Source: an uncultured Methanosarcinales archaeon | Lineage (GTDB): Archaea > Nanobdellota > Nanobdellia > Woesearchaeales > JACJVW01 | DNA: 64,000 bases | Assembly: GCA_964473285.1 (NCBI GenBank) | Contig: CAYYOI010000001.1 | Location: forward strand, 1,689-65,688 | Direction: 5' to 3' | In this document: in pieces, positions 1 to 64,000 of the stretch | How the letters are laid out: each line of letters opens with the position of its first letter | Numbering within the stretch: the first letter of the stretch is position 1 | Position numbers and translations under genes: made by a program | Notes under the pieces: generated by a model | What the model was told of the DNA's origin: nothing | The model's database searches: none | Seen by the model: only the letters and a program-made list of their open reading frames with translations

Positions 1-21
1 AACCTCCGACAAGGTTCAAGT

Positions 22-1371
22 ATGGATTTTTCATTGCTACTGCTCATTGGCCGATATGCCCTTTTCATATTAATCATTCTTGGAGTTGTATTCTATAAGT
101 ACAGATGGTCACTCATAAGCAAGATCTCTTGTGTGATAGGATATGCGACTTTCCTTGGCATGATAATGACAATTATCAGTTTTAAGCTAGAAACATCAGT
201 AGTTGTTCGTATTATAATATTAGTACTTACTGGAATATTCGTCCTTCTTATGCCAATGATATTCCTTATAAAGCACATGATAATCAAGCCATTCTATGAC
301 ATGAAAAAGGAGATTGAAGTGCTTGCAAAAAAGGACCTTACCAAAAGCAAGGCAATATCACATACAGAAGATGAGTTCGGATCTATCGGAGCAAGCCTGG
401 AAGAACTAAAGAAAAATCTACGGGAAGTAATAAACAGCATAAAAAAGAATTCATCATCAAATGCAAATATCGCTGAAAACCTTTCATCCTCAAGCCAGGA
501 AGTGACAGCATCAACAGAAGAGGTCTCATCCACCCTCCATAATGTATCTGAGGAAACAAATAAACTTAAAGAGATAACTGAAAAGGATACAGAAGCACTT
601 TCTAAACTAACAAAAAAGGTGGAAGACAGCACAAACCAGCTTAATGAATCACGTGCCCGTCTTAATGACACCAAGGCAAAGACAGAAGAAGGTGCAAATT
701 ATGCAAACGAAGCAATCAAGAAGATTGGTGCAATAACAGATTCCTCCAATAAGACTGTTGATGTAATAAAAACACTGGAGGGAAAGTCAAGCACAATACC
801 AAAGATTGTTGATTCAATAAATGAAATATCCGAACAGACAAATCTTTTAGCACTTAATGCTGCAATCGAGGCTGCAAGAGCAGGAGAGGCAGGAAAGGGC
901 TTTGCAGTTGTTTCGGAAGAGATAAGAAAACTTGCTGAAGAAACCCAAAAATCCACAAAGCAGATATCTTCACTTATCGAAGAGATAGTTTCAAGCACTA
1001 AAGATGCAGTTCAGTCTGTCCAGAATACCAGTGAAGAAGTTGAATCAGGTTCAACTGTAATCAAAGGGGCTTTGCATTCGCTTGAAGAGATAAAAAACCT
1101 TGTGGATGAGGTCATGGGAACATTCAATAATCTTGAGGAAGAGATCCAGGAACAAGGACAACAGCAGAAGGAAGTCTTTGATAACCAAAAAAAGGTACAG
1201 GAATTTGTTACTTCTATCACACAGGCAATAAATGATATATCAACAGCTTCAGCTGAGACATCAACAGCAATGACTTCTGTTTCAGGTGAGGCACAAAAAC
1301 TTGCAGGGACAGCTGAGAACCTTTACGAATCAGTCACTCAATTCAAGACAAGCGTTGAAAAAAGGGATTAA
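22..1371 (+). CDS. Methyl-accepting chemotaxis protein: two N-terminal TM helices, a HAMP-like linker and an MCP signalling domain, with no large ligand-binding domain
   Basis: Highly conserved MCP signalling motif '[34 protein letters not shown]'. Heptad-rich coiled-coil. Hydrophobic N-terminus '[21 protein letters not shown]' plus a second TM. Confidence 0.9.
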
Positions 1372-1917
1372 ATGTTTGACCTTTCCAAGCAACAGGCATT
1401 ATCAAAACTTGACAAGAGCAAGAAAGGCTATATAGACGAGGAGATTCTTCCCCTGATAACTGCCTTGAACAAGAAAAAAAATTTCTATACCACTAGCAGT
1501 TGTGCAGGAAGGATAGTTCTTCTTGAGCTTCGTGGCAAAAAAAAGCATGATGCACACTGGATTTTCTGTTCCCATAAAAAGGCAGAGGGAATTGAATCTG
1601 AGATATCAGAATATCCTGTATGGTTCCGATACGATCCTCCAATAATACACCTGTCATGCAGGACACTCGAAGACGCGAAAATTTTCCTTGAAATAGCAAA
1701 AAATGCAGGTTTCAAGCACACAGGAATAATCTCCCTGGGAAGGATAATGGTTGAGCTTATAGGGTATGACAAGATTGCAACACTAGTCTCAAGGGATGGA
1801 AAGCCTCTTGTGGATAAGGAATATCTCAATATACTCACAGAGCTTGCAAACGAATGCATGGAAAGGAACAGGTTAAGGTTACAGGCACTCTACGAGAGTC
1901 TTGATAGACTTACCTAA
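1372..1917 (+). CDS. taw3: tRNA wybutosine/wyosine-derivative biosynthesis methyltransferase, TYW3/Taw3 family
   Basis: About 180 aa with the family-typical 'TTSSCAGRIVLLE' motif. The start abuts the MCP stop (1371/1372). Confidence 0.7.
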   Translation: MFDLSKQQALSKLDKSKKGYIDEEILPLITALNKKKNFYTTSSCAGRIVLLELRGKKKHDAHWIFCSHKKAEGIESEISEYPVWFRYDPPIIHLSCRTLEDAKIFLEIAKNAGFKHTGIISLGRIMVELIGYDKIATLVSRDGKPLVDKEYLNILTELANECMERNRLRLQALYESLDRLT

Positions 1918-1952
1918 AATCTTATAAATAGATACAGGTTGTATTTCTTCCA

Positions 1953-3866
1953 ATGATTCTAGGAAAGATAACCGGAAGAGTGACAACTTCTGAATTCAAT
2001 TTCCTTGTAGCGGAAAATCCTCAGAAATTTGATTATGTCCAGGTATATCATCGCGAATACGGGTATGTGCTATGCCAGATAATCGAGATTGAAAGGAAAG
2101 AGGGAGAGACTAAAGCAAAATGCACCATTCTTGGATATCTTGACCAGGGAAGGGTAAAGCCAATCAGGACCCCTTTTGAACCAGGATGCGAGGTACTTCC
2201 TGCGGAAGATAGCTTCATACAGGATGTTGTCAAGCTGGATAATGAGACAGGGGCATATCTTGGTTTTCTAGAAGGGAAAAAGATACCTATCCATATGGAC
2301 CTTAACAAACTGCTGACAAAACATGTAGCGATCCTTGCAAAGAGCGGTGCAGGAAAGTCTTACACTGTAGGCGTGTTATTGGAGGAGATTATGGAAAAGA
2401 ATGTCCCACTGCTCCTTATTGATCCCCATGGTGAGCATTCTGCAATGAAATACCCAAATGAAAAGGATGACCTGGAATCATTCGGGATAGTCAAGAAGGG
2501 ATTTCTTGACCAGATAGAGGAATATGGTGATACGAGCATAACACCAGACCTGCGACCACTCAAATTACAGGAGAAGATGAGCACACAGGAGTTATTGCAC
2601 CTGCTTCCGGCAAAACTAAGCGCAAACCAGCAGAATGTTTTGTATGCTGCCCTCAAGAATGTGGAGGAGCCAACTTTTGTCAGCATCCTGCAAGCGCTGG
2701 AGATGGAGGAGAATAATGCAAAATACAGTGTCATCAACATAATAGATTACCTTTACAATCTAGGCATCTTCTCACAGAGCAACACACCTTATGAAGAGCT
2801 TGTACGATCAGGTAGGTGCTCAATAATCAATCTCAAAGGAATAGAACCACAGATGCAGGAGATAATAGCCTCAAAATTGCTTTCTGATCTTTTTGAGTTG
2901 AGAAAAAAAGGGAAGATTCCTCCTTTCTTCACTTTCATTGAAGAGGCACATATATTTGCGCCTGAAAGGTCTTTTGGCGAGACAAAGGCATCCAGGATTC
3001 TCAGGACCATTGCTTCAGAAGGAAGGAAGTTCGGACTAGGCCTGGGTGTGGTCTCTCAGAGGCCTGCAAGGGTAGACAAATCCGTACTTTCACAATGCTC
3101 CACCCAACTTATCCTCAAAGTAACCAATCCAAACGATCTGCGGGCAATTTCAGCTTCAGTTGAGGGGCTTACCCCTGAAAGTGAAAAGGAGATAATCAAT
3201 CTTCCAATAGGGACGGCACTGGTCACAGGAGTTGTTGATGTGCCTCTTTTTGTTAGTGTCAGGCCAAGGAAAAGCAGGCATGGTGGAGAGGCTGTTGATA
3301 TGCTGGGAAATAATTTCCTTGATGAGATGGAAGATTTTGAGAATAAGGAACTGCTTCCTATAATCACTCCAAAGATATCAGGAAAGGAACTGGAGATAAT
3401 CCACGAGAATCCCATAGAAAAGACAAGACTGATACCTGCAGCCCATATAGTATGTAAGGGAGAGAGTGAATTCAAGCTTTTAGTTGACCTGCATAACGGA
3501 GGGATTGTACATGAGGATGCAATCTATTACCTGCCTGATGTTGACTCACTCACAAGGGAAGAACTGGGTTTCCTGAAGAGGGTATTCAGGGAAAAGCGCC
3601 TGCAATCAGAACTTGCCCCAAAAAGCCTCCTTGAGAGGGGATATGTAATCAAAGAGAGAGGTGATTACTTACTCAACCCAAGCTATGTATTCTCGAGACT
3701 TGAAGGAAAAAGAGATTTTCAGGCAGTCGAGTTCCAGGCAATCAAATATGATGAGATTGCAGAAGAGTCTTTTGATATAGGGGAGATGAAAGAAAAGATA
3801 GGCAGGTTCGTGTCAGTTCTAGATGAGCAGAGGTGTTATTATGTTGAATATCATCTTCCAAAATAA
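1953..3866 (+). CDS. HerA/FtsK-superfamily (DUF87-like) ATPase with a ~200-aa C-terminal extension
   Basis: Walker A 'AKSGAGKSYTVGV'. Walker B 'FTFIEEAHIFAP'. 'GLGLGVVSQRPARVDKSVLSQCSTQLILKVTNPND' resembles the HerA/FtsK Q-R motif region. The N-terminal beta-rich region is compatible with a HAS-barrel. Confidence 0.75.
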   Translation: MILGKITGRVTTSEFNFLVAENPQKFDYVQVYHREYGYVLCQIIEIERKEGETKAKCTILGYLDQGRVKPIRTPFEPGCEVLPAEDSFIQDVVKLDNETGAYLGFLEGKKIPIHMDLNKLLTKHVAILAKSGAGKSYTVGVLLEEIMEKNVPLLLIDPHGEHSAMKYPNEKDDLESFGIVKKGFLDQIEEYGDTSITPDLRPLKLQEKMSTQELLHLLPAKLSANQQNVLYAALKNVEEPTFVSILQALEMEENNAKYSVINIIDYLYNLGIFSQSNTPYEELVRSGRCSIINLKGIEPQMQEIIASKLLSDLFELRKKGKIPPFFTFIEEAHIFAPERSFGETKASRILRTIASEGRKFGLGLGVVSQRPARVDKSVLSQCSTQLILKVTNPNDLRAISASVEGLTPESEKEIINLPIGTALVTGVVDVPLFVSVRPRKSRHGGEAVDMLGNNFLDEMEDFENKELLPIITPKISGKELEIIHENPIEKTRLIPAAHIVCKGESEFKLLVDLHNGGIVHEDAIYYLPDVDSLTREELGFLKRVFREKRLQSELAPKSLLERGYVIKERGDYLLNPSYVFSRLEGKRDFQAVEFQAIKYDEIAEESFDIGEMKEKIGRFVSVLDEQRCYYVEYHLPK

Positions 3867-3895
3867 TTATATAGCATCACTAATTCTGTAAAAAT

Positions 3896-4849
3896 ATGAA
3901 CCTTCTTATTGTTGATGATGATAAGAAAACTCTGAATACTCTGGAGGAGGCATTATCAGATTATCCTCTGAGATTTGCCAGGACTTCAAAACAGGCATCA
4001 ACAATCCTGCAAAAAGGAATCATAGATGTTGCTCTTCTTAGCGTATCTATGAAGGATTATCTGGACCTTTTCACTAATACTATCATAAATGGATCATATC
4101 CTTTCGTAATGGTAAGAGAGACAGACGCAAAGGCAACTGTAGAGGCTTTCAGAAATGGTGCAAGTGATGTCATAACAAAACCAATAGATTTTGATTACCT
4201 GAAACAAAGGATTGAAGGTATCGCCTCAAATACAGAGAGCCATGTACTAAGGAATTATGAGAGGATGATGATGTATGAGATGCCTTATGTAATGGGTCAT
4301 CAGAATGAGGCAAGAAACCATGTGAGATGGCTTTGGCATGATGTGGGAAAAGAGTTGTATGATGAATTTTTCGATTCTTATGATGAGGATTTCGAGCGTC
4401 TTAGCCTGCTTGAGGCATGCTCGCTTCATGATATCGGGAAACTATCAATACCTCAGCATATAAGGGACAAAAAAGGCAAACTGACACAAACAGAGAAAGA
4501 TAAGGTACGGGCGCATCCTGTAATTGGATCAAAGATGCTACAGGGAATAAGAGGTTATGAAAGAGCAGCACAAATAATCAGGGAACATCATGAATATTAT
4601 GATGGGAGTGGGTATCCTGAAGGAAAGAAAGGAAAAGATATTGACCCTGGAGCAAGAATACTTTGTCCTGTAGAGACTTTGCTCGGATACATGCATTATA
4701 AGCCGTATCGTGGCAAAGGAATGCCTTTTGAAGAGGCCTGCAATATGTTCTTTCTAGAGCACAGGAAGTATGATCCAAGGGTTGTGGAGGTTTATCACCA
4801 CTACATAGAGAATAACTTTTTAAATAGGAGTGTACTTGCAATAGCATAA
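3896..4849 (+). CDS. Degenerate CheY-like receiver (phospho-acceptor Asp replaced by Ser) fused to an HD-GYP phosphohydrolase domain
   Basis: N-terminus 'LLIVDDDKK...IDVALLSVSM' with Ser where the receiver Asp is expected. 'CSLHDIGKL' is the HD motif. 'HHEYYDGSGYPEG' is the GYP motif. Confidence 0.75.
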   Translation: MNLLIVDDDKKTLNTLEEALSDYPLRFARTSKQASTILQKGIIDVALLSVSMKDYLDLFTNTIINGSYPFVMVRETDAKATVEAFRNGASDVITKPIDFDYLKQRIEGIASNTESHVLRNYERMMMYEMPYVMGHQNEARNHVRWLWHDVGKELYDEFFDSYDEDFERLSLLEACSLHDIGKLSIPQHIRDKKGKLTQTEKDKVRAHPVIGSKMLQGIRGYERAAQIIREHHEYYDGSGYPEGKKGKDIDPGARILCPVETLLGYMHYKPYRGKGMPFEEACNMFFLEHRKYDPRVVEVYHHYIENNFLNRSVLAIA

Positions 4850-4850
4850 A

Positions 4851-7523
4851 ATGAAAATTGTTGGTGCAAATGAGAATGCCCGTCAGCCTCTGGATGACGT
4901 GATTGCTCTGCAGGATCATCTTCTTTCACTTAATGACCTTCCTATTGAACTTCTTGAAAGATACTGTGAAGAGGGGCAGTTTGTTGTTGGATATAATGCA
5001 ATCAAGCAATTCAGGAATGAGCTTGAAAAGAAAGTAGGCTCTGAGATAGAAGGGATGCTTGAATCATACCTGAACCATGCTTTTCCAGGAAAAAAGCTTT
5101 GCCTTGAGCCACAATATGTAGAAAAGGATAATATAACTTTCATGAGATATGAGTTGGGGGATAAAACACCTATAAAAGAGGTGAATATCCGTATAAAAAA
5201 GCGCCTGTTCGAATCACTTCTGAGGAATAATCTGAGGAATGAATCAGTGCTTGACCTGATCGGCATGGAATTCAATATTCATGACCCTTCTTTTGAAGGG
5301 AGCCCTTCAAAAAAACAAAGAGATAAGGAAAAAGGCATGACATATGAGATTGCATCTGACTTCCTTAAATCTTTGACAGGCATGGGAGAAATAAGGCCTT
5401 TTAGCTATATCCAGCATTACAAGACAACTAGTTTCTTCAATGAGCAGTTCAACACTAACTTGGAAGCTTGTGGGCTACACCAGAAGATTGTACATAAGAA
5501 CATAAATTACTACCTGAATATCCTGCATTTCCAGGATGAACAGTTCCAGAAAGTGATCAGTGACTTTTTCCAGGAGTTCCCGAAAGAGAAGAGGGATGTT
5601 GAGGGATTTGATTGTGCTTGGACACATCTGGACGGCGCTTCAAGAGAATGTTTCATAGGCATGAAAGATAATCTCCTGGTTGATATAGAGACAAAACCAA
5701 TCTATCAGAGCTGGCCTTACATGGATGCAATTATAGATAATGTTCTTCCTGTAATAGTGGAGAATCATGAAAGAACCTCTGCTGCACTTGATGAGATTAT
5801 TAATGGAATGTTGCCTAATGGATGGAAGCTGGGAAAGATGATTCCTGTTAGTGGAGAATTCAATGAACACCTTCTTTCAGTCCCAAAAGACAATGAGGTG
5901 AATATATATCATTACAGGGAAGAGGGTGAAAAGCACGTCTCATACAGGATAAGACAGGAAAAACCCAGACGTTTCAAGATGAAGCATACTGATCATGCTT
6001 ACAGGCTTGATGACTTTTATCTTATAAAGAAAGATAATCTTGTCCTGGAGATTCCAGCAGATACAGATAAGGATGCAAGGAGGATTGCAAAGAAACTTGA
6101 TCAATATTCACCAAATATCAACTCTGTCAGGCAGCTAAGGATAAAGAAAGGAACTATACCTCTTGATTTCAGGATACACAATGTGCGCCAGAACAACCGT
6201 TTCCTGAGCAGATATATGATATTTGAGCCTTTTGAAGAACTAAACAACGAGTTCACGATAATAGACAGATATGCAAACCCTAAACAAAAAAAGAATCCAA
6301 AGACGAATAAGACAGATACTTACAAGGATTACCAAGCTCTCGTGGTCACTTCAAAGGGAAGGGTGATAGAATGCCAGTTCAAGGACAGGTGGACTCATAA
6401 GGATAATGAGAAAGGCTGCCTGAACCATAAGGCATATGTAAAGAAACAGCAGAAGGATCTTGAGAACTATCCTGAGATAATGATGTTTTGCAAGGCACTT
6501 CAGACAGGCAAACCTGACCCTGAACTGCTGGGGCTATTCAGAGCATCAAGGTTCAGGAAAAGGTTTGATAACTATATGAACATGATTCAGGCTTGCTCAA
6601 TCGGCGAGATGGTAAATGAGACAGAGAGAATGATTGCCCTTTACAAAGAGATCAAACCTATGGAGGGGCAAGAGGAATCCATTAAAGAGCTTGAGACAAT
6701 GCTTATAGAAACACCTCTCAATTTTATCGCCTCACAGATTGAAAGACCAGATTACATCCCAAGAACCCTTGTTCTGAATCAGGTATTAAAGACCCATGGT
6801 ATAGCTGAATGGGAAGAAGATTTTTTGGTGGATTATGCTTTGAGTGAAGAGATAGAGAGCCTGAAAGGAAGGATCGGGAAGGCATCCTTTACAACTATAC
6901 ATGATGAGATAATAGAAAGGCTTCCTTCTTTTGCAATGAACATGAAAACTTATGTAAAAAATGATTATGATGCACATAGTGAATTATCTTACCTGGCAAT
7001 CAGCTATACAATGTCATCGGTGATGAGAATAAGAGAGACACCTATAACAAAGGTTTTACCATTGATCCTTGATCCTGATTCTACCATGAAGCAAGCCATG
7101 GGTATGATACAGGAAGTAAGCCAAAGTTTCGGAATTGATTATGATATGGAAAATAGCTTACATGAGATAGCTTATGCTGCACAACAACAGATTGCCTCAA
7201 GAGCAAAAGAGGCTTTCCAAGCATGCGCTACATGCAGCAGGACTGAAGGCATATACAGGAGCATGGTAGGGTTTACACTTTATTCTGACCTGAAAAAGAT
7301 TGAGGAAATGCTTCCTTTGAAGTTCTCAGAAGAAATACACAATACAAGTTTCTATTTTGACAGGAACCACCTAGTATATCTTCCAAAAGGGATGCTTTAC
7401 AATGATATACCAAGAGGCAAGAAAACGAACATGAATCTGCTCAAGAAAGTTTCAAAGGAATTCACAGGCGACCCTGATTATGCAGATCATGTGAAAGAAG
7501 TCATGAATAGCCTGAAATACTGA
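4851..7523 (+). CDS. Large hypothetical protein, 890 aa, no recognisable family. Possible PD-(D/E)xK-like 'HLDG...LLVDIETK' segment.
   Basis: Long uninterrupted ORF. It starts 2 nt after the HD-GYP stop, so it is probably co-transcribed. No motifs I can assign confidently. Confidence 0.55.
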   Translation: MKIVGANENARQPLDDVIALQDHLLSLNDLPIELLERYCEEGQFVVGYNAIKQFRNELEKKVGSEIEGMLESYLNHAFPGKKLCLEPQYVEKDNITFMRYELGDKTPIKEVNIRIKKRLFESLLRNNLRNESVLDLIGMEFNIHDPSFEGSPSKKQRDKEKGMTYEIASDFLKSLTGMGEIRPFSYIQHYKTTSFFNEQFNTNLEACGLHQKIVHKNINYYLNILHFQDEQFQKVISDFFQEFPKEKRDVEGFDCAWTHLDGASRECFIGMKDNLLVDIETKPIYQSWPYMDAIIDNVLPVIVENHERTSAALDEIINGMLPNGWKLGKMIPVSGEFNEHLLSVPKDNEVNIYHYREEGEKHVSYRIRQEKPRRFKMKHTDHAYRLDDFYLIKKDNLVLEIPADTDKDARRIAKKLDQYSPNINSVRQLRIKKGTIPLDFRIHNVRQNNRFLSRYMIFEPFEELNNEFTIIDRYANPKQKKNPKTNKTDTYKDYQALVVTSKGRVIECQFKDRWTHKDNEKGCLNHKAYVKKQQKDLENYPEIMMFCKALQTGKPDPELLGLFRASRFRKRFDNYMNMIQACSIGEMVNETERMIALYKEIKPMEGQEESIKELETMLIETPLNFIASQIERPDYIPRTLVLNQVLKTHGIAEWEEDFLVDYALSEEIESLKGRIGKASFTTIHDEIIERLPSFAMNMKTYVKNDYDAHSELSYLAISYTMSSVMRIRETPITKVLPLILDPDSTMKQAMGMIQEVSQSFGIDYDMENSLHEIAYAAQQQIASRAKEAFQACATCSRTEGIYRSMVGFTLYSDLKKIEEMLPLKFSEEIHNTSFYFDRNHLVYLPKGMLYNDIPRGKKTNMNLLKKVSKEFTGDPDYADHVKEVMNSLKY

Positions 7524-8519
7524 TTATTCCCAGTCCTTTCTAAGTTCTCTGTTGTGTTCTTTTATGTTGTCTCCAAGGACTGCATGCCCGCTCATATCAG
7601 GGGAATACCTGCTTGCAGGAACAATCCTTCCCAGTCGCTCGGCCATGGTACGGATGAAATGAGGAGATCCACCGCAGCAGAGACCTATATAGTTGATGCC
7701 AATATCCTTTGCTTCCTTGGCAAAGTCCGCGCATTCCCTGCGATTGAGGAGAAAGTGTTCAAGGTTAACAGGCCAGTCACTTGTCTCATCTTTTAATTTC
7801 TGGAAATTCTTATGCTGTTCATCAGTAGAATATGGGACCGGCAATGCGGCAACATGACCTGATACAGTGTTGCGGATATCTTTTAGCAAGGGCATCATTG
7901 TTGCCGGGCCCCTACCACAATTAAGCCCTACCACGTCTGCTCCTTTCTCTTCAAGAATCCTGCAGGCTTCAGCCCAGGTATGATTGTCTGCTGTCTTTTC
8001 ATGGAAAGGTGCAAGAGTAACAACCGCCAAAAGACCATGGGATCTGATCACTTCAAGGGCGATGAGTGCTTCTCCCAGATAGAAGAAGGTCTCAGCTATC
8101 ACGAAATCAACACCTTCCTCTTTTGCCCATCTTACCTGTTCATCAAAGATTGCGCGTACGCTCTCATGGGTAGATTGGTCGTTTGGATCATAGACCCAGG
8201 TATTGCAGATGTTTCCGGCGCATAGCTTGTCACCTGCAGCAGCCCGTGCAATCCGGAGTGCCTGCCTGTTCAAGCTTTCAAGCTCATCCTCACGACCAAT
8301 GCCTTTGAGCTTGTCACGATGACCATAATATGTGAATGCGACAGATACATCTGAACCGCATGCCATGAATTCTTCATGGAGTTGTTGAAGCGCTTTTGGA
8401 TTGTCAAGGACAACTTCTGGGACAAAAGGGCCTGCCTTGAGGTGGCCTCGTCTTTCAAGTTCAAAGAGATATCCTTCAGCACAGATTATCCCTTTTTCTA
8501 TTTGTTGTTTGAAATCCAT
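7524..8519 (-). CDS. Homocysteine S-methyltransferase family protein, PF02574-like
   Basis: 'VVGLNCGRGP' and C-terminal 'GLCCGGSPHF' Cys cluster typical of the Hcy-binding zinc site. About 330 aa. Confidence 0.65.
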   Translation of the reverse strand: MDFKQQIEKGIICAEGYLFELERRGHLKAGPFVPEVVLDNPKALQQLHEEFMACGSDVSVAFTYYGHRDKLKGIGREDELESLNRQALRIARAAAGDKLCAGNICNTWVYDPNDQSTHESVRAIFDEQVRWAKEEGVDFVIAETFFYLGEALIALEVIRSHGLLAVVTLAPFHEKTADNHTWAEACRILEEKGADVVGLNCGRGPATMMPLLKDIRNTVSGHVAALPVPYSTDEQHKNFQKLKDETSDWPVNLEHFLLNRRECADFAKEAKDIGINYIGLCCGGSPHFIRTMAERLGRIVPASRYSPDMSGHAVLGDNIKEHNRELRKDWE

Positions 8520-9592
8520 CAGAAATCATTCAGATTCTTGTTCTTCTTGCGATGCACGTAAGTTGTGTTGCCGGCGGTTCCTCCACCTGTTTTTGTGGTC
8601 TCTATGAATCTTGCTTTCTCCAGTTTCTCGATCTTACGCTGGAAGGTCTTTGAGGTCTTATCACCACCCTGTTCCTTATAGATCCGGTAAAGATCACCTA
8701 TCCTCTTTCCGGTGTTCTCCTTTATTATGTTAAGTATAAGCTGGGAGTCCTCCTCAAGATCAGTTGATTTTTTTATGGAGAATTCCTCAAGTTTCTTTAT
8801 TGCCTGGGTGGCATGCTCTGAAGTAATCCTGCGGGAAGAGACTTCCTCTGCACAACGACCTGACTCACGGAGAAGATATATTCCCTGGCGGACATCACCA
8901 AGCTCAAAAGCTTTTTCCACTATCAGATCAAATGCCTCATCTTCCCATACGTCCTGGTAGAATGCATACTTGACCCTTTCCTTGAGAATGTCGGTTATCT
9001 CACGGGCACTGTATTTCTCGAACTCAAGGGTATCGGGAGTAAGGCGTGACTTGACCCTGCCGTCAAGATGGATTATCCATTCCTTGTAGTTGGTTATCAA
9101 AAGAAGGGATTTCTTGAATATCTCTTCACTGATCATATAGAGGAAATCATCGTCTTCAAGCTTATCCACCTCGTCAAAGGCAAAAACTGCACTCTTCTTG
9201 TTGTTTATTATACCTTTTGCTACCCTAAAGAGCTCATCTGTCTTCTTGTTCTGGGTAAAACGATAACCCAACTGATCGCATATCTCAACTATGACCTTAT
9301 AGCTTGTATTTTTCTGCCAGCAATTGATATAGATGGGAAAAACGTCCTCTGTCTCATCTTCGAGATCACGAAGGACCCACCTTGTTGCAGCAGTCTTTCC
9401 TATTCCAGGGTCTCCGTATATGAAAAGGTTTTTTCCGTTACGTGACTGGATAAGCGGAGCTATGCATGCAGCAATGTATTTTTGCTTCTCTTCCCTATGG
9501 GGGAGAAGTTTAGGAACAAAATCATAATCAAGAGCAAGCTCATTACTAAATAGGGTCTCATCATCCTTTAACATATCCTTAAAAAGACTCAT
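8519..9592 (-). CDS. Orc1/Cdc6 replication initiator paralog
   Basis: AAA+ Walker A 'YGDPGIGKTAATRWV', Walker B 'FAFDEVDKL', and a C-terminal winged-helix region. 357 aa. Confidence 0.85.
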   Translation of the reverse strand: MSLFKDMLKDDETLFSNELALDYDFVPKLLPHREEKQKYIAACIAPLIQSRNGKNLFIYGDPGIGKTAATRWVLRDLEDETEDVFPIYINCWQKNTSYKVIVEICDQLGYRFTQNKKTDELFRVAKGIINNKKSAVFAFDEVDKLEDDDFLYMISEEIFKKSLLLITNYKEWIIHLDGRVKSRLTPDTLEFEKYSAREITDILKERVKYAFYQDVWEDEAFDLIVEKAFELGDVRQGIYLLRESGRCAEEVSSRRITSEHATQAIKKLEEFSIKKSTDLEEDSQLILNIIKENTGKRIGDLYRIYKEQGGDKTSKTFQRKIEKLEKARFIETTKTGGGTAGNTTYVHRKKNKNLNDF

Positions 9593-9624
9593 GATCTACA
9601 GCAAGGAAGCTTTCTTTAAATAGT

Positions 9625-11130
9625 TTATGGTGGGTTTTTTCTCATATTTTCAGGTCTATAGAACTGATCAGGATTCTGCCGGGATTGCTGATATGGGGAA
9701 GATTGACCAGGGTTTTGAAATGGCTGGCTTTGTGTGGACTGTGCCTGCCGGAATTCCTGACCTGTTTTTGGATTTTGTGGACGCTGGTAGAACTGGGCTG
9801 GAGGTGCCTGTCCTTGCTGGAATTGCTGGTTTTGGGCAGGTTGATTCTGCTGAGGCTGCATTTGTGGGGGGGGGTTTTGCTGCTGGGATTGTTTTCTTCT
9901 TGTGAAGATAAACATCCAGGCTACATTTATCGCTATGAGAACAACTATAAGGATTATAAGGACTGTGTTTCCGTCTGTTTCTTCACTGTCTGCAATCACT
10001 TTTGCAGTAGGAGAAAAGTCTGTGACAATCTCGTTTAATGTTACTGTCGCATTGAAAAGCTTCTCAGTGACCTTTTCTTCATAATTTACCTGTAGTTTTA
10101 TGTCATATTCACCGGGAGAGATATCTTTAGTGTCCCAATAGGCATTAACCTTCTCTACTGAGCCTGGCGCGATGGAAACAGATGATGTCTTGAAATCAGC
10201 ATATTCTTTCCCTTGCTTGTCAAGGACAAACAGATGAGCATAAACATCATTTATAGGCCTGTTCCAGCGATTCATGAGGTCTATCTGGAATTTGGCGATA
10301 TCACCGTGCTTGAAGTCGGGAACATCAACATCAACAACCTCCACCCGCATGCTTCCAACATAGAAATTCTTCTTTACAGTAAAGGATTTGTCATCATAGG
10401 TAACTGTTGCGATGGCATGGTAGAGTCCAGGGCTGACATCTGCCTTCCATCTTGATAGAAGCTTTACTTCATCCTGTACTGAAAGGCTTTCGGATTGGGT
10501 AAGAACTGTTGCGAGCACCTCATTCGTTGGGCCCCGGACCTCAATTGAAGCCTGGATATCCTGGATCTTCTCGCTACCGAAGTTATAGACTGGTAACTTG
10601 AAACCTGCATAGCCCCCAACATCAGCATCCTCAATAAAAAGCTTGCCTTCTGCATACTTATCAGGGTAGGGCACAAACACTGAAAGTTTTGATACAACTG
10701 CAGTTGTTGCCTGAACAACTGTTCCTTTCTCTTCAGACTCAAAGACAACCTGCGAGTCATCTATTACCACCGCTGAGCCTGCATCATCAGGGATATGCAT
10801 GGCAACAAGGTCAATCTCATGAACCCCTGGCTGGTCTATCTTTTCAGGCAGGGTAAGATTGAAATTGATTGTCTTCTCTTTCTCTCCCTGGGAGAAGCTT
10901 ACTATCGATTTTTTGAAACGAATTGTCTCTGCCAGATCTCCCTTGGGATATACGATGGCTTTCATGGGCTTTCCTTCAGGATTTAGGACCCTGATCTTCA
11001 AAGAATCTTCAAGTGAGGGCTGGAATTCCACGCTCTGTTTTGCAGGAGCTATACCAATACCGTAGGCAGAGCCAGCAAAAAGCAATACAAGGAAAACTAA
11101 CATTACTTTCTTATTCACCGGGCTCACCAT
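9625..11130 (-). CDS. Type-I membrane surface protein with Ig-like/CARDB-like beta domains, one TM and a Pro/Gln-rich low-complexity cytoplasmic tail
   Basis: Signal peptide 'MVSPVNKKVMLVFLVLLFAGSAYG'. TM 'VLIILIVVLIAINVAWMFIF'. Tail 'QQQNPPPQMQPQQNQPAQNQQFQQGQAPPAQ...'. Overlaps the giant-gene stop by 20 nt. Confidence 0.7.
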   Translation of the reverse strand: MVSPVNKKVMLVFLVLLFAGSAYGIGIAPAKQSVEFQPSLEDSLKIRVLNPEGKPMKAIVYPKGDLAETIRFKKSIVSFSQGEKEKTINFNLTLPEKIDQPGVHEIDLVAMHIPDDAGSAVVIDDSQVVFESEEKGTVVQATTAVVSKLSVFVPYPDKYAEGKLFIEDADVGGYAGFKLPVYNFGSEKIQDIQASIEVRGPTNEVLATVLTQSESLSVQDEVKLLSRWKADVSPGLYHAIATVTYDDKSFTVKKNFYVGSMRVEVVDVDVPDFKHGDIAKFQIDLMNRWNRPINDVYAHLFVLDKQGKEYADFKTSSVSIAPGSVEKVNAYWDTKDISPGEYDIKLQVNYEEKVTEKLFNATVTLNEIVTDFSPTAKVIADSEETDGNTVLIILIVVLIAINVAWMFIFTRRKQSQQQNPPPQMQPQQNQPAQNQQFQQGQAPPAQFYQRPQNPKTGQEFRQAQSTQSQPFQNPGQSSPYQQSRQNPDQFYRPENMRKNPP

Positions 11131-14100
11131 AAAATATCAATGTTGACTGTTTCTTACCTGGAGGTTCTTCCCAGGGTACTTCGATTTTTACTTCAATCTC
11201 GGCTTCATCTGAATCATCATGATGGAGGAGTTGTCTTATCATGTATGCATTGGAGGAGACATTTGTCCACTCGGTTACTGACTGGTTGTAATCGAATGAT
11301 GCATATTCTGTTGAATTGCCTGCCTTTATCTGGAAAAAACGGGAGGGACTCCTTGCCATAGGGCTTTCCCAGAGGTCATCCTGAGCAGAAATATTATGGA
11401 TATCAATTATTATGTTTCCATCGTTTCTCACTATGAATGGTTGGGGGGTGGAGCTGTTGGAATCATCTGTCGTTTCTATGCTGTCACCTACACGCTGGAC
11501 ACCGAATGATACATTTTCATTAGCTAGGGAAACTATGATCCTAGACTCTATCGAGAAGTTCCATGGCTCTGACCAGTTACTGTGAACAATGCCATCATAG
11601 GCCTGGATCCTCCAGGAATATATGGAATCATAATCGAGATCCTGAAAAGGGGTGAAGTTGAGATTTGTTATGTTTGTCTTGTTTATCTCATGGACAGAAC
11701 ACTGCAATGGTCCACTGCATTCCTCTAACTCAATGAGGAGGTTATATGATAAATTATCTGCATTGGAATCATATGCTTCTTCCCATGAGAATATTGGCCG
11801 ACGCTCAAATACTGTGAAATTATCTTCCTGGGGGGTCAGCCTTACCGGGATCTCAGGAGGTATATTTTCCTGAAGCCCGACTGTGAAAGTGTTCGTTTGT
11901 GAAGTGTTTTGAATCTCTTCATGCCAGCAGGTAACACTCCAGTTGTGTATCCCCTGGGAAAGATTATTTACAACTGTGTGAGTAACATCCCCACTACTTG
12001 TTATTACAGTAGTGTTTATTTCACCATCCAAAGATAAGTTACAAGTAACCTGTTCTCCCAAAACATCTGTTTTAGGTGTCCAGTTAAAATCAATGTTTTG
12101 GCTTTCAATCCTTTGCCCATCACGCGGATGGTGGAGTTCTATAGGAAGATAATTCACTATCTCAATGGTATCAGAGGCCTGGGATTTCATCGGGCGATAA
12201 AAATCAGTACTCTGGATGTTGCATTGGTAATCGTATGAGCCAAGGCTTGAACTGGAAAGGTCTATCTCATAAGAGGCATAGCCATCTGAACCAGAATAGG
12301 ATGAGCCTAGGTATCCTTCAGGCCCGTAATACTGTACAAGATAAGATGAGATAGGATCTGCAGTATCAGCATCAGTAACACTACATGTGAGGTTTGTCAC
12401 GCCTCTTGGTGTTATACCTGAAGGACTGACCCAATCAACCCTACTATTTCCTGTAAGGTTAAAATAGAGATATGGCACGGTATTGTTTATGTTCTTATTG
12501 GAATCATTTGCCCAAAGCTTTATTGCATGCTTTCCTATGGTCCAGGAATTGTTGGTGCATAAAGTAAGGTTCGTCCAGTTAACAGAATATGGCTTAGGGA
12601 TATCTTGTTCAATAAAATCAGAACTATTGTAGATTGCTCTTGCAGTATCAGGTTCTTCGTCCCACTTTCCGTAAAGGTATAAACATTCTCCCCTTGAAAG
12701 CTCAGTGTCATTGATCCCATATTCCTCAAGCTTGGGAGGATATATGTTTGATGTATTGACTACGTTCAATGAGATATTTGCGGAATCTATTGTTGCATTG
12801 TAGTAGAGCTGGTTTGTGATGTTACAAGTCATGGTGTGGAGTCCTAACTCACTGTCATTGAACTGGTATGTTGCCCATCCTGAAGCATTTGTAATATTAT
12901 TACCAAGATAGACCCCATTCCTGTAATAGGTCACATTGTATCCAGCAATCCCTGTATCATTGAGGTCCTGGACAAAGCATCCTGTTGTGGTGTAGTTTCC
13001 AATGCGAACGCTTGATCTTCTTTGGAATGAGTCTGTGATTCCAGAGTATCCCCACACTTCCATTTGTTGGATTGGTGTCTCATTGGAGTTAAGAGATGTA
13101 TCCCTGGCATATTGCTTCCATCCGTACAGCCCTGGATCTGTATCGGTTGGAACAGAATAATCAATATGTGCCCATGTATCATTTGAATCAAGGGAAATAT
13201 TTGTTACATTTGAAAATACTCCAGTTAGATTTAATGATAGAGTTGCATCTTCAAGTATTGCATTATCAGTCCATCTAACAGAGTAGGTTTCTCCCTGTCC
13301 TTTGTATGTCTTAACTGGCCCTGATATCTCCTTGTAACGTGGTGGATCAAATTCTCTTACGAATACAGTCTCATGAGATATATTCCGGTGATCAACCTTA
13401 TAGAGGGATGTTTCTGAGATATTACAGGTGAGATCATAGAGGCCATAGGTTGATGGCTCATAGATATAGGCAATCTCTCCTGCTTCATTGGTTGTTGACT
13501 GGTAGATGGGATAATCATCAGAATACAATGATACGGTATAACCTGGAATGGAGGACTGATTTGTCTCGTCAATTATTGAGCAAGTAATCCTGACTGAATC
13601 ATTTAGATCAATCTCTGTCTGGTTAATGCTCAAGTCATCCACCGTAGCAAGTCCATAGACGTTGAATGATAGATAAGGGAGAGTATCATTCCAAAAGCCG
13701 CTCGGATTATTTGCTTCAATACGCGTGACATGCTTACCAAGCAACCAGTTTGCTGAAGGGTTGAATGTATAATTGGTCCAGTTGTGCGGATTGGATTCAG
13801 AAAGTGTTATTTCATCTGATACCATACCTGGAATGGTTGCATTATAAAATACGTTTGCCTCGCCTATCTCCTGGTCCCAACGTGCAAATATGGTTGTATC
13901 CTGTGAATTCCTTATGACGTCATTTGTTGATAGTCCATAGATTGCTTCATGAAGATGAGGGAAATCATATTGCCTGTTGATAACATGGAAAAGAGATTCA
14001 TCAGATTTGGTGAATAGGCTATCATCTACTGTAAATACAACTGGGTAGTCTCCAGTGGAGGTCATGTTTACTGCATATGAAAGTGTCAATTTTGTATCAA

Positions 14101-17100
14101 CAGGTACTGTTCCTCTTGCATTCCACATGACTGTTCCATTGAAGGTTCCATTGTATTCATTCCCACCATATCCTATCTTATACCAGATGTCCTGGCTTTC
14201 GTTCAAATGCCAGGTTTGGTTGAGCCCGGCATGTGAGAAATCACTCTCAGATATGTTCCAATCCTGTGAATCGAAATGATTCTTCATCTCAATCTCTATC
14301 CGATATGATTCATTTCCAAAAAGTGTGAATGTCTTTGCTAGTCCTGAGTCAATAAGAGTTCCGCTTGAATATCGTGTTGTCTCATTCACTTCATAGATAC
14401 GTATATCCTCTATTGTCACGTATGTTTGCGGACCAAGAATTGTGAACTCATCATATCCTTCGTATACTCCTTCACTTGCTTGGATGGGTTCACCATAAGG
14501 AGTCTGCATATAAGCATATACCCTATAGGTGCCACCTTCAGAATTTTTGGTATCCCAAGGATTCCAAATCTTTTCAAGATCAAAGATGGTATCAGCGTTA
14601 ACTGTTTTTTCAATCCCGTTTATATGGGTATCAATTGTCTGCCATGTGTCATCATATCGCTGGATCTCTGCAAATACCTCACCCCGGAATGTTTCTGTAG
14701 TGCTTAGGGTATCATCTGCAAATGTTTCCTCTTCACCCATCTCATAATCAATCTCTCCGGTAAGAACTATCTTTATATCATCATATGTGTAGATTGGTGC
14801 TCCGTCTGAAGATATGCGTATCTGATCAAGATCTGTAGGATTGTCAGTGAAATCAAGGTCTTGGACAGTTGTTGATTGCCTGTGGTAATCGTACTTGTCA
14901 GCCACATCAAGCCTGTAATCATAATCTCCGGAAACATCCTCTTCTATAATATTGCCTGAGGCAGTGCTTGGATAGCGGGTGATATAATAATCTACAACCA
15001 TCCCTCCCCATGAACTCTCCCTATGAGTATAGATTGCTGGACCTAATCCTGCCACATCATCTGCATCTGTCATTTCTGATGCGTCACCAACACCAATGTG
15101 CTGCCACCAACCATCCCCACTATCAGGAGAGACCATATTGAATGATAAATTGAAAGCTTCCTGTAGCACCGAGAGATTGTGCTTGACACCAGCTGTACCT
15201 TGTACTTGCAGATGATTATTCACAATCTGTGTGTCTGTATCTGTGCCCCATTCTGACCAATTATTTCCAATATCATTCGAATCAGCACGATTGAAATCAT
15301 CGTAGAAATAATAGACTTCTGATTTATCAGAAGGGGCAATACCTGCATCAGGATTATGATAGTAAACGTAATATGAACCATTTCCTCGTGTCTTGAAAAG
15401 TATCCTTGTATTTGAAGAATCAAATGATGAGAGGTTAATCCTTGCAAGCTCAACATTCCCTGTCCCATTGAACCATACAATCCTAAGGTCATTGCCTGAG
15501 GGAAGCATTGAACGGGTATCCATACTTATCTCCATAGTATGACCATCTATGGTATCGTTCAGGATTATTTCCTTTCTTCTCTCGTATGAACCATCCCACC
15601 AGGGCACTGTCTCTATCAAGGTAACGTTCTCATGAAGATCATATGTGGATTCATTCACCTTTACCTGTATACCTCCATCCGCCTTCACTACAAAAGATGA
15701 AAGTGAAGAATGATTAATACTTCCAGAGGTATCTTTTGCAAACACCTGGACATGATAGGTTCCATTAAACCATGTGTCAGAGAACTGTCCTGTAAACAAC
15801 TCACCTGAAGAAAGAGATATATTTGTAGTAGAAGTGTTAGGGTATGTTACCTGGGCCCATGCAGAATCAATGGATGTATCATCTGTTATATTTGCTTGTA
15901 TTGTCTGATTGATGCCATATCCTATCACAGGGTCTATCATAACCTCATGGATGGTTGGCTTAAGTCCCAGATACATCTGTTCATAGCCAACAGAGGGGTT
16001 AGTGTAGTCATCAGGTGAACCCTCATAGGTCGCATTCAATGTGTGTAATCCTAATGAAAGTTCAGGCGTGAAGCTTTTGGTTGCCCACCCCTGCTCATTT
16101 GTGATAGCTGATCCTATTGCCTGATCATCTGTCTCGTCAAAGAAATATATCCTTTCCCCTGAAATTGCGGTGCCATTATCATAAACTAACCTTGCCTGCA
16201 GCTCTATCTCTTCTCCTCTTGATGTATCATTGTCAGAGACAATAAAAGATGAGATCGCTGTTTTTGCGTAAATGTCAATATAGGTATTCTTGAAATCTGA
16301 CTTGACTCCTGATCCAGCTGATTCAGCAGTCACATGTTGCGTACCCAGAGAGGTGGATATGGGAACGTCAAATGTCGCATTATTCCAGAGTACTTCACCA
16401 GCATACAGTAAAGATACATATGAGGAATCTGGTGTTACAAGTCCCCATGAAAGAGGATATGTTGTTATATTGAGATAGGCATCCACAACATCAGAATTGT
16501 TGGAACTCTGTGCAAGATAGCTTATGTCTGCCTGATTTCCACGGGTAATGCTTGATGGCGCGCTGTATTGGGTGATCTCAAATGTTCCCTGTTCACGTAT
16601 CTCTAATTTCTGGTTGAGGATCTCATCCCATACCTTTATCTCTTCACCAGGGTTAATGTACTTGATGGTCACATTCATATCATAGTCTCCAACAGAAGCT
16701 GTTCCTGTACTTATATTATATACTGCAGTAAGGGGACCTGCCAATGTGGCCATATTGCAGTCACTTACACAGGCACAGGATATGTTCTCCGGGCAGTTTA
16801 ATGAGATAGATACATCTGTTAGGTTCCTGCTCCATTCATTTTGCATTGAGAAATTAACGAGTTGTGAGGTGTTGAGATATTGCCGGCTTATATTTGAAAC
16901 AGCAAAATCTTCCCTCAGATTATGAATCAGGATATATTCGCTCCTATTGACACGCAATGGACCATTCAGTAAATCCATCACCACATCCCACTTTAACATG
17001 TAGCTTCCTTCGGCATCCTCAGGGATTGTATAGCCTTCATTCCATTGACGGGTCTTTGTGGTGTTGTATGGGATCTCTCCATAGTGCTTTGTTTCCTGAT

Positions 17101-20100
17101 AGGGCCCAAACCCCACGTAATCCAAAGCGTACTTGTCAAGTAAAGTAAGCGTTACTTCTGAGTCAAGCGCAGTATTATTTGCTGCAAAAAGAGTTATATT
17201 GATCCAATCTATTGTGTCGGTAGTCTCATATTCATCTATTGTATTCTCATGTGTCAGGTTTGCAAGATGCAGATAAGATTGAAGAATATAGAATGTATCA
17301 TAACCTACTATCTGTTCATAATCACTACCAACAATTATCTGATCATCCCTATCAGGATTAGTAGTGTTTCTTACAAGAGAGAACTTCACCCTGTACTTCC
17401 CATGAGGGTATATGCCTGTATTCCAGGGATTATTGTTCCAATCATAGTAATAATCAAGGGTAGTGCCATTGGCAATTGTCTTTATGTCATCTGTTGCAAT
17501 GTCATTTATTGGTACGGGATAAAGGTTTTCCCAATAAAGCCCATTGTAATACTGTATGTTTGCCCACCTGTAACCATTAATTGGTCTATCTCCTGTGTTA
17601 AGTGCCCTGCTTGCTGCCTGGACATCACCATACTCTAGCTGTGTATCATGCAGTTCTCTTAGGGTGAAATTAGTGAGGTAATCGTTACCGTTCATGGCCA
17701 CGCTTACAAACCCTATGGCTGAGGGCTCAAGATCTATATCATAGCTTGCCTGCAATGAGTCATCAACGTACATGGAAAGTGTGCTGGACTCATACCTGAG
17801 CCGGATAGTATGTTTAGACTGTGAATCAATATCTTCTGATGTGGCCTGAAGAAGATTAGGAGTATTGCCTTGTGTCTGAGAGAATATTCCGTCTGTACCT
17901 CCATCGGGAAAATCGTTGCTTATGAGGGCTTCGTAGTAGGTTGAACCTGACTGGACAAAAAGACCAAGCGCGTCATCATCATCACCATGGACTGTCACTT
18001 CAGCTTCAAATTCACTAGGTACTATAGAAGGATAAGCGATCATGTCATCATTGCTGTCATCTATAGTAATACGTTCTTGTGCTGTGTCCCATGTGAAAAG
18101 ACCATTGTTTGCACCACGATCATAGATAACTTCCTCAATATATTCACTTTCCTTATCCTCGCTTACATCATCATAGAAATCAAATACTTCGCTCTTATTC
18201 TCTTGAGTTGGAGGACCATCATAATACATGGTAATTTCGCTTTGGTTTTTGAGCCTGACATATATGCTTGTATTCTTTATCCAGTGGGCCAGTCTTTCGT
18301 TTCCATAGAAAGCAATATCAGAACCATTCGTGTATCTCCAGACTTCAGGATTATCTATCTCAAGTATAACAGTCCTGTTTGTTGCGTTAGTAGTTATGGG
18401 AAGTTTCTTATTCCATTCATAAAAGCGGTCTGATAGATATACATCCTCATGGTTTTGGTAACTATCTTTTTCCAGTTGAGGTGAGACTATAGCAGATCCC
18501 TGGACATCTGCATATACTGTACTCTCTGCCTGTATTCCATCTATGTTCGTAGCAGTAATGTTGAAAGTATAAGTTCCCACATCCCATGTATTACGATATT
18601 CTAAAGAGTCATTGAAGGTAAAAATCTCTTGTGTCCCGTCTGGCCTTGTGAATTTGGTTTCCAGAGAATCTATCCCTCTGGTGTCATTTGCTGAGATATT
18701 CAGATTGATAAGTCCCCCTATTCCTGCATCATTGACTGAAATGTTAGTTATATTTGGTCTTGAGGATATGAACAGATTGCTCTCATCCTCTGAAGGGTTA
18801 AAGTATCTTTCATAGTCTTTTTGGAATATAGTTTTTAAGGTGTGGTTTCCTATTGAGCTCTCCGGCACCTCTATGCTTGCTGAAAATGATCCTTCATCTG
18901 CGATAGCAGAACCGACTTTTGAATCATCAATAAAGATTAGAACTGTACCAGACACATCCTTACCCATATCATCTTTAAGAGTGCCTGAGACCCTGATCTC
19001 ATCTCCAGATGCGGTAACTGGATCAGAGCTTGTATCAAGTACAGTATCCGCAAAAACATAAATTATCTTTTCATTGCTAACGCTGTCTCCTGTAAGGCGC
19101 AATACAAATTTACCATGCTTTTTGGGTGTGACCTGCCATTGAGGTGAACAATCCCCACTGCAGGGATAAGGATTTGATGCAGCAAATACAGTATCACTTT
19201 CACTCATGTTGGTGAAAAACATTGCAAGTGATGTCTTGTAATTGATCGAAATACTATTAAAAATAGGAGTAATTGTCTTGTTGGTCGTTACCATTCGTAC
19301 CTGGTACTGGAGGAAGCGGCGACCATCTGAGGTTATCTGTTGCCCATTGGTTTGTCTTTCCCAGTCGGTCCATGAACTTTTGTCATCTGAGGTTCGTGTA
19401 TAAATACTGAGATTCGTACCTGTAGGTTCATCTGACAGGTATTCAATGGTATCATAATATACAATTGATGCATTTGTATCAAGACTGTCTGAAGTATAAT
19501 TTCCATAAAGGGAAAAACTTACATTTTCATGCTTCCATTTTTGTATTGATACAGGTGTGTTCTCACGGGAAAAGATCCATTCTATCCTCATTTCAGAATC
19601 CCCGTCATTTACCAAATATAATGGACCTGTAGGGGTTTGTGTGGCACTATGTCCCCTGCCCTGGGTTGTATCATTAAACAATGTTGATTCGCTATTTACT
19701 GTTACCATGTAATTATGAAGTCCTTCGTTGTTCCTGGCCTGACCTGATTCACTTAAATCCCCACCCCATCGATTTCGGTCGATAACAAAATCATACTCTG
19801 TAGTCCCGAACCATGTACCTGTTTCATAATGCTCAATGAAATTCCATGAACCAATCCCTATACCTGCTCTCCAGTCATCAGAGTTCCCACGCATTGCAAA
19901 CTCTATTATCTTTGGTTCACTTACGGTATATTCCGAGGTATAGATATATTCAAGTTCAGTGCCTGGCTGACCTACAAACTCACCTCCTGTGATTGAGTAT
20001 GATCCTTCATTGTCAATCCATTTAGAGGTCTCAAGAGATGAGTTCTCAAAATCCTCGAAAAAGTCAAAGACCTTATCACCATCACTGGTATCTTGAGCAC

Positions 20101-23100
20101 CGGGATTCCCGTAATAGACAAATATTGTATCTGTACCTTCCTTTATCTGTGTCCAGAGGATGGCATGATTGCTATCTGATTCCTGGACCCAGTGTGGTAA
20201 GATCTCTTCTTTTTGGGTGGAGGTATTGAGAGAGGTTATCCTGATATCTGAGAAGTCTGTAGCTGAAAAATCAAGGTCATCTGTATCCAGTTCAATCTTT
20301 GCCTGGGATCTGCCAGTAACGTTGAATGACAGACGATGAGGCCATTCCTGATCATACCATGTATTAGTAGATATATCAGGTAGAAGTCTTAGATCATCTG
20401 TTACGCTGATGTTGTTATTCTCAGAATAACTCCTGAATCCATCATATGAATCATCAAGTTCACCTGAACCGCCAATCTTCTTGTACTGGGCGGCAATCTC
20501 ATCAGTACCTGAATATGTACCGTTCATGTGAAAATCAGTGAAAAGGTCATGATAAGGATAATCCGGTTCATCAATAAGCAAGTCTCCTTCATACCAGGAG
20601 ATCGCCCATTCGTTAACTCTGGGGCTGAATGAGGTGTTTGTAGTATTGAGTACTGCTTCTATTGACAAATTATCATAACCAAAAGTGCATCCACTGATGT
20701 CGTATTCAGTTATTTCTTCTGCCACTGGTATCTCGCAGAGGGTGTTTTCACTGAACAGCCGATAAGTAATGTTTGTACTCTCTGGGATATAATGATCTGC
20801 AAAAAAGGTTGTAAAGGAAGCGTTGGAGTCTATGAGTCCTGTAGTAAGGTTTCCAGAGGATTCATACTCGGAAAATTCAGAACTAATATTTACTGTGTGT
20901 GTGTCACTTGTCCTGTTAAGGTAAATGATCCAGTCAAGACCTGCCCTGTTTGCACCATCATTGTCAGAATCACACCATGCCTCTATATAACCATCTGAAT
21001 AAGTATCTGAGGATCCGGTTATCTCATACCCATGATAATCATTGTAGAAACTGAAATAAGTTCCTGAGAATACTCCTTTTGAACGAACCCATAGATCCTG
21101 GGGAAGGAAGTTGTCAAACAGGGAGAGATAATCAAAACCAGGCATGTCCACAATTCCCACATTTTCAGCATCCCTGCTGTCCAGCATGAAAAATGTTCCT
21201 TCAGCCACATCGTCAGTATTAGGTTCCCTTACACCTATAGCCCCATCAAAGTCTCCGTCACTGTCAGGAGTTAGCATACGCCAGTATAGTGTACCATTTG
21301 CAAATGTATCTATGCTTGCAAAGCTTGGATTGTTCTGGTTGTTGAACCATCCGCCACCATCAGTCCAGTATTCTACATATCCTTCACCTTCAGGGAAATT
21401 ATAATGACCGTCGGTCACAACCTGCCATTTGTTGGTATCAAGACTGCCATCATTGAAATCATCGAAAAAAGGAAAGACCTGTTCACCATCGTGATAACTG
21501 CTTTGGCTGGCATCCTGATTTGCATAGTATACCCTGAATGATTCTGTATCATCTATCCTTGGAGCTCTTACCCAGATAGTTGTCTGTGACCTGTTGCAGT
21601 AGCCTTCTTCTATCCAAAAATAGACCTGCTGTTCTGAACCATTTTTCCAGGTGATGCGAAGATCTGAACAATCCCCTTTCATCTTATTCTCATTGATTAG
21701 AGTCCTTGTATCAAGTGTGAATGAGAAAGGATAGTTACCTGGAGACTCTCCTGTAAGAGTTATATCTCTTGAGTGTCTCCAGCATCCGCTCTCCATATAA
21801 TCAAGACAACCTTTCTGAAGTTCTACGCCACCTTTGTGTGTTGCATTGAATATAATATTATGGTGGGAAGAGATGCTTTCATTACTTCTTAGATCATCGT
21901 AATAAGACCTGTTCATATCAACAATTATAGGATCAATTGCTATGAACCAAGGACGAGCTTCATGGAAGGTATTATTTTCATACTCTATCTCTGAAGAGAG
22001 GCTATAGAGATCAGGGGTCTTCAATGGAGGCTGAAGCGTGTAGTTGAGTTGTGCTTCTCCTGAAGATTCCAATGTGATGGTATTGTTATCTATTATTCCT
22101 GTAGAGCTTTCAATTGAGAGGTTGGAAGGGATTTTTTCCTTTAGAGTATATGTACCGTTGTAATATGGCTTTATTGTGATGCTTGCCTTAAATGGGCCCT
22201 GCCAGGGGTCAGTTGTCATAGGAGCATCTCTTATTATCTCAAATGGATAATCCTTTTCCACAAGGAAGGATGAGTGCATGGTGTCATTGATCTTATCAGA
22301 GAGGGCATTTACTTCAAGTCCATACTCTCCTTCTTCTGCTGTATTGTATTCAAATGAATAGATTCCTTTGCTTATCTCTTCTATACTATTAAAAGTTGTA
22401 AGATTTGTGGGACTCTCTATTGTACATGATACATTGGCTGATGAAAGATAACCCTCACTATCAAGAATAACGATTGTTATGTTCGCTTTTTCACCGGGAG
22501 GGTATCTACTCTTGTTGGTGTTTACTGATGCAAGACCTGTCTCGAACTTTTGTGCTGAAAGGTGTGGAACCACCCATCTTATCTCATCATAAAGTCCATT
22601 GGAGTTGGTGTCTACGAAGGAAACATTGTATGAATCCTTGTCTGTTATATCAACCTTAGACCCGTTTATATAATGGTAGAGTCTTGGTTTCAGAATGGGC
22701 TCATCTATCTTTGTTGATGCGCTCACATTGATGTAGTGGAAGGAAGAATTTATGATTATCTCTTTCTTATGTCCCCTCTTTTTCTCTTTCTTGACAGGTG
22801 CGGGGGTAGAATAGGTTACCTTAAGGTCTCCAGTATATTCTGATCGATTTATCTCTCTCTTTTCTAGTCTGATTGTTTTTCCCTGATGAATAAGGCTTAT
22901 GTTGTGGGCTTGTGAAGGTATATCAAGGTTTTCATGTACTAGTTTTTCCCATCTGACTGGTTTTCCTGCTTCTGCCTTTTTTTGCTTTGCTTTTATCTTC
23001 TTTATCAAGATCTCTTCTTTTGTTATGTTTTCTCCTTTTCTTGCGTATATTGTGACGATTGATTCTTGCTCACTACCTGCAGTTACTCTCAAGATGCCAT

Positions 23101-24172
23101 TTGAAACTTTTGTCTCGTAATCCGAGCTTGCAAGATAGGTAACATTCTGTCCCATGTATTCTGAAAGATTCAGTTCTAATGTGTCAGTGATAGTGAATAC
23201 TTTAGGGCCTTGCCAAATAAGTTGTCTTGAAGAGGGTCTGCCTTTCTTTGTTGATGTGTTTGTTCCATTTTGCTTGTATGAGCCTGTTAGATTTTCTGAG
23301 GAATTTGCCTCAGAAGTCGATGGTTCTTCTTGTGTAATGTTTTCAGTGAGATTTTTTGTTGTTTGTGTGAGGTTTTTTGTCTTGTTATTTGTAAGGTTAG
23401 TATCTATATCTGTCAGGTTTCTTTGGTCTACAGTAATATTGCGGGTTTGGTTGTCTGTGAGATTTGTGTTTTTGGTAGTATTTGTTATAGTTTCATTGTT
23501 GATTGTCGTATTTTGTTTTGCTGTTGTGTTGTCTGTGAGGTTGTCTGTGAGGTTGTCTGTGAGGTTGTCTGTAAGGTTGTCTGTAAGGTTGTCTGTCAAG
23601 TTGTCTGTAAGGTTTGTGGGTTTTGTATTGTTGATACCCGCGATTGATTCATTCTCCTCTTTGGTAAAGTTGGACATATTACTCGTTGAACTCTTGTTTA
23701 TTTGCTCTGAAGTTGATCCATTAGTAGACCTGGACCTTATCCATTCTGTCTCTATGAATTCAGCTGATACATTTAGTGGAAGTTCATCTACTGGAATGAG
23801 AATTGTGCCGTTGCAGGTTTGATTGCAGGTCACAGTAGTATTAGAGCTTATTATCCAGCCGCTTTCATTGATGACATAAGATATATTAAGGCCTGATGCC
23901 TCTTCTGGTATGCTTGATTCAAAGCCTGCCATACCTGTATAGGTGGGTTCAAATACGAAAAGCGATACTGCAAAAAGGATTGCAATGGCTGCAAACAAAA
24001 TGAAAGGAAAGGATTTTGGTTCATTCCTGAGCATCTCTTCTTTTTGGTGGTAGTAATCTATCCATTCGTGACATGTTTTCCATTCGTTGTAATCTGAGGT
24101 TTCTCTGAGCCTTTTTTCCATTTGACGGCGATAGGACTGGCACAATCTTATGCGTGAATCTGTGCCTTTCAT
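11111..24172 (-). CDS. Giant (4353 aa) N-terminally membrane-anchored surface/adhesin-like protein. It is extremely rich in N-x-S/T sequons, has repeated LamG/concanavalin-like jelly-roll-like modules and Ig-like domains, and carries an (NLTD)7 repeat.
   Basis: Single 13-kb ORF. N-terminal basic cytoplasmic segment then TM 'FPFILFAAIAILFAVSLFVF'. Recurrent 'V(F/Y)xF(F/Y)DDF...LD(T/S)(S/N)KW' motifs: 'FPFFDDFNDGSLDTNKWQVV', 'FDFFEDFENSSLETSKWIDN', 'FDFYDDVSEDK', 'YYFYDDFNRADSN'. No C-terminal anchor. Confidence 0.85.
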   Translation of the reverse strand: MKGTDSRIRLCQSYRRQMEKRLRETSDYNEWKTCHEWIDYYHQKEEMLRNEPKSFPFILFAAIAILFAVSLFVFEPTYTGMAGFESSIPEEASGLNISYVINESGWIISSNTTVTCNQTCNGTILIPVDELPLNVSAEFIETEWIRSRSTNGSTSEQINKSSTSNMSNFTKEENESIAGINNTKPTNLTDNLTDNLTDNLTDNLTDNLTDNLTDNTTAKQNTTINNETITNTTKNTNLTDNQTRNITVDQRNLTDIDTNLTNNKTKNLTQTTKNLTENITQEEPSTSEANSSENLTGSYKQNGTNTSTKKGRPSSRQLIWQGPKVFTITDTLELNLSEYMGQNVTYLASSDYETKVSNGILRVTAGSEQESIVTIYARKGENITKEEILIKKIKAKQKKAEAGKPVRWEKLVHENLDIPSQAHNISLIHQGKTIRLEKREINRSEYTGDLKVTYSTPAPVKKEKKRGHKKEIIINSSFHYINVSASTKIDEPILKPRLYHYINGSKVDITDKDSYNVSFVDTNSNGLYDEIRWVVPHLSAQKFETGLASVNTNKSRYPPGEKANITIVILDSEGYLSSANVSCTIESPTNLTTFNSIEEISKGIYSFEYNTAEEGEYGLEVNALSDKINDTMHSSFLVEKDYPFEIIRDAPMTTDPWQGPFKASITIKPYYNGTYTLKEKIPSNLSIESSTGIIDNNTITLESSGEAQLNYTLQPPLKTPDLYSLSSEIEYENNTFHEARPWFIAIDPIIVDMNRSYYDDLRSNESISSHHNIIFNATHKGGVELQKGCLDYMESGCWRHSRDITLTGESPGNYPFSFTLDTRTLINENKMKGDCSDLRITWKNGSEQQVYFWIEEGYCNRSQTTIWVRAPRIDDTESFRVYYANQDASQSSYHDGEQVFPFFDDFNDGSLDTNKWQVVTDGHYNFPEGEGYVEYWTDGGGWFNNQNNPSFASIDTFANGTLYWRMLTPDSDGDFDGAIGVREPNTDDVAEGTFFMLDSRDAENVGIVDMPGFDYLSLFDNFLPQDLWVRSKGVFSGTYFSFYNDYHGYEITGSSDTYSDGYIEAWCDSDNDGANRAGLDWIIYLNRTSDTHTVNISSEFSEYESSGNLTTGLIDSNASFTTFFADHYIPESTNITYRLFSENTLCEIPVAEEITEYDISGCTFGYDNLSIEAVLNTTNTSFSPRVNEWAISWYEGDLLIDEPDYPYHDLFTDFHMNGTYSGTDEIAAQYKKIGGSGELDDSYDGFRSYSENNNISVTDDLRLLPDISTNTWYDQEWPHRLSFNVTGRSQAKIELDTDDLDFSATDFSDIRITSLNTSTQKEEILPHWVQESDSNHAILWTQIKEGTDTIFVYYGNPGAQDTSDGDKVFDFFEDFENSSLETSKWIDNEGSYSITGGEFVGQPGTELEYIYTSEYTVSEPKIIEFAMRGNSDDWRAGIGIGSWNFIEHYETGTWFGTTEYDFVIDRNRWGGDLSESGQARNNEGLHNYMVTVNSESTLFNDTTQGRGHSATQTPTGPLYLVNDGDSEMRIEWIFSRENTPVSIQKWKHENVSFSLYGNYTSDSLDTNASIVYYDTIEYLSDEPTGTNLSIYTRTSDDKSSWTDWERQTNGQQITSDGRRFLQYQVRMVTTNKTITPIFNSISINYKTSLAMFFTNMSESDTVFAASNPYPCSGDCSPQWQVTPKKHGKFVLRLTGDSVSNEKIIYVFADTVLDTSSDPVTASGDEIRVSGTLKDDMGKDVSGTVLIFIDDSKVGSAIADEGSFSASIEVPESSIGNHTLKTIFQKDYERYFNPSEDESNLFISSRPNITNISVNDAGIGGLINLNISANDTRGIDSLETKFTRPDGTQEIFTFNDSLEYRNTWDVGTYTFNITATNIDGIQAESTVYADVQGSAIVSPQLEKDSYQNHEDVYLSDRFYEWNKKLPITTNATNRTVILEIDNPEVWRYTNGSDIAFYGNERLAHWIKNTSIYVRLKNQSEITMYYDGPPTQENKSEVFDFYDDVSEDKESEYIEEVIYDRGANNGLFTWDTAQERITIDDSNDDMIAYPSIVPSEFEAEVTVHGDDDDALGLFVQSGSTYYEALISNDFPDGGTDGIFSQTQGNTPNLLQATSEDIDSQSKHTIRLRYESSTLSMYVDDSLQASYDIDLEPSAIGFVSVAMNGNDYLTNFTLRELHDTQLEYGDVQAASRALNTGDRPINGYRWANIQYYNGLYWENLYPVPINDIATDDIKTIANGTTLDYYYDWNNNPWNTGIYPHGKYRVKFSLVRNTTNPDRDDQIIVGSDYEQIVGYDTFYILQSYLHLANLTHENTIDEYETTDTIDWINITLFAANNTALDSEVTLTLLDKYALDYVGFGPYQETKHYGEIPYNTTKTRQWNEGYTIPEDAEGSYMLKWDVVMDLLNGPLRVNRSEYILIHNLREDFAVSNISRQYLNTSQLVNFSMQNEWSRNLTDVSISLNCPENISCACVSDCNMATLAGPLTAVYNISTGTASVGDYDMNVTIKYINPGEEIKVWDEILNQKLEIREQGTFEITQYSAPSSITRGNQADISYLAQSSNNSDVVDAYLNITTYPLSWGLVTPDSSYVSLLYAGEVLWNNATFDVPISTSLGTQHVTAESAGSGVKSDFKNTYIDIYAKTAISSFIVSDNDTSRGEEIELQARLVYDNGTAISGERIYFFDETDDQAIGSAITNEQGWATKSFTPELSLGLHTLNATYEGSPDDYTNPSVGYEQMYLGLKPTIHEVMIDPVIGYGINQTIQANITDDTSIDSAWAQVTYPNTSTTNISLSSGELFTGQFSDTWFNGTYHVQVFAKDTSGSINHSSLSSFVVKADGGIQVKVNESTYDLHENVTLIETVPWWDGSYERRKEIILNDTIDGHTMEISMDTRSMLPSGNDLRIVWFNGTGNVELARINLSSFDSSNTRILFKTRGNGSYYVYYHNPDAGIAPSDKSEVYYFYDDFNRADSNDIGNNWSEWGTDTDTQIVNNHLQVQGTAGVKHNLSVLQEAFNLSFNMVSPDSGDGWWQHIGVGDASEMTDADDVAGLGPAIYTHRESSWGGMVVDYYITRYPSTASGNIIEEDVSGDYDYRLDVADKYDYHRQSTTVQDLDFTDNPTDLDQIRISSDGAPIYTYDDIKIVLTGEIDYEMGEEETFADDTLSTTETFRGEVFAEIQRYDDTWQTIDTHINGIEKTVNADTIFDLEKIWNPWDTKNSEGGTYRVYAYMQTPYGEPIQASEGVYEGYDEFTILGPQTYVTIEDIRIYEVNETTRYSSGTLIDSGLAKTFTLFGNESYRIEIEMKNHFDSQDWNISESDFSHAGLNQTWHLNESQDIWYKIGYGGNEYNGTFNGTVMWNARGTVPVDTKLTLSYAVNMTSTGDYPVVFTVDDSLFTKSDESLFHVINRQYDFPHLHEAIYGLSTNDVIRNSQDTTIFARWDQEIGEANVFYNATIPGMVSDEITLSESNPHNWTNYTFNPSANWLLGKHVTRIEANNPSGFWNDTLPYLSFNVYGLATVDDLSINQTEIDLNDSVRITCSIIDETNQSSIPGYTVSLYSDDYPIYQSTTNEAGEIAYIYEPSTYGLYDLTCNISETSLYKVDHRNISHETVFVREFDPPRYKEISGPVKTYKGQGETYSVRWTDNAILEDATLSLNLTGVFSNVTNISLDSNDTWAHIDYSVPTDTDPGLYGWKQYARDTSLNSNETPIQQMEVWGYSGITDSFQRRSSVRIGNYTTTGCFVQDLNDTGIAGYNVTYYRNGVYLGNNITNASGWATYQFNDSELGLHTMTCNITNQLYYNATIDSANISLNVVNTSNIYPPKLEEYGINDTELSRGECLYLYGKWDEEPDTARAIYNSSDFIEQDIPKPYSVNWTNLTLCTNNSWTIGKHAIKLWANDSNKNINNTVPYLYFNLTGNSRVDWVSPSGITPRGVTNLTCSVTDADTADPISSYLVQYYGPEGYLGSSYSGSDGYASYEIDLSSSSLGSYDYQCNIQSTDFYRPMKSQASDTIEIVNYLPIELHHPRDGQRIESQNIDFNWTPKTDVLGEQVTCNLSLDGEINTTVITSSGDVTHTVVNNLSQGIHNWSVTCWHEEIQNTSQTNTFTVGLQENIPPEIPVRLTPQEDNFTVFERRPIFSWEEAYDSNADNLSYNLLIELEECSGPLQCSVHEINKTNITNLNFTPFQDLDYDSIYSWRIQAYDGIVHSNWSEPWNFSIESRIIVSLANENVSFGVQRVGDSIETTDDSNSSTPQPFIVRNDGNIIIDIHNISAQDDLWESPMARSPSRFFQIKAGNSTEYASFDYNQSVTEWTNVSSNAYMIRQLLHHDDSDEAEIEVKIEVPWEEPPGKKQSTLIFYGEPGE
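23529..23612 (-). repeat. In-frame 12-nt tandem repeat (about 7 units) encoding (NLTD)n near the N-terminus of the giant protein
   Basis: Plus strand reads 'gttgtctgtgag' x3, 'gttgtctgtaag' x2, 'gttgtctgtcaa', 'gttgtctgtaag'. The protein has 'TDNLTDNLTDNLTDNLTDNLTDNLTDNT'. Confidence 0.9.
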
Positions 24173-24660
24173 TTTTGCCTCGCCCTCCTATAGACTGTCC
24201 AGATTGTCCTTTCGTTGCGATTCAGCAGGATTGCGATCTCTGAGTATCTTAGGTTACGCTCGTCCCTCAGATAGCAGACAATACCTTCAAGGATTGTAAG
24301 GTTCTCCCGGATACAGGGTTTGAAAGGTATCTTTTGTGAATGTTCTATTGAAAGGGTGACATCCTGCTTTCTGGCATTATTGTATGTGGACCATATGACC
24401 TGGGAACTACGATTGAGAAGGGTTCCTATGTCCTTATTCTTGTAATTAAGATGGTCGCGAAGGTAAAGCACTGTTGCCTGGAGTGGACTTAGTGCCGAGT
24501 GGAATATAGAAAGAGGAATTTGCAGCTCATCATCAGGGGCCATCGATATGAGCATCTCTACAAGGGTCTCTTTTGGAAGTGCCAGAAGATGATCCTTTAT
24601 TTTAGGAAGAAGAGACTTATCTTTCAAAAGATCCTGCACAAACTTGGATTCCGGGCCCAC
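24169..24660 (-). CDS. Small cytoplasmic protein with two sigma-region-4/HTH-like repeats. Putative regulator at the head of the giant-protein operon, with a GTG start.
   Basis: Internal duplication 'LLNRSSQVIWSTYNNARKQ' / 'LLNRNERTIWTVYRRARQK'. 4-nt ATGA overlap with the giant-gene start. Confidence 0.55.
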   Translation of the reverse strand: MGPESKFVQDLLKDKSLLPKIKDHLLALPKETLVEMLISMAPDDELQIPLSIFHSALSPLQATVLYLRDHLNYKNKDIGTLLNRSSQVIWSTYNNARKQDVTLSIEHSQKIPFKPCIRENLTILEGIVCYLRDERNLRYSEIAILLNRNERTIWTVYRRARQK

Positions 24661-24827
24661 AATTGTACTATTATGTAAGTATTTAGTTTATAAAGGTTTT
24701 TATTTTAGAGAGTTTAAACTTTAATTAATAGTATAAAGGTAATACTATATAAGTTTATTTAGATAATTAGTAATATTATGTAGGTTAAAATTAATATATA
24801 ATAGGTAAATAGAAGAAGAAGAAGAAG
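24661..24827. promoter_or_regulatory. Very AT-rich intergenic region with several TATA-like boxes and a (GAA)5 tract. Likely promoter region for the downstream minus-strand operon.
   Basis: 'tttataaaggtttttattttagagagtttaaactttaattaatagtataaaggtaatactatataag...agaagaagaagaagaag'. Confidence 0.4.
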
Positions 24828-25133
24828 TCATATCTTGAGTCCGCAATATGGGCAAAAGTTAAATGTGGCATGGATAGTCCTGCGGCATCTTGGACAAAAC
24901 CTATGGGCCCCGTTCATCTGTACCTGCTGAGCGTATTGACCGTGATAAGGATTGTGTTGTTGAGGCTTGCTCTTCTTTCTCACCAGCATGACCAAGAGCT
25001 TGAGTATTCCAAAAAGAAGGAGGATGCCCCCTACTATGATAAAAAAGATAAGTTTCTCTTTGTCAAGGTAATAGGAGACAATGGAAACTGCTGCTCCTAC
25101 CATGACATAGACTATACCATGGATAGAGGTCAT
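24828..25133 (-). CDS. Small membrane protein with a C-terminal C4 zinc-ribbon
   Basis: Two TM helices, then 'CPRCRRTIHATFNFCPYCGLKI'. Confidence 0.5.
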   Translation of the reverse strand: MTSIHGIVYVMVGAAVSIVSYYLDKEKLIFFIIVGGILLLFGILKLLVMLVRKKSKPQQHNPYHGQYAQQVQMNGAHRFCPRCRRTIHATFNFCPYCGLKI

Positions 25134-26404
25134 TATCCAATCACTGTTTTTCCACCCATATAAGGTACCAGTGCTTCAGGAACTGTTACTGTACCATCCT
25201 TGTTCTGGTAGTTCTCAAGTATTGCCACCATTGCTCTGGAGGTTGCAATGACAGTATTATTCAAAGTATGCACCATGTACTTCTCTTTACCATCGGTTGC
25301 CTTTATATTTAAACGCCGTGCTTGAGCAGCTTCCATGTTTGTAAGCGAGGTTATCTCAAAGTACTTGTTCTGCCTGGGGGACCAGGCTTCAAGGTCACAG
25401 CTTTTTGCCTTGAGGTCTGCAAGATCACCTGAACAGCATTCCAGTATCCTGAATGGAAGACCAAGACCTTTGAATATGTTCACGGAATGCTCGAGCATCT
25501 CATCGTAAAACTTGTATGAGTTCTCTGGCTCGCAAATCACAATCATCTCCTGCTTATGAAACTGGTGTGTCCTGAAAAGGCCTTTCTCGTCTATACCATG
25601 GCTGCCGATCTCTTTTCGAAAGCATGCACTGTATCCGGTTATCTTGACAGGAAGGTCTTTCTTATCAAGGGTCTTGTTAATATACATACCGATAAGCGGA
25701 TGCTCGGCGGTTGCTATAAGATAAAGGTCCTCGTCTTCGATCTTGTATGCCTGTTCCTCGATCTCTTCATGGGAGTAGACTCCGTCCAGTACTTCCCGCC
25801 TTATCATGAGTGGAGGTTCCACATACTCAAAACCCTGTTTTACCATGTAATCTCTTGCGTAATTGATTAGGGCCATATTGAGGAGGGCAAGGTCACCTTT
25901 CAGGATATAGAACCCTCTGCCTGAGATATCTGTTGCTGTATCAAAGTCAGCAACACCAAGTGATTCTGCCAATTCGGCATGGTTTTTTACCTCAAAATCT
26001 AATTGTCTTGGTTCTCCAAAAGTCTTTATCTCAACATTCTCTGAATCGTCTTTTCCAAGGGGAACTGACTCATGGATTATATTTGGGATGCGAAACAGGT
26101 AACCTTTAATCTCTTCATCAAGCTCCTTTTGTTTCTCTTCGATAGTTTTGATCTCAGCAGGAATATCTTTTGCTTTTTTTATAAGGTCAGAAACATTGGT
26201 CCCGGCTTTTTTTGCCTTGTTGATCTCCTCAGTGATCTCGTTCCTTTCATGGCGAAGCCTTTGGGCCTTTTGCATGAGTTTCCTTCTTTTCTCATCAGCC
26301 TTCAGGAGCTGGTCAACCAGGTCAACCTTTTCTTCCTGATGCTTCTTGCGTATATTCTCTTTCACTAGTTCCGGATTCTCTCGTATAAATTTCAAGTCAA
26401 GCAT
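25133..26404 (-). CDS. serS: Seryl-tRNA synthetase
   Basis: N-terminal coiled-coil arm. Class II core motifs 'FRKEIGSHG', 'RTHQFHKQEM' and 'LNNTVIATSRAMVAILENYQ'. 423 aa. Confidence 0.9.
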   Translation of the reverse strand: MLDLKFIRENPELVKENIRKKHQEEKVDLVDQLLKADEKRRKLMQKAQRLRHERNEITEEINKAKKAGTNVSDLIKKAKDIPAEIKTIEEKQKELDEEIKGYLFRIPNIIHESVPLGKDDSENVEIKTFGEPRQLDFEVKNHAELAESLGVADFDTATDISGRGFYILKGDLALLNMALINYARDYMVKQGFEYVEPPLMIRREVLDGVYSHEEIEEQAYKIEDEDLYLIATAEHPLIGMYINKTLDKKDLPVKITGYSACFRKEIGSHGIDEKGLFRTHQFHKQEMIVICEPENSYKFYDEMLEHSVNIFKGLGLPFRILECCSGDLADLKAKSCDLEAWSPRQNKYFEITSLTNMEAAQARRLNIKATDGKEKYMVHTLNNTVIATSRAMVAILENYQNKDGTVTVPEALVPYMGGKTVIG

Positions 26405-26598
26405 GTACTCACCCTCAGGATTAGTAGGTCAATCTCCTATATAAAAGTTGGGAATAGTATAATTTAAATATCAAATAATCCAGGAGAAATGATATGCGAT
26501 TATTTTTTTTAATACTCCTGATACTTATCAGGGCAGTGAATGCGGATCTTGCACCAAAATCAACGGCGTAGTTCGAGGGGGCAGGACAATTCGCAATC

Positions 26599-27207
26599 AT
26601 GGTCTGCTATCCATGCACTGACGATTGCATGGATTATTGCGATGATAAGCTTTGCAGGGAATTAAGCTTTCATGAAGAATGTTTCTGGACAGTTCACCAG
26701 GTATGCAATGGCAGCTGTCATGTTTCAAGAATGCCTAAATCTTTTCGGGTTGCGATATCCAAGGATATGATTTCTGATGTATTCATGACAGATGGGATGC
26801 AGAACCGTTTTCAGGTCGAGGTTATCGATGGTGAAGTGAATGTCAATAATACTACACCTTTTTTCATGAGAACAATGTTCAAGTCTTTCATCATCGCCTA
26901 TGTCCTTACTTTGCTTATAGAATTGGCAGGTGCAAGCATCTACCGGCTCATAGCCAAAAAGAAAAGGCTTAAGGGCGTGTTCATTGCAAACCTGGTAAGC
27001 CTTCCTGTATTGTGGCCAGTCGTGTGGGCTTTTCCAATCTTACTTATTCTAGGGGAGATTGCCGTGGTATTTTTTGAGGGATGGTTTATCTTATGGTTGC
27101 ATGAGGATTCTTTGAGCTCGTCAATGTTTTTAAGCCTGTTACTGAATCTTGCAAGCCTTTTTTTAGGAGGATTTTTGCTTATTCTGATGCTTATATTCAT
27201 TGCATGA
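26599..27207 (+). CDS. Membrane protein with a Cys-rich N-terminal segment and four predicted TM helices
   Basis: 'CYPCTDDCMDYCDDKLCRELSFHEECFWTVHQVCNGSCH', then hydrophobic helices. Confidence 0.45.
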   Translation: MVCYPCTDDCMDYCDDKLCRELSFHEECFWTVHQVCNGSCHVSRMPKSFRVAISKDMISDVFMTDGMQNRFQVEVIDGEVNVNNTTPFFMRTMFKSFIIAYVLTLLIELAGASIYRLIAKKKRLKGVFIANLVSLPVLWPVVWAFPILLILGEIAVVFFEGWFILWLHEDSLSSSMFLSLLLNLASLFLGGFLLILMLIFIA

Positions 27208-27808
27208 GACTTACGAACACATAATGTTCAGGTGTCTGCTCCTCTTCGATCTTTCCTTCATTATTCCGAAGTATTATCATGGGCCCCTGGATGTGAGGAC
27301 AAATAAGAATTCCCTTATTCCGGAGATTTGATTGGGCAAGTTTTCTGATGTATCTCTTTTCAGAGGGATTTATGCCTGCAGTTATGATTATCTTGTCATA
27401 TCTTTCAGCGATGGGTTTTTTGAATATATTCTGTAATCTTAGCTCAAGATTAGGAACAAGGGAATCCACATTCTGGATATTGTCTCTTGCTTTCTCCAGA
27501 AGAGAAGATATTATATCAAGGCTCAAGACTTTCCCAGGGTAAACTATGTATGCTATGAGGGCTGCGTTCCATCCACTTCCAGTTCCTATCTCCAGGACTT
27601 TGTCTCCTTTCTTAAGCTCTGCAAGCATTAGCATGCGGCCTACTGTTGATGGTTGAGAGATGGTCTGATTGTGGCCGATGGGAATTGCTGTGTCAATGTA
27701 GGGATCAGATACAAAATATTTGCGGTCTATTATATCCATCGCTTCTATAATATGTTCGCTTCCCGGAGACAGGTTCTGTCTTACTTTCTCAAGCAGATCT
27801 TTTTTCAT
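27197..27808 (-). CDS. pcm: Protein-L-isoaspartate O-methyltransferase
   Basis: SAM-binding 'VLEIGTGSGWNAALIA' and PIMT-typical 'GHNQTISQPSTV'. About 200 aa. Confidence 0.85.
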   Translation of the reverse strand: MKKDLLEKVRQNLSPGSEHIIEAMDIIDRKYFVSDPYIDTAIPIGHNQTISQPSTVGRMLMLAELKKGDKVLEIGTGSGWNAALIAYIVYPGKVLSLDIISSLLEKARDNIQNVDSLVPNLELRLQNIFKKPIAERYDKIIITAGINPSEKRYIRKLAQSNLRNKGILICPHIQGPMIILRNNEGKIEEEQTPEHYVFVSLMQ

Positions 27809-28334
27809 ATAACCACCTTACTGCAATACCAAAAGCGATACCAACAAGATTTGCAATCATATCCTCCATAGAATCCTGCCAGGGGCCAAATGCCTGGCTA
27901 TTGTCACCTTCACCAAACATAAGCCAACCGCTTCCATAACCAAGAATCCTGAAGCCAAGATATTCACAGATCTCTATCCCTGCTCCTATACCCATCAATG
28001 AAAGCAATATGATACCATGCCTTGGATAGAAATAAGTAACTCCAAGAGTAAGAAAAAAGAATCCCATGAAATGTGCAAAGACATCATAATGCTCTAATCC
28101 ATAAAGGGTTCCATTGAATGGCAAAGTTCCTATGCTATTGAATAAAATGCTTATGCCAAAAAAACAGACTATGATATTGGGAATATACCAGTTTTTCCTG
28201 CGAATTATAAGAAAAGAAATCAATAAGGCAATGCCAATAAACATGTGTGCAGGATCAATGCCAGTAAAAAGATAGAACAAAGAAAGACTTAGATAGAACA
28301 AGACCCATAATCCAAAGACATCCCTCCAGTCCAT
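27789..28334 (-). CDS. Hypothetical polytopic membrane protein
   Basis: Hydrophobic throughout with about 5 TM segments. No family recognised. Confidence 0.45.
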   Translation of the reverse strand: MDWRDVFGLWVLFYLSLSLFYLFTGIDPAHMFIGIALLISFLIIRRKNWYIPNIIVCFFGISILFNSIGTLPFNGTLYGLEHYDVFAHFMGFFFLTLGVTYFYPRHGIILLSLMGIGAGIEICEYLGFRILGYGSGWLMFGEGDNSQAFGPWQDSMEDMIANLVGIAFGIAVRWLYEKRSA

Positions 28335-29509
28335 CAGGCATTCATCCCAGTTTCATCCTGTACCTCATCAAAAAGTTCATGCTTGACTGGCTTTTCCTGC
28401 TTGTCTGGCTTCCTGTACTTTCCGTGCAACTGGTTCTCCAGTTTGTCGAAACTTTTTCTTATAGCAGTTATAACATCCCAATCCATTGATGCGGCTGTAA
28501 GTGTTGCACCTGGATAGGATAATAAGGCATTTATCTCATACCTGCTTCTTTTTCCTTCCTTTTCCTTTTCTTTCAGGTGAATACGTAGCTCATATACATT
28601 ATTAAAATAGTGCTGGAGTTTTTCTGCCTGGTTACTTGCGATCTTATCCATGCGTGCAAGAAGAGAGGGATGCATCCCATTAGTCCCTTCAAATATGATC
28701 TTACCTATCTTAGGTGTGCTTGCTTCCAGGTACTCGCGCAATACCATCTCTGCAGTGATGATCCCTACAGGACCATCATCATAAACAATCAATAAAGGAC
28801 TCTTGTTATGTGCCATGGCAGCAGCAACTTCTTGTATAGTTGCCTTATTTTTTATGTAGTAAGGATAATCAAGGAAATTATGTATCGGAACTTCCAAGAG
28901 TTTACCTCTTTCATGCTCTTTTGAGGGTGCATTAGGCTGGTATCCGCGTGGACGTTCCTGGATTCGTCCGAGATGATAATTTTCCATAATGCGCTTACTC
29001 GTAAGTATCCCTCTTACCTTTTCATCTTTTCCTACAGGCACTTCTCTGTATTTCTGGTTATGCATGAAATGAAGTGCATCACCCAGAGCAGTATCCTCAT
29101 CAAGCATCTGCAATTGCTCACTATATATCCTAAACTTATCAGTAGTCTGGCTAAGGACATCCATAACTCCATAGATATCTACGATCTTGCTCCAGTCTTT
29201 CTGATATACTGGCAGTAAGCGGGTTTCTGTATCAAGGAGATGCTTTGCTACCTCCAGGATGTCTGCCTCAGCATGAACCCTTGTGGCAGGAACAGTAAAA
29301 TTCCTGATCTTGCTTTCAGCCAAATCGGTTCGAGATTTTAGCATGTTAAAATGAGAGAAGAGACCATGCAGACGATTACCATCGTATACCAGGCATTCTT
29401 CTGCCTTATTTTTTATCATCTTACCAATCAGTTGTGAAACTGTCTGATTGACCTGCATACTAACAGTTGTTTTACTTGGGGCAATATCAATTGCTTTCAT
29501 GGTTTTCAC
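28334..29509 (-). CDS. CBS-domain-containing protein
   Basis: Repeated CBS-like beta-alpha-beta segments, for example 'ECLVYDGNRLHGLFSHFNML' and 'PLLIVYDDGPVGIITAEMVL'. Confidence 0.5.
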   Translation of the reverse strand: MKTMKAIDIAPSKTTVSMQVNQTVSQLIGKMIKNKAEECLVYDGNRLHGLFSHFNMLKSRTDLAESKIRNFTVPATRVHAEADILEVAKHLLDTETRLLPVYQKDWSKIVDIYGVMDVLSQTTDKFRIYSEQLQMLDEDTALGDALHFMHNQKYREVPVGKDEKVRGILTSKRIMENYHLGRIQERPRGYQPNAPSKEHERGKLLEVPIHNFLDYPYYIKNKATIQEVAAAMAHNKSPLLIVYDDGPVGIITAEMVLREYLEASTPKIGKIIFEGTNGMHPSLLARMDKIASNQAEKLQHYFNNVYELRIHLKEKEKEGKRSRYEINALLSYPGATLTAASMDWDVITAIRKSFDKLENQLHGKYRKPDKQEKPVKHELFDEVQDETGMNA

Positions 29510-29559
29510 CTCTTAGCTTTATCGGGAACAAAAGTAAGACAACTAGCCTGGATGAATCA

Positions 29560-29997
29560 TTATATTCCACTTCTTCGGGAATATGTCCCCCTGAGCTCTC
29601 CTATAGCAAGGATATGTTTCTTCATTGCAAATTCTAACTCTTGTCTGGTTGCACCTTTCTTTGTATCCAACTTACAGTCAAGGCCGTATATCCAGAAAAA
29701 ATACCTATGAATTCCTGAAGGAGGGCAGGGACCGCCATAGCCTATCCTTCCAAAATCATTGGTTCCTTCAGTTCCCGGAGCGCTGTTCTCTTCTATACTG
29801 CCAGGAGGGATATTCCACATCAGCCAGTGGGTGAACGTTCCAACCGGAGCGTCAGGATCATCCATTATCAGAACCAGACTTTCCACTTCGGAGGGGATAC
29901 CTGTAATAGTCAATGGTGGATTAATATCTTCACCATCACACGTGTATTTTGGTGGTATCTCCTTTTTATGTTCAAAAACAGGGCTTTTTATTTCCAT
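29560..29997 (-). CDS. PEBP/YbhB/YbcL family (Raf-kinase-inhibitor-like) protein
   Basis: 'DDPDAPVGTFTHWLMWNIP' and 'GPCPPSGIHRYFFWIYGLD', which are the PEBP signatures. Confidence 0.75.
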   Translation of the reverse strand: MEIKSPVFEHKKEIPPKYTCDGEDINPPLTITGIPSEVESLVLIMDDPDAPVGTFTHWLMWNIPPGSIEENSAPGTEGTNDFGRIGYGGPCPPSGIHRYFFWIYGLDCKLDTKKGATRQELEFAMKKHILAIGELRGTYSRRSGI

Positions 29998-30177
29998 CTT
30001 AAACTACCTCAAAGGTCAAGCCATGAACACTGGTGAGCACTATACTGCCTAACAAACCAACTGTGCGCAACCAGTAGGGATACTTATGACAGGCTTGCCA
30101 GAATCCATTCCTAACCAAGATTGGCTGTTAGCTATATCTAATAAAATGAATATAAAATATAAATATTTTGTATACAC

Positions 30178-30525
30178 TCAAAAACTCAGGAATTTTTCAG
30201 CATACTCTCCTATGATAGGTATTGGCTTATTCTCTCCCTGGATTGCCTTGATAAGGCCAATCATCCACAGGACAAAAATACCCAGTTGTAGCAAAGAGCC
30301 TGCAAACATGATGATCCATCCTATAAAAGGTGCTGATGCGAGTATGCCAATAGCAATAGATATAACCAAGCTTACCAACAGGAGAAATAGCGCCTGCTTG
30401 GCATGGAATTTTGCAGACTTATCTTTCTTCATCTCTTCATCAACAAAGTACCAGATTATGCCTACCAAAAAATATGATAAGATTGCACATAATTTGCTTT
30501 TTTCCTTCTTTTTCATTTGTTCCAC
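30178..30525 (-). CDS. Small DUF4870-like membrane protein
   Basis: 115 aa with 'ILSYFLVGIIWY', 'HAKQALFL' and two or three TM helices. Confidence 0.5.
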   Translation of the reverse strand: MEQMKKKEKSKLCAILSYFLVGIIWYFVDEEMKKDKSAKFHAKQALFLLLVSLVISIAIGILASAPFIGWIIMFAGSLLQLGIFVLWMIGLIKAIQGENKPIPIIGEYAEKFLSF

Positions 30526-30850
30526 CCCAATAAGTGTAATAAGATATCACAAGTTTAAAAAGTTTGCTGCCTATTTGATTCATATAGATAGATTTATATA
30601 TTCGTCTTAGTCAAAAAAGATTATGAGTAATGAATTGTTCTTGGCAATACTTTACCTTGAGATGGTAGTAAGCTCATTTTTCCTTTTGTACTTCTGCATA
30701 AGGATAATAAAGATAACAAAAGGATCCAACAAGGGATAGCTTTTTTATGGACTTTTTAGTGTCCTGAATGGTATTGTCTCAATTGCAGGGATATTTCCGA
30801 GAGTTGCAACAGATCCTACTGTTGTTAATGTAGCTTATGGAATACAAAGC

Positions 30851-31354
30851 TTGTTGCTTTTCATAGAGACCTTCCTTATAATCATTGGAATAACTATACT
30901 TGCAGAGGTATTCGGGCTGGAATCAAAGGTTTTCTCAAGGAGAAACGTACTTGTTGTGATGGTGCTCAGTTTCTTTACGATCCTTGGTCTAGCAGGAAGC
31001 ATCTCTCCGCTTAAGATGTATTCTATCGTTTCCATGGTCCTTGTCATAGGACTGGCACTTACCATGCTTCCGGTATGGAATATAATGAAAACAACAAAGA
31101 AACTTCCATGGAAACTGCTTGTTGCATCGCATATAATGTCTATGATCTCAGTGTACTTGATTTTTACAGCCCTTGGCTGCTGCGCAGTACCAATAGATGA
31201 CCCGGCATGCCACTCAGGAGATTATCTTGTTATTCCTGCACCTTGTAGCGGGACATTCGTGACTGGTTTTTTTATATTTCTGATGGGACTTTTGATAGGA
31301 ACATGGCTTTTGACCGGATCATTCTATTACCTCTATAAAGGCCTTAAGATATGA
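30851..31354 (+). CDS. Hypothetical membrane protein, about 5 TM helices
   Basis: Hydrophobic ORF. No recognised motifs. Confidence 0.4.
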   Translation: MLLFIETFLIIIGITILAEVFGLESKVFSRRNVLVVMVLSFFTILGLAGSISPLKMYSIVSMVLVIGLALTMLPVWNIMKTTKKLPWKLLVASHIMSMISVYLIFTALGCCAVPIDDPACHSGDYLVIPAPCSGTFVTGFFIFLMGLLIGTWLLTGSFYYLYKGLKI

Positions 31355-31485
31355 GATGAAAAAGAAGGCCAAAAAAATACAGACACAAAGTAAAGAGAAT
31401 CAGGAAGAATAGAAGTAAATCTGACTTGAAAAATCTTCAAAAATCCAACAGTATACCATATTAATTCTGCGAGAACACAAAAGAT

Positions 31486-31557
31486 ATGTTCCATGAGATT
31501 CTCCTCGCATTATTGGTCGGTGTGGCTTCCGGGGTAATTACAGGTTTCTGGTTCTAA
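31486..31557 (+). pseudogene. 23-codon relic N-terminal fragment homologous to the start of the TctA-like gene at 47106. Putative displaced target-gene 5' end at the element junction.
   Basis: Translation 'MFHEILLALLVGVASGVITGFWF*' versus 'MFFEILLAIIIGVNAGIITGLTP' at 47106. About 65% nt identity over 66 nt. Confidence 0.5.
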
Positions 31558-31582
31558 GATTTTCTTGATTAATTCTAAATAG

Positions 31583-32098
31583 TTGAAATGTGGACACATC
31601 AAGGCTACAAGCCATATATGTATGTTTGGATATCAAAGAAATAAGATGGTATCCAAAATAAGAGATAAAGGGCAACTTGTCAGCATTTTTGATAAAGTTC
31701 AAAGGATCGAAAAGGATCTGAACCAGCTTTTGCCAGAAATGGATCGATCCAGGTTGATCAAAGCAATGTCTAAATGCAGACAGCATTACGAAGGTAAATT
31801 GTACTATGGCAGAAGAACATATGATCCTGAAGAGATCAAGAAAAGACCAAAATTAGAATTATCCGAGATTGAAAAGATCATCTATCATTATTTGATTGAG
31901 AACGACTTAAATCCTTCCACAACGTACAGATGGTTCTTAGCTACACGATTACCTTCAGATATCAAAGAACGTCTTTCTAATAGAGAAATACCTGTAAAGT
32001 TAGCCATGAGTATAGCTGCAAATAGAAGAAGGATCAGAGTTTCGAATCAAGGGCTTCTCATGATGGATGAGATGGTCAATATCATTGGAGGACTATAA
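31583..32098 (+). CDS. Hypothetical protein immediately upstream of, and overlapping, the integrase. The start is uncertain.
   Basis: ORF only. Basic, and its position is like an excisionase/regulator slot. Confidence 0.35.
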   Translation: MKCGHIKATSHICMFGYQRNKMVSKIRDKGQLVSIFDKVQRIEKDLNQLLPEMDRSRLIKAMSKCRQHYEGKLYYGRRTYDPEEIKKRPKLELSEIEKIIYHYLIENDLNPSTTYRWFLATRLPSDIKERLSNREIPVKLAMSIAANRRRIRVSNQGLLMMDEMVNIIGGL

Positions 32099-33137
32099 GA
32101 TGGATCATGAAATAATCAAAGAAGTGTTAGACATCACTAAAGAAGAAAGGATGTCTCGGAAAGCAATTTATGAGCAATTGCTATCAAGAGGATCTCTTAA
32201 GCCAGGAGAAGAAGAACTCTTTAACATAGTCATTGACAGAGCATTAGAAAACGAATTAATCCCTTCAAATAGAATTAGGATTTACAAAAAAGCAAGAGGT
32301 AAATTGCCAACGGTTTTCACAACAGAGCAATTAGGCTTTATTTTTGAGAATTGTAATAGACCTAAACTTGCAGTTGTCATGTGGTTTGGTTTCTTCTGTG
32401 GTTTAAGAATAAGAGAGGTCTGTAATCTTAAAATTTCAGATGTAGATTTAGATAGGAGAAAATTATTTGTCAGAGACAGTAAGAACCCACTTAGAGGAAA
32501 ACAAGGATATGGGAAAGATCGAGTGGTCAGCATCCCTCAAGTAGCAATAACTCCATTAAAGAGATGGATGGATGTCATCAAAGGAGGAGAATGGTTTATT
32601 CCAAGCATGCAAGATCCAAACAGACCTATACGAACAAAGACAATTCATGAACAGTTTAGATTTTTACTCAAAAAAGTAGGCTTGTCTGAAAAAGAGTATG
32701 AAAAAGGTTTTGTGCAAAAGAATCATGGAAAGCATAAACCAATGGTTAAATCTGTTTACAAATACAGGTTTCACACTCTTAGACACACTTATGCGACCTA
32801 CCTTCTTGAAAAAGGAGTTCCAATAGAGAATATTCAAAGATCATTAGGGCATAAAGACCTTGATACAACATTAATCTACGCACGTATTTCTGATAAGAAA
32901 ACTACTGAATATATCGATGATGCATTCAACAGACCACTCAAATTAGTCAATAAGGAAAGCATTCTCAATGAGAATAAACCAGTACAACAGACTAATTACA
33001 ACATCAACAACACAGCCAATGTTTTGGCTGTCAATAATAACACTCCTATATCAATATTGCAGAAAAGACTTGCAATGGGAGAAATAGATCTCGTAACATA
33101 CGAGCATCTATGTAAAACACTAAACGGAGGAAAATAA
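32067..33137 (+). CDS. Tyrosine site-specific recombinase (phage-integrase family)
   Basis: Catalytic residues in 'FFCGLRIREV' (Arg), 'HTLRHTYATYL' (HxxR) and 'LGHKDLDTTLIYARI' (His...Tyr). Confidence 0.85.
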   Translation: MRWSISLEDYKMDHEIIKEVLDITKEERMSRKAIYEQLLSRGSLKPGEEELFNIVIDRALENELIPSNRIRIYKKARGKLPTVFTTEQLGFIFENCNRPKLAVVMWFGFFCGLRIREVCNLKISDVDLDRRKLFVRDSKNPLRGKQGYGKDRVVSIPQVAITPLKRWMDVIKGGEWFIPSMQDPNRPIRTKTIHEQFRFLLKKVGLSEKEYEKGFVQKNHGKHKPMVKSVYKYRFHTLRHTYATYLLEKGVPIENIQRSLGHKDLDTTLIYARISDKKTTEYIDDAFNRPLKLVNKESILNENKPVQQTNYNINNTANVLAVNNNTPISILQKRLAMGEIDLVTYEHLCKTLNGGK

Positions 33138-33141
33138 GAAA

Positions 33142-33459
33142 ATGGAAACAAAACAAGAATTAGAACAAAATGTTACAACAAACGACTTAATCAACATGTG
33201 TGAATTAATCATACAGTTGGCAAAGAGGGAAGATGCAAAGACAAATGCTAAGAATATCCTGGCAGAGAAAGTTTATGAAGGCTGTCAAGATCTCTTTAAG
33301 CTTGCTTGTCCTAACTGTGGCAATGTGCAGAAGTCCCCTCTTGATTTTAGAGCATTTACTGAGGACTTAACTCTTGAAGATGAAGATAAACTTTCATGTC
33401 CTAAGTGCAATAAGGATCTTGGTGTTAAGTTAAAATATTCTGTTTATACGAGTTGTTAA
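33142..33459 (+). CDS. Small zinc-ribbon protein
   Basis: 'CPNCGNVQKSP...CPKCNKDL'. Confidence 0.45.
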   Translation: METKQELEQNVTTNDLINMCELIIQLAKREDAKTNAKNILAEKVYEGCQDLFKLACPNCGNVQKSPLDFRAFTEDLTLEDEDKLSCPKCNKDLGVKLKYSVYTSC

Positions 33460-33470
33460 AACTCGTACTT

Positions 33471-36400
33471 TTATTTTTTCTTCTTTCTTTGACTGTCTTT
33501 TCTATTGAGAATAAAGTAAGTTGCTGCTGCAATTATTAGAATAAATACCCCTATTCCTATGATATAAGGTATTATTGGTATTTTCTTTTGTGATGCATCA
33601 AGAGATTGATTTATTTCTTTGTTTTCTTCAGTTGTGTTCTTAATTTGCTCTTCCTGAATCATTAGTTCTTGTTTTGTAATATTCTCTTCAATTGCTTTGT
33701 CTTCTGTTATGTCTTCTTTTTCTTCTTCTCCTGTTATTGCAAAGTAACTGAATCCTGGCGTGTTTGCTGTGTACGTTGTGATTTTTGTGTTTGAACTCTT
33801 TAGTGTTGTTTCTAATTCAGTCCATGTGTTGTTTGTATATCTGAGCAATAAGATTGTGTTTTTGTTGATTTTGTTCTCTTTTATCCATGTGTTGTTGATT
33901 GTGAATTCTATTTCTGCTCCTTCTATTTCGTCATCATTGATATTTTTGGGATTGATCTCTAAGAATTGATACGTTTTCTTGTTGATTTTCTTTGTTGTCG
34001 GAGGCTCTTTGATGTTTTTAACTTCTATTCCTACACTTGATTTGTTTTCTTTTGCTGTAAGTCTTATCTTGCTTATGCTGATATTTTCTCTTGCTATTTC
34101 AAAATCTGATGGGCTTCCTGCTTTGATTTGGCTCACATACTTTGTTTGTGAGTTTTGATCAACTGTTGGAATGTATCCTCCAGTGCTTGATGAACTGCTT
34201 CCCCCTGATGATCCTCCATTGTTATCAGGTGGTGCTGTATAGGTCAATGATTTATTATTGTGATTATTGCTTAATGAGAGGTTCTTGTTTCCTGCTTCAT
34301 CTATGCTTGTGATGGCAAAATAGTATGTTTTTGAGCTGGTTATTGTGAATGTCGTGCTGTTTGTCGTTGTATTCTTTAAGAATGTCAGTGTTTCATTGAC
34401 ATAATCCTTGCTTGTATTGATGCTGTTTGCATACCATACCTGGTAAGTTGTTATTGTGTCAGTCATGTTATCTATGTCTTTTGTGATGTTTTCCCATTGG
34501 ATTGTTGCTGTATTGCCTGATTGAGTGATAACTATGTTTGATGGATTTTGAGGTTTTACTGTATCATTTGCAGTTATGTTATGAACTTCTGAATTGTTTT
34601 GATAATTGTAGTTTCCGAGTTGATCAACTGCAATTATAGAATACCAATAAGTCGTGTCATGCTCTACTTCTGCATCAAAATAATGGTTGTTTGTAGTGTT
34701 TGCAATCCATAAATTGCTCTTGATCTCAGTAAAGTTTGAAGTATTCTTGAATATCATGTATTTGTTTGCATCATTTACTTCTGACCATGTTATGTTTATG
34801 AATCCGTTTGGAGTTGCAGTCAAGTTATTTGCTGTGAATACTGGAGGAATAGGTGCTGTTGTGTCTATTATGAAGAAAAGTGTTGTTGAAGTTGTGCTGT
34901 CCTGGTTAATACTGTTTTCACAAGCAATACTCCAATTATGAGTTCCATCAGTTAAGTTATTGATTGATCTATTGGTTTCTTCTTCGCTATTGATGAGTAT
35001 ATTTGTTTGGTTTGTGGTTGCATCCAGGTTTAATGAGCAGTTTAAAGTGTCGTTGTTTTGATCAGTTGAGCTAAATGTAAATTGTATTGTATTATTTGAT
35101 GAGTTTGTGTTGTTTCCTGGTGCATTTAGAGTGATTATCGGAGAGCAGTATTGTCCCCATGAACCTTCATAATAATAATTACCTATTCCATTCTCGCAAA
35201 AGCTTATTCCTGTCAATGCTCCTCCGCTGGAATCTTTATTTAGATCAATTGATGGATTGTAAAATGAGTTATTGTATAGTTTCACATTACTTCCTATTGA
35301 GTTGTCGTTTATTGTCAAATTATTGTATAACTTGTTGTTGTAGATGCTAACGTTGTTTCTTGGATAGATCGTATAGCTTGGCATCATATCTGCATTGTCT
35401 TTTGAAGAATAAAGAGTGTTATCTTTTATCGTGATGTTTTCATGAATTGCATCTGATCCCATATTTCCCCAATAAATTAAGTCTCCTGAAACATTGAAGA
35501 TGTTATTGATGAGTTCGAAGTTTCTTGACAGCCTGTATATTCCTGTGATTGTTGGTCTTGCAGGGAAATGTGAATAGAATGAGTTGTTTTCTATTTGTAC
35601 CTGGAAGCCTGGCATGAAAGTTCCTGAAGATACTGCTTCTCCATAACTGATCCCTCTTGTGAAGTTTGTGAAGTTGTTATTTAGTATGTTCACTTCTTCT
35701 GTACCTTTGTCAATGTATAACGCTACATCAAAATTATAGGCATTACAGTTCCTAATAGTGACATTTGAAACAGTGTTTGAATATCCTATGTATGCAAAGG
35801 TTTTCCCATTATCTATATGTCCTGGATCTATGATTTTATTGTTACAATCAAGAAACACATTGCTTGTTGAAATGTTAAACAGTATTGTTTCTGCTCCTGT
35901 GAAGTTATACGTGCATAAACTATCTAATGTTAGTGATTTTGTCAGATCATATCCATTTGATAAATCAATGCAATCAATATTTAGAGGTCTTTGTTCTGAA
36001 AATCCTGTGTTACCAAGTGAATCAGTACAGCTGATACTCCAGTTATAGTTTCCTAAAGCGATATTAACTGTGATATTTGTCTCTTCTCCTGTATTTGCAG
36101 TAATTCCTGTTTGATTTACCAGGTTATTTATTGAGAGGTTGCAGGTTGTTGTTTGATCAAGGTCTTGTGTTTGAAAAGAGAATGTGACTGATTGGTTTAG
36201 TTGATAATGATCATGTCCAGGACTTAGTAAAGTGATTACTGGTTTTGCTTCATCTGTAATTGAATACAATGTTTGTCCTACTGTGAAAAGGATTGATCCA
36301 TTGATGATTGAGATGTCTGAAGGATTATATGATCCTCCAAAAGAGTACTCTCTTTCTATTGATCCATTGCTTGCATTGATCATGTACAGCTTCTTATTTC

Positions 36401-37448
36401 CTCCAATTAAGACATATTCTCCTGCTATTGAAGGATTGCTTGATGCAGAATTATCAACTGAAAGATTCCAAATCTTTACTCCTGATGAAGAATTTAGAGC
36501 ATAAAGCATGCCATCCCCACTTACATAAACAATGTTGTCCTTTGCGACTGCTGAAGATGAAAAGCCTCCAAAACCATTCGTTACAGTATAATTCCAAATC
36601 TTTGCTCCAGTATTTAAATTAAGTGCATGAAATGATTCAGTAAGACTTCCAGATCCTCCGATGCCAACAAAGATCTTACTATCATAATACAGTGGAGATG
36701 AGTAAGATATTGCTCCATTAAGTGTGGTATTCCATATTTCTGTCCCATCTGATATGTTTACTGCGTATGTTGTGTTATCTGCACTTGAAAAATAAATGAT
36801 TCCTTCATGAAGAGCTGGAGCAGTTGAAATATAGTTGTTTGCTGAAAAGTTCCAAATCATTGATCCGTCAGTATCATTTAAGGCATAAAGATATGATTCT
36901 TTTTGATCAGGCGTTCCTCTATAAACTCCTGTACCAAAGATCACATAATCATCATAGATTAAAGGAGCAGAATACATCATAGTAAATCCACTCGAATTAT
37001 AGTAAGGTGTGAAGTTCCATCTTTGACTTTGATCTGAAGCTTGTATAGAAATCAGATAAGGAATGTTTCCATCTACTGGAATGTAAAGATTTCCTTGTGA
37101 ATATGCCGGGTTAGAAACTATTTGATTGGGAGTATCATAAGTCCAAAGTATTGATCCATTTGAAGTATTGATTGCATAGACCTTGCTGTTTTCTGTTCCT
37201 AAATAAGCTATTCCTTGATTAATCAAAGGAGAAGTAAACGTTCCAGTAATCCCATCTAATGTGGTAAGGTTCTCTAAGCCATAATCTGAAAGATTAATCT
37301 CTCCTGGATAAACTCTGTTGTTATCAAGTGTTCTTCCCCACATGATCCATTCATCTGAAGAAGTGCTGTTTGAGTCTGCAAGAACAAATGTGCAGTTGAT
37401 CAGCAAGAAAATTGCTAAAGCTATGAATTTATATTTTAAAACCCCCAT
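33471..37448 (-). CDS. Large secreted, C-terminally anchored surface protein. It has PQQ-like beta-propeller repeats, a right-handed beta-helix (pectin-lyase-like) region and Fn3/Ig-like domains, and is rich in N-glycosylation sequons.
   Basis: Signal peptide. PQQ repeats 'YAINTSNGSILWTYDT', 'YALNDTDGSMIWNFS', 'YAVNISDGTEIWNTT', 'YALNSSSGVKIWNLS'. 'IRNCNAYNFDVALYIDKGTEEVNILNNNF' is beta-helix-like. C-terminal TM plus 'RKDSQRKKKK'. Confidence 0.75.
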   Translation of the reverse strand: MGVLKYKFIALAIFLLINCTFVLADSNSTSSDEWIMWGRTLDNNRVYPGEINLSDYGLENLTTLDGITGTFTSPLINQGIAYLGTENSKVYAINTSNGSILWTYDTPNQIVSNPAYSQGNLYIPVDGNIPYLISIQASDQSQRWNFTPYYNSSGFTMMYSAPLIYDDYVIFGTGVYRGTPDQKESYLYALNDTDGSMIWNFSANNYISTAPALHEGIIYFSSADNTTYAVNISDGTEIWNTTLNGAISYSSPLYYDSKIFVGIGGSGSLTESFHALNLNTGAKIWNYTVTNGFGGFSSSAVAKDNIVYVSGDGMLYALNSSSGVKIWNLSVDNSASSNPSIAGEYVLIGGNKKLYMINASNGSIEREYSFGGSYNPSDISIINGSILFTVGQTLYSITDEAKPVITLLSPGHDHYQLNQSVTFSFQTQDLDQTTTCNLSINNLVNQTGITANTGEETNITVNIALGNYNWSISCTDSLGNTGFSEQRPLNIDCIDLSNGYDLTKSLTLDSLCTYNFTGAETILFNISTSNVFLDCNNKIIDPGHIDNGKTFAYIGYSNTVSNVTIRNCNAYNFDVALYIDKGTEEVNILNNNFTNFTRGISYGEAVSSGTFMPGFQVQIENNSFYSHFPARPTITGIYRLSRNFELINNIFNVSGDLIYWGNMGSDAIHENITIKDNTLYSSKDNADMMPSYTIYPRNNVSIYNNKLYNNLTINDNSIGSNVKLYNNSFYNPSIDLNKDSSGGALTGISFCENGIGNYYYEGSWGQYCSPIITLNAPGNNTNSSNNTIQFTFSSTDQNNDTLNCSLNLDATTNQTNILINSEEETNRSINNLTDGTHNWSIACENSINQDSTTSTTLFFIIDTTAPIPPVFTANNLTATPNGFINITWSEVNDANKYMIFKNTSNFTEIKSNLWIANTTNNHYFDAEVEHDTTYWYSIIAVDQLGNYNYQNNSEVHNITANDTVKPQNPSNIVITQSGNTATIQWENITKDIDNMTDTITTYQVWYANSINTSKDYVNETLTFLKNTTTNSTTFTITSSKTYYFAITSIDEAGNKNLSLSNNHNNKSLTYTAPPDNNGGSSGGSSSSSTGGYIPTVDQNSQTKYVSQIKAGSPSDFEIARENISISKIRLTAKENKSSVGIEVKNIKEPPTTKKINKKTYQFLEINPKNINDDEIEGAEIEFTINNTWIKENKINKNTILLLRYTNNTWTELETTLKSSNTKITTYTANTPGFSYFAITGEEEKEDITEDKAIEENITKQELMIQEEQIKNTTEENKEINQSLDASQKKIPIIPYIIGIGVFILIIAAATYFILNRKDSQRKKKK

Positions 37449-37681
37449 AATTTAATTAAATTATTAAGCACACATATAAATTTTACTAGAAATAGCCTGA
37501 AAATACCAAATTCTCCACTGAAATCAATATCCTTTCAAAAATTCTAACAAAAAAGCCAGGCTATTTGATGCAAATATCTGTTACAAAAACATAGGTTCAA
37601 AATCAAGCCTTCTTTTTTAAAGAATTTTGTATGATCTTCTTGTTACAAAAAGACCTGTTTTAGAAACATTTAATAAAATCT

Positions 37682-38950
37682 ATGATTACTCAAAAAAATA
37701 TGTATTCCGAAATTCCAATTTCCAAAGAAGAATTTGATCTTGTTGAAAAAACTTTAAGACAATTTGCAACAATCAGCGAATTTTACTTATCCAAATTTAC
37801 TAAACTCTACTCAAAGGAGCAACTTGCACGAAGCCATCCCTTAGTTGCTACAATATTAATAAGCGATGGACATAAAGAAGATGATCCTAACGAATTTTTA
37901 ATTTACCTGGAGGAACTTTTGAAGTTTCATAAACAAAGAAACACTCCTGGTTTGAAAAAAGTTATTGAAGAATCAAATAATAACAATGGCGGCACTCAGA
38001 ATTTTAATCATTCTCTTTCAGAACTTGAAATTTGCAAATTTATCATAGATAATGGTAATGAATGTAAATTCGATGATGATTTACTCATCAAACTTGATGG
38101 TGAAGAGTTTTGTGTGGAATTAAAAACTTACTCGGATTTTGCACAATTATCTCATGCCATGAATTCAGTCAGAGAGATTGAATCTAATTATTGGATTGAA
38201 ATAGAATTTTTGAATGGTTTGTTTAAAGATAAAATTGAAAAAATTGAATCTACTGTGAAAGAAATACTGCTTAATCCTTCTAAAAATGATTTATCTCAAC
38301 AAATAGAAATTAGACTTAATGATGAATCTCCAGTCTATGCGTGGGTTAGGTTTAATGAAAAAGACAAAACTCATAATTATAAGACAACTGGAGTTATTTC
38401 TTCAACTAAAGAAGCTATTGGTGTTGATCATGAGACTGCAAGAGAACAAATAATGAATTCTCTCGAAAAAGCAAGATATCAACTAACATCAAAATCTAAG
38501 TTCAATGGAAAGAAGAAATTGATTTTTATTGATTTAAAGAATTCTATTAATGATCTTTCTGTTTTTAAGAGAAAAAGAGATTTTATTCAAATTCTATATG
38601 GTAAAAGTTGTGTTATGGGAAAAACAAAATATCATAAGACTTTTGATGAATATAAAGAGTGGGCTTTGAAAGGATTTTTAGACAGTTCTATTGATCCAAC
38701 TGATAAAAAATATTTTGTTTCTGATTTTCCGAATACGTGTAAAAAATATTTCTTAGTATCTAACAAAGATCGAATAAAGACTGAAGCATTGACTTTTCTT
38801 TCAGAAAAAGGGTTATTCTTTAATGATGATTTCAACTTAATTAATGGTGTTGTTCTTTTTGAGAAAAAAGAGATTTCGTTATTTTTGAATCCTTTTGTAG
38901 ATGAGAGTTTACTTATCCCTGAGAGTAAATTCCCAATAAGATTATTCTAA
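37682..38950 (+). CDS. Hypothetical protein, very AT-rich coding sequence
   Basis: ORF only. Lys/Asn/Ile-rich. Confidence 0.4.
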   Translation: MITQKNMYSEIPISKEEFDLVEKTLRQFATISEFYLSKFTKLYSKEQLARSHPLVATILISDGHKEDDPNEFLIYLEELLKFHKQRNTPGLKKVIEESNNNNGGTQNFNHSLSELEICKFIIDNGNECKFDDDLLIKLDGEEFCVELKTYSDFAQLSHAMNSVREIESNYWIEIEFLNGLFKDKIEKIESTVKEILLNPSKNDLSQQIEIRLNDESPVYAWVRFNEKDKTHNYKTTGVISSTKEAIGVDHETAREQIMNSLEKARYQLTSKSKFNGKKKLIFIDLKNSINDLSVFKRKRDFIQILYGKSCVMGKTKYHKTFDEYKEWALKGFLDSSIDPTDKKYFVSDFPNTCKKYFLVSNKDRIKTEALTFLSEKGLFFNDDFNLINGVVLFEKKEISLFLNPFVDESLLIPESKFPIRLF

Positions 38951-39634
38951 ATAGTTTTGATTTTTCTTTACTATTCTTTGAACTGATATGTAGCTTATTT
39001 TGAATCCTTCTTTTTTGAGTATCTTCTCAGCTTCTCGATAACTTCCTCCTTTTTGATATGCTTTAAGCACATCAAACTTGTTGATTTTTGTTGTAATCTT
39101 TGGTCTTCCTCCTGAGTATATTCCTTTGTCTTTCTTGTTTCTGATTCCTGATTTGATGCTTTGTGATAGGTTTTTGCTGTAATTGTGGCTTTGCCAAACC
39201 ATGATTTGTCTTACTACGTTCCATTTGATGTCATCATCGCTGTCTATGTTGTCATTTAGGCTTATGAATCTGCATCCGTATTTATGCACTATTCGATCCA
39301 GTTCTTCGTTTGCTATGTGTGGTTGTTGTCTTGAGAATCTTGACAGATCATAAACGATCATTACTGTGTATTGTTTCTTTCTGATTTTCTCTAGGAGAGT
39401 TTCAAACTTAGGTCTTTTTATTTGTTTGAATCCTGAAAGGTATTCATAGACTATTTCAAAGTTCCAATTAGAGTTCTGGCAGTATGTCTTGCACTCTTTG
39501 ATTTGTTTATCGACATCCTGTCGGTCTTCATCTGTACTGCATCTTGCATAGATGATTGCTTTTGTCTTATTTTTTGTCTTATTCATTGTCTTATGGGGTG
39601 TCGGTAAAGGTGTCGAGATCCTTTTTTTCGGCAT
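38942..39634 (-). CDS. Small serine recombinase (resolvase/invertase family) with a C-terminal HTH
   Basis: 'AIIYARCSTDEDRQDVDKQ' is the YARxST...Q catalytic Ser motif. 'VMIVYDLSRFSRQ'. C-terminal 'GGSYREAEKILKKEGFKISYISVQRIV' HTH. Confidence 0.75.
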   Translation of the reverse strand: MPKKRISTPLPTPHKTMNKTKNKTKAIIYARCSTDEDRQDVDKQIKECKTYCQNSNWNFEIVYEYLSGFKQIKRPKFETLLEKIRKKQYTVMIVYDLSRFSRQQPHIANEELDRIVHKYGCRFISLNDNIDSDDDIKWNVVRQIMVWQSHNYSKNLSQSIKSGIRNKKDKGIYSGGRPKITTKINKFDVLKAYQKGGSYREAEKILKKEGFKISYISVQRIVKKNQNYLE

Positions 39635-39843
39635 GTCGATTTCGACATTTTCGACATAAGTGAGTCACACTTATTTTTCATTGTTGAGCCACCTATAAGT
39701 GATTCTTTAAACGCTTCAACTATTAGAGTTACACTCTTCTCCCTACGGGAGAAGCCCATCCAATAATCTTTCAAAATCAAGCTTATTTTCTTCATTTTTT
39801 GCCTTTTTTCTCATCCCTACACACGCACACATATCGGCACAAA

Positions 39844-40272
39844 TCAAGTCTTCCTTAAGTGTGCAGATTTTTTGTTTTTGATGCCTGGAGTATTTTTTTG
39901 ATCTTCAAGCATTTTCTGAAGTTTCTTCTTGTCTTCAGCAAACATATTTACCAGGTACACGTTGTTTCTTGGTTTGCCTCCTGGCGTTATGTCTGTTTCG
40001 AACTTGTAAGGTTGTGTTTTTAGCATAGCAAAGCACCACAATGCGTAAGTTACTTGATGAGGATCTATCTTTGTCGCTTTTGAAATTCTGTTTGGACTGT
40101 ACCCTTGAGGTTTCTTGTTGTTCAATCTTGCTTCAATGTATTTCTCTTTAAGAAAGTCATAGACTGCAAAAGCATTTTTCTTTGATTTCTCTTGTACCCA
40201 CCAGTGACTTTCATTGAAGTAGAAAGGCACTTTGTTTGGAAGTTTTTCTTTGTTTTTGATGCTGAAACTCAT
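39844..40272 (-). CDS. Hypothetical protein
   Basis: ORF only. Confidence 0.35.
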   Translation of the reverse strand: MSFSIKNKEKLPNKVPFYFNESHWWVQEKSKKNAFAVYDFLKEKYIEARLNNKKPQGYSPNRISKATKIDPHQVTYALWCFAMLKTQPYKFETDITPGGKPRNNVYLVNMFAEDKKKLQKMLEDQKNTPGIKNKKSAHLRKT

Positions 40273-40274
40273 CT

Positions 40275-40739
40275 TTATGCCTCCAATACTTCTCTTACAA
40301 ATTCTTTGTTTAGTGCGATTAGTCTTCTTTTGCCAAATTTGTGAAGCTTGATTATTTCGCTGTCTTGCAATCCTTGAATTGCTCGTTCAAGAATTTGATC
40401 AGTCTTCAATAGTGGAAGTTTCTTTAAGAACTCTTCTTCAAACAGTATTCCTTCGTTTGCTAAGAGTTCTTTAAACAAGATCCATTCGTATTGATCATAA
40501 ATTGTGAGCATGTCATCAGGTTTGAAATGATTCAGAACCACTTCTGAAATGATCTGACGTTGTGCAATCACATCTAATTCTATCAAGAATGATTCGAACT
40601 CATCAGGAACTTCTCGCTCCCATTCAATCTCTTTTCCATCAAGGTACTCTGGCTTTGTCAATCCCATAAAAGTTTTGAATGTTTCAATTAGTTGCATTAT
40701 TATCATCCTCCTTTTCATCCTTAATAGTGTTAGATTCAA
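40275..40739 (-). CDS. Hypothetical protein
   Basis: ORF only. Confidence 0.35.
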   Translation of the reverse strand: MNLTLLRMKRRMIIMQLIETFKTFMGLTKPEYLDGKEIEWEREVPDEFESFLIELDVIAQRQIISEVVLNHFKPDDMLTIYDQYEWILFKELLANEGILFEEEFLKKLPLLKTDQILERAIQGLQDSEIIKLHKFGKRRLIALNKEFVREVLEA

Positions 40740-40921
40740 GTACGATAATGTTTACTTTTGCATCAGTTAATGCAGCTAATCTCGCATTCCTCACACTATA
40801 ATCAACAAAGAACTTAGTAACAACTCCTTCAATTCCTAAAGCTTCAGCTATTTCAGAGATCCTGACTTCATGTCTGACTTCTTGAGTTGCTCTCGTATTC
40901 ATTTTTGTTCTAACACTTTAT

Positions 40922-41146
40922 TTATACTGCCTCTTCTGAGACAGTTTCTTCAGTCACTGTTGATGTTGCTTTCTTCTTGTTCTTCCATAAAACGCCAACA
41001 TCACGTAACTTATCATTGATGTTCACAAATACTTTGAAGTGTGGTTGATTGCCTTCTCTGTTTTCATTTGGTAAAATCAAAATCTCTTTTTCTCCCAAAA
41101 CTCCAAAGTTCATGTTTCCTTTCAGATACTCTTCTCCTTCTTGCAT
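40922..41146 (-). CDS. Small hypothetical protein
   Basis: ORF only. It sits upstream of the primase-MCM gene in the same orientation. Confidence 0.3.
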   Translation of the reverse strand: MQEGEEYLKGNMNFGVLGEKEILILPNENREGNQPHFKVFVNINDKLRDVGVLWKNKKKATSTVTEETVSEEAV

Positions 41147-41182
41147 GTTTATCTCCTCCTTCCTTTTTGATTAAGGAATATA

Positions 41183-44100
41183 TCATTTCAAAACCTTCCA
41201 TTTTCCATGCTTAGGCTCAAAGATTTTTCCAATTTTAGATAATCTTGAGATCTCTCTTTCTACCTCTTCTTCGTTCATCTGACTTTTTTCTACAATTACT
41301 TCAAAAGGAGTGCCATCTCCAGGATCGTTTTTATTAATTATATCTGAAAAATCAAAAACACATTCTTCCTCAATAATTGCAAAACCCCTATCATTTATAC
41401 ATCTTAAAATCAATGCTTTTGCTTCATTCACATCCAATAAACTAGGTTTCTCTGCCAATCTTAACTTAGCACTTGCTTCTGTAAGTCTTATTACAGAAAG
41501 AATAAATCGAGAGAAGCTTTGTATGTGATTATGTTCAATAAAACTTCTTTGATTTTTACAAAACTGTCTTATTGAATTTTCTACATCTTCAGGTGTGGGT
41601 TTAAGCTCGTGCTTATTCAAAACATAATAAATATACTTTCTAAGAAAATCTTTATTTCCAATATTTTCTCCTTTATAATTATCGAGTATTTTGGAAATTA
41701 TTTTATCATCTTGTGGTTTTTCAGCCTTAAGTATTAAATCAAATCTATCAAATATGTGTTTATTTATGCCTAATGACTTATGATCTACTCGATCTCTTTC
41801 TTCTTTTATGTTTCCAGCACACAAAATCTTTGCGGGTGCTTTCATTTGTTGCTGTATGTTTGCTTTGCTTATCGTAACTGTCTTCTTTTCAAGAGGTTCT
41901 CCTAATTTATCTATGTCATCCTCTTTTGCTTTGTCTACTTCATCTATGAAACACAATCCTTGACCTGCTAAGACTACTGCTCCTGCATCTAGTGCCCACC
42001 CACCTAGAAATTCATCTCTTACTACAGATGCAGTTATTCCTACTGCTGAACTTTTTGTGGATTCAACAAATACTGATTTTGGTGCAATATCGCATGCTTC
42101 TAGTGCTAAATGAGATTTGCCAAGTCCCCAACCTCCAAATATGTAAATATTTAATGATTTTCTAGTGTTAATATTTTTATTGATGTTTTCATTAGTTACC
42201 AACTGCAATAATAATGCTTTTTTAATGTGAATATTTCCCTCAACGTGTGGTGCAAATATATTTGATAAATTGGTCAATACATCATTATTTTTTGAAAATG
42301 AAAAAATATCTTCCGTATCCTTTATCGAGAGATTAATTCTTCTATCGTCTATGGGGTATATGTTGTTTATGTCTAGAATAATTTCACTTTTTGTCAGCCT
42401 TTGTCCTGTTCTTGAAAATATTGGATCTTCTTTTATTATACCTATTGATCTAACTCTATTTCCTGCTTGTAATATTATTTGATCATTACATAGATTTCCT
42501 CTAATTAAAGCATGTATTTTTTTTACTTCTATTAGATTAGTATTAGATGAGATGTCTTCAATAATTAATGACTGTACATCAATCATCTCTTTATTTATTA
42601 AATGAAATTTTCCTTTTCTTCCACAAGCACACATAGATGGTTCTTTGAATTTCTTATCTAATTGAAGTACATTTATTATGTTGCCACAACTAGGACATTC
42701 AAATTTGGCAGAGGTTGTTTGTGGTCTTACATCTGATTTTTGCCTGATTGTACCATCTATATAGCACAATTTTCCAATATGTTTAGTTCGGATGTTGCCG
42801 ATAAAGAGTTCAGAGGAATTAGGCAAATCACTAAATCTAAAAGGAATATCCTTTCTCTCTTTATCTATTAATTCTACAGACATTTGAAATATCTTTAACA
42901 TCTCTTCAGGATTATCTAATAAGGCATCTGCTAATTCAGGACTATATCTATAAAAATCCTTAAAATTAATTATAACAGAATCTTCTTTTTTTCCATTATA
43001 AAGAAGATTGTTTTCTTCCAAAAACTCTTTTATAAGATTAATTCTTTCTCCAATCTCATAATGTTTATATTTGGTTTTTTGTTCTTGTTCTTCTTTTTGT
43101 TTTAAATCAGAAATTATTATATTTACCTCTTTCTCCCCTTCATTTGTTAAACCCCAAATATCAACATTATTAACTCCTTGAGATTTAATTTCTATTAATT
43201 CTTCAGAAGAAAGACCTGTGGATCGACCATTTCTTTTCCTTTCTATAGCTCTTGAAATAGTATTAAGTGGAAGATTTAATTTTTTTGAAATATCAGATAT
43301 TGATAATTCTGATTCATATAAACATAATAATATTTTTTCTTTAGTGGGTAAGTTGGGTAAGTTGGGTAAGTTGGGTAAGTTGGGTAAGTTGGGTAAGTTG
43401 GTAAGTGGGTAAGTATGTTTTAATTTATGGGTAACTTGCATATTTCCTGTTCTATCCTCAGAATTAGCCCGATTTGAAACATCAGGATACCCAAGATACC
43501 CATTTTTTGATTTTAATACATACTTTTTTTCTTTGAATATTTTTTCAATTTCTATTTTTTCAATTTTGGTTTTTTCATGGATATTTTGGATATAACTTTG
43601 TGAAGTTAATTCATCAGCATAAACTAGTAAATCAAGAATTTCTTTTATCTTAGAAGTTTTTTCAATTGGATCTGATGGAATTCTCTCGATTAATAAGTCA
43701 ATCAAATGTTTAGAATTAGTTAATAATTGATTCACTAATTCTTTTGCCTCATCAACACTTTTTTTTGCCACATATTCATTAATATCTATTTTGTCTTTAT
43801 TTTCTTCTTTTGGAAGTTCACATAAACGAATATTAGTCACTTTGTTTGTGAATAAGAATTTTGCAGTTTCTAAAGCACCTTCTTCTCCTGCTTTGTTGTC
43901 TTCGTTGTCGTTGATGATATAGACTTTTTTTAGGTTTTTAACTAGTTGTAATAGTTTTGCATGATCTTTTTTTCTAAATTGAACAGTGACTGGACTTATT
44001 GAGCTGAATCCTGATTGTATTAGGCTAATGCAGTCCGTAACTCCTTCTGTAATAATAGTATAATCTTTATTTAAGGTGTCTTCTCCATAGAAGTATTTGT

Positions 44101-44881
44101 TTTCAACAACTTTACTTATGTAAGGTCTTTTTTCATTTGGGCTGAATTGTTTTTTATACTTACTTTCTTCATATTTGTTATTTGGTGTGTTTTCTGTTTT
44201 TCTTGCAATAAACCTAACTACTTTGTTGTGTTTTAGGTAAGGATATATGATTCTACCTTTAAAAATAGGAATTATTGTATCTTGATATGCTGTAAAAAGT
44301 CCTGTTTTTAGTATATCTTCTCTTTGGTACTTGTTCAACAAATATGGGATTATTCTATTTTCCGTATCTGCATAGCCTATTAGAAGTCTATCAACTGTTT
44401 CATCAGTAAACCCTCTGATTCCTTTTTCAAACTCACGAATTGTATTACTTTTTATTTTATATTCATCAATATGTTTATGATAGAACTCTGCTATGTCTTT
44501 TTGAATATTAAAAACAAGCATTTCTTCTTCTTTTTCTTTTTTTAGTTCAGCAATCTTTTCCTTGCTTAGTTTTTTGAGTGGAACACCTGTCTTTTCAGAT
44601 AATATGTTTAAAGCTGTTGGGAAATCACAATTCTCACTAATCATGACAAGGTCAAAAATATCTCCTCCTTTACTTGCAGGACATCCTGCACTAAAACAAA
44701 TAAAGCCTTGATTGTCATAAGAAATGAAGCTATTTTTGTTCTTACTATTGTGAAACTTACACTCTCCTTGATATCGATCACCTAAGTGTTTCAGATGTAT
44801 TCCATAATCTGAAGCAAGATCTGAAATCTTTATCTTACTCTTGATTTCATTCTTTATCACTTCAAAATCAAAAGATTCCAT
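41183..44881 (-). CDS. Replication protein: a DnaG-type primase (zf-CHC2 + TOPRIM) fused through an (LPN)n linker and an HTH to an MCM-family AAA+ helicase
   Basis: zf-CHC2 'CKFHNSKNKNSFISYDNQGFICFSAGCPASKGGDIFDLV'. TOPRIM 'YTIITEGVTDCISL' and 'YIINDNEDNKAGEEG'. MCM zinc finger 'CPSCGN...CACGRKGKF'. Walker A 'IFGGWGLGKSH'. Walker B 'CFIDEVDKA'. MCM arginine-finger 'IFDRFDLIL'. Confidence 0.75.
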   Translation of the reverse strand: MESFDFEVIKNEIKSKIKISDLASDYGIHLKHLGDRYQGECKFHNSKNKNSFISYDNQGFICFSAGCPASKGGDIFDLVMISENCDFPTALNILSEKTGVPLKKLSKEKIAELKKEKEEEMLVFNIQKDIAEFYHKHIDEYKIKSNTIREFEKGIRGFTDETVDRLLIGYADTENRIIPYLLNKYQREDILKTGLFTAYQDTIIPIFKGRIIYPYLKHNKVVRFIARKTENTPNNKYEESKYKKQFSPNEKRPYISKVVENKYFYGEDTLNKDYTIITEGVTDCISLIQSGFSSISPVTVQFRKKDHAKLLQLVKNLKKVYIINDNEDNKAGEEGALETAKFLFTNKVTNIRLCELPKEENKDKIDINEYVAKKSVDEAKELVNQLLTNSKHLIDLLIERIPSDPIEKTSKIKEILDLLVYADELTSQSYIQNIHEKTKIEKIEIEKIFKEKKYVLKSKNGYLGYPDVSNRANSEDRTGNMQVTHKLKHTYPLTNLPNLPNLPNLPNLPNLPTKEKILLCLYESELSISDISKKLNLPLNTISRAIERKRNGRSTGLSSEELIEIKSQGVNNVDIWGLTNEGEKEVNIIISDLKQKEEQEQKTKYKHYEIGERINLIKEFLEENNLLYNGKKEDSVIINFKDFYRYSPELADALLDNPEEMLKIFQMSVELIDKERKDIPFRFSDLPNSSELFIGNIRTKHIGKLCYIDGTIRQKSDVRPQTTSAKFECPSCGNIINVLQLDKKFKEPSMCACGRKGKFHLINKEMIDVQSLIIEDISSNTNLIEVKKIHALIRGNLCNDQIILQAGNRVRSIGIIKEDPIFSRTGQRLTKSEIILDINNIYPIDDRRINLSIKDTEDIFSFSKNNDVLTNLSNIFAPHVEGNIHIKKALLLQLVTNENINKNINTRKSLNIYIFGGWGLGKSHLALEACDIAPKSVFVESTKSSAVGITASVVRDEFLGGWALDAGAVVLAGQGLCFIDEVDKAKEDDIDKLGEPLEKKTVTISKANIQQQMKAPAKILCAGNIKEERDRVDHKSLGINKHIFDRFDLILKAEKPQDDKIISKILDNYKGENIGNKDFLRKYIYYVLNKHELKPTPEDVENSIRQFCKNQRSFIEHNHIQSFSRFILSVIRLTEASAKLRLAEKPSLLDVNEAKALILRCINDRGFAIIEEECVFDFSDIINKNDPGDGTPFEVIVEKSQMNEEEVEREISRLSKIGKIFEPKHGKWKVLK
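43346..43414 (-). repeat. In-frame 9-nt tandem repeat encoding (LPN)n in the linker of the primase-MCM protein
   Basis: Plus strand 'gggtaagtt' x6 followed by degenerate units. Protein 'LTNLPNLPNLPNLPNLPNLPT'. Confidence 0.85.
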
Positions 44882-45081
44882 CAGAACTCACCTCTAATAG
44901 GATTTATAGTTAAGATTCCAGAAATAGATATGAGAATTTCTTGATCGAATTTATCTTTAATTGTTATTGACTCTTCAGAAATACTAATGATCATGCCAGT
45001 GTATCTGATCCTTGCATCTGGTTTTAGAAAGATTTTGACCTTAGTTCTTTCATTCATGTATTGTTTAAGTGTTTCTTTCAT
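44881..45081 (-). CDS. Small hypothetical protein
   Basis: ORF only. Its stop overlaps the primase-MCM start. Confidence 0.3.
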   Translation of the reverse strand: MKETLKQYMNERTKVKIFLKPDARIRYTGMIISISEESITIKDKFDQEILISISGILTINPIRGEF

Positions 45082-45111
45082 TCTTTCAATCGCCCCTTTT
45101 CAAATTGTTGT

Positions 45112-45339
45112 TTAACTTCCTAATGTTCTCAATCTATACTGATTGAGGTTGTGCTTGAAAGTTGCAGTCAGAGTATCTAATTCTCTAAGTAGCATACTTA
45201 AGCGTTCAAAATCATCGAATTTAGTGTGATCGCTTGTATTCTGCATTCTCCAAAGTAGTTTTCTCATCTCCTCATGCTTGTTTTTGCATGCGGTCGAGTA
45301 GTACCTGGATGCATCGTTATGATCTCTGAATTCTTTCAT
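45112..45339 (-). CDS. Small hypothetical protein
   Basis: ORF only. Confidence 0.3.
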   Translation of the reverse strand: MKEFRDHNDASRYYSTACKNKHEEMRKLLWRMQNTSDHTKFDDFERLSMLLRELDTLTATFKHNLNQYRLRTLGS

Positions 45340-45625
45340 TTTGATTTCTCTTTGATTTGATTAAATGGAGATTTGCCTGGAAATGAGGATTGCAACCCCA
45401 GGTAATCTCCAAATAACAACAAAAACAATGAAAATGAGTTTTGCCTACAATGGCTATTTTCTCACGACACCTTTGAGCCAATTCTTTGCAGTTCTGTTTG
45501 ATTCTGGTCGATTTTCTATGTCCCAGTGCCTCTTCCTACAAAGATCGCTACAAAATCTTGCAGAAGCGTAATAATGCTCTGATATTTTTCCTCCACAAAA
45601 CCTGCATTTGTTAATGTTTGTCAAA

Positions 45626-45766
45626 TTATTTGACCTCCAATACTAATTTTGATCCTGATCTTTGGATGATCACACTCCTAGCATCACCCACCCAATCCAA
45701 AGGTAATTTTACGAATTTTGAATAACTACCGATTGTTTGGATTTTCTCGATAATTTCTTCATTCAT
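45626..45766 (-). CDS. 46-aa AbrB/MazE/SpoVT-like small protein. It is below the ORF-track size cutoff and was found by manual translation.
   Basis: Translation 'MNEEIIEKIQTIGSYSKFVKLPLDWVGDARSVIIQRSGSKLVLEVK'. The ATG overlaps the stop of the RHH gene (ATGA-type coupling). Confidence 0.4.
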   Translation of the reverse strand: MNEEIIEKIQTIGSYSKFVKLPLDWVGDARSVIIQRSGSKLVLEVK

Positions 45767-45962
45767 GATTTGCAACCTCTTTTCTTTCGAGCAAATCTTT
45801 AATCTCGTTTAATCTTTGAATTACCAGGAGTTGATTGTCTAGAAGCCTTGATCTGGAAAAATCTGAGACTGAACCATATCCGAGCATACCAGCTATTTGC
45901 TCAATTTTTTCCTTTTCTTCTTTGCTCACTCGAATCCGAATGAGATGATTTTTAGGCTTCAT
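45759..45962 (-). CDS. Ribbon-helix-helix (CopG/Arc/MetJ-like) protein
   Basis: 'IRIRVSKEEKEKIEQIAGMLGYGSVSDFSRSRLLD'. Confidence 0.6.
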   Translation of the reverse strand: MKPKNHLIRIRVSKEEKEKIEQIAGMLGYGSVSDFSRSRLLDNQLLVIQRLNEIKDLLERKEVANHE

Positions 45963-46173
45963 TTTGGCTCAAGTATCGTGTTAGGGCTTGACGACAGATT
46001 GTAGCTTGAGAGGTAAGACTAGCTTTTGCTAAAAGCTCTAATTTTTCTTTACAATTCTCATCAACTACAAACGTAATCACACGATTTTTATTCATAATAA
46101 ATAATTTCGAATAAGAGCATATAAAAAAATCGAGAAGAGAAAAAATAGATAGAACAAAAATACTCCAAACCAT
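45952..46173 (-). CDS. Ribbon-helix-helix-like small DNA-binding protein
   Basis: 'RVITFVVDENCKEKLELLAKASLTSQATICRQALTRYL'. Confidence 0.5.
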   Translation of the reverse strand: MVWSIFVLSIFSLLDFFICSYSKLFIMNKNRVITFVVDENCKEKLELLAKASLTSQATICRQALTRYLSQNEA

Positions 46174-46259
46174 TTCATAGAAAAAATATTATTCAGAAAT
46201 TACTTAAATCTTACAAAATATTACAAACATTTATATATGGGTGTATATCTAAACTAATT

Positions 46260-46877
46260 ATGAAAGATAAATACTTACCTTTACTTAGTATAGATGTTGC
46301 AATTATGTGTGGTGTTCTATCTTCTATAAATTCATCAGTATCTTCAGCCGGATGTAAAAGAGCAACTGTGATAAAATGGCTTCAGGAAGATGAAAATTTT
46401 AAATCTGTTTATCTTGATAGCAAAAAAACGAGACAGTCGCAAAAGAAAATTAAAGATGACTCATTTAGAGTGTATCTTTATGATAAAATAAATGCCTTTA
46501 TCAAAAATAATAAGGAATACTTTGAATTTCTTGACGATCAAATTCTTCCTAATTACCAAAATCTTTATGCAATATGTTTTGAAGATAAAAGAAAAAAAAC
46601 TAAGAAAACAATTGAGGAGTTGGAGAAACCAATTAGAGAACGGATGATAAAACTTTTGGAAAAACAGTTTGGTAACGAAGAACTAAGAAAAAAAGGCGAA
46701 CTAAAATATTATTCAAATAAACAAAATAAAGATTTTAACAACTACATATCATTTATAGACCGACAAAAATGTATTAGAAACTTAAAGAAGCTTAGACTAC
46801 TTCATGTGAAGGATCAAGAAGGGGTGGAGATAATAAAACAGACAATCAAGCTATTATCACCCAAACAGACAAAATAA
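46260..46877 (+). CDS. Hypothetical Lys-rich protein
   Basis: ORF only. Confidence 0.35.
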   Translation: MKDKYLPLLSIDVAIMCGVLSSINSSVSSAGCKRATVIKWLQEDENFKSVYLDSKKTRQSQKKIKDDSFRVYLYDKINAFIKNNKEYFEFLDDQILPNYQNLYAICFEDKRKKTKKTIEELEKPIRERMIKLLEKQFGNEELRKKGELKYYSNKQNKDFNNYISFIDRQKCIRNLKKLRLLHVKDQEGVEIIKQTIKLLSPKQTK

Positions 46878-47105
46878 AGGTAAATTTATTCCGGGTGTTC
46901 AACTAAACAAAGAAAATTATATAAAGAACCTACCACATAACAAAAAATAAGCATCCAAACAGAATACTGGTTTGGTGTCTTGATAACGTTCCGGGAATGC
47001 ATTAAATTTTCGGCATGTGTTTATAAAAAAACCTTTCAGAATTGATCGGAAATCTTTCGAACGAGAAGGCGTGAAACTTATAAATTTCGAGGATATAAGC
47101 GTTTT

Positions 47106-48287
47106 ATGTTCTTTGAAATTTTACTGGCAATCATCATCGGGGTGAATGCCGGGATAATCACAGGTCTTACACCGGGTATTCATGTGAACCTGGTTGCAAT
47201 TGTCTTGGTAGGGATGGTCCCAACACTTGGATTAGTTCCAGTAAATGCAGCAATGATAATCATCAGCTGCGCACTTACTCATACATTTATCGATTCAATC
47301 CCGTCAATCTACCTGGGAGCGCCTGATGCAGACCAGGCACTAGGTGCGTTGCCAGGCCACAGGCTTCTTTTACAAGGGCTGGGACACCATGCAGTGCTTT
47401 GCACAATATATGGAAGCTTATCTACCCTTATATTATCAGTTTTATTCTTTCCTTTCTTTGTCCAGAGTATGAGATTCATCTATCCTATAATTGAAGAACA
47501 TATAGAATACATACTGATGGCAGTTCTTGTTTTCATGGTCATGCGGGAGAAACATAAGATAAAGGTAATCAGCCTGATACTTGCTGCAGGACTTACAGGG
47601 ATGCTGGTCTTTGAGCTGCCGCTTGCAAATCCTTTGTTCCACATGCTAAGTGGGCTTTTCGGGGTAAGCATACTTGCTGTGAGCCTGGCAGAAAAGGCAA
47701 AGATACCTTTGCAGTCAGAGGAGGAATTTTATCTTGAGAAAGGGAAAAAGGCTGTAACTGCTGCAACAGGTGTGGGTTTCTGCGCTGCATTTCTTCCAGG
47801 CCTTGGTTCAAGCCAGGCGGCAATAATGGCACAGAACATAGTAGGGGATATTGGGGACAAAGGTTTTTTGACTTTGGTTGGAGGGATAAACACAGCCAAC
47901 ATGGTCCTATCACTCTCCTCTGCTTATGTACTTGACAAGGCCAGAAACGGAGCGATAATAGGTGTGAGAGAATTGATAGGACAGGTCTCCTTTGAATACC
48001 TGTTATTATTCCTTTCCGTAATTCTTATTGTTGGGGGAATGGCTGCTATACTTGCTTCATACTTATCAAAGGTTTTCTCTTATCTAATACAGAAAATAGA
48101 TTATGCTACTGTTGTTATAGGTGTGATCACTATAATCTTAACATTATCATGGTGGTTTGATGGCCTATTGGGACTGATTGTGCTTTTGCATGGAACTGCA
48201 TTAGGAATTCTTGCAACAAAAGAAGAAATAGGGAAGCATCACCTTATGGGATGCCTCCTTATACCTGTAATATTCTATTTATCATGA
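47106..48287 (+). CDS. Polytopic membrane protein, possibly tripartite tricarboxylate transporter TctA-like (DUF112)
   Basis: About 10 TM helices. Gly/Pro motifs 'GIITGLTPGIH' and 'AFLPGLGSSQAAIMAQN'. Confidence 0.4.
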   Translation: MFFEILLAIIIGVNAGIITGLTPGIHVNLVAIVLVGMVPTLGLVPVNAAMIIISCALTHTFIDSIPSIYLGAPDADQALGALPGHRLLLQGLGHHAVLCTIYGSLSTLILSVLFFPFFVQSMRFIYPIIEEHIEYILMAVLVFMVMREKHKIKVISLILAAGLTGMLVFELPLANPLFHMLSGLFGVSILAVSLAEKAKIPLQSEEEFYLEKGKKAVTAATGVGFCAAFLPGLGSSQAAIMAQNIVGDIGDKGFLTLVGGINTANMVLSLSSAYVLDKARNGAIIGVRELIGQVSFEYLLLFLSVILIVGGMAAILASYLSKVFSYLIQKIDYATVVIGVITIILTLSWWFDGLLGLIVLLHGTALGILATKEEIGKHHLMGCLLIPVIFYLS

Positions 48288-49509
48288 ATAAGATCATCTG
48301 CTTTGATTTGATTGAAATCAGAAAAATCTTGTGGATCCTTTTTCCTGATACTATCAGGGATATTGGAAAGAAGACTTTTCCAGCTGGATTCATCAAGACC
48401 GTCCACTAAACTGCTGAATGAATCTCCCTCTTCATTCCTGTGGCAGTAATGCTTATACATCCTTGATACTGCCTTTAGCATTGCAAGATAGGCATCCTTA
48501 TTTGTCTCATCAGATACAGTCTTAGTTGTCGAAAGAGATTCACTGTCTATCCAGGCTACTGGTACTTTTGCTATGCATTCACTACGAATATGCTGGGCCT
48601 TTAGCATGAGTTCCAAGTCGAAAGCAAATTTTTTTTCTATCGTATCCTGAATAATATCAGTTGCAATATCGGCTTTAAATGCCTTAAATCCGCATTGAGA
48701 ATCAGTTATGTATCCTATCTCAGGAAGCATCCTTTTCCATAGATATATGAAAAGCTTACCTCGGTCATTTCTTTTTCCCTGTTTGAGAACTACAGAATCA
48801 TATTCCCTTCTTGATCCAATTGCCACATGGAAATTGTTATTATAGAACTTATCAACCAACAACCCAGTCTGTCCAAGATCGGTTGACAAGTCTGCATCAG
48901 TATATATTAGATAGTGATTCTCCTTTCTTTTTTGTAAGGCATACCACATGCCATAATGAATAGATCCCCCTTTATTGCTCTCATTGGTTCCAGCGAGGGT
49001 TTCGGTTGTGGGTTTTTTTCTCTTATAGCTTCTTCAAGATATAATACCTTAATGTTATCATAGCCCTTTTGATCAATAATCTTTTGGGCTAAACTCCCAC
49101 TGCCTCTTGGACAGCCATCATCTACCATAAGCAATTCCCATTGAACTTTATTATTTGAGTCAAATAGCCATTTTAACTGGTCATTTTTTACATTGATAAA
49201 ATCTTCCCCATCAGGATGCTCTTGCTTGCTTTTCATCCTGACATCCTCATGATACATGGCATGGATTACTGAGACGTGTATAGGGTTATCAATTCGTTTT
49301 ATTTTCTCCTTGGATTCTGCAAGTTTCATAGCAACATGAAAGAATAATGGGAAACCCTGATTATTAACATACTGTTTTATATCTGCTAAGGAATCAGTTT
49401 CAAGTATGTAATCCGCAAGTTTTCTTATGTTTGTCAATGTTGGTTCACAATGTATCATAGAGTCACTTGAACCTTTGTAGAATTCCTTTGCCCTTATATC
49501 CTCGACCAA
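48275..49509 (-). pseudogene. Family-2 glycosyltransferase (DPM1/GtrB-like) split into two frames by a 1-nt frameshift at an A7 homopolymer (plus-strand T7 at 49013-49019)
   Basis: Upstream frame '...MVDDGCPRGSG...LYLEEAIREKNPQP'. Downstream frame 'ESNKGGSIHYGMWYALQKRKENHYLIYTDADL...DSQCGFKAF'. Adding one A restores '...IREKKPTTETLAGTNESNKGG...'. Confidence 0.7.
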
Positions 49510-49729
49510 TTAAGTCGTTGAGCTATAAAATATATTGGCTTCAAACATAATTCTAGATTGTGAAAGAGTAGTTTATAAAACTATCTCATTAAATAACAAA
49601 TTCGATTATTAATTGACCCACCAGTTCTAGAATAGGTATTAGAGATGTATTGTTCGGATTTGTCAAAGGTTATTTTCAAAAAAAAATAGAAAAGCATCAT
49701 ATGATGCCTTCTTATACATTTTGTTGTAA

Positions 49730-50071
49730 TTATCTTTTCTTCCTTCGGAAGATAGATGTAAGTGTTGCACCGAATGCTGCGCCAACACCTGCTGCAACAA
49801 GTGCTGCCCTTTCAGGATTCTTCTTGACATTAGCTCTTGCTTTCTTCAGCTCTTCGTTTGTCTTCTCTTTTAGTTTTTGCATCTCTTTTTTAGCCTTTTC
49901 CTGAGCTTTAGCTATCTCTTTTCTTGCTTTTTCCTGAGCAGCCTGTACCCTTTTCTTTTCTGCTTCAGTCTTGCTAGCTTTCTTTGTTGCGGTTTTCTTA
50001 GTTGCCGCTTTCTTTGTTGCAGTTTTTTTGGTTTTAGCCTTTGGGCTAACTTTTGTTTTTTTTGCTACCAT
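49730..50071 (-). CDS. Lys/Ala-rich tail-anchored protein, DUF883/ElaB-YqjD-like
   Basis: N-terminal 'KKTATKKAATKKTATKKASK' and coiled-coil. A single C-terminal TM 'AALVAAGVGAAFGATLTSIF' then 'RRKKR'. Confidence 0.45.
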   Translation of the reverse strand: MVAKKTKVSPKAKTKKTATKKAATKKTATKKASKTEAEKKRVQAAQEKARKEIAKAQEKAKKEMQKLKEKTNEELKKARANVKKNPERAALVAAGVGAAFGATLTSIFRRKKR

Positions 50072-50075
50072 AAAA

Positions 50076-50414
50076 TCACCTCGATTTTTGTTTGAACAAC
50101 AGCACTGCTACCAGTGCCAGTAATCCAATAAACATGAATGACCAACCAAGGGTCAGGATTGTATAATCTGAAAGCAACAATACGAATGCAATAAGGATGA
50201 ATATTGTTGCAACAGTGAAGATCGTACCTGCATATAAGGTATTCAGAATCCTGTCTTCAGTGTCAAATATTGCCTGGCGAACCTGAGCAACAAAATCCTG
50301 CATCGAGTCCTTGAAAAGATTCAGGACAATCCCTGACCAGAAATCATGCTTTTCTTCTTTGGCTTTCTTTGCCATTTGTATAATCTTATTTCCCATATTT
50401 ATAAACATTTTCAT
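50076..50414 (-). CDS. Two-TM small membrane protein, YqjE/holin-X (DUF1469)-like
   Basis: 112 aa with an amphipathic N-terminus and two long hydrophobic helices. It is adjacent to the DUF883-like gene, as in the bacterial yqjD-yqjE arrangement. Confidence 0.4.
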   Translation of the reverse strand: MKMFINMGNKIIQMAKKAKEEKHDFWSGIVLNLFKDSMQDFVAQVRQAIFDTEDRILNTLYAGTIFTVATIFILIAFVLLLSDYTILTLGWSFMFIGLLALVAVLLFKQKSR

Positions 50415-50448
50415 TAAGCTTAAATAAAATCCATGAATCTAAGGTATT

Positions 50449-51549
50449 ATGTTCGTAAAGATAACAGAAAAAAAAGATTCATCATATATCCTGTTCGATG
50501 GATACAGAACAAGAAAAGCATCATGTGATGCTGATCTTTCCAAGGGAGAGATTGTATTCTTGGAAGGAAAGAAAGCAATAGACCTTGATTCAGCTATAAA
50601 GGCACGGATAATGGATATACCGGGGATGCATGAGGTATGCAAGACTCTCATAAAAGCTATGCTTGAAGGTAAACAGATCTTTCTTAGGCATCATGCAGAT
50701 GCTGATGGGATCTGCGGGGCATTATCTTTAGAAAGGGTTCTTCCGGTCAAGATGAGACTACAGTCAAGAAGACCTGCTTATGACGATTCAGTATTAAGAG
50801 AGATGGGCATGATGCAGAATGGGCTTGTTGTCCTTATTGATCATGGATCAACTCCTGACAGCCTATTTGCCCTTCAGGTGCTTGAAGAGGCAGGCATAGA
50901 TTACTGTATCATAGACCATCATAGGCCTGTTGCAAGGGAACTTTCACAACAGGTGAATTCCGAGGAGTACACTGCAGGCATGCTGGCTTTTGAGATTGCA
51001 CAGGTAATAAACCCAACAGAGGATTATACGCTGCCTGCGATATCAGGTATAGGAGATAAGTCTCCTGTGAGAATCTATGCTGATAAATGCGGCAAAAATG
51101 ATGAAGAGCTCAAGCAATATGCACTTGCCCTTGATTTCATGGCGTTCATGGGGGGAAAAAGCTACCTGCAGATAATACGAAACAAAGGGCTTGCAAGAAC
51201 AATGGCCCTTGAAGCTGAAGACAGGATAAATGTATTCCTTGCCTCCGCAGAGATAAAAGAGGAAAAGATAGGAGATGTCACAGCCGTAAAGGTAGATCTT
51301 CAAGGTCTTGAGAGGAGGTTCCCTAATGCAGGCAAGATAGTTGGTCATCTTCTTACACGTTATGAGGAAGCTTTTGTCATGGGGGTGCTTGAGGACCATA
51401 TAATAATAAGGTCAAATGCAGGACCAGATATACAGGCGATAGTCGAAAAACTTGAGTTAAATGGGGGAGGCCACGCAAGGGCAGGAACAATACATTTTGA
51501 ATCAGGCAGGAGTGAATTGATTATAAAAAGAATAAAGGGATTATTCTAG
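50449..51549 (+). CDS. DHH/DHHA1 phosphoesterase (NrnA/RecJ-like)
   Basis: 'HHADADGICGA', 'IDHHRP' (DHH) and 'NGGGHARAG' (the DHHA1 GGGH motif). Confidence 0.8.
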   Translation: MFVKITEKKDSSYILFDGYRTRKASCDADLSKGEIVFLEGKKAIDLDSAIKARIMDIPGMHEVCKTLIKAMLEGKQIFLRHHADADGICGALSLERVLPVKMRLQSRRPAYDDSVLREMGMMQNGLVVLIDHGSTPDSLFALQVLEEAGIDYCIIDHHRPVARELSQQVNSEEYTAGMLAFEIAQVINPTEDYTLPAISGIGDKSPVRIYADKCGKNDEELKQYALALDFMAFMGGKSYLQIIRNKGLARTMALEAEDRINVFLASAEIKEEKIGDVTAVKVDLQGLERRFPNAGKIVGHLLTRYEEAFVMGVLEDHIIIRSNAGPDIQAIVEKLELNGGGHARAGTIHFESGRSELIIKRIKGLF

Positions 51550-54141
51550 GTAAGGCCTGAGCTTTTGGCGGTATAACAAGGGATAATTTTTCAAGACTCT
51601 TGATACTGCTTCTTTTAGCAGATGTTTTGGATAATGGCGCATAGATAGTATTTTCATTACAACCTCTGGTTTGCGAAGGTCAAACTGCGATATTATTGCC
51701 ACCAACTGGCTTATGTAAAATTCGTCAACTTTTCTTTGGGCTTCTTCAAAGGATTTCTCAACAATCTTTTCTTTCCAACCGCTTTGCAGCATCTGGGACT
51801 TTATCCGGGAGGGGTCATATCCTTGCATCAGGTTCTGCTGGATATACCCTACCAACCGGAGATTTGCCTGAGGAGGGCTTACTAAGCCTATCTTCTCCAG
51901 ATATGGTTCTATGTAAGGCTCATCGCGCATATAATATAGCGCACCTCCACCAACAAGCAATACCACGATTATTATTCCAATAATCAAGAATGAGCCTAAG
52001 TTGCCTGGCTCTTCTATTTCTGGTTCTGTTTCACAAGGGTCACAGGGACCCCCGCAATCAACATCTTCTTCGCCCTGGTTCTGGACATCATCATAACAGG
52101 AGGGTTCTTCTTCGCAAGGGTCACAGGGACCCCCGCAATCAACACCTTCTTCGCCCTGGTTCTGGACATCATCATGACAGGAGGGTTCTTCTTCGCAAGG
52201 GTCACAAGGGCCACCGCAATCAACATCTTCCTCGTCTGAATCCTGGATACCATTATCACAGGAATCACATGACCTTTCCTCATCCGGTCTGGCATTGTTA
52301 CACCCATTAAGATCTGTGCATTCCCTATACTGTGTGCTTGCTTCACATTCTGACCATTCAGTGCAATTCCAGTCCGGTTCGCAGGTGCATTGACCGCAGT
52401 CATCAGGGCAAGTGCTGCAATTCTCGATGGAATCACAGGTCCCATCCCCACAGAAGAAATTATATTCAACTTCTATCTCCCCTGAATAATTATAAGGCTC
52501 GAGATCCAGTGTAGTGTTACAGGTGATGTTATAGGAAAAATTTCCGGTCTCATTGAATGTGTGTGAGTGATAGAATGTATCATCAGTCTCCATCCTGAAT
52601 GTCTTATTGCCAAGAGTGAAATGGCATGAGCCGTTGTAATCGGAAAATAGCTTATCATAATAGCGATAATCTGCAAAAAATAAGATCGGTTCTTGTGCAT
52701 ATGCACTATCGTTTACTGTTATGTTAAAAGAAGTCTTTTCAACAAGCTCATATTCTGTCAGGTACTTTGCCCTGAACCTGAAATCCTCACCTTCTTCCTC
52801 TATAAGAACCTGGTTCATACATTCACCTATACATGGCTCATCTTCTCTTAGAAGACCAGGATCATCAAAATCATTGCTATAGAATGTTATCTCAGGCCAT
52901 GGTTCAAGATCATGAAGCCTTTCGATTGTTACATCAAGATAATGCTTTTCAAGTGTTATTCCTTCATCAAGATTCAAACCTGTGAAATTGATGCATATAT
53001 TGGTAAGGTTTATCATGCCTATACCTGTTATCTCAAGAAGGGCATCGCATTCATTGGAAGCATCCCAATAAGTCAGGTTTGTTGTAGAACCATTGAATTT
53101 ATTGTAGATAGGATCATTATCTTTTTCTTTACTTGATGTCTGAATATCAAAATAAACCTCAGGTGAATTCATTACGACATCAAAGCAATATACAGGGATA
53201 TTATAATCGCTTTGAGGTGATAATCCTGTTATTGTTACCAGGTGGGTCTTTCCCATTTTAAGGATGTCAGTGAAATTTGATCCAGAAACAAATTTATAAT
53301 GCTCATAAGCATCCTGAAAATCCATATCCGGTACATCTTCCTGACTATAGCCTGGCCTTATCTCATATATATTCTGCTTAAGACGTCCATAGCAAGGCTC
53401 ATCTGTCCTGAAACGGAGTGTCACATTGGTTGGGTTAGTCTCATAGGTTTCAAGGTTTGTTATCTCTGGTTCTTTCTTATCGATTATGCTAATATTTACA
53501 TCCTTCTTTATCTCTTCGTATTGATTTGAAGCAGTTATTGTTGTAACGAAATGACTTATAGTCTTTGTATAATCATCGGGAGGTGTCCATGTCCCAGGTC
53601 TCTGAAAAGGACTGTCAAAAGAAAGGGTGGCATTACCTGAAAAATTATATGAAAGCACCAATTCCTCTCCTTCATATCCATACACATGTTTCCTTACTGA
53701 AAGATTTATGGGATAAGGAGACTCAACAGTAACATCCATGTAGGTTTGGTTGGAAAGGCCCTGCGGGTCTGTAACAGTAAAGACTATTGTCTCTGTTCCA
53801 ACCCATTCGGGTGCTGTGATTGTTGCATTGTTCCCATTCATCTCCAGTTCAAGGTTCTGAGTTTCTGCATCCCACATGAGGTCTGAATCAGGGGATTGGG
53901 AATCATAGACATAATCATCCAGATCAATTGTTACTGACTCTCCAAAAGAGAGGGTTGCTCCGGTTATGTTGATGACCTTAGGTGCCGTATTATTAGTGGA
54001 GTTTTGGACTGCAAAACCAGTAGGATGGGTTACAGATTGTAATGAAAGAACGAATATGAAGAGTCCTGCAAGTATTATAACTACTGAGAACAGGGTGAAT
54101 GGGTCCCTTTTCTGTTCCACAAGTTCTTCTAGGCTAGCCAT
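51541..54141 (-). CDS. Bitopic/ditopic membrane protein with a large extracytoplasmic region ending in tandem Cys-rich 27-aa repeats, a second TM and a ~150-aa cytoplasmic C-terminal domain
   Basis: N-terminal TM 'LFSVVIILAGLFIFVLSL'. Repeats 'CGGPCDPCEEEPSC(H/Y)DDVQNQGEE(G/D)VD'. TM 'FLIIGIIIVVLLVGGGALYY'. Confidence 0.65.
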   Translation of the reverse strand: MASLEELVEQKRDPFTLFSVVIILAGLFIFVLSLQSVTHPTGFAVQNSTNNTAPKVINITGATLSFGESVTIDLDDYVYDSQSPDSDLMWDAETQNLELEMNGNNATITAPEWVGTETIVFTVTDPQGLSNQTYMDVTVESPYPINLSVRKHVYGYEGEELVLSYNFSGNATLSFDSPFQRPGTWTPPDDYTKTISHFVTTITASNQYEEIKKDVNISIIDKKEPEITNLETYETNPTNVTLRFRTDEPCYGRLKQNIYEIRPGYSQEDVPDMDFQDAYEHYKFVSGSNFTDILKMGKTHLVTITGLSPQSDYNIPVYCFDVVMNSPEVYFDIQTSSKEKDNDPIYNKFNGSTTNLTYWDASNECDALLEITGIGMINLTNICINFTGLNLDEGITLEKHYLDVTIERLHDLEPWPEITFYSNDFDDPGLLREDEPCIGECMNQVLIEEEGEDFRFRAKYLTEYELVEKTSFNITVNDSAYAQEPILFFADYRYYDKLFSDYNGSCHFTLGNKTFRMETDDTFYHSHTFNETGNFSYNITCNTTLDLEPYNYSGEIEVEYNFFCGDGTCDSIENCSTCPDDCGQCTCEPDWNCTEWSECEASTQYRECTDLNGCNNARPDEERSCDSCDNGIQDSDEEDVDCGGPCDPCEEEPSCHDDVQNQGEEGVDCGGPCDPCEEEPSCYDDVQNQGEEDVDCGGPCDPCETEPEIEEPGNLGSFLIIGIIIVVLLVGGGALYYMRDEPYIEPYLEKIGLVSPPQANLRLVGYIQQNLMQGYDPSRIKSQMLQSGWKEKIVEKSFEEAQRKVDEFYISQLVAIISQFDLRKPEVVMKILSMRHYPKHLLKEAVSRVLKNYPLLYRQKLRPYLE
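52034..52250 (-). repeat. Near-identical 81-nt tandem repeat (about 2.5 units) encoding the Cys-rich 27-aa module
   Basis: Units start at about 52034, 52115 and 52196, with only a few mismatches between the first two. Confidence 0.85.
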
Positions 54142-54517
54142 TTAGTATCATATCAACCTTCAGATCGTCTGCTTTTGCTCTAAGATTATTTGCAAGGTCA
54201 TTGAGTTCTTTCTTGCCTTTACATTGCACAAAAAGGATAAGATTGTAGTCACCTGTGGTCTCGAGTTTCCGGATAATGGATGGATGAGATATCGATTGAG
54301 AGGCCTTAAGATATATTATAGCTTCAAGAAGACCAAGTTTTTCAGTATCGATGAGTGTTGTATATCCTTTGATGATGTTTTCCTTTTCAAGACGCTTGAT
54401 GCGATTCAGTATGGTGACGCTTGAGACTCCAAGGTGGGATGCGATCTCCTTGTAGGTTAGACGGCCGTTAGCCTGCAATAATTCCAGAATTTGTTCATCC
54501 ACAGTATCAGGAGCCAT
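54134..54517 (-). CDS. Lrp/AsnC-family transcriptional regulator
   Basis: HTH 'LTYKEIASHLGVSSVTILNRIKRLEKENII' plus a C-terminal RAM domain. Confidence 0.85.
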   Translation of the reverse strand: MAPDTVDEQILELLQANGRLTYKEIASHLGVSSVTILNRIKRLEKENIIKGYTTLIDTEKLGLLEAIIYLKASQSISHPSIIRKLETTGDYNLILFVQCKGKKELNDLANNLRAKADDLKVDMILNG

Positions 54518-54721
54518 GATTTAGGATTGATTTGCATTTAGAACTTTATAAATCTTACTGTCTCTGATTAATTTAATTAATTATTTCCTTTTTATTATTA
54601 TCTAAGTTAATTTTTTAATTTAATTTTTAATTTTATTAATTTTTAGAAGAATTTAGTTAATAATAACAAGTATTAATGAATAAAATAGAAAGATAATTAA
54701 GTCCAGAGAGAGAGATTCGAT
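54518..54721. promoter_or_regulatory. Extremely AT-rich spacer of about 200 bp between the ABC permease and the Lrp gene. Likely Lrp promoter/operator region.
   Basis: 'ttaattaattatttcctttttattattatctaagttaattttttaatttaatttttaattttattaatttttag...'. Confidence 0.35.
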
Positions 54722-55513
54722 TTAAAGGCGTTCAACTATCAGGTTTCCAGACTCGTACCTTCGTAAACCATAGTTGAATAAGGATATTGATACGACTAAG
54801 AAGACCAGCACTACAGTAATTAGCATCATGAACCAGAAAAGGTCAAAAGAGGCAATTAATTCAACAGGGATGCCTGTGACAAAGCCTGCAGGGATGATTG
54901 TCAAGAGAATCAATTTGGCAAAGCCTCCGAAAATGGAAAGAGGGTAGGTTGTAAATGTGATTAATCCCATCACCATGTTTCTTTCAAGAGAACGGGAAGA
55001 CCCGAGAAAGAAACCCATGGAACCGACCAGTATACAGAAACTTAATGTGAGGATCGCACCCAGTACTGTTACCAGCAGGAAAAGAGGGACATCATTCAGG
55101 TCGATTGCAAAAAAGGCAAGGATTATTCCAAAAATAAGGTCACCTAATGCTCCTAGTGGAAACCGACTGACCAGAGCATGCAATAAGGGATTAACTGGAA
55201 TGGCAAGGTAAAAATCCAGAGCTCCCTGTTCTATCATTGTTGCAAGATGACCGCGGTTTCCAAAAAAGATACCGCTCAGCCCCCATGAGATAGTGGCGAC
55301 AGCATACAATTGCAGGATGTTGTGAAAGTTCCATCCCTGGATACTGTCAAATTTTGTTAGGATGATGTACCAAAAGAAGATCCATACTACATTATTGACC
55401 ATCATCCCAACTACAGCTATGAAAAAGTTGGTCCGGTATTCAAGGGCACTGGAAAGGTTATTCTTGAAATACCACCAGACTACCTGTGCATTCTTTATTA
55501 TGTCAGCCGCCAT
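54722..55513 (-). CDS. ABC-2-type transporter permease
   Basis: Six TM helices. Start and stop are coupled with the neighbouring permease. Confidence 0.65.
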   Translation of the reverse strand: MAADIIKNAQVVWWYFKNNLSSALEYRTNFFIAVVGMMVNNVVWIFFWYIILTKFDSIQGWNFHNILQLYAVATISWGLSGIFFGNRGHLATMIEQGALDFYLAIPVNPLLHALVSRFPLGALGDLIFGIILAFFAIDLNDVPLFLLVTVLGAILTLSFCILVGSMGFFLGSSRSLERNMVMGLITFTTYPLSIFGGFAKLILLTIIPAGFVTGIPVELIASFDLFWFMMLITVVLVFLVVSISLFNYGLRRYESGNLIVERL

Positions 55514-56300
55514 GTATCTGTACCTTTTTTGAGGCCTTTACATAGATCAAGGTTATGATAAGTATGAGTATGCACCCCCAGAAAAACTGGAGGATCAAGG
55601 CTTTTGTGAATAGATCTGCAGTGAAGTTGACGAAAAGACGAGCTGGGAAATACGGGACTGTTGCAAAGGGAAGGCTAAGAGATAGTTTTTCAAGCCAGCC
55701 GGGATAGAATTCAAGAGGGATCAGCATGCCTCCAAGAGTAAATATTATTTTTGAATATATCAACTGGAAGCTTTTAGTATCCTCAAACCAAAAGGCAAGC
55801 AGCCCGATTATAACAAAGAAAAGAAAATTCAGGGATATGGCTGCAAGAATAATTATAGGCACCAGGATCGTTGCTGGTGAAAGGTTTATTGGTCCGACAA
55901 AGAGAAGAGTGATGATTGCTCCAGTTAGGAATGCCACAAAAAAACGCATGAAAGCCCTTCCAATATACTGGGAATACTTGAACAGGACATAATTATAGGG
56001 TTTATTCAGACTATAGGCAAGATGCCCGCTCTTGACTTCCTGAGATATCTCGTCAGCCACCCTTGAATCTGAGAATATTATAGATTCTGACATGACAAGA
56101 TACCATATCATCATGGGAAGGGTGAAGCCGTCTATGACTGAGCCACCTCCATAGATAGTGGTCCATAGACTGATGAATACAAACATGAGAATTGCCATGA
56201 AAAAAGAAGAGCCTACAAAATCCATAACATAGGCAAGGCTGTTCATCCAGGTGGTCCTGACCACATAGCAATACTTAGTTAGTTCCATAAATATCCTCAA
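55503..56300 (-). CDS. ABC-2-type transporter permease
   Basis: Six TM helices. Confidence 0.65.
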   Translation of the reverse strand: MRIFMELTKYCYVVRTTWMNSLAYVMDFVGSSFFMAILMFVFISLWTTIYGGGSVIDGFTLPMMIWYLVMSESIIFSDSRVADEISQEVKSGHLAYSLNKPYNYVLFKYSQYIGRAFMRFFVAFLTGAIITLLFVGPINLSPATILVPIIILAAISLNFLFFVIIGLLAFWFEDTKSFQLIYSKIIFTLGGMLIPLEFYPGWLEKLSLSLPFATVPYFPARLFVNFTADLFTKALILQFFWGCILILIITLIYVKASKKVQIHGG

Positions 56301-57252
56301 TGATATCCTCTATTGGAGGATTTGCAATGTTGAGATCTATTATTGAGAATTTCTCTGTCAGGTCCTGCAGCAGGGACTTTATTGTGCGCTTGCTTGTGTC
56401 AAGCTCTAGTTTGAAGGAAAACTTTGCTTTCTTGAGTATCCTTGTGTGCTTAAGCTTCACAGAACTAACCGCGTGATCACAAAGAACTGATATTATCTTC
56501 CTGTTGAGGTAGTTCTGGCGCATATCCTTGATTGAACCTTCATAAACAATCTTACCGTGATTTATGATGAATATGCGTTTGCAGATCTTGTCAATATCCT
56601 GCATGTCATGACTGGTTAATATTATACTCAATTTCTCTTTCTTGTTGATATCTTTTATGAAAGAACGGATCCTTTTCTTTGTGGTTATGTCAAGACCAAT
56701 ACTGGGTTCGTCCAGAAACAGTATTCGAGGCTTATGGAGAAGAGATGCAACTATCTCTGCGCGCATTCTTTGACCCAAAGAAAGCTTTCTGACAGAAGTA
56801 TGCAAGAATTCCTCCAGTTGGAAGTATGACACCAGTTCTTTTAGCCTTTTATGATATTCTTTCTGATCCAGCTCATAGATGCGGGAAAACAGGTCAAATG
56901 TGTCGATAGCAGGAAGATGATACCATAACTGAGGCTTTTGTCCGAAAACAGTCCCTACCTGGAATGCCAGTTTCTTTCGTTCCTTTGCAGGATTAAGGCC
57001 GTTAACCCTCAATGTACCCTTATCACTATGGAGAATTCCGGTGAGCATCTTAAGCGTGGTGGACTTCCCGGCGCCATTTGGGCCTATGAGGGCTACCAGT
57101 TCTCCTTCCTTTATCGAGAAGGAGATGTTGTCAACAGCTTTGACGTGATTGTATTGTGGCTTTACAAAGGATTTAACGCTGCCCAGTAGACCCGGTGCCT
57201 TCTGCTTGGCACGGAAATGCTTAGTCAATCCATCTACATGAATGCCTTTCAT
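56275..57252 (-). CDS. ABC transporter ATP-binding protein
   Basis: Walker A 'LIGPNGAGKSTT', signature 'LSLGQRMRAEIV', Walker B 'ILFLDEPSIGLD'. Confidence 0.9.
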   Translation of the reverse strand: MKGIHVDGLTKHFRAKQKAPGLLGSVKSFVKPQYNHVKAVDNISFSIKEGELVALIGPNGAGKSTTLKMLTGILHSDKGTLRVNGLNPAKERKKLAFQVGTVFGQKPQLWYHLPAIDTFDLFSRIYELDQKEYHKRLKELVSYFQLEEFLHTSVRKLSLGQRMRAEIVASLLHKPRILFLDEPSIGLDITTKKRIRSFIKDINKKEKLSIILTSHDMQDIDKICKRIFIINHGKIVYEGSIKDMRQNYLNRKIISVLCDHAVSSVKLKHTRILKKAKFSFKLELDTSKRTIKSLLQDLTEKFSIIDLNIANPPIEDIIEDIYGTN

Positions 57253-57321
57253 GGAAATCGAATAGGAGTTGGAGATTTAAAAAGCTTTTTAAGAGAATCT
57301 GAAAGATCTCCGCACTTATGA

Positions 57322-59157
57322 GTGTCGATTCATAAGATTTATAAAAAATATGGGTTTCCGGATAGTGGAGGGGTATTAATGAGTAAAAAGAAATCAAATG
57401 TTAAACTTAAAAGGAAAAAAAACGACAACAATATCTGGATTTTTACAAGCGCAATATTAGGAGTGCTGCTTCTAGCATCAATATTTACTTCCGGTTTTGG
57501 AACTTGCCCAACCGCAGGAGTTATCGCTGAAGTGGACCATATGGTGGGACAGGCAAATGATACCACACTTACTCAATCATGGCAGACGGTTAAAGAGGGT
57601 GTAATGACTATGGAAAAGGAACCAGTTGAGAGTTCCGGAGAACAAGTATCCTTACAGATGTATGTGATGAGCCAGTGTCCTTATGGAACACAGGTTGTTG
57701 ATGCAATCGCACCTGTAAAAGAAAAACTTGGAGATTCACTTGATCTTTCTATCGATTACATAACATATCCTACTGAGATGTATCCTGAAAAGGAAGACGA
57801 GTTCTGTGTCAGCGGAATGTGCTCAATGCACGGAACAAGTGAGGTCAAAGGAAATATTGTACAACTATGTGCAATGGAACATAATCCTGAGAAATACCTT
57901 GATATGCTTACATGCATGAACGAGAACATGAATGCTATACCTGACAACTGGGAAGCCTGTGCTGAAGGGCTTAATGTTGAAGAGATCAGGTCATGCTATG
58001 AAGGGGATGAAGGAAAAATGCTCCTGAATAACAGTGCTGCAAAAGCGCTTAACGCTGAGGCGAGCGGAAGCCCTACAATATTTCTGGAAGGCGAAAAATA
58101 CAGTGGCGAACGATCAGAGATGGATTTCATGAGATCAGTCTGCAACTCTTTTGAAGAAAGGCCTGCTGCATGCGCTGATGTTCCGGAACCTACAAAGGTG
58201 CCTATGACAATTGTAAATGCAGAGGACTGTGAGAACTGTGATTCTTCACAACTTATTGGTGTGATAAAGGGATTGTTCCCTGGTGTTGAGGTCAATGAGG
58301 TTGAAGCAACCTCTGATGAAGGGAAGGCACTCATCGAACAATACAATATTGAGGTTGCGCCATCATTCCTTTTTGAAACATCCCTGGATGAGACTGAAGC
58401 ATGGGGACAGAGGCAAGACCTGGCTCGCGCTTTTGAAAAGATTGATGACAAGTACAAGCTAAGGGATGACCAGACAGGAGCCACCTATTTCATTGATGAA
58501 GAAAAGCGAAAAGAACAAGAAGAGATGATGGAGAACTATCCACAACAGAATCTTGAAGTGCTTGGATATGATTCAGAGAAACCAAGGCTTGACTATTTTG
58601 TGATGGCTTTTTGTCCATATGGGAATCCTGCGGACGAGGCAGCAGCAGAACTACATGATGCTTTTGGTGACAAGGTAGAGATTGTACCACACTATATCCT
58701 TGGTGTTTCAGGAGATTCAATAGAGTCACTGCATGGAGAGCAGGAAGGAGACCAAGGAATACGTGAACTATGCGTACTTGAGGAATTTGGAGAAGAAGAG
58801 TATTATGAATTTACTCTTGCAGCAAATGAGCAGTGTACATCGCAGAATGCTAACTCATGCTGGGAGGATGTAGCTGCATCTGTCGGGCTTGATACAGAGC
58901 CAATCAAGAACTGCATGGAGGATAAGCTGACCTTGGCACAAGAACAAGCAGATCTCAATAGCCAGATAGTTACCCTACAGCAGGGTCAACTGGTACCTCC
59001 TTCAGCATCCCCTACATTCCTTGTCAATGGTGCTGCATACAGCGGCGGCAGGGATGCTGAGAGTCTCAAGGCAGCATTGTGTGCTGAATTTGAGAATGCT
59101 CCTGCAGTTTGTGATGAAACATTATCACAGGATACTGAAGCAGCAGGCACCTGTTAA
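57322..59157 (+). CDS. Membrane-anchored extracytoplasmic Cys-rich protein with two tandem GILT-like (gamma-interferon-inducible thiol reductase-like) domains. The start is possibly at 57379.
   Basis: Repeat 1 has 'YVMSQCPYG...YITYPTE...EFCVSGMCSMHGTSEVKGNIVQLCA'. Repeat 2 has 'YFVMAFCPYG...EIVPHYI...SLHGEQEGDQGIRELC'. These resemble the GILT 'YYEALCxxC...LVPYGNA...CQHGxxEC' layout. Confidence 0.5.
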   Translation: MSIHKIYKKYGFPDSGGVLMSKKKSNVKLKRKKNDNNIWIFTSAILGVLLLASIFTSGFGTCPTAGVIAEVDHMVGQANDTTLTQSWQTVKEGVMTMEKEPVESSGEQVSLQMYVMSQCPYGTQVVDAIAPVKEKLGDSLDLSIDYITYPTEMYPEKEDEFCVSGMCSMHGTSEVKGNIVQLCAMEHNPEKYLDMLTCMNENMNAIPDNWEACAEGLNVEEIRSCYEGDEGKMLLNNSAAKALNAEASGSPTIFLEGEKYSGERSEMDFMRSVCNSFEERPAACADVPEPTKVPMTIVNAEDCENCDSSQLIGVIKGLFPGVEVNEVEATSDEGKALIEQYNIEVAPSFLFETSLDETEAWGQRQDLARAFEKIDDKYKLRDDQTGATYFIDEEKRKEQEEMMENYPQQNLEVLGYDSEKPRLDYFVMAFCPYGNPADEAAAELHDAFGDKVEIVPHYILGVSGDSIESLHGEQEGDQGIRELCVLEEFGEEEYYEFTLAANEQCTSQNANSCWEDVAASVGLDTEPIKNCMEDKLTLAQEQADLNSQIVTLQQGQLVPPSASPTFLVNGAAYSGGRDAESLKAALCAEFENAPAVCDETLSQDTEAAGTC

Positions 59158-59172
59158 TTTTTTATTTTTTAT

Positions 59173-59823
59173 TTGGAGGTTCTAATGATCAAAAGATTCA
59201 TGGGAAAACTTGTGGGAAAAACTTTATTCTATCCAGGCTGTATTACAAGTACTGAAATTAAAGAGAACTATCTGAAGATACTTGAATACCTGGGTTATGA
59301 TGTGGTTGAGATAACTGAACTTAACTGCTGTGGAGGGCCTGTTATTTCTGCAGGATATGACTCTGATTTCTATGATCTTGCACAGAAAAATAAAGAAAAG
59401 TTGCAGGGTATCAAGAGGATAATAACTAACTGTCCGGAATGTGCTTTCATGTTCAATACATATTACAAGATACCTACAGAACATATCTCTGATATACTCT
59501 ATAAACACAAGGACAGGTTTGATAAGACTCATGAAGAGCCCATCTCTTATCATAGGCCTTGTCACCTGAGAAAAGCGGGGATTGATGCGCCAGAGAAACT
59601 GCTTTCCCATATAGGCTATGAGGTTGTCCCATTACCTGACCAATGTTGCGGGGCAGGAGGAGGGCTGAAAAGAAACAAGCCGGAGATTGCAAACAAGGCA
59701 GCCAAGGCCAGGCTATCCCAATGCAGGACAAACAAGATCATAACCTCATGCCCATTATGCTATCAACACCTTAAGGAGAATGCAAGCATCAAGGTCATGG
59801 AACTCTCGGAGGTCCTGAAATGA
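59173..59823 (+). CDS. Two-CCG-domain (Cys-rich) protein, HdrB/GlcF-C-terminal/GlpC-like
   Basis: 'PGCITS...ELNCCGGP...NCPECAF' and 'RPCHL...DQCCGAGGG...SCPLCYQHL'. Confidence 0.7.
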   Translation: MEVLMIKRFMGKLVGKTLFYPGCITSTEIKENYLKILEYLGYDVVEITELNCCGGPVISAGYDSDFYDLAQKNKEKLQGIKRIITNCPECAFMFNTYYKIPTEHISDILYKHKDRFDKTHEEPISYHRPCHLRKAGIDAPEKLLSHIGYEVVPLPDQCCGAGGGLKRNKPEIANKAAKARLSQCRTNKIITSCPLCYQHLKENASIKVMELSEVLK

Positions 59824-60965
59824 GGAAACTGATTGAACTATTCAAGGAGGATATCTCTTTTGATACTGACGAATTCATGGCTTATTCTACTGATGCATCA
59901 CAGATAAAAGGAGAGCCTATAGCAATAGTGTGGCCAAGAAATGTAGAACAGATCCAAAAGCTTGTACAGATTGCATTAAGGAACAAGCATACACTGGTTC
60001 CAAGAGGTGCAGGGACAGGCCTTGCAGGAGGATGTGTTCCACAGAAAGCTATCGTTGTTGATATGTCAAAGATGAACAAGATCGAGTCAATCAATGTGAG
60101 GGATAACAAAGTTACTGTGCAACCAGGAGTGGTCATATCTGATCTCAACGAGAAGCTTGACAGTTATGACTTGTTCTTTCCTGTGATACCTGCAAGCCAT
60201 ACTGCATGCCAGATAGGAGGTATAATCTCAACCAACGCTGTAGGGACAAGGGCGTTAAGGTTTGGCAGGACCTGTGACTGGGTTCATGAAGTAAGGATTG
60301 TTGACGGGGGAGGTAAGCTTCTGAAGGTCAGGCCTTCTGACATATGCGGAACAGAGGGGATCCTGGGGATAATAGTTGAGGCAACACTTAAGGTAACCGA
60401 GCCTTTACCACAAACAACCCTTACAATAAGAAAATACGACCATGTGGATGAGATTGATTTCGGTGAGTTCTCTGATGCGATTGCACTTGAGTTCATAGAT
60501 AAGCTCTCTGCTGAAATGCTTGACCTTGAGCCTGCATATTACCTCTTTTCAGAATATGAAGAGAAGGGTGAAATAACAGATCCGGAAAGAATAAAGGAAT
60601 TATGGGGACTAAGGAAGAGACTTGGACCCCTGCTCACAACAAAGCGTTACAAGATCAAGGAAGATCCTAAGATTCCTTTAGAAAACATGGGAAAATTCAT
60701 CAGGTGGGTAACAAACAATAAGATTCCGGCTTTCGGACATATAGGGGTGGGAATACTACACCTTAGATTCAGGAAAGAGCAGGAAAAACTGATCAGACAG
60801 ATGTTTGAAAAGGTTATAGAACTTGGTGGTTCAGCAAGTGGAGAGCATGGAATCGGACTTGCAAAAAAACAGTATGTTGATCAGAAACGTATACGGGAGC
60901 TTACTGCATTGAAGGAGAGATTTGATCCTGAAAAGGTATTCAATAGAGGTAAGATATATGACTGA
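59820..60965 (+). CDS. FAD-linked oxidase (GlcD/D-lactate dehydrogenase-like), PCMH-type FAD-binding domain
   Basis: 'PRGAGTGLAGG' and 'GHIGVGILH' in the C-terminal domain. The stop and start overlap the flanking genes. Confidence 0.8.
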   Translation: MRKLIELFKEDISFDTDEFMAYSTDASQIKGEPIAIVWPRNVEQIQKLVQIALRNKHTLVPRGAGTGLAGGCVPQKAIVVDMSKMNKIESINVRDNKVTVQPGVVISDLNEKLDSYDLFFPVIPASHTACQIGGIISTNAVGTRALRFGRTCDWVHEVRIVDGGGKLLKVRPSDICGTEGILGIIVEATLKVTEPLPQTTLTIRKYDHVDEIDFGEFSDAIALEFIDKLSAEMLDLEPAYYLFSEYEEKGEITDPERIKELWGLRKRLGPLLTTKRYKIKEDPKIPLENMGKFIRWVTNNKIPAFGHIGVGILHLRFRKEQEKLIRQMFEKVIELGGSASGEHGIGLAKKQYVDQKRIRELTALKERFDPEKVFNRGKIYD

Positions 60966-61263
60966 TGCCCATAAATGTGTAATGTGCGGGATGTGCAAGG
61001 CTAGATGCCCTGTTTTCCGGGCGACGCATAATGAATTATATTCTCCAAGGGGAAAGGCTATGCTTCTTAAGGAAGAGAAGGAATCTGCAACGTTCTACAT
61101 GTGTACCTTATGTGGAGCATGCACAGAGATCTGCGCGTCTGATGTTGATTTTGAGGTGCAAAAAGTGCGCAGGGAACTTGTCAGAAAAGGGATAGAGACT
61201 GAAGCAAACAAGAAGATGATCGAGAACGTGAGAAAGTATGGGAACCCTTTTGGAAAAGAATAA
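60922..61263 (+). CDS. 2x[4Fe-4S] ferredoxin-like protein, GlcF N-terminal-like
   Basis: 'CVMCGMCKARCPV' and 'CTLCGACTEICAS'. Confidence 0.75.
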   Translation: MILKRYSIEVRYMTDAHKCVMCGMCKARCPVFRATHNELYSPRGKAMLLKEEKESATFYMCTLCGACTEICASDVDFEVQKVRRELVRKGIETEANKKMIENVRKYGNPFGKE

Positions 61264-61792
61264 AGATGTGTTAGCATTAGTTATTGCCGGAGTCCTGGTC
61301 ATTGGGATAATCACACTTTCAATCGTTATTTCTGTCGACTCGCCAGTAATCGAAGAGGCGCTTGCAAGGGTGCAGACAAACCACTCTGATGTGGTGGTCA
61401 CTGCTTTTATAGATTATGATTGTCCTGCCTGCGCAGAGACTTTTGATCTTTTACGCCAACTTGCATATGATTATCCGGAAATAGTGGTAGAGATCAAACA
61501 ATTCCCGATATCATCAGGGGGCTTTGAAAAGGCAGTCGTTGCTGAATGCGCAAGGGATGAGGGAAGATTCACAAAGGTGTCAGAAAAGCTTTTTGATGGA
61601 GAAGAGATTGATATAAATACTAGTGATTGCGGGGAAGAAAGAGTCAAAAGACACATGATTGAGGGGGATGAAAGGCTTGTGAGCGGGACACCTACCCTTT
61701 TTATAAATGGTGTTGAGATGCAGGGTTTAAAGGATTATTCGATAATCAAGCAGGAGGTTAAACATGCTATCAGAGATTCAGGCAACAATTGA
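61238..61792 (+). CDS. Membrane-anchored thioredoxin-fold DsbA-like thiol-disulfide oxidoreductase
   Basis: N-terminal TM, then 'FIDYDCPACAETF' with a CxxC motif. Confidence 0.55.
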   Translation: MGTLLEKNKDVLALVIAGVLVIGIITLSIVISVDSPVIEEALARVQTNHSDVVVTAFIDYDCPACAETFDLLRQLAYDYPEIVVEIKQFPISSGGFEKAVVAECARDEGRFTKVSEKLFDGEEIDINTSDCGEERVKRHMIEGDERLVSGTPTLFINGVEMQGLKDYSIIKQEVKHAIRDSGNN

Positions 61793-62540
61793 TACATTAA
61801 AAAAACAAGGCATCAGATTAAGCGCACCGGTACTTGTTGACCTGGTAGGCCTTATCATATTCATATTCGTGAATTCAATCTATATAAAAAAGATAGTTGC
61901 TGCTCTGACCTCATTCAATGTGCATGTCTCAAGGAACATGGAAGCGATCATGGGAGATTTGCTCACAACAAAGGATATATTCAGCATCATGTCAAAATAT
62001 CCTTTGATTGCCAATGATCTTTCAACTGTATTTTTCCTCACATTTCTCATGTTTGTGAGTTGCTTTATCATCTACTGTGTTTTCCAAAGCGTGAGCTGGT
62101 TTTTTGCTTATCGGTTTACAGGGCATAAAGTGTCTTTGTCCCGGTTCATGCTAAGGTTTAGTGTTGTAAACATTCCATGGGTCTTATTGCTTTTATTGGG
62201 AAGCTTTATTTCTCTTATATTTGATATACGGGCAGCACTTTCAACAAGCCCGGTATCATTCAATAATATCTTTACTAGCATTCTAATGTTCTTTTTAGTC
62301 TACATAGCTCTTGTCTCATACACCCGGCTCGATAAAAAGAATCCGTTTAAGGCACTGAAAAGCATTGCAAGAAAGAGATTATTCCTGGGTTACGTTGGCG
62401 GTTTTGCATTATTCTTTGGAACAGTATTCTTGTTCAGCCTGGTACCGATCCATGCTATCCAGCTTATACTGGAAGTATTATTCTTACTTCCCCTTCTTAC
62501 CGGACTTCGTGTCTTTTTCCTTAAACTTTCCAAGAACTGA
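61764..62540 (+). CDS. Hypothetical polytopic membrane protein
   Basis: Six TM helices. No family recognised. Confidence 0.4.
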   Translation: MLSEIQATIDTLKKQGIRLSAPVLVDLVGLIIFIFVNSIYIKKIVAALTSFNVHVSRNMEAIMGDLLTTKDIFSIMSKYPLIANDLSTVFFLTFLMFVSCFIIYCVFQSVSWFFAYRFTGHKVSLSRFMLRFSVVNIPWVLLLLLGSFISLIFDIRAALSTSPVSFNNIFTSILMFFLVYIALVSYTRLDKKNPFKALKSIARKRLFLGYVGGFALFFGTVFLFSLVPIHAIQLILEVLFLLPLLTGLRVFFLKLSKN

Positions 62541-63137
62541 TTCCCCTGCCCGGACACGTTGGCCTTTCTCTACTGTGAGAGGGATCTTGCCAGGCAGTAT
62601 GACAATAAGCTGGCTTCCTAGATTTATCAGGCCATATCGTTCTCCGGTATTGTAAGTGTCACCTTTCTTGGCATGGCATACAATCCTTCTGGCAATGATT
62701 CCTGCAACCTGGATAACCTTTATCTTACCAAAGGAAGCCTGAAGGGTGAGCTCAACTTTCTCGTTCTGCAGGCCTGCTTCAACCGAATTTACTGGCTTGA
62801 ATGAACCTTTTTTGTGGATTACAGAAAGGACCTTACCTCTGACAGGCATCCTGTTGATGTGAACATCAAGGGGGGACATGAATATTGATATAACCTTACA
62901 TGAAGAAGAGATATCGGAACATAATGTTTTGATCTTTCCCATGTATCTTTTTGGTATAATAAGCTCTTTGTCCTTGGTGTCTATAATATCCAGTATGATT
63001 CCATCTGCAGGGGATACAATCACGTTGCCTTCAGGGATGTTCCTATGAGGATCTCTTAGGAAGTAGAATCTCCAGAAAACAAGAAATCCAATGATTACCG
63101 CACCAAGAAAACCACTTATCCATAATAGCACTGTCAT
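62484..63137 (-). CDS. Phosphatidylserine (archaetidylserine) decarboxylase proenzyme, small Asd-type
   Basis: 'GERYGLINLGSQL' matches the GERFGxIxFGSR autocleavage (G-S) motif. N-terminal TM. About 217 aa. Confidence 0.65.
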   Translation of the reverse strand: MTVLLWISGFLGAVIIGFLVFWRFYFLRDPHRNIPEGNVIVSPADGIILDIIDTKDKELIIPKRYMGKIKTLCSDISSSCKVISIFMSPLDVHINRMPVRGKVLSVIHKKGSFKPVNSVEAGLQNEKVELTLQASFGKIKVIQVAGIIARRIVCHAKKGDTYNTGERYGLINLGSQLIVILPGKIPLTVEKGQRVRAGESVLGKFKEKDTKSGKKGK

Positions 63138-63296
63138 ATATTATGAATGATGGCATGGCTTAAAAATATTTCGAGCATCAAGCCATCAGTGGATGGTCAA
63201 GGGCGATATGAAACTATCTAACGTTTTTTTTGAAGAAAATCAAAAAGAGGGTTATCTAGAGGATGATTTAAATATGAGGGGAAGGTCTTTTTACGC

Positions 63297-64000
63297 ATGA
63301 AAGAAGAAGAAAGAAGGATTCTTGAAAGTAAGCATGGTACACTTCTTCCTACAGACCATAATGAGCACCCTGTATATGAAGCAAGGGAAGATAGTGATAT
63401 GCTCAAGAGGCATATAAAAAATTATGCGAAGGGCAAGATACTTGACATGGGGACAGGGTCAGGAGTGCTTGCAAAAGAGGCTTTAAAATATGGCAAAGTT
63501 ACTGCTGTGGACAAGAACCCAAAAGCTGTACAATATGTAAGGGAGACCTTGGATATTGAGTCCTTTGAGAGTGACCTTTTCAGTGAGATTGATGATAGAT
63601 TTGACCTGATAATATTCAATCCGCCATATCTTCCGCAGGACCCGGGCGTTGAGGACATGGCACTTTTCGGCGGGAAGAAAGGTTATGAGGTCAGTGTTGA
63701 TTTTCTTGACCAGGCCGCAGACTACTTAAAAAAAGAAGGAAAGATACTGTTCCTTTTCTCAAGCCTTACAAAAAAAGATAAGATAGAAGAAGCACTGGTC
63801 CATAATATGTTCACCTGGAAAGAGGTTGAAAAGAAGCATATTTTCTTTGAGGATATCTATGTTTATATTATAGAGAAGACAAGCACACGAAAGGAGATAG
63901 AACCTTACGTGAGTGATATAAAGTACCTGGCAAAGGGAAAGAGGGGAATCGCTTATACAGGAAGATACAAGGGAGAGAAAGTCACCATAAAGACCAAGAG
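63297..64000 (+). CDS. SAM-dependent methyltransferase, HemK/Mtq2-like (N5-glutamine MTase family). 3'-partial, running off the window.
   Basis: 'ILDMGTGSGVLAKEA' (motif I) and 'LIIFNPPYLP' (NPPY). Confidence 0.65.
   Translation, partial: MKEEERRILESKHGTLLPTDHNEHPVYEAREDSDMLKRHIKNYAKGKILDMGTGSGVLAKEALKYGKVTAVDKNPKAVQYVRETLDIESFESDLFSEIDDRFDLIIFNPPYLPQDPGVEDMALFGGKKGYEVSVDFLDQAADYLKKEGKILFLFSSLTKKDKIEEALVHNMFTWKEVEKKHIFFEDIYVYIIEKTSTRKEIEPYVSDIKYLAKGKRGIAYTGRYKGEKVTIKTK

Follow-up and report, generated by a model that had tools for sequence, protein, structure and literature searches.

A HerA-like ATPase gene and an adjacent HD-GYP/orphan gene pair, a candidate nucleotide second-messenger module, in Candidatus Woesearchaeota

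The canonical HerA gene of Ignisphaera adjoins those of NurA, Mre11 and Rad50 (L057/L058), neighbours that were absent at the examined loci of the HerA-like family described here. HD-GYP proteins are scarce in archaea, with only 70 archaeal HD-GYP ORFs recorded, many of them suspected contamination (Galperin & Chou, bioRxiv 10.1101/2021.11.05.467447), in agreement with the rarity of HD-GYP signalling stated in the initial annotation of this DNA. Archaea have few RSH enzymes, and neither c-di-GMP nor (p)ppGpp has been detected in them (PMC10249747). Here, we analyzed a 64-kb stretch of DNA (the window) from a Candidatus Woesearchaeota (DPANN) MAG, in which a HerA-like ATPase gene is followed by an HD-GYP gene and a gene encoding an 890-aa orphan. 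We consider it somewhat probable that this region combines three units, each with a promoter of its own, rather than forming one HerA-centred system, with the HD-GYP/orphan pair forming an accessory nucleotide second-messenger module.

Gene content and promoter-like elements of the locus

The locus contains five consecutive plus-strand ORFs separated by gaps of 0, 35, 29 and 1 nt, as initially annotated, and the domain calls made at that stage agree with Pfam, NCBIfam and PDB profile and sequence matches. The five-gene order recurs in two further MAGs (L001/L007, HerA 95% identical; L002/L008, HerA 84%), indicating that these are genuine genes and not chance ORFs. Around the locus lie genes for Orc1/Cdc6, a homocysteine S-methyltransferase and tRNA modification. 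The features are as follows:

22-1371, + strand: methyl-accepting chemotaxis protein (MCP), 449 aa; two TM helices at the N-terminus, a weakly matching HAMP and the MCP signalling domain
1372-1917, + strand: TYW3/Taw3-family tRNA wyosine methyltransferase, 181 aa (Pfam TYW3, 6.9e-47)
1916-1930, + strand: BRE/TATA-like element AAAATCTTATAAATA; TATA starts 31 nt before the HerA ATG
1953-3866, + strand: HerA-like ATPase (FtsK/HerA superfamily), 637 aa; HAS-barrel, ATPase core, family-specific C-terminal region
3867-3874, + strand: TATA-like box TTATATAG, putative HD-GYP promoter, 29 nt before the HD-GYP ATG
3896-4849, + strand: pseudo-receiver::HD-GYP phosphodiesterase (RpfG-type architecture), 317 aa; HD_5, Response_reg
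4816-4827, + strand: TATA-like box TTTTTAAATAGG, contained in the HD-GYP ORF at its 3' end and preceding the orphan ATG by about 33 nt
4851-7523, + strand: 890-aa orphan, of a five-member protein family
5169-5273, + strand: orphan N-block, aa 107-141, PIKEVNIRIKKRLFESLLRNNLRNESVLDLIGMEF; RelA/SpoT Syn1-Syn2-like (RxK...DxxGxR)
6246-6449, + strand: orphan C-core, aa 466-533, IIDRYANPK...YKDYQALVV...VIECQFKDRWTHKDNE..LNHKAY; RelA/SpoT Syn3-Syn5-like

The first two genes had been counted as part of the system, an assignment that comparison of the loci did not support. The MCP (Pfam MCPsignal 8.5e-45; HAMP weak, 2.9e-4) is an incidental neighbour outside the conserved module; its gene lies upstream of HerA only in the window, L001 and L002 and is absent from L003, L170 and L172. 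Taw3 (NCBIfam Taw3 4.6e-38, under the cut-off of that model) is a syntenic housekeeping neighbour of HerA within a HerA subclade, the TYW3-HerA adjacency being found also in L003/L004 and in L170, which is without the HD-GYP module. Both would thus be lineage-specific neighbours.

Comparison of orthologous loci revealed that the BRE/TATA-like element before HerA is kept whatever gene stands upstream. An element of the aaaaCCTTATAAATA type lies at equal distance before HerA in L001, L002, L172, L174, L176 and L171, and a weaker form is present in L003, L005 and L090, in which the upstream genes are unrelated. We infer that this element is HerA's own promoter, producing a leaderless or short-leader mRNA. 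A TATA-like box is also located approximately 25-33 nt before the HD-GYP ATG in L001, L002 and L172. The box inside the HD-GYP ORF, where strict TATA motif matches fall at -33/-32 from the orphan ATG, may act as an internal promoter of the orphan gene; equivalent boxes (TTTATAAAT, CTATAAAT) precede the orphan ATG by about 30 nt in L001, L002 and L172, and the HD-GYP-to-orphan gap differs between loci (1, 15 or 64 nt). Across the window, TATA-like motifs peak at -36 to -25 from ATGs. Since the HerA element is conserved about 31 nt before its ATG, the gaps of 29-35 nt appear to be core promoters and not evidence of an operon, although some read-through across them may occur. The single transcription unit proposed in the initial annotation is therefore disfavoured, as a TATA-like box some 30 nt ahead of an ATG is present in both the 35-nt and the 29-nt gap.

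The HerA-like ATPase family

The ATPase core of the HerA-like protein (aa 1-445) carries the Walker A motif AKSGAGKSY and the Walker B motif FIEEAH, and matches the Pfam DUF87/HerA central domain (5.8e-31), HerA_C (9.7e-7) and, weakly, HAS-barrel (5e-3), as well as the PDB entries 4d2i (HerA, 2e-32) and 9x1l (4e-37). The C-terminal region (aa 446-637) gave no significant PDB or Pfam match, and its faint MarR/RuvB_C hints suggest that it probably contains a winged helix. Searches returned 3,843 homologues, the best 120 of which share 48-63% identity over 99-100% of the length and come from Woesearchaeota, Nanoarchaeota and DPANN MAGs; a 20-sequence alignment shows no variation in the ATPase motifs. 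The protein thus belongs to a highly conserved, widespread Woesearchaeota/Nanoarchaeota family that occurs mostly without HD-GYP/orphan partners, and the term "HerA-centred" used initially does not fit this distribution.

Neighbours in approximately 28 orthologous loci are variable and mostly housekeeping. They include an Asn-synthase-like gene with AspRS (L009, L010, L093), a reverse transcriptase with LpxC (L011), a 507-aa protein of no named family (L005), an acetyltransferase (L170), a methyltransferase (L171), a photolyase (L173) and an S-methyltransferase directly downstream (L174). More distant homologues (40-44% identity over aa 1-457) have neighbours that appear to encode diphthine synthase, ribosomal proteins S12/S7 and a protein of transglutaminase-like type. 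No NurA, Mre11, Rad50 or defence effector adjoins the gene in the approximately 28 orthologous loci, and neither NurA, Mre11 nor Rad50 lies beside the distant homologues. A canonical HerA with no conserved linkage to the downstream genes would have told against the initial proposal; this HerA is not of the canonical type with NurA, but linkage to the partners is found in one subclade only. The HerA-like protein most likely has a housekeeping role in DNA end processing, segregation or repair, with no adjacent NurA. The 637-aa protein is the local orthologue of this family, and its stand-alone gene would encode a hexameric nucleic-acid translocase of the FtsK/HerA type.

Distribution of the HD-GYP/orphan pair

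In the window, L001, L002 and L172, HerA is followed directly by the HD-GYP and orphan genes, and in L003/L004 by an HD-GYP gene without the orphan; in all five lineages with known context, the module adjoins HerA on its downstream side. In an NJ tree, all module-bearing loci group in a single HerA subclade together with at least four sister lineages without the module (L170, L173, L174/175 and L176). Between the window and L172, identity is 57% for HerA, 23% for HD-GYP and 25% for the orphan. The initially proposed grouping of the three genes is thus seen again in a distant relative, and their order is kept in four lineages; as a general feature of the family it fails, most HerA-like loci having no such partners. 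The outer flanks of the module differ (upstream, TYW3 versus a minus-strand 315-aa gene; downstream, an S-methyltransferase versus EamA), so the HerA/HD-GYP/orphan adjacency survives rearrangements, which points to some functional or regulatory tie that a description of the module as parked beside HerA underplays.

This persistence, at 25% orphan identity and with HerA followed by HD-GYP even in L003/L004, would suit a single three-component system of HerA-like motor, HD-GYP regulator and orphan effector, possibly in defence or signalling. The generic defence-type similarity of the ATPase (PADLOC HerA, 2.7e-40) is in line with such a system, and the patchy spread and fast evolution of the partners suit an accessory or defence function. 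We nevertheless regard it as unlikely, because this HerA orthologue, equally conserved and with the same promoter element, exists in the majority of genomes, where the partners are absent, every gene is preceded by a TATA-like box of its own, and neither HerA nor HD-GYP lies within the 1.3 kb upstream of the orphan homologue P0125 (L075). In addition, PADLOC found no effector at the locus, where no Sir2, DUF4297 or nuclease is recognisable, and the NCBIfam HerA models, anti-phage ones included, all score far under their cut-offs. The Orc1/Cdc6, methyltransferase and tRNA-modification flanks provide no defence-island context, which also argues against the defence module suggested initially.

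The HD-GYP protein, the orphan and a possible nucleotide signal

The HD-GYP protein consists of a REC-like domain (aa 1-108) and an HD-GYP domain (aa ~127-308), with Pfam matches to HD_5 (1.1e-23), HD (2.8e-11) and Response_reg (5.9e-9), an under-cut-off match to the NCBIfam NosR-family c-di-GMP PDE model (1.3e-27), and PDB matches to V-cGAP3 (5z7c, 6.8e-20) and PmGH (4mcw, 5.7e-17). The position of CheY D57, the phospho-accepting Asp, is occupied by Ser49 in the window protein and the three proteins most closely related to it, and by Ser in the L172 copy, consistent with the degenerate receiver of the initial annotation. As Ser49 makes the pseudo-receiver non-phosphorylatable, we propose that it would serve as a phosphorylation-independent regulatory or protein-contact domain. 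The HD-GYP signature residues are present (H178-D179, H207, H231-H232-E233, D236, G239-Y240-P241); the main metal-binding residues are kept, the first E-x-x-x-H glutamate being ambiguous and the last Asp ligand being Glu.

The 890-aa orphan is composed of a mixed alpha/beta N-terminal portion of about 540 aa and a helical C-terminal portion of about 350 aa. It had no significant match in Pfam, NCBIfam, PADLOC or PDB sequences, in keeping with its initial description as a protein of no recognisable family. Exhaustive searching of 1.84 billion cluster representatives with phmmer yielded four matches, and a search of 5.8 billion proteins gave the protein itself and one match. The member in L172 (25% identity over 635 aa, E 6e-39) was found by gene context, bringing the family to five known members of 850-890 aa. 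AF2 models reached a pLDDT of 35 when the sequence was used alone and of 50 with a five-row alignment; fold searches of the orphan model gave no significant match and recovered no nucleotidyltransferase.

Two invariant blocks of the orphan resemble RelA/SpoT synthetase motifs, under every curated threshold, and may be related to them. The C-core is similar to Syn3-Syn5 (DYIxxPK...YxSxH...ExQxRT...HxxYK), with D472-R473-Y474, N476-P477-K478, E507, Q509 and H516 conserved. Pfam RelA_SpoT (PF04607) is the best match for aa 440-560 (E=0.006; 17 bits, cut-off 27) and matches an insert-deleted P0125 construct over profile positions 15-112 of 113 (E=0.0044), ranking first of 24,736 Pfam families for two members only 27% identical. 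In hhalign comparison, the C-core scored 29.3 (P=1.3e-4 to 4.7e-4), a score reached by 0 of 300 column shuffles (mean 11.9, SD 2.3, max 23.8). The N-block, in which R114, K116, D135 and G138 are invariant, bears a weak likeness to Syn1-Syn2 (hhalign against a 14-sequence RelA/SAS alignment, P=0.025; 2 of 300 shuffles reach the score), and its AF2 secondary structure is strand-helix-strand (pLDDT 65-75). The canonical Arg of DxxGxR and His of YxSxH are, however, not conserved in the family, a 14-sequence RelA HMM was not significant for the orphan (E=0.31), and BLASTP gave no match.

The non-significant RelA HMM and the orphan-model fold searches would also fit an unrelated, lineage-specific orphan of structural or sensor function with chance RelA/SpoT motifs, placed beside a horizontally acquired bacterial-type c-di-GMP/cGAMP phosphodiesterase. 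The bacterial V-cGAP3 and PmGH are the best structural relatives of the HD-GYP protein, and the GC3 of its gene (0.35) is under that of HerA, TYW3 and the orphan (0.41-0.43). We judge this account distinctly unlikely: no GGDEF or CD-NTase gene was found within the 64-kb window, archaea have yielded no c-di-GMP, the two genes keep their adjacency and order, with gaps of 1 to 64 nt, even where identity has fallen to 23-25%, and the first rank of RelA_SpoT and the shuffle result for the C-core speak against chance.

The hydrolase gene comes first and the 1-nt gap gives an antitoxin-toxin-like order, which, with the RelA/SpoT-like motifs, patchy distribution, repeated loss and very fast divergence, recalls a toxSAS-type toxin-antitoxin or abortive-infection-like module, in which the orphan would be a growth-arresting nucleotide pyrophosphokinase whose product the hydrolase neutralises. 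Among toxSAS toxins, some are countered by small alarmone hydrolases that belong to the HD superfamily. Known toxSAS proteins are, however, much shorter than the orphan, and to our knowledge the antitoxin hydrolases are RSH-type HD domains, not HD-GYP domains with a pseudo-receiver. The module holds one chromosomal position, which fits vertical inheritance over mobility, PADLOC had no match for it, and the RelA/SpoT assignment rests on sub-threshold similarity, making a toxin-antitoxin function very unlikely.

We therefore return to an accessory second-messenger module. From its sequence motifs, we infer that the orphan is RelA/SpoT-like, carrying a divergent nucleotidyltransferase core split or flanked by large insertions, and it would synthesise a nucleotide signal bearing a phosphate or another modification. 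That signal, or a (cyclic) di- or oligonucleotide, would be the substrate that the HD-GYP enzyme degrades. Located between HerA and the S-methyltransferase/Orc1 genes, the two genes would represent a fast-evolving, patchy accessory module parked beside a housekeeping DNA translocase in one Woesearchaeota subclade.

Gene content of the cluster and putative promoter elements in its gaps

The ORF listing agrees exactly with the arrangement proposed in the initial annotation, in which five co-directional ORFs are separated by gaps of 0, 35, 29 and 1 nt:

22-1371, + strand: MCP gene
1372-1917, + strand: TYW3/Taw3 gene
1953-3866, + strand: HerA-like ATPase gene
3896-4849, + strand: pseudo-REC::HD-GYP gene
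4851-7523, + strand: orphan gene (890 aa)

The gene identities were borne out by family scans. The MCP ORF consists of a signalling domain (Pfam MCPsignal, 8.5e-45) preceded by HAMP (2.9e-4) and by hydrophobic N-terminal segments in the translation. The TYW3 ORF matches PF02676 over its full length (6.9e-47, profile positions 3-210 of 211), with a score of 130.8 bits against the NCBIfam Taw3 model, under the equivalog cut-off of 200. The HerA-like ATPase was recognised through DUF87 (5.8e-31), and the HD-GYP protein through its receiver (REC, 5.9e-9) and HD_5 (1.1e-23) domains. The 890-aa orphan, described as lacking a recognisable family, matches nothing in Pfam, NCBIfam, PADLOC or the PDB sequences. 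The GC3 values of the MCP and HD-GYP genes (0.33 and 0.35, within window 22-4849) are lower than those of the TYW3, HerA and orphan genes (0.41-0.43), a faint hint that these two signalling genes may have a different, possibly bacterial, origin.

Analysis of the intergenic gaps did not uphold the proposal of one transcription unit. The 35-nt gap before HerA reads AAAATCTTATAAATAGATACAGGTTGTATTTCTTCCA-ATG, in which TTATAAAT begins 31 nt ahead of the ATG. The same BRE/TATA-like element, aaaaCCTTATAAATA, recurs at this spacing ahead of the HerA orthologue in six other loci (L001, L002, L172, L174, L176 and L171), with a weaker version in L003, L005 and L090, and it is kept regardless of the upstream gene. 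The 29-nt gap ahead of the HD-GYP gene carries TTATATAG at -29, with a comparable box in relatives, while a TATA-like box lies ~30-33 nt upstream of the orphan gene in all four lineages; in the window this box, TTTTTAAATAGG, falls inside the final codons of the HD-GYP ORF. For 47 genes of the window, strict TATA-like matches concentrate in the 12-nt span from -36 to -25 relative to the ATG (14 of 30), the hallmark of archaeal transcripts that are leaderless or have a short leader. Because TATA-like boxes occupy the 29-35 nt gaps at core-promoter distance, we infer that these gaps provide room for core promoters and are not evidence of a single transcription unit, with read-through possible; gap size in this genome should not be read as operon evidence. 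A scan for sigma-70 promoters and intrinsic terminators, a model that is the wrong one for an archaeon, found nothing above shuffles.

The HerA-like ATPase family and its surroundings

The HerA-like ATPase (637 aa) has 3,843 homologues, the best 120 of which align over 99-100% of the length at 48-63% identity, range from 640 to 700 aa and come almost all from MAGs of Woesearchaeota, Nanoarchaeota and other DPANN. The protein combines a HAS-barrel with a HerA/FtsK ATPase carrying intact Walker motifs, and Pfam assigns weak HAS-barrel and HerA_C matches in addition to DUF87. An alignment of 20 sequences revealed that the HAS-barrel and ATPase core (aa 1-445) are strongly conserved, with a near-invariant Walker A (AKSGAGKSY), Walker B (FIEEAH) and SQRPA motif, while the C-terminal region (aa 446-637) is alignable but more variable. 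Scans of 20 members gave no significant PDB (profile) or Pfam match for this C-terminal region. Faint MarR and RuvB_C hints around its L..EL..LK....L..KGYL segment suggest that it may contain a winged helix. One member of the main family, in locus L109, is a 1,144-aa version.

Comparison with solved structures placed the protein closest to HerA structures (4d2i, 2e-32; 9x1l, 4e-37), with the defence HerAs matching more weakly. It shares the HAS-barrel and the FtsK/HerA-type ATPase core with Sulfolobus HerA (4d2i), the helicase of HerA-NurA end resection, the match covering query aa 53-452, but differs from archaeal HerA in an extra C-terminal region of ~190 aa of no known family and in scores of 163 bits against a cut-off of 970 and 128 against 800 (NCBIfam NF040819 and NF040937). 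The ATPase fold is also shared with the anti-phage HerAs of SIR2-HerA and DUF4297-HerA (8j4u, 8xau and 9c1m; PDB matches of 7e-19 to 2e-14), and PADLOC HerA models match at up to 2.7e-40, whereas the NCBIfam anti-phage HerA models score 91 bits (cut-off 800) and 75 bits (cut-off 850). Indeed, the protein scores far under the cut-off of every NCBIfam HerA equivalog model, whether for repair or for anti-phage HerAs.

The gene neighbourhoods of ~28 orthologous HerA loci were then read. The gene downstream of HerA is a pseudo-REC::HD-GYP gene only in the window, L001, L002, L003/L004 and L172. Elsewhere it is an Asn-synthase-like gene (L009, L010 and L093), LpxC on the opposite strand (L011), an acetyltransferase (L170), a methyltransferase (L171), a photolyase (L173), a homocysteine S-methyltransferase (directly adjoining, L174), or a protein of unknown kind, of 507 aa in L005 and of 267 aa in L176. 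Distant homologues, 40-44% identical over aa 1-457 and with different or absent C-termini, adjoin genes that by eye look like diphthine synthase, transglutaminase-like and ribosomal protein S12/S7 genes. In the loci read, NurA, Mre11 and Rad50 do not adjoin the orthologues, in which respect the window protein's gene departs from archaeal HerA, nor the distant homologues or a second HerA-like paralogue; they were likewise not found among the scanned window ORFs of 180 aa or more. An operon of herA-mre11-rad50 size appeared only in two Ignisphaera loci of the same scan, where the genes were identified by length only. Because the neighbours vary and NurA, Mre11 and Rad50 never adjoin it, the HerA-like gene behaves as a conserved housekeeping gene in shifting contexts.

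The second paralogue of Woesearchaeota (~440 aa) is 25-27% identical to the window protein. Most contig-scan matches to the single HerA protein belong to this shorter paralogue and were therefore rejected as orthologues and kept as a control. Its neighbours, named by eye from the sequence, are of housekeeping types (DsbA-like, Trm5-like, HtpX and FtsJ). In loci L012-L074 it is normally 436-445 aa long and appears to lack the HAS-barrel, and in many genomes (for example L038, L040, L053, L055, L059, L063-L065 and L070) it reaches 800-1,300 aa, suggesting inteins or fusions. Among the main-family orthologues, a reverse transcriptase gene (RVT_1, 2.6e-22; 5813-6988) lies immediately upstream of HerA in L011, and in L174/L175 (L174 448-1405) a Pol-beta nucleotidyltransferase gene and a 118-aa gene, perhaps an MNT/HEPN-like pair, lie upstream of HerA. 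Small accessory elements thus seem to insert around the HerA gene in several lineages.

The interpretation of the cluster as a five-gene, HerA-centred operon or defence system is not sustained by these comparisons. The HerA-like family is near-universal in a phylum-level group, mostly without these partners and among housekeeping neighbours, unlike the sporadic anti-phage HerAs, and Pfam and PADLOC identified no Sir2, DUF4297, nuclease or other effector adjoining the gene. PADLOC returned generic HerA similarity only, and nothing for the HD-GYP or orphan proteins. The genes around the cluster are of housekeeping type (homocysteine S-methyltransferase, Orc1/Cdc6, SerRS, PCMT, an ABC transporter and others), and nothing supports a defence island. 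Nothing relevant on HerA in DPANN was found in the literature. Our analysis shows that the Woesearchaeota 'HerA' is a stand-alone, NurA-less, near-universal family with a C-terminal domain of no known family, and the family itself is an uncharacterised housekeeping machine.

Several other features were observed in the rest of the window:

7524-9592, - strand: homocysteine S-methyltransferase and Orc1/Cdc6 genes, with a 1-nt overlap at 8519
9625-11130, - strand: 501-aa protein with a WxLIP_HBD/CARDB-like domain, a TM segment and a Q/P-rich tail, following the giant ORF
11111-24172, - strand: giant ORF of 4,353 aa with many N-x-T/S sequons, whose L002 orthologue carries DUF2341
28334-29509, - strand: CBS-domain protein fused to a ribosome-hibernation (S30AE/HPF) domain, from the family scan
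32067-33137, + strand: tyrosine integrase, low-GC island
33471-37448, - strand: PQQ beta-propeller protein of 1,325 aa, low-GC island
38942-39634, - strand: serine recombinase/resolvase, low-GC island
41183-44881, - strand: fusion (1,232 aa) of a bacterial-type DnaG primase (CHC2 zinc ribbon, DNAG_N and Toprim) with a full MCM helicase, low-GC island
50449-51549, + strand: DHH-family phosphoesterase, from the family scan

In L002, L003 and L170, only a few kb separate Orc1/Cdc6 from the HerA-like gene, and because this proximity is kept, the HerA locus may be near a replication origin. The giant ORF and the 501-aa protein, a pair conserved beside Orc1 in L002, probably form a surface or adhesion apparatus. 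The region 30000-50000 is a low-GC island (28-36% against ~41% elsewhere) and probably represents an integrated mobile element that carries its own primase-helicase. The 64-kb window contains no tRNA genes. The DHH-family phosphoesterase may act as a nanoRNase or as a phosphodiesterase on cyclic/linear dinucleotides, a point of interest should nucleotide messengers be in use in this genome.

The HD-GYP protein and the two-gene module

The HD-GYP protein (317 aa) has the architecture of the RpfG family, with an N-terminal receiver fold (Response_reg, 36.5 bits against a cut-off of 30.2) followed by a full HD-GYP domain, also matched by HD (2.8e-11). The HD-GYP signature is intact (H178-D179, H207, H231-H232-E233, D236 and G239-Y240-P241, with DGSGYP present). 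The last Asp ligand position is occupied by Glu, and the first E-x-x-x-H motif, E-A-R-N-H in the window protein, is not strictly conserved among relatives. The receiver is degenerate, as had been noted initially. Comparison with E. coli CheY revealed that D57 is replaced by Ser49 and T87 by Arg, while K109 is kept as Lys95. The residue at the D57 position is Ser in all five HD-GYP homologues, and Lys95 is lost in L002 and L003. The residues of a phosphorylatable receiver (Asp57, Thr/Ser87 and Lys109 of CheY) are thus not all present.

The best solved relatives are V-cGAP3 of V. cholerae (5z7c, 6.8e-20) and PmGH of P. marina (4mcw, 5.7e-17). The domain order and the HD...H...HHE..DGxGYP signature are common to the window protein and the c-di-GMP/cGAMP phosphodiesterases of the RpfG family, which is defined by the REC-HD-GYP architecture and comprises catalytically active as well as inactive forms (Galperin & Chou, bioRxiv 10.1101/2021.11.05.467447). 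The window protein differs from this family in its receiver, which lacks the phospho-acceptor Asp and the conserved Thr, in its altered C-terminal ligand region (VETLLGY for ADIFDAL), and in its host, a DPANN archaeon with no GGDEF gene within the 64-kb window. EAL, CD-NTase and Che genes, as well as GGDEF, were absent from the scanned window ORFs of 180 aa or more.

GenBank holds 70 archaeal HD-GYP ORFs, which are regarded as unverified and as possible contamination (Galperin & Chou, bioRxiv 10.1101/2021.11.05.467447). On its 77-kb contig, which belongs to a Candidatus Woesearchaeota MAG, the present gene is flanked by archaeal housekeeping genes (TYW3 and Orc1/Cdc6), and it is shared by at least five related assemblies. 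Given its archaeal neighbours, its archaeal-type TATA boxes and its conservation in several MAGs, the window HD-GYP gene is a bona fide archaeal gene.

Comparison of the module-bearing loci indicated that the conserved unit is a pair, the HD-GYP and orphan genes. The 7.2-kb contig L172 encodes a HerA 57% identical to that of the window, followed by a 394-aa HD-GYP protein (HD_5 4.4e-10 with a faint REC) that shows 23% identity to the window protein over the two domains; it too carries Ser where the phospho-acceptor would be, and it keeps HH...GEGYP. Next comes the orphan ORF (>847 aa, truncated where the contig stops), which shares 25% identity with the window orphan over 635 aa (E 6e-39). The module genes diverge far faster than HerA (23-25% against 57% identity). 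In L003/L004 the HD-GYP gene is kept and the orphan is absent. A neighbour-joining tree of HerA placed all module-bearing loci in one subclade, which also holds L170, L173, L174/175 and L176, all without the module. The S-methyltransferase gene directly follows HerA in L174, and in the window a gene of this type is the next one after the orphan. Between HerA and the S-methyltransferase/Orc1 genes, the module thus has the appearance of an insertion or of an ancestral segment that has been lost several times.

The HerA to HD-GYP adjacency is seen in five lineages of the one subclade, and elsewhere among the ~28 loci HerA stands beside varied other genes. That adjacency, kept in all five lineages with the module despite differing outer flanks, speaks most strongly for a functional link between HerA and its HD-GYP and orphan partners. 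Nevertheless, HerA does not need the module, and the 1.3 kb ahead of the orphan homologue P0125 (L075, a 4-kb contig) contain no HerA and no HD-GYP gene, so such a link appears unlikely. What remains of the proposed system is a lineage-restricted module of a pseudo-REC::HD-GYP protein and an orphan, adjoining a conserved NurA-less HerA-like ATPase.

The orphan family and a possible nucleotide signal

An exhaustive phmmer search of 1.84 billion cluster representatives returned P0002, both halves of the L002 gene and P0125 (27% identity), four proteins of which only P0125 was new. The L172 copy is the fifth member of the family. Searches of 5.8 billion proteins with a single sequence or a profile added no further homologue, nor did a JGI metagenome pattern scan, and sequence and profile searches of the PDB gave no match. 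The split in the L002 gene is a run of N, an assembly gap and not a mutation, which removes a split pseudogene from consideration. The orphan was also considered as a diverged NurA or as the usual downstream partner of HerA, and rejected, as neither the 369-aa downstream protein of L003 nor the 507-aa one of L005 resembles it; the former is a diverged REC::HD-GYP protein.

Alignment of the family revealed two invariant blocks: an N-block at aa 107-141 (R114-x-K116 ... D135-x-x-G138) and a C-core at aa 466-533 (D472-R-Y-x-N-P-K478 ... Y-K-D-x-Q ... E507-x-Q509-F-K-D-x-x-T-H516 ... N-E ... H526-x-x-Y529). Comparison with E. coli RelA indicated that these blocks parallel motifs Syn1-Syn5 of RelA/SpoT synthetases. 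RelA_SpoT (PF04607) is the top Pfam family, at a sub-threshold level, both for orphan aa 440-560 (E 0.006) and for an insert-deleted P0125 construct (E 0.0044, profile positions 15-112 of 113), with 17.3 and 17.7 bits against a gathering cut-off of 27. A RelA/SpoT/SAS alignment of 14 sequences was assembled from E. coli and phage-collection records. In hhalign, the C-core matched this alignment with P values of 1.3e-4 to 4.7e-4, against 0.03-0.12 for reversed controls, and its score of 29.3 was reached by none of 300 column shuffles (mean 11.9, SD 2.3, maximum 23.8). The N-block match was weaker (P 0.025, reached by 2 of 300 shuffles) and collinear with RelA positions 30-98. An HMM built from the 14 sequences ranked the orphan third of 989 at a non-significant E of 0.31, and BLASTP found no match between the orphan and the synthetase domain of E. 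coli RelA. The AF2 model from the five-row alignment had a pLDDT of 50, with the C-core below 46.

The orphan blocks are collinear with those of RSH synthetases, including small alarmone synthetases and toxSAS (RxK, DxxG, D-[RY]-Y-x-x-PK, ExQ-[FI]-[KR]-[DT] and HxxY), and an HD-superfamily phosphohydrolase is likewise encoded beside the orphan. Of the RSH catalytic constellation (RxK(x)nK, the Asp of DxxGxR, the Glu of ExQxRT and HxxYK), the counterparts R114/K116, D135..G138, E507-x-Q509 and H526..Y529 are conserved in the family. In contrast to RSH synthetases, the orphan is 850-890 aa long with ~330 aa separating the N-block from the C-core, several canonical residues are missing (neither DxxGxR keeps its Arg nor YxSxH its His), significant sequence or structure matches are lacking, and the partner hydrolase is an HD-GYP protein and not an RSH-type HD domain. 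Judged from these motif alignments, the orphan may be RelA/SpoT-like, a reading that is plausible but somewhat short of probable.

A speculative mechanism can be drawn from these features. The orphan, with a highly divergent, insertion-bearing RelA/SpoT-like nucleotidyltransferase core, would synthesise an alarmone-like or other modified nucleotide; the pseudo-receiver::HD-GYP enzyme would degrade this product; and the module would be held beside the HerA-like DNA translocase, possibly modulating it. That these steps together constitute an undescribed nucleotide second-messenger module in a DPANN lineage is, in our estimation, doubtful. Signalling by c-di-GMP and (p)ppGpp is regarded as bacterial, neither messenger having been found or reported in archaea, and RSH enzymes are rare there (PMC10249747).

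The new elements described here are an RpfG-type HD-GYP protein with a pseudo-receiver in an archaeon, a HerA-family ATPase with a new C-terminal domain and, possibly, a highly divergent RSH-like protein. The constant partner of the HD-GYP protein is a new protein family and may be a nucleotide synthetase. If the mechanism were true, it would represent nucleotide signalling of a kind thought to be essentially absent from Archaea, and if the orphan is a synthetase, it would provide a directly testable new second messenger in genome-reduced, host-dependent archaea.

Follow-up and report, generated by a model that had tools for sequence, protein, structure and literature searches.

To our knowledge, HD-GYP domains were long thought to be missing from archaea. 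The 2021 census of Galperin and Chou listed about 70 archaeal HD-GYP open reading frames (ORFs), nearly all of them derived from metagenome-assembled genomes (MAGs), and left their genuineness open. The HHExh(D/N)GxGYP motif of the domain was defined by the same authors, and the roles of its residues have been described for PmGH of Persephonella marina, in which H189, H221, D222, H250, H276, H277 and D305 are the metal ligands and whose D183A and D308A variants are inactive, D305A being less active (PMC4159591). The signaling molecule for which the classical enzymes are specific, c-di-GMP, was undetected in both archaea that have been assayed for it, H. volcanii and S. acidocaldarius (PMC8646023). 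Receivers without the phospho-acceptor Asp make up about 4% of receivers; among archaeal receivers, 10–15% are pseudo-receivers, and no archaeal one has been functionally studied (J Bacteriol 2025 review, PMC12632262).

An HD-GYP gene with the RpfG domain order

Within a 64,000-nt stretch of an archaeal contig, hereafter called the window, we analyzed the ORF at 3896–4849, which is a real gene. Its 317-aa product is identical to NCBI MFP4423659.1 (‘HD domain-containing phosphohydrolase’, Candidatus Woesearchaeota archaeon MAG), and the short strings quoted for it in a first-pass annotation of this DNA (VDDD, DVALLSVSM, ITKP, HDIGKL and DGSGYPEG) were all found in the ORF translation. Pfam places a CheY-like receiver at the N-terminus and an HD-GYP domain at the C-terminus, the order of RpfG: Response_reg (PF00072) matches residues 4–107 with 36.5 bits (cut-off 30.2), HD_5 matches residues 174–296 with 84.2 bits (E 1.1e-23), and HD scores 44.2 bits. 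The HD_5 match is confined to profile positions 45–170 because the N-terminal HD-GYP helix has diverged. The domain identity is also backed by NCBIfam and PDB matches, the best solved-structure matches by sequence being 5z7c (E 6.8e-20) and 4mcw (5.7e-17), and by Foldseek, which matched the HD-GYP part of the AlphaFold model (mean pLDDT 90.1 over the 317-aa protein) to 9rbz, 4r8z, 4mcw and 3tm8. The gene and its parts are as follows:

3896..4849, + strand: HD-GYP gene, complete ORF from ATG to TAA, 317 aa
3896..4228, + strand: aspartate-less receiver (pseudo-receiver), residues 1–111, full (β-α)5 fold (PF00072, DSSP of the model)
4232..4279, + strand: short helical linker, residues 113–128 (helix in the AlphaFold model, alignment gap)
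4280..4843, + strand: HD-GYP domain, residues 129–316 (Pfam HD_5/HD, PDB matches, Foldseek)

The linker is about 35–50 residues shorter than the signaling helix of 17 canonical REC-HD-GYP proteins, leaving a gap of about 37–49 columns in a MAFFT alignment of 20 proteins that includes these 17. The family has three known members, all from MAGs, and its conservation statistics below rest on three sequences; judged by their numbers, the accessions seem to postdate 2021. Every named relative outside the family is bacterial: for each half of the protein, the nearest relatives are REC-HD-GYP proteins from bacteria, at 31–42% identity, and the nearest full-length ones, again bacterial REC-HD-GYP proteins, share 28–31% identity over 94–97% of the length. 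The protein represents a modest variation on kinds already known, not a new system. One of the bacterial REC-HD-GYP relatives, P0008, is located in a type IV pilus cluster.

Loss of the phosphorylation switch in the receiver

Two positions of the receiver are central to what follows:

4040..4042, + strand: Ser49, codon AGC, phospho-acceptor position equivalent to CheY D57 and PleD D53 (alignments, model)
4112..4117, + strand: Val73-Arg74 at the end of β4, where receivers have a conserved Thr/Ser, T87 in CheY (alignments, model)

The first-pass annotation had read the acceptor position as Ser in place of Asp, and four independent alignments together with the AlphaFold model agree with it. S49 falls in the acceptor column of the MAFFT alignment with the 17 canonical REC-HD-GYP proteins, pairs with D53 of PleD in phmmer alignments and pairs with D57 of E. 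coli CheY in a further alignment, while in an HMM alignment the acceptor column holds Asp in 45 of 48 receivers and Ser in the other three, all of which come from this protein’s own family. Ser thus occupies the position in all three known family members. DSSP of the model gives the complete succession of receiver elements (β1 3–7, α1 10–19, β2 25–28, α2 31–40, β3 45–49, α3 52–65, β4 70–74, α4 78–86, β5 91–94 and α5 99–111), and S49 is the final residue of β3, the structural acceptor position. By Foldseek, the receiver resembles those of CpxR, MicA, PhoP and VicR, with target TM scores of 0.8–0.9.

A canonical, phosphorylatable response regulator might still be read here if the acceptor Asp were hidden in a shifted register, for example as D44 or D54; the receiver match lies above the curated Pfam threshold, and neither the acidic pair nor the Lys is missing. 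Both had been pointed out in the first-pass annotation: D7 and D8 of VDDD (D7–D9) correspond to CheY D12/D13, and K95 of ITKP corresponds to CheY K109. Nevertheless, the same four alignments and the model leave S49 at the end of β3. D44 is the usual Asp that starts β3, an equivalent of which is also carried by canonical receivers that have their acceptor (MAFFT), and D54 is replaced by Asn in the closest ortholog, P0002. The Thr and aromatic switch residues are gone as well, as described below, and we regard a shifted acceptor as extremely improbable.

The conserved Thr that the first-pass annotation had counted among the retained residues is not there. The Thr87 equivalent is R74 in the HMM and PleD alignments or V73 in the MAFFT alignment; among the 48 related receivers of the HMM alignment, this column holds 39 Thr and four Ser, and the orthologs read V-G and M-G at the Val73-Arg74 position. 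T76, considered as the conserved Thr, misses the register by 2–3 residues, and ortholog P0003 has Asn in its place. The aromatic switch position on β5 is Val92, where 40 of the 48 related receivers have Tyr or Phe, so that neither of the Y/T coupling residues (Thr/Ser at the end of β4 and Tyr/Phe on β5) is found. In P0003, D8 and K95 are also replaced, both by Asn. With the Thr and the aromatic switch lost, and D8 and K95 missing from P0003 too, the N-terminal domain is a true aspartate-less pseudo-receiver in the sense defined in PMC4395418 and PMC12632262, a common kind of domain. The earlier statement that the receiver is not canonically phosphorylatable was therefore sound and even conservative, since the Thr and the aromatic switch are gone along with the acceptor.

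The loops of the former active site are 0–50% invariant among three orthologs, against 100% for strand β5, and are the least conserved segments of the whole protein. The receiver as a whole is under purifying selection (ω 0.21) and is therefore functional rather than decaying. [quoted passage not shown]

Conservation of Ser49 also bears on whether phosphorylation of Asp could have been replaced by O-phosphorylation of Ser49, or of a neighboring Ser/Thr, by a Hanks-type or other kinase. Ser49 is invariant in all three orthologs while the flanking loop varies, and two of the three family members retain D7/D8 and K95. However, the invariance of one residue over three sequences weighs little, Ser is among the commonest replacements of the acceptor in aspartate-less receivers (15%; PMC4395418), P0003 lacks the D8 and K95 needed for phosphoryl stabilization, and the 64-kb window holds no kinase. 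Such a replacement is, in our assessment, very unlikely.

The HD-GYP domain keeps its metal ligands in altered surroundings

The HD motif is H178-D179, and the HHExh(D/N)GxGYP motif reads H231-H232-E233-Y-Y-D236-G-S-G239-Y240-P241. All seven shared metal ligands (H135, H178, D179, H207, H231, H232 and E260) are kept, as are K182 and the GYP at 239–241. Among the ligands, E260 stands in place of an Asp (PmGH D305), a conservative change that also occurs in nine of 120 relatives. H135, H178, D179, K182, H207, H231, H232, E233, D236 and G237-P241 are invariant in all 20 aligned proteins. The loss of HD metal-binding residues, which the first-pass annotation had linked to an inactive domain, is not seen in the alignments, the His/Asp ligands being kept. 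Its description of an intact HD-GYP module holds for the motifs and the metal ligands but not for the equivalents of PmGH D183, R192, D305, D308 and R314, which are M129, E138, E260, L263 and K269, respectively.

Further positions deviate as well. Y131 is found where PmGH has E185, the bridging carboxylate of the third metal, which sets the domain apart from the trinuclear (E/D-T-G) subgroup; it belongs to the Y/F subgroup without the third-metal Glu, which is predicted to be binuclear. The RxY[K/R] motif (guanine 1) reads KPYR, with K269 where 113 of the 120 relatives have Arg, and the KPG motif (guanine 2) reads KKG (K192-K193-G194), with Pro in 76 of the 120. In all, the deviating positions are M129, Y131, E138, K193, L263 and K269. 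Neither the D183/K225 pair nor the D308-R192 clamp is complete, K182 being kept and D183, D308 and R192 replaced. The combination of M/I/L129, E/T138, E260, L263 and K269 with intact His ligands is unique to the family among the 120 relatives.

The domain is under strong purifying selection (ω 0.07; whole-gene dN/dS 0.12 against the 84% ortholog), and its HHE-GYP loop, helix α10 and loop L10/11 are 81–82% invariant among three orthologs.

These replacements raise the question of whether the domain is catalytically dead and acts as a receptor for metal or (cyclic) nucleotides, or else as a scaffold for protein interactions, as do DvhD, HnoD, ECA3548, Bd1817 or RpfG in its protein-protein mode. 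M129 and L263 are hydrophobic at the positions where D183A and D308A kill PmGH, and with Met, Glu and Leu at the D183, D305 and D308 equivalents the protein may catalyze poorly or not at all. Moreover, the top Foldseek match is DvhD (9rbz), a c-di-GMP-bound HD-GYP domain, inactive members of the RpfG family that act via protein-protein contacts are documented (Galperin and Chou), and the 64-kb window is without a cyclase. The documented inactive HD-GYPs, however, have lost the ligands of the HD motif (to SE or HT), of the HHE motif (to QLE or ANE) or of both, and DvhD itself has Ser-Gln opposite the HD motif of our protein in a sequence alignment, whereas here the seven ligands, K182 and the GYP are kept down to 52% sequence identity within the family under an ω of 0.07. 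In addition, D183 is replaced by Ser in 14 of the 120 relatives and the D308/R192 pair is lost in about 20, in subfamilies that keep the full ligands, so that these residues are not universally required; their replacement would lower, not exclude, activity. We consider a dead domain possible but doubtful and favor one that still hydrolyzes its substrate.

Archaeal residence and genomic context

The host had been taken for an archaeon, and shared synteny and archaeal-marker neighbors bear this out. The contig that carries the HD-GYP gene spans at least 64 kb (77 kb in its database entry), and within it the gene has TYW3 to one side and Cdc6/Orc1 to the other, both archaeal/eukaryotic markers. 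The gene order M24 peptidase–MCP–TYW3–HerA-like–[HD-GYP gene]–orphan–methyltransferase–Cdc6/Orc1 is identical in three independent MAGs from different assemblies, and the GC content of the gene (0.394) matches that of its neighbors (0.39–0.43). Scans of the window for tRNAs and Rfam families as further archaeal markers gave no matches. Upstream of the gene, we read a short element:

3867..3873, + strand: TTATATA element, 23–29 nt upstream of the ATG (direct reading; invariant in all three orthologous loci)

It is kept even at the locus with 52% identity, where the surrounding spacer has diverged. The element is a putative archaeal TATA box, and its distance from the ATG would suit an HD-GYP transcript with a short leader or none.

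That the contig was mis-binned or the gene is a bacterial contaminant has to be weighed, since all named relatives outside the family are bacterial and Galperin and Chou cautioned that HD-GYP ORFs in MAGs of archaea could be contaminants. The flanking TYW3 and Cdc6/Orc1 genes, the gene order repeated across assemblies, the matching GC content and the conserved TATA-like element all speak against it, and the top bacterial relative is merely about 31–42% identical. With next to no probability left for contamination, the HD-GYP gene is genuinely archaeal, resident and kept by selection.

An 890-aa ORF begins 2 nt past the HD-GYP stop codon. It is an orphan, with four matches in 1.84 billion representatives, three of which are orthologs, and the sole distant homolog has no HD-GYP neighbor; searches of Pfam, NCBIfam and PDB gave no match for it, and its AlphaFold model (pLDDT 47) was unusable. 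No ligand or partner of the pseudo-receiver was identified, this adjoining ORF being uninformative. A nucleotide cyclase (GGDEF included), a histidine kinase and a known cyclic-dinucleotide effector were likewise not found in the 64-kb window.

Two further features of the neighborhood were considered. An MCP is encoded three genes upstream of the HD-GYP gene; the 64-kb window contains no CheA, CheW or CheY, so no chemotaxis link to the MCP is seen. A defense-island reading, suggested by the HerA-like ATPase upstream, was rejected: PADLOC yields generic HerA matches alone and, for the HD-GYP protein, nothing past weak Cas3-HD similarity. As the whole region is syntenic, adjacency to the HerA-like ATPase carries no signal.

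Proposed function and significance

With moderate confidence, we favor as the best overall explanation a bacterial-derived RpfG-type protein, resident in Woesearchaeota, with a pseudo-receiver and an HD-GYP domain that is likely still hydrolytic. The gene would have passed from bacteria into the ancestor of a narrow clade of Woesearchaeota (DPANN/Nanobdellota), and its product would be a cytoplasmic two-domain protein of RpfG architecture. The receiver has retained the CheY fold and lost the phosphotransfer chemistry, and can accept no phosphoryl group from a histidine kinase; it is most likely a fixed structural, dimerization or partner-contact module. Linked to the receiver by an unusually short helix, the catalytic domain would then be constitutively set or gated by a signal other than phosphorylation. 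The first-pass annotation had proposed a ligand- or partner-regulated phosphodiesterase, a mode of regulation that may apply here.

Nowhere is the protein better conserved than in the complete binuclear site, the Lys and the GYP loop, and the HD-GYP domain therefore most likely still holds a pair of metal ions and hydrolyzes a phosphodiester that it binds as substrate. With replacements at the proposed general acid (D183), in the D308-R192 clamp and at the Arg that reads guanine, substrate or kinetics probably differ from those of the classical c-di-GMP-specific HD-GYPs. The protein is most likely a phosphorylation-independent, metal-dependent (cyclic) nucleotide phosphodiesterase with a possibly shifted substrate. 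A bolder version of this, which we think rather unlikely, is that it is the first bona fide archaeal HD-GYP enzyme, independent of phosphorylation, and that its KxYR motif and altered second shell direct it to a messenger other than c-di-GMP. Such a messenger could be c-di-AMP/pApA, a cGAMP-type molecule or another cyclic oligonucleotide, possibly made by a host or neighbor, and the reading, if true, would imply cyclic-nucleotide signaling or interference in Woesearchaeota.

The locus offers a clean positive case of an archaeal HD-GYP gene, with the same neighborhood in three MAGs, strong purifying selection and an archaeal-type promoter element, and it also supplies a concrete archaeal pseudo-receiver. 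Should the enzyme prove active, the changes at its base-reading and general-acid positions would make it a useful natural variant for probing substrate choice in HD-GYPs, and one may ask what cyclic nucleotide must be degraded by an archaeon whose genome is reduced and which probably depends on a host. Receivers without Asp and divergent HD-GYP domains are both well known, and the advance is incremental.

Comparison with known systems

The archaeal protein has the same domain order and folds as the RpfG family (Xanthomonas RpfG, Thermotoga TM0186 and Pseudomonas PA4781), and PA4781 (4r8z), a leading structural match, is likewise of the subgroup that lacks the third-metal Glu. The archaeal protein differs in that its receiver has neither acceptor Asp nor Thr nor aromatic switch, so that dependence on phosphorylation, the defining behavior of response regulators, cannot apply; its inter-domain helix is about 35–50 residues shorter, its D183, R192, D308 and R314 equivalents are replaced, and its host is a DPANN archaeon. 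Since phosphorylation control is impossible without the acceptor Asp, the protein, for all its RpfG architecture, is a derivative of that family rather than a working member.

The receiver shares with the aspartate-less receivers of Maule et al. (2015; PMC4395418) a PF00072 domain without the acceptor Asp, and it keeps acidic residue 1 and the Lys as most of them do (65% and 70%). Both Y/T-coupling residues, kept together in 44.5% of aspartate-less receivers (PMC4395418), are absent from it, and it differs from the others also in its fusion to HD-GYP and its archaeal host.

Compared with PmGH (4mcw) and V-cGAP3 of Vibrio cholerae (5z7c), the equivalents of H189, H221, D222, K225, H250, H276, H277 and the GYP are conserved, whereas E185 is replaced by Tyr, leaving no third-metal ligand, D183 by Met, R192 by Glu, D305 by Glu, D308 by Leu, R314 by Lys and KPG by KKG. 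The degenerate receptors and scaffolds DvhD (9rbz), Bd1817 (3tm8), HnoD and ECA3548 have the HD-GYP fold with absent or altered catalysis, and the first two are structural matches of the archaeal domain by Foldseek. In contrast to these four proteins, which have lost the HD ligands, the HHE ligands or both, the archaeal family retains them all.

A receiver joined to an HD-GYP domain

The query is a 317-aa protein of RpfG architecture encoded by an ATG-to-TAA ORF at 3896..4849 on the + strand, exactly where the first-pass annotation had placed it. In Pfam, it matches Response_reg over residues 4-107 (36.5 bits, above the curated cut-off of 30.2), HD_5 over residues 174-296 (84.2 bits, E 1.1e-23) and the HD domain (44.2 bits). 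The closest solved structures by sequence are HD-GYP enzymes, namely V-cGAP3 of Vibrio cholerae (5z7c, E 6.8e-20), PmGH of Persephonella marina (4mcw, 5.7e-17) and PA4781 of Pseudomonas (4r8z), and those closest to the N-terminal part are receivers, e.g. PleD and NtrC1. The AlphaFold model, built from 120 relatives (mean pLDDT 90.1, pTM 0.71), contains a complete (beta-alpha)5 receiver (from b1, 3-7, to a5, 99-111), a helix spanning 113-128 and an HD-GYP domain made up entirely of helices; Foldseek matched it to the HD-GYP proteins DvhD (9rbz), PA4781 (4r8z), PmGH (4mcw) and Bd1817 (3tm8) and to canonical receivers. By alignment, the inter-domain helix is ~35-50 residues shorter than in canonical REC-HD-GYP relatives. 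The receiver and HD-GYP feature is real, far beyond chance.

Ser49 occupies the phospho-acceptor position

4040-4042, + strand: codon AGC of Ser49, phospho-acceptor column
L001 (sister-genome locus) 30-419, - strand: canonical stand-alone receiver, 129 aa, 82 bits, all five active-site residues

The substitution of Ser for the acceptor Asp, first read from the sequence alone, was recovered in every test. S49 fell in the acceptor column in a MAFFT alignment with 17 canonical REC-HD-GYP proteins, aligned to D53 of PleD (phmmer) and to D57 of E. coli CheY, and ends strand beta3 in the model. With a canonical-receiver HMM applied to the best 120 relatives, the column held 45 Asp and 3 Ser in 48 receiver domains, the three being exactly the query and its two orthologs. 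A hidden acceptor Asp in a shifted register, which the first-pass annotation had named as grounds for rejecting its reading, is ruled out, because S49 holds the column throughout, D44 is an ordinary Asp opening beta3, and the closest ortholog has Asn in place of D54.

The receiver acidic residues and Lys are present in the query as annotated; the other ortholog, P0003, further carries D8 to N and K95 to N. The annotated 'conserved Thr' did not survive alignment: the Thr87-equivalent is R74 by the HMM and the PleD alignment (a column with Thr/Ser in 43/48 relatives) or V73 by MAFFT, and T76 lies 2-3 residues downstream of the column and is Asn in P0003. V92 stands at the aromatic switch position, which is Tyr/Phe in 40 of the 48 relatives. 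Across the three orthologs, conservation within the protein is lowest in the four receiver active-site loops (0-50% invariant), and strand beta5 is 100% invariant. Since the receiver domain is under purifying selection (omega 0.21, dS 0.50 against the 84% ortholog) despite its lost active-site residues, it is a functional pseudo-receiver, neither a decaying nor a cryptic receiver. The lineage does have ordinary receivers, as the stand-alone one in the sister genome demonstrates; it lies a few genes upstream of the methyl-accepting chemotaxis protein (MCP) gene, and the corresponding region falls beyond the window. With S49, R74/V73 and V92, the query is certainly not a canonical two-component output, as first proposed; of the ligand or partner control suggested in its place, our analysis identified neither ligand nor partner.

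The HD-GYP active site keeps its metal ligands and changes its second shell

Active-site residues of PmGH and their query equivalents. Roles are from PMC4159591 and Galperin and Chou (bioRxiv 10.1101/2021.11.05.467447); query residues were mapped from alignments.
Metal ligands that are kept: H189 (query H135), the HD pair H221/D222 (H178/D179), H250 (H207) and H276/H277 (H231/H232)
Other kept positions: the stabilising Lys K225 (K182) and the GYP motif G284-Y285-P286 (G239-Y240-P241)
Metal ligand with a conservative change: D305 (E260; 9/120 relatives also have Glu)
Third-metal ligand: E185 (Y131, placing the query in the Y/F subgroup, which is predicted to be binuclear, as for PA4781)
Replaced, proposed general acid: D183 (M129; the orthologs have Ile and Leu)
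Replaced, clamp on R192 and H189: D308 (L263)
Replaced, residue paired with D308: R192 (E138; P0003 has Thr)
Replaced, Arg of RxY[K/R] that reads guanine: R314 (K269; 113/120 relatives have Arg)
Replaced, motif contacting guanine 2: KPG (KKG; P0003 has KTG)

The HD and GYP motifs are where the annotation saw them, and the metal-ligand check that it called for found the His/Asp ligands kept, with E260 a conservative change. The module was called 'intact', which is right for the metal ligands, K182 and GYP and wrong for the D183, D308, R192 and R314 equivalents and KPG. In PmGH, D183A and D308A are each inactive (PMC4159591). D183 (to Ser, 14/120 relatives) and the D308/R192 pair (~20/120) are nevertheless not universally essential, because either is lost in other subfamilies that keep the full ligand set. 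The full combination of substitutions with intact His ligands occurs only in the three archaeal proteins among the 120 relatives. Selection in the query is strongest on the HD-GYP domain (omega 0.07), and its metal and substrate region (HHE-GYP loop, helix alpha10, loop L10/11) is 81-82% invariant in orthologs only 52% identical overall.

In our reading of these sequences, the metal centre and nucleotide pocket would be functional, with chemistry or specificity retuned. A phosphodiesterase role is plausible, and we lean slightly towards catalysis. That the domain is instead a non-catalytic receptor seems rather unlikely: HD or HHE ligands are missing from the inactive HD-GYPs on record whereas this family has lost none, and DvhD aligns Ser-Gln to the HD motif that the family keeps. 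Regarding substrates, assays of two archaea, H. volcanii and S. acidocaldarius, detected no c-di-GMP, and for GGDEF in Asgard and DPANN MAGs only BLAST hits were noted (PMC8646023).

The gene resides in an archaeal genome

The query is identical to MFP4423659.1 (NCBI) from a Candidatus Woesearchaeota MAG (77-kb contig), and its close relatives number only two, MFO7710332.1 (84%, Woesearchaeota MAG BLK6-3.bin.78) and MGM5487609.1 (52%, Nanobdellota MAG Y22_30dBSe2.bin.114). A pattern scan of 185,579 GTDB species genomes returned only these two archaeal genomes and one distant bacterial match. All three loci share the gene order M24 peptidase-MCP-TYW3-HerA-like ATPase-[query gene]-orphan-homocysteine S-methyltransferase-Cdc6/Orc1-surface proteins, in which TYW3 and Cdc6/Orc1 are archaeal/eukaryotic markers.

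22-1371, + strand: MCP (TM segments, HAMP, MCPsignal 153 bits), kept in both orthologous loci
1953-3866, + strand: HerA/DUF87-type ATPase, 637 aa, directly upstream of the query gene
3867-3873 (-29 to -23), + strand: TTATATA in the 29-nt spacer upstream of the query gene
4851-7523, + strand: 890-aa ORF, starting 2 nt after the query stop codon

TTATATA is invariant in 3/3 loci, the remaining spacer having diverged in the distant one, and its position would suit an archaeal TATA box serving a leaderless transcript. The GC of the query gene (0.394) equals that of its neighbours. Bacterial contamination, a caveat raised for archaeal HD-GYP ORFs by Galperin and Chou (bioRxiv 10.1101/2021.11.05.467447), is ruled out by the three-locus synteny, neighbour-like GC, TYW3 with Cdc6/Orc1 and the invariant TTATATA, so the archaeal origin first assigned stands. 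Because the nearest relatives of both halves are bacterial REC-HD-GYP proteins (31-33% identity for the receiver, 37-42% for HD-GYP), one of which sits in a type IV pilus cluster, a whole RpfG-type gene probably came from bacteria and diverged afterwards.

Nowhere in the 64-kb window is there a gene for a nucleotide cyclase, a histidine kinase, CheA/W/Y or a known cyclic-dinucleotide effector, and no CheA, CheW, CheY, CheR or CheB accompanies the MCP there; an orphan MCP is unusual in a genome-reduced archaeon. The ATPase scores 163 bits against the 970 NCBIfam cut-off for bona fide HerA, lacks a nearby NurA partner and has a C-terminal extension of ~190 residues without a family match. Since synteny covers the whole region in the three genomes, having the MCP or the ATPase gene as a neighbour carries no functional signal. 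The 890-aa ORF is a near-orphan (4 matches, including 3 orthologs, among 1.84 billion representative proteins) with no Pfam, NCBIfam or PDB match and a model pLDDT of 47; no HD-GYP gene adjoins its single distant homolog, and its counterpart in L002, the locus of the 52% ortholog, is called as two genes (252 and 474 aa).

Other features of the window

9625-11130: 501-aa protein, WxL-interacting host-binding domain, after the 4353-aa gene
11111-24172, - strand: 4353-aa giant ORF with many N-x-T/S sequons and, close to the N-terminus, tandem 'NLTD' repeats
24169-24660, - strand: 163-aa protein, two sigma-70 region-4-like HTH units (42.7 bits)
32067-33137: tyrosine integrase, in the low-GC stretch
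33471-37448: 1325-aa PQQ/beta-propeller protein, in the low-GC stretch
38942-39634: serine resolvase, in the low-GC stretch
41183-44881, - strand: 1232-aa DnaG-MCM fusion, in the low-GC stretch
50449-51549, + strand: DHH-family protein, 366 aa, N-terminal DHH domain only (34.9 bits)

The 4353-aa protein, whose L002 ortholog (4402 aa) matches DUF2341, is probably a glycosylated surface or adhesion protein; the 163-aa HTH protein gene, noted immediately downstream with a 4-nt overlap, may encode a dedicated regulator. The stretch at ~31000-46000 (GC 0.28-0.34 vs about 0.40) is probably an integrated mobile element. Its fusion protein joins a bacterial-type DnaG primase (CHC2 zinc ribbon, DNAG_N, Toprim) to a complete MCM helicase (N, OB, P-loop, lid), an architecture unusual for an archaeal mobile element. 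DHH/DHHA1 enzymes include nanoRNases, c-di-AMP/pApA phosphodiesterases and archaeal RecJ/GAN, and the DHH-family protein could be relevant to dinucleotide turnover in the source organism. No tRNA genes or Rfam families at the gathering threshold were found in the entire 64 kb (1-64000).

Comparison with known systems

The query descends from the RpfG family and works like it, but lacks the phosphorylation control by which that family is functionally defined. It belongs to the aspartate-less receivers, which account for ~4% of receivers overall and 10-15% of those in archaea, with Ser in 15% of acceptor replacements (PMC4395418, PMC12632262), and within them to those in which both Y/T-coupling residues are lost as well. 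It is likewise a member of the HD-GYP family, in the binuclear Y/F subgroup, with an unusual second shell. The conceptual advance is incremental; the locus offers a neat and well-supported example of a genuine archaeal HD-GYP with an archaeal pseudo-receiver, of use to biochemists. None of its elements is new in itself; their combination and the archaeal (DPANN) host set it apart.

What the first reader, a model, noticed from the sequence alone, without database searches (positions are those of the whole stretch)
9625..24660. Three-gene surface-protein operon: dual-HTH protein, a 4353-aa giant sequon-rich protein, and an Ig-like membrane protein with a PQ-rich tail
Gene junctions overlap by 4 nt (ATGA) and by 20 nt, so the genes are probably co-translated. 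The giant protein is anchored only at the N-terminus (signal-anchor TM) and is packed with N-x-S/T sequons, consistent with a heavily N-glycosylated archaeal cell-surface fibre or adhesin. It reiterates at least four jelly-roll (LamG/ConA-like) modules marked by 'xFxFDDF...LDTxKW'. Giant proteins of this kind are hallmarks of cell-cell or cell-surface interaction. Examples are consortia-forming archaea and S-layer-associated fibres.
Basis: partly seen in the sequence, partly recalled or inferred. Interest (0 to 1): 0.55.

Follow-up and report, generated by a model that had tools for sequence, protein, structure and literature searches.

The report
Regulator, giant glycoprotein, anchor cassette
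A tiny symbiotic-type archaeon (Woesearchaeota) encodes a 4353-residue sugar-coated surface fibre in a conserved three-gene cassette, together with its own DNA-binding regulator and a membrane partner protein, and this cassette recurs across the group and had not been described in the papers I could search.

Summary
Three overlapping minus-strand ORFs (163, 4353 and 501 aa) are real. They are identical in an independent assembly and conserved full-length in two other Woesearchaeota/Nanobdellota MAGs (76% and 64% identity, dN/dS 0.14).

Sequons are enriched 3-fold, and sequon Asn is conserved far better than other Asn.

The three genes form a functional cassette, not a chance adjacency. Distant giants with different ectodomains and different neighbours share four things:
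- the same upstream sigma-70-region-4-type HTH gene, with a 4-nt overlap;
- an N-terminal cytoplasmic tail, one TM helix and an 'xTG[FLYM]' motif;
- a ~260-aa C-terminal domain (over 1000 protein clusters, nearly always terminal);
- often the same downstream partner.

The partner has three Ig-like sandwiches and a C-terminal TM helix. Its best structural match is the bacterial WxL-interacting protein.

HTH genes carry phased 'TACTTACATA' direct repeats upstream. The window has one copy, between the TATA box and the start codon.

The LamG/jelly-roll claim is unverified.

The most likely function is an N-glycosylated attachment fibre, autoregulated by the HTH protein and docked by the partner. 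Giant DPANN surface proteins are known; this cassette and its regulatory element appear new.

The parts
24688..24694 (-). TATA-like box TTTATAA, centred about 31 nt upstream of the HTH GTG start, inside a 167-nt AT-rich intergenic region. Putative promoter of the cassette, with a short leader or none.
   Evidence: Read directly from the sequence. A similar TTTATAA lies at the same distance in ortholog L008. The promoter function is inferred.
24668..24682 (-). Single copy of the family-wide upstream element (ATACTTACATAATAG; core ACTTACA at 24674-24680), between the TATA box and the start codon. Putative operator for the HTH protein.
   Evidence: locate it. 54 of 80 non-redundant HTH genes elsewhere have 1-6 direct copies within -300..+30, against 0.12 expected per region. 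Spacings peak at 22/31/42/53/64/94 nt. 47 of 51 repeat clusters in 926 kb lie directly upstream of an HTH ORF. Binding by the HTH protein is inferred.
24169..24660 (-). Gene 1: 163-aa protein with two tandem sigma-70 region-4-type HTH repeats (about aa 47-99 and 110-163). Each repeat reads 'IPxSIF..LSxLExIVxYLKE..L.YxEIAxLLNRxERTIW.VYxRAxKK'.
   Evidence: Pfam Sigma70_r4_2 at E 4e-11 with 2 stretches. NCBIfam gives weak ECF-sigma region-4 hits only. Family alignment A1. 42 clusters and 358 metagenome hits, named only from DPANN.
11111..24172 (-). Gene 2: 4353-aa giant surface protein. The ectodomain is 482 kDa with pI 4.3 and there are 190 sequons.
   Evidence: Orthologs. dN/dS 0.14.
24011..24172 (-). 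Giant aa 1-54: cytoplasmic N-terminal domain ('RIRLCQSYRRQ...EWIDYYH'). It is a short version of a domain shared by proteins encoded directly 3' of HTH genes.
   Evidence: Conserved in orthologs. A profile from 12 sequences finds 15 strong hits in the loci, all immediately downstream of an HTH gene.
23930..24010 (-). Giant aa 55-81: the only TM helix (aa 55-74), followed by the conserved 'E-P-T-Y-T-G-M' motif (family pattern [PS]-x-[ILYV]-[TSL]-G-[FLYM]).
   Evidence: Hydropathy scan. Motif alignment. The role of the motif, whether a processing site or a structural feature, is unknown.
23183..23890 (-). Giant aa about 95-330: low-complexity, extremely sequon-dense stalk. It includes the 12-bp x 7.2 tandem repeat (NLTD)n at 23528-23614.
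   Evidence: This is the only indel-bearing region between orthologs. The Logan contig break falls here.
21419..21673 (-). DUF2341 domain 1 (aa 834-918), ending in VFPFFDDF...LDTNKW.
20018..20257 (-). DUF2341 domain 2 (aa 1306-1385).
18152..18328 (-). DUF2341 domain 3 (aa 1949-2007, weak). The following segment gives the only faint Laminin_G_2 signal.
15257..15496 (-). DUF2341 domain 4 (aa 2893-2972, weak).
12023..13960 (-). Giant aa about 3405-4050: internally repeated Ig-like region with sub-threshold Big_1, Big_3_5 and SdrD_B hits.
   Evidence: Internal repeats. Pfam on chunks.
11114..11905 (-). Giant aa about 4090-4353: conserved C-terminal domain (CTD), made of an fn3-like domain plus a terminal beta-sandwich ending 'VP.DEPPG.K'.
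   Evidence: It is the only region shared with the otherwise unrelated giant in L005/L094 and with L006. Exhaustive HMMER gives 1064 clusters at E<=1e-10 and 151 at E<=1e-30, nearly always at the extreme C-terminus of proteins up to 7282 aa. Consensus. No Pfam model matches it.
9625..11130 (-). Gene 3: 501-aa type-I membrane partner. It has a signal peptide (aa 1-24, '..AYG/IGIAP'), three beta-sandwich domains (aa about 25-372), a TM helix (about aa 388-409; window about 9901-9969) and a cytoplasmic Q/P-rich tail (aa 412-501; window 9628-9897).

Best explanation
This is one copy of a conserved Woesearchaeota (DPANN, Nanobdellota) surface-protein cassette. One transcript probably starts at a TATA box about 30 nt upstream of gene 1.

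Gene 1 encodes a small DNA-binding protein made of two sigma-70-region-4-like HTH repeats. I infer that it binds the 'TACTTACATA' element lying between the TATA box and its own start codon, and so autoregulates the cassette.

Gene 2 is translationally coupled to gene 1 through an ATGA overlap. It encodes a 4353-aa protein inserted N-in by a single TM helix. Its 482-kDa acidic ectodomain has three parts:
- a sequon-dense stalk;
- four DUF2341-headed modules and Ig-like repeats;
- a family-wide conserved C-terminal domain.
The ectodomain is very likely heavily N-glycosylated.

Gene 3 overlaps gene 2 by 20 nt. It encodes a type-I membrane protein of three Ig-like sandwiches that resembles the bacterial WxL-interacting protein. 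I infer that it binds the giant's C-terminal domain and holds or organises it at the cell surface.

The biological role is inferred by analogy with other DPANN giant surface proteins: attachment to a host cell or to a surface.

What is shown: the gene structure, purifying selection, sequon selection, conservation of the cassette, the partner fold, and the association of the cis-element with HTH genes. What is inferred: DNA binding to that element, the CTD-partner contact, glycosylation itself, and adhesion.
For: Gene reality and selection.

Archaeal, Woesearchaeota origin.

Giant plus partner are conserved in different neighbourhoods: L005/L094, L007 and the JGI 3300072015 contig.

Giants chosen only by their CTD: an HTH gene lies upstream with a 4-nt overlap in 3 of 3, and the partner lies downstream in 2 of 3 (L094, L095, L096).

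HTH-selected sample of 75 genes:
- 64 have an adjacent same-strand ORF;
- 59 of those overlap the HTH gene;
- 59 of the 64 encode an N-terminal hydrophobic segment;
- the median is 3.65 sequons per 100 aa.

The CTD is the only region shared between unrelated giants, and it is terminal in more than 1000 clusters.

Cis-element.

DPANN giant LamG/Ig surface proteins are proposed host-attachment factors (PMC10266531).
Against: - There is no experimental or transcript evidence.
- The window has only one copy of the repeat element, and it deviates slightly from the 3' consensus.
- The partner is absent from one of three CTD-selected cassettes (L096) and from L049. The CTD therefore does not strictly need this partner.
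- No WxL domain or DUF916 domain was detected, and archaea lack peptidoglycan, so the WxLIP analogy is structural only.
- No ligand-binding domain is positively identified in the giant. The LamG assignment is unverified.
- The same strand continues into Orc1/Cdc6 after only 32 nt, so the 3' end of the transcript is uncertain.
- Adhesion is argued by analogy only.
Confidence: 0.62

Rival explanations
1. Sigma/anti-sigma-like signalling. The giant's cytoplasmic N-terminal domain (aa 1-54) sequesters the dual-HTH protein at the membrane. Contact of the ectodomain with a host, or cleavage near the 'PTYTGM' motif, releases the HTH protein to act on TACTTACATA promoters. This would couple surface sensing to expression of surface-protein genes. 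It is compatible with the adhesin reading and adds a regulatory mechanism to it.
For: - The HTH is sigma-70 region-4 type.
- Its gene overlaps the gene of a single-pass N-in membrane protein, as in ECF sigma/anti-sigma pairs.
- A conserved cytoplasmic N-domain occurs only directly downstream of HTH genes in the sampled loci, 15 of 15 strong hits.
- It is conserved in orthologs although it lies inside the cell.
- Castelle et al. [quoted passage not shown]
Against: - 40 of 59 HTH-linked downstream proteins have only a signal-peptide-like N-terminus with no cytoplasmic domain.
- The N-domain has no zinc anti-sigma motif (HxxxCxxC).
- Archaeal RNA polymerase uses TBP/TFB, not sigma factors, and the protein lacks sigma region 2.
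- All loci were selected through the HTH gene, so 'always next to HTH' is biased.
Confidence: 0.2
2. The giant is a structural envelope component, such as an S-layer-associated sheath or spacer fibre, or a glycan-degrading or remodelling protein acting on host walls, rather than an adhesin. The partner would be its assembly platform.
For: - Heavy sequon load, an acidic ectodomain and membrane anchoring are typical of archaeal envelope glycoproteins (established knowledge of archaeal S-layer glycoproteins).
- Related CTD-bearing giants carry NosD/beta-helix, Disaggregatase-repeat and faint sialidase or pentaxin domains.
Against: - No catalytic domain was detected in this giant.
- Several different giants per genome, with variable ectodomains but constant termini (L095, L096), fit variable recognition modules better than a lattice protein.
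- At 4353 aa it is far larger than known S-layer subunits.
Confidence: 0.13
3. The three genes are merely neighbours in a compact genome, where short overlaps are common, and have no functional link.
For: All genes from SerRS to homocysteine methyltransferase lie on the same strand with short gaps or overlaps. Close orthologs share the whole neighbourhood.
Against: HTH-giant-partner is conserved in genomes where all other neighbours differ and where the giant's ectodomain is unrelated. HTH genes are linked to secreted-protein genes in 59 of 64 cases.
Confidence: 0.03

Closest known systems
Giant surface proteins of other DPANN archaea (nanohaloarchaeal 'SPEARE' proteins, e.g. SVXNc_0300, 9409 aa; LamG/PKD surface proteins of Nanohaloarchaeota and of the ARMAN-related Mia14)
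   Same: Very large, membrane-bound, acidic extracellular proteins built from Ig-like and lectin-like modules, in small-genome symbiotic archaea. They take a large share of the genome and are proposed to mediate host attachment (PMC10266531).
   Different: No VirB4/TraG-like ATPase domain and no adjacent secretion ATPase. This giant has an N-terminal anchor with a cytoplasmic domain, a different conserved C-terminal domain, and a dedicated HTH gene and WxLIP-like partner. None of these is mentioned in the passages of that paper that I read.
WxL / WxLIP cell-surface loci of Firmicutes (Enterococcus, Lactobacillus)
   Different: - The organism is an archaeon without peptidoglycan.
- No WxL domain was found in the giant and no DUF916 (PGBD) in the partner by Pfam.
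- There are three sandwiches rather than two.
- Sequence identity to WxLIP is about 12%.
- The giant also has its own N-terminal TM helix.
Bacterial ECF sigma / anti-sigma gene pairs
   Same: A sigma-70 region-4-type HTH gene overlaps the start of a gene for a single-pass, N-in membrane protein with a large extracytoplasmic part.
   Different: There are two region-4 repeats and no region 2. The transcription machinery is archaeal. No ZAS motif is present. Many partners have no cytoplasmic domain.
DUF2341-containing surface proteins (Pfam PF10102), which I recall often precede Laminin_G_3 domains
   Same: Four DUF2341 matches (150 bits in total). The collinear relative P0062 also has four.
   Different: The segments after DUF2341 do not reach significance for any ConA-like family here. 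DUF2341 itself has no known function.
Locus-specific regulators encoded as the first gene of bacterial surface-structure loci (e.g. Bacteroides UpxY; analogy from my own knowledge, not tested)
   Same: A multi-copy regulator family in which each copy is the first gene of a different surface-component locus. Several HTH-giant cassettes occur per genome (L095, L096).
   Different: The protein fold is unrelated (an HTH, not a NusG-like fold). The mechanism is unknown.

Membership tests
Pfam DUF2341 (PF10102) | Match to the family profile above the gathering score | tested here: met
   150.2 bits against a 23.4-bit cut-off, in 4 stretches. The individual copies on 520-aa chunks score 66.6, 99.6 (two copies together), 23.3 and 21.2 bits. 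The last two fall below the cut-off on their own.
LamG / Concanavalin-A-like jelly roll (Laminin_G_2/3) | Significant profile match or a jelly-roll fold for the segments following DUF2341 | tested here: inconclusive
   Laminin_G_2 matched in only 3 of 13 module sequences, best E 0.04. hhalign against the Laminin_G_3 copies of P0185 gave a best P of 0.006 and probability 6%. No PDB profile hit. The AF2 model had pLDDT 33.
Bacterial sigma-70 family factor | Region 4 (binds the -35 element) is present | tested here: met
   Sigma70_r4_2 at 42.7 bits against a 25.7-bit cut-off, two copies.
Bacterial sigma-70 family factor | Region 2 (core binding and -10 recognition) is present, with full-length match to sigma models | tested here: not met
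   No region-2 hit. NCBIfam sigma models score 13-30 bits against cut-offs of 43-323 and match only their C-terminal region. It is not a sigma factor.
ECF sigma / anti-sigma pair | Adjacent co-transcribed gene for a single-pass N-in membrane protein | tested here: met
   4-nt overlap and a single TM at aa 55-74 with a 54-aa N-terminal tail.
ECF sigma / anti-sigma pair | Recognisable anti-sigma domain (e.g. zf-HC2 HxxxCxxC) that binds the sigma factor | tested here: not met
   No Pfam or NCBIfam hit on aa 1-520. No HxxxCxxC in aa 1-54. Binding is not testable with these tools.
WxL-interacting protein (WxLIP) | DUF3324 / WxLIP_HBD IgG-like domain | tested here: met
WxL-interacting protein (WxLIP) | C-terminal transmembrane helix after the Ig-like domains | tested here: met
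   Helix at aa 388-399 and beyond in the model, and a conserved hydrophobic segment in the family alignment.
WxL-interacting protein (WxLIP) | DUF916 / WxLIP_PGBD domain | tested here: not met
   No Pfam hit at E<=0.1.
WxL-interacting protein (WxLIP) | Encoded with proteins carrying a C-terminal WxL domain | tested here: not met
   No WxL hit in the giant. Its C-terminal domain matches no Pfam family except a weak fn3 hit. It is an analogue, not a member.
Nanohaloarchaeal SPEARE-type giant proteins | VirB4/TraG-like ATPase domain, with a secretion ATPase gene downstream | tested here: not met
   No ATPase domain in the giant. The next genes are the partner and then Orc1/Cdc6.
Archaeal N-glycoprotein | N-x-S/T sequons enriched and selectively conserved on an extracytoplasmic protein | tested here: met
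   190 sequons against 64 +/- 7. 104 of 129 sequon positions are shared by three orthologs. Fisher p 1e-4 and 2e-9 against non-sequon Asn.
Archaeal N-glycoprotein | Glycans actually attached | not testable with these tools
   This needs glycoproteomics.
Archaeosortase substrates (PGF-CTERM and the like) | C-terminal tripartite sorting signal with a TM helix | tested here: not met
   The giant ends '...STLIFYGEPGE' with no C-terminal hydrophobic segment.

The most novel reading that the evidence does not exclude
The dual region-4 HTH proteins could be the 'sigma-70-like' genes noted as unexplained in Woesearchaeota. With the cytoplasmic N-domains of the surface proteins they are translationally coupled to, they would form an archaeal contact-sensing switch analogous to ECF sigma/anti-sigma pairs. 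The giant fibre would hold its own regulator at the membrane and release it on host contact or on processing at the xTG[FLYM] motif. The released regulator would act on phased TACTTACATA arrays that define a surface-protein regulon across Nanobdellota.
Probability: 0.18. Interest if true: 0.85.

Novelty: new variant of a known kind. Interest (0 to 1): 0.64.

Why it matters
DPANN archaea make up a large share of archaeal diversity. Most are thought to live attached to hosts, yet how Woesearchaeota recognise and hold on to partners is unknown, and none of the components here has been studied.

The analysis turns a single odd giant ORF into a defined, recurrent genetic module with testable parts:
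- a dedicated DNA-binding regulator and its likely operator (phased TACTTACATA repeats);
- a constant N-terminal anchor and cytoplasmic domain;
- a constant C-terminal docking domain found in more than 1000 protein clusters;
- a WxLIP-like membrane partner.

It also offers a concrete candidate answer to a published open question: what controls the sigma-70-like genes of Woesearchaeota (PMC8204110)?

The constant termini with variable middles suggest a cassette system for swapping recognition modules. That bears on host range and on annotating the many giant 'hypothetical proteins' in DPANN genomes.

Tried and rejected
- The whole-giant homology search timed out.
- The word-indexed search with aa 800-1500 found only one weak hit, so orthologs had to be reached through the partner and HTH genes.
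- PDB sequence searches with the giant, with the HTH profile and with the post-DUF2341 profile gave nothing useful.
- AF2 of a DUF2341 module with a 5-row alignment failed (pLDDT 33).
- hhalign of each post-DUF2341 segment against Laminin_G_3 copies, and against each other, was non-significant. The four segments are therefore not demonstrably homologous beyond their first ~75 residues.
- No tRNA or Rfam family lies in the window.
- A second weak HTH-profile hit in the window (54134-54517) turned out to be an AsnC/Lrp-type winged HTH, not a family member.
- Alignment A1 was too diverse for the pattern scan. A 13-sequence subset worked.
- Transposon-end reading of the repeat arrays: rejected. 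No inverted array exists at the other end, and there is no transposase domain (Pfam calls).
- SPEARE-type secretion 'straw': rejected, because there is no ATPase domain.
- Plain self-BLAST gave no internal repeats for technical reasons. A chunked search was used instead.

Full report
**1. Observation**

The window carries three consecutive minus-strand ORFs:
- 24169-24660 (163 aa, GTG start);
- 11111-24172 (4353 aa);
- 9625-11130 (501 aa).

They overlap by 4 nt (ATGA) and by 20 nt.

The first protein contains two Sigma70_r4_2-type HTH stretches.

The giant has a single hydrophobic segment at aa 55-74, preceded by a 54-residue charged tail. Its ectodomain is 482 kDa with pI 4.3. It holds 190 N-x-S/T sequons, against 64 +/- 7 in shuffles of its own composition. 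That is 4.4 per 100 aa, against roughly 0.2-1 in the window's cytoplasmic proteins.

The third protein has a signal peptide, three beta-sandwich domains, a TM helix and a 90-residue tail of 32% Gln and 18% Pro.

**2. Is the giant ORF real?**

- Two Logan contigs from run SRR11308339 are 100% identical to the window over the stretches compared and between them carry the whole ORF. They break only inside a 12-bp x 7.2 tandem repeat (23528-23614, encoding (NLTD)n). Its period keeps the reading frame whatever the copy number.
- A Candidatus Woesearchaeota MAG (JAWOGQ010000017) encodes a 4376-aa ortholog that is 76.3% identical over 4321 aligned residues. Indels are confined to aa 186-300.
- A Nanobdellota MAG (JBNJGT010000006) encodes a 4402-aa ortholog that is 64% identical over the C-terminal 3,317 aligned residues.
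- dN/dS against the closer ortholog is 0.14.

Frameshift and assembly-collapse explanations are excluded. Only the repeat copy number stays uncertain.

**3. Organism**

The neighbours include Orc1/Cdc6, SerRS and PCMT. All named relatives of the HTH protein and the partner are Woesearchaeota, Nanoarchaeota or Nanobdellota. The source is therefore a DPANN archaeon of the Woesearchaeota group.

**4. Glycosylation signal**

Of the 129 sequons in the C-terminal 3345 residues, 113 and 112 sit at the same column in the two orthologs, and 104 are shared by all three.

| Residue class | Conserved in the 76% ortholog | Conserved in the 64% ortholog |
|---|---|---|
| Sequon Asn | 0.88 | 0.87 |
| Other Asn | 0.67 | 0.52 |
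| Sequon S/T at +2 (kept as S/T) | 0.95 | 0.95 |
| Other S/T (kept as S/T) | 0.76 | 0.62 |

Fisher p for sequon Asn against other Asn is 1e-4 and 2e-9. Selection on the sequons is shown. The glycans themselves are inferred.

**5. Domain content of the giant**

Pfam finds four DUF2341 domains, at aa 834-918, 1306-1385, 1949-2007 and 2893-2972. The remaining hits are sub-threshold Ig-like matches: Filamin, MG2, Big_1, Big_3_5 and fn3. Internal repeats link aa 1706-1874 with 2634-2812, and 3405-3600 with 3700-4050.

I could not verify that the segments behind DUF2341 are LamG/ConA-like:
- Laminin_G_2 appears in 3 of 13 orthologous module sequences, best E 0.04.
- hhalign against the true Laminin_G_3 copies of a related giant gives at best P 0.006.
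- A PDB profile search finds nothing.
- The AF2 model was unusable.

From memory, a 'DEF.G..LD..W' motif opens GH16-type jelly rolls. The idea remains reasonable but untested.

**6. The partner**

Its family is small in the word-indexed search: 16 clusters, 26-93% identity.

The Q/P-rich tail exists only in the window and in a 93%-identical homolog. Other members end in a short basic tail.

**7. The three genes are one unit**

*Partner-selected loci.* These have different neighbours. In each, the partner lies immediately 3' of a giant gene, overlapping or abutting it:
- 4936 aa, with Laminin_G_3 and Disaggregatase repeats;
- 4080 aa, with DUF2341;
- a truncated ORF of at least 817 aa.

*The shared region.* The 4936-aa giant shares only its last ~275 residues with the window's giant (33% identity, E 1e-31). 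An exhaustive HMMER search with aa 4050-4353 found 2089 representative proteins, 1064 at E<=1e-10 and 151 at E<=1e-30. The match is nearly always at the extreme C-terminus, in proteins of up to 7282 aa. Many of these proteins are sequon-rich and start with a cytoplasmic tail, a TM helix and 'xTG[FLYM]'.

*CTD-selected giants.* I looked up three giants chosen only by this C-terminal domain:
- L094: HTH (70 aa, single repeat, E 4e-30), then giant (4936 aa), then partner.
- L095: HTH, giant (7265 aa), partner (E 1e-119), then a second HTH and a second giant (4250 aa).
- L096: HTH, giant (4736 aa), HTH, then a giant of 9294 aa, with no partner.

In all three, the HTH stop overlaps the giant's start by 4 nt.

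**8. The HTH family**

The word-indexed search found 42 clusters and the metagenome scan found 358 loci. Every source-given organism name is DPANN.

Among 75 non-redundant HTH genes with enough downstream sequence:
- 64 have a same-strand ORF of at least 100 aa starting within -40..+60 nt of the HTH stop;
- 59 of these overlap the HTH gene;
- 59 encode an N-terminal hydrophobic segment (40 signal-peptide-like, 19 preceded by more than 30 cytoplasmic residues);
- the median sequon density is 3.65 per 100 aa.

Downstream proteins range from about 250 aa to more than 3300 aa.

A subset, which includes the window's giant, shares a cytoplasmic N-domain: 'I.(L/I)C..YK ... EW(I/L).YYD', then the TM helix, then 'P.(I/Y)TG(F/Y/M)'. 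All 15 strong profile hits in the loci lie directly behind an HTH gene.

**9. A cis-element**

Upstream of the window's HTH gene there is a TTTATAA box (24688-24694), followed by ATACTTACATAATAG (24668-24682), 7 nt before the GTG. The ortholog has the same arrangement.

Across the loci:
- 54 of 80 non-redundant HTH genes carry 1-6 direct copies of ACTTACA within -300..+30. The expectation is 0.12 per region.
- There are 146 sites, with extended consensus T-ACTTACA-TA-nnn-AG.
- Spacings peak at 22, 31, 42, 53, 64 and 94 nt, which are multiples of one helical turn.
- Of 51 non-redundant clusters of at least two copies in 926 kb, 47 lie directly upstream of an HTH ORF. Two more are reverse-strand copies in such regions.

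In the window as a whole the 7-mer is not enriched (13 against 7.9 expected). The signal is therefore specific to these promoters.

Phased direct repeats in front of a DNA-binding protein's own gene are the classic signature of an autoregulated operator. A site between the TATA box and the start would, by analogy with known archaeal repressors, block polymerase recruitment. Binding is inferred, not shown.

**10. Mechanism proposed**

Confidence is about 0.6 for the whole; individual steps are marked as shown or inferred in the Best explanation section.

A promoter upstream of gene 1 drives a transcript covering the HTH regulator, the giant and the partner. Translation is coupled through the overlaps.

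The giant is inserted N-in, and its ectodomain is glycosylated at most of its roughly 190 sequons. The variable middle (DUF2341 modules and Ig-like repeats) provides reach and binding. The constant C-terminal domain is captured by the WxLIP-like partner in the same membrane.

A main alternative geometry exists. After cleavage behind 'TG', the fibre could be retained solely through the CTD-partner contact.

The regulator feeds back on its own promoter. The role in attachment rests on analogy with other DPANN giant surface proteins (PMC10266531).

**11. Comparison with the literature**

Giant LamG/Ig surface proteins of DPANN are known. The coarse category is therefore not new.

I found no description of the HTH-giant-partner cassette, the CTD, the N-domain or the repeat element (searches; papers read). 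The searchable library is limited to open-access papers.

Castelle et al. 2021 noted sigma-70-like genes prevalent in Woesearchaeota, found no anti-sigma factors, and called their control unclear. The family described here is probably that one. I could not check their family identifier.

**12. Verdict**

The specifics need correction: DUF2341 rather than a shown LamG domain, a likely second attachment through the C-terminus, and a lineage-specific cytoplasmic PQ tail. The locus exemplifies a widespread, apparently undescribed regulatory and anchoring cassette for giant glycoproteins in Woesearchaeota.

Noticed in passing
window 30000-50000: A low-GC island (28-36% against about 41%) carries a tyrosine integrase (32067-33137), a serine resolvase (38942-39634) and a 1232-aa primase-Toprim-MCM fusion (41183-44881). 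It also holds a 1325-aa sequon-rich (67 sequons) PQQ beta-propeller membrane protein (33471-37448). It looks like an integrated mobile element or provirus. The Logan contig L001 also carries an integrase at its far end.
   Followed up: partly
window 51541-54517 (-): This is a second regulator plus surface-protein pair of a different type. An AsnC/Lrp-type winged-HTH gene (54134-54517) overlaps by 8 nt an 866-aa sequon-rich ORF (51541-54141). The N-terminus of that ORF is a short tail, a TM helix and 'HPTGFAV', the same post-TM motif as in the giant.
   Followed up: partly
giant aa 76-81 (window 23930-23947); many loci (L009, L012, L017, L026, L094-L096) and proteins P0087-P0185: A motif [PS]-x-[ILYV]-[TSL]-G-[FLYM]-[AVT] sits at the outer end of the N-terminal TM helix of many Woesearchaeota surface proteins, whatever their size. 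It could be a signal-peptidase site or another processing or sorting site. I know of no description of it.
   Followed up: partly
L096 18069 onward; L010/L072 1-4524; L095 26107 onward: Related genomes carry tandem cassettes and even larger genes. A 9294-aa giant follows a second HTH gene in L096. An 8641-aa giant is followed by a 731-aa CARDB/Big_7 protein in ORJL010219931. A second HTH plus a 4250-aa giant lies directly after the partner in L095.
   Followed up: partly
L005 11586-14083: Downstream of the partner in GCA_003599145.1 lie two small proteins (217 and 214 aa) that match only the last sandwich of the giant's C-terminal domain. A second partner paralog (397 aa, E 6e-51) follows them. 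This looks like a WxL-style 'small protein made only of the docking domain'.
   Followed up: no
L006 2053-2517; L049 1449-1964; L054 2710-3690: The gene order varies. In L006 the HTH gene follows the partner. In L049 an HTH gene directly follows a CTD-bearing protein with no partner between them. L054 has a 327-aa fusion of two dual-HTH units, giving four HTH repeats.
   Followed up: no
window 8519-9624 (-): Orc1/Cdc6 starts only 32 nt after the partner's stop on the same strand, with a TTTAAA-like box in the gap. The same adjacency holds in both orthologous MAGs. The cassette may therefore sit next to a replication origin, and read-through into cdc6 is possible.
   Followed up: no
window 4851-7523 (+): An 890-aa ORF has no Pfam match. 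It sits between a response-regulator/HD-domain gene and the homocysteine methyltransferase gene, and the Logan contig L002 carries the same 890-aa gene. It appears cytoplasmic and its function is unknown.
   Followed up: no
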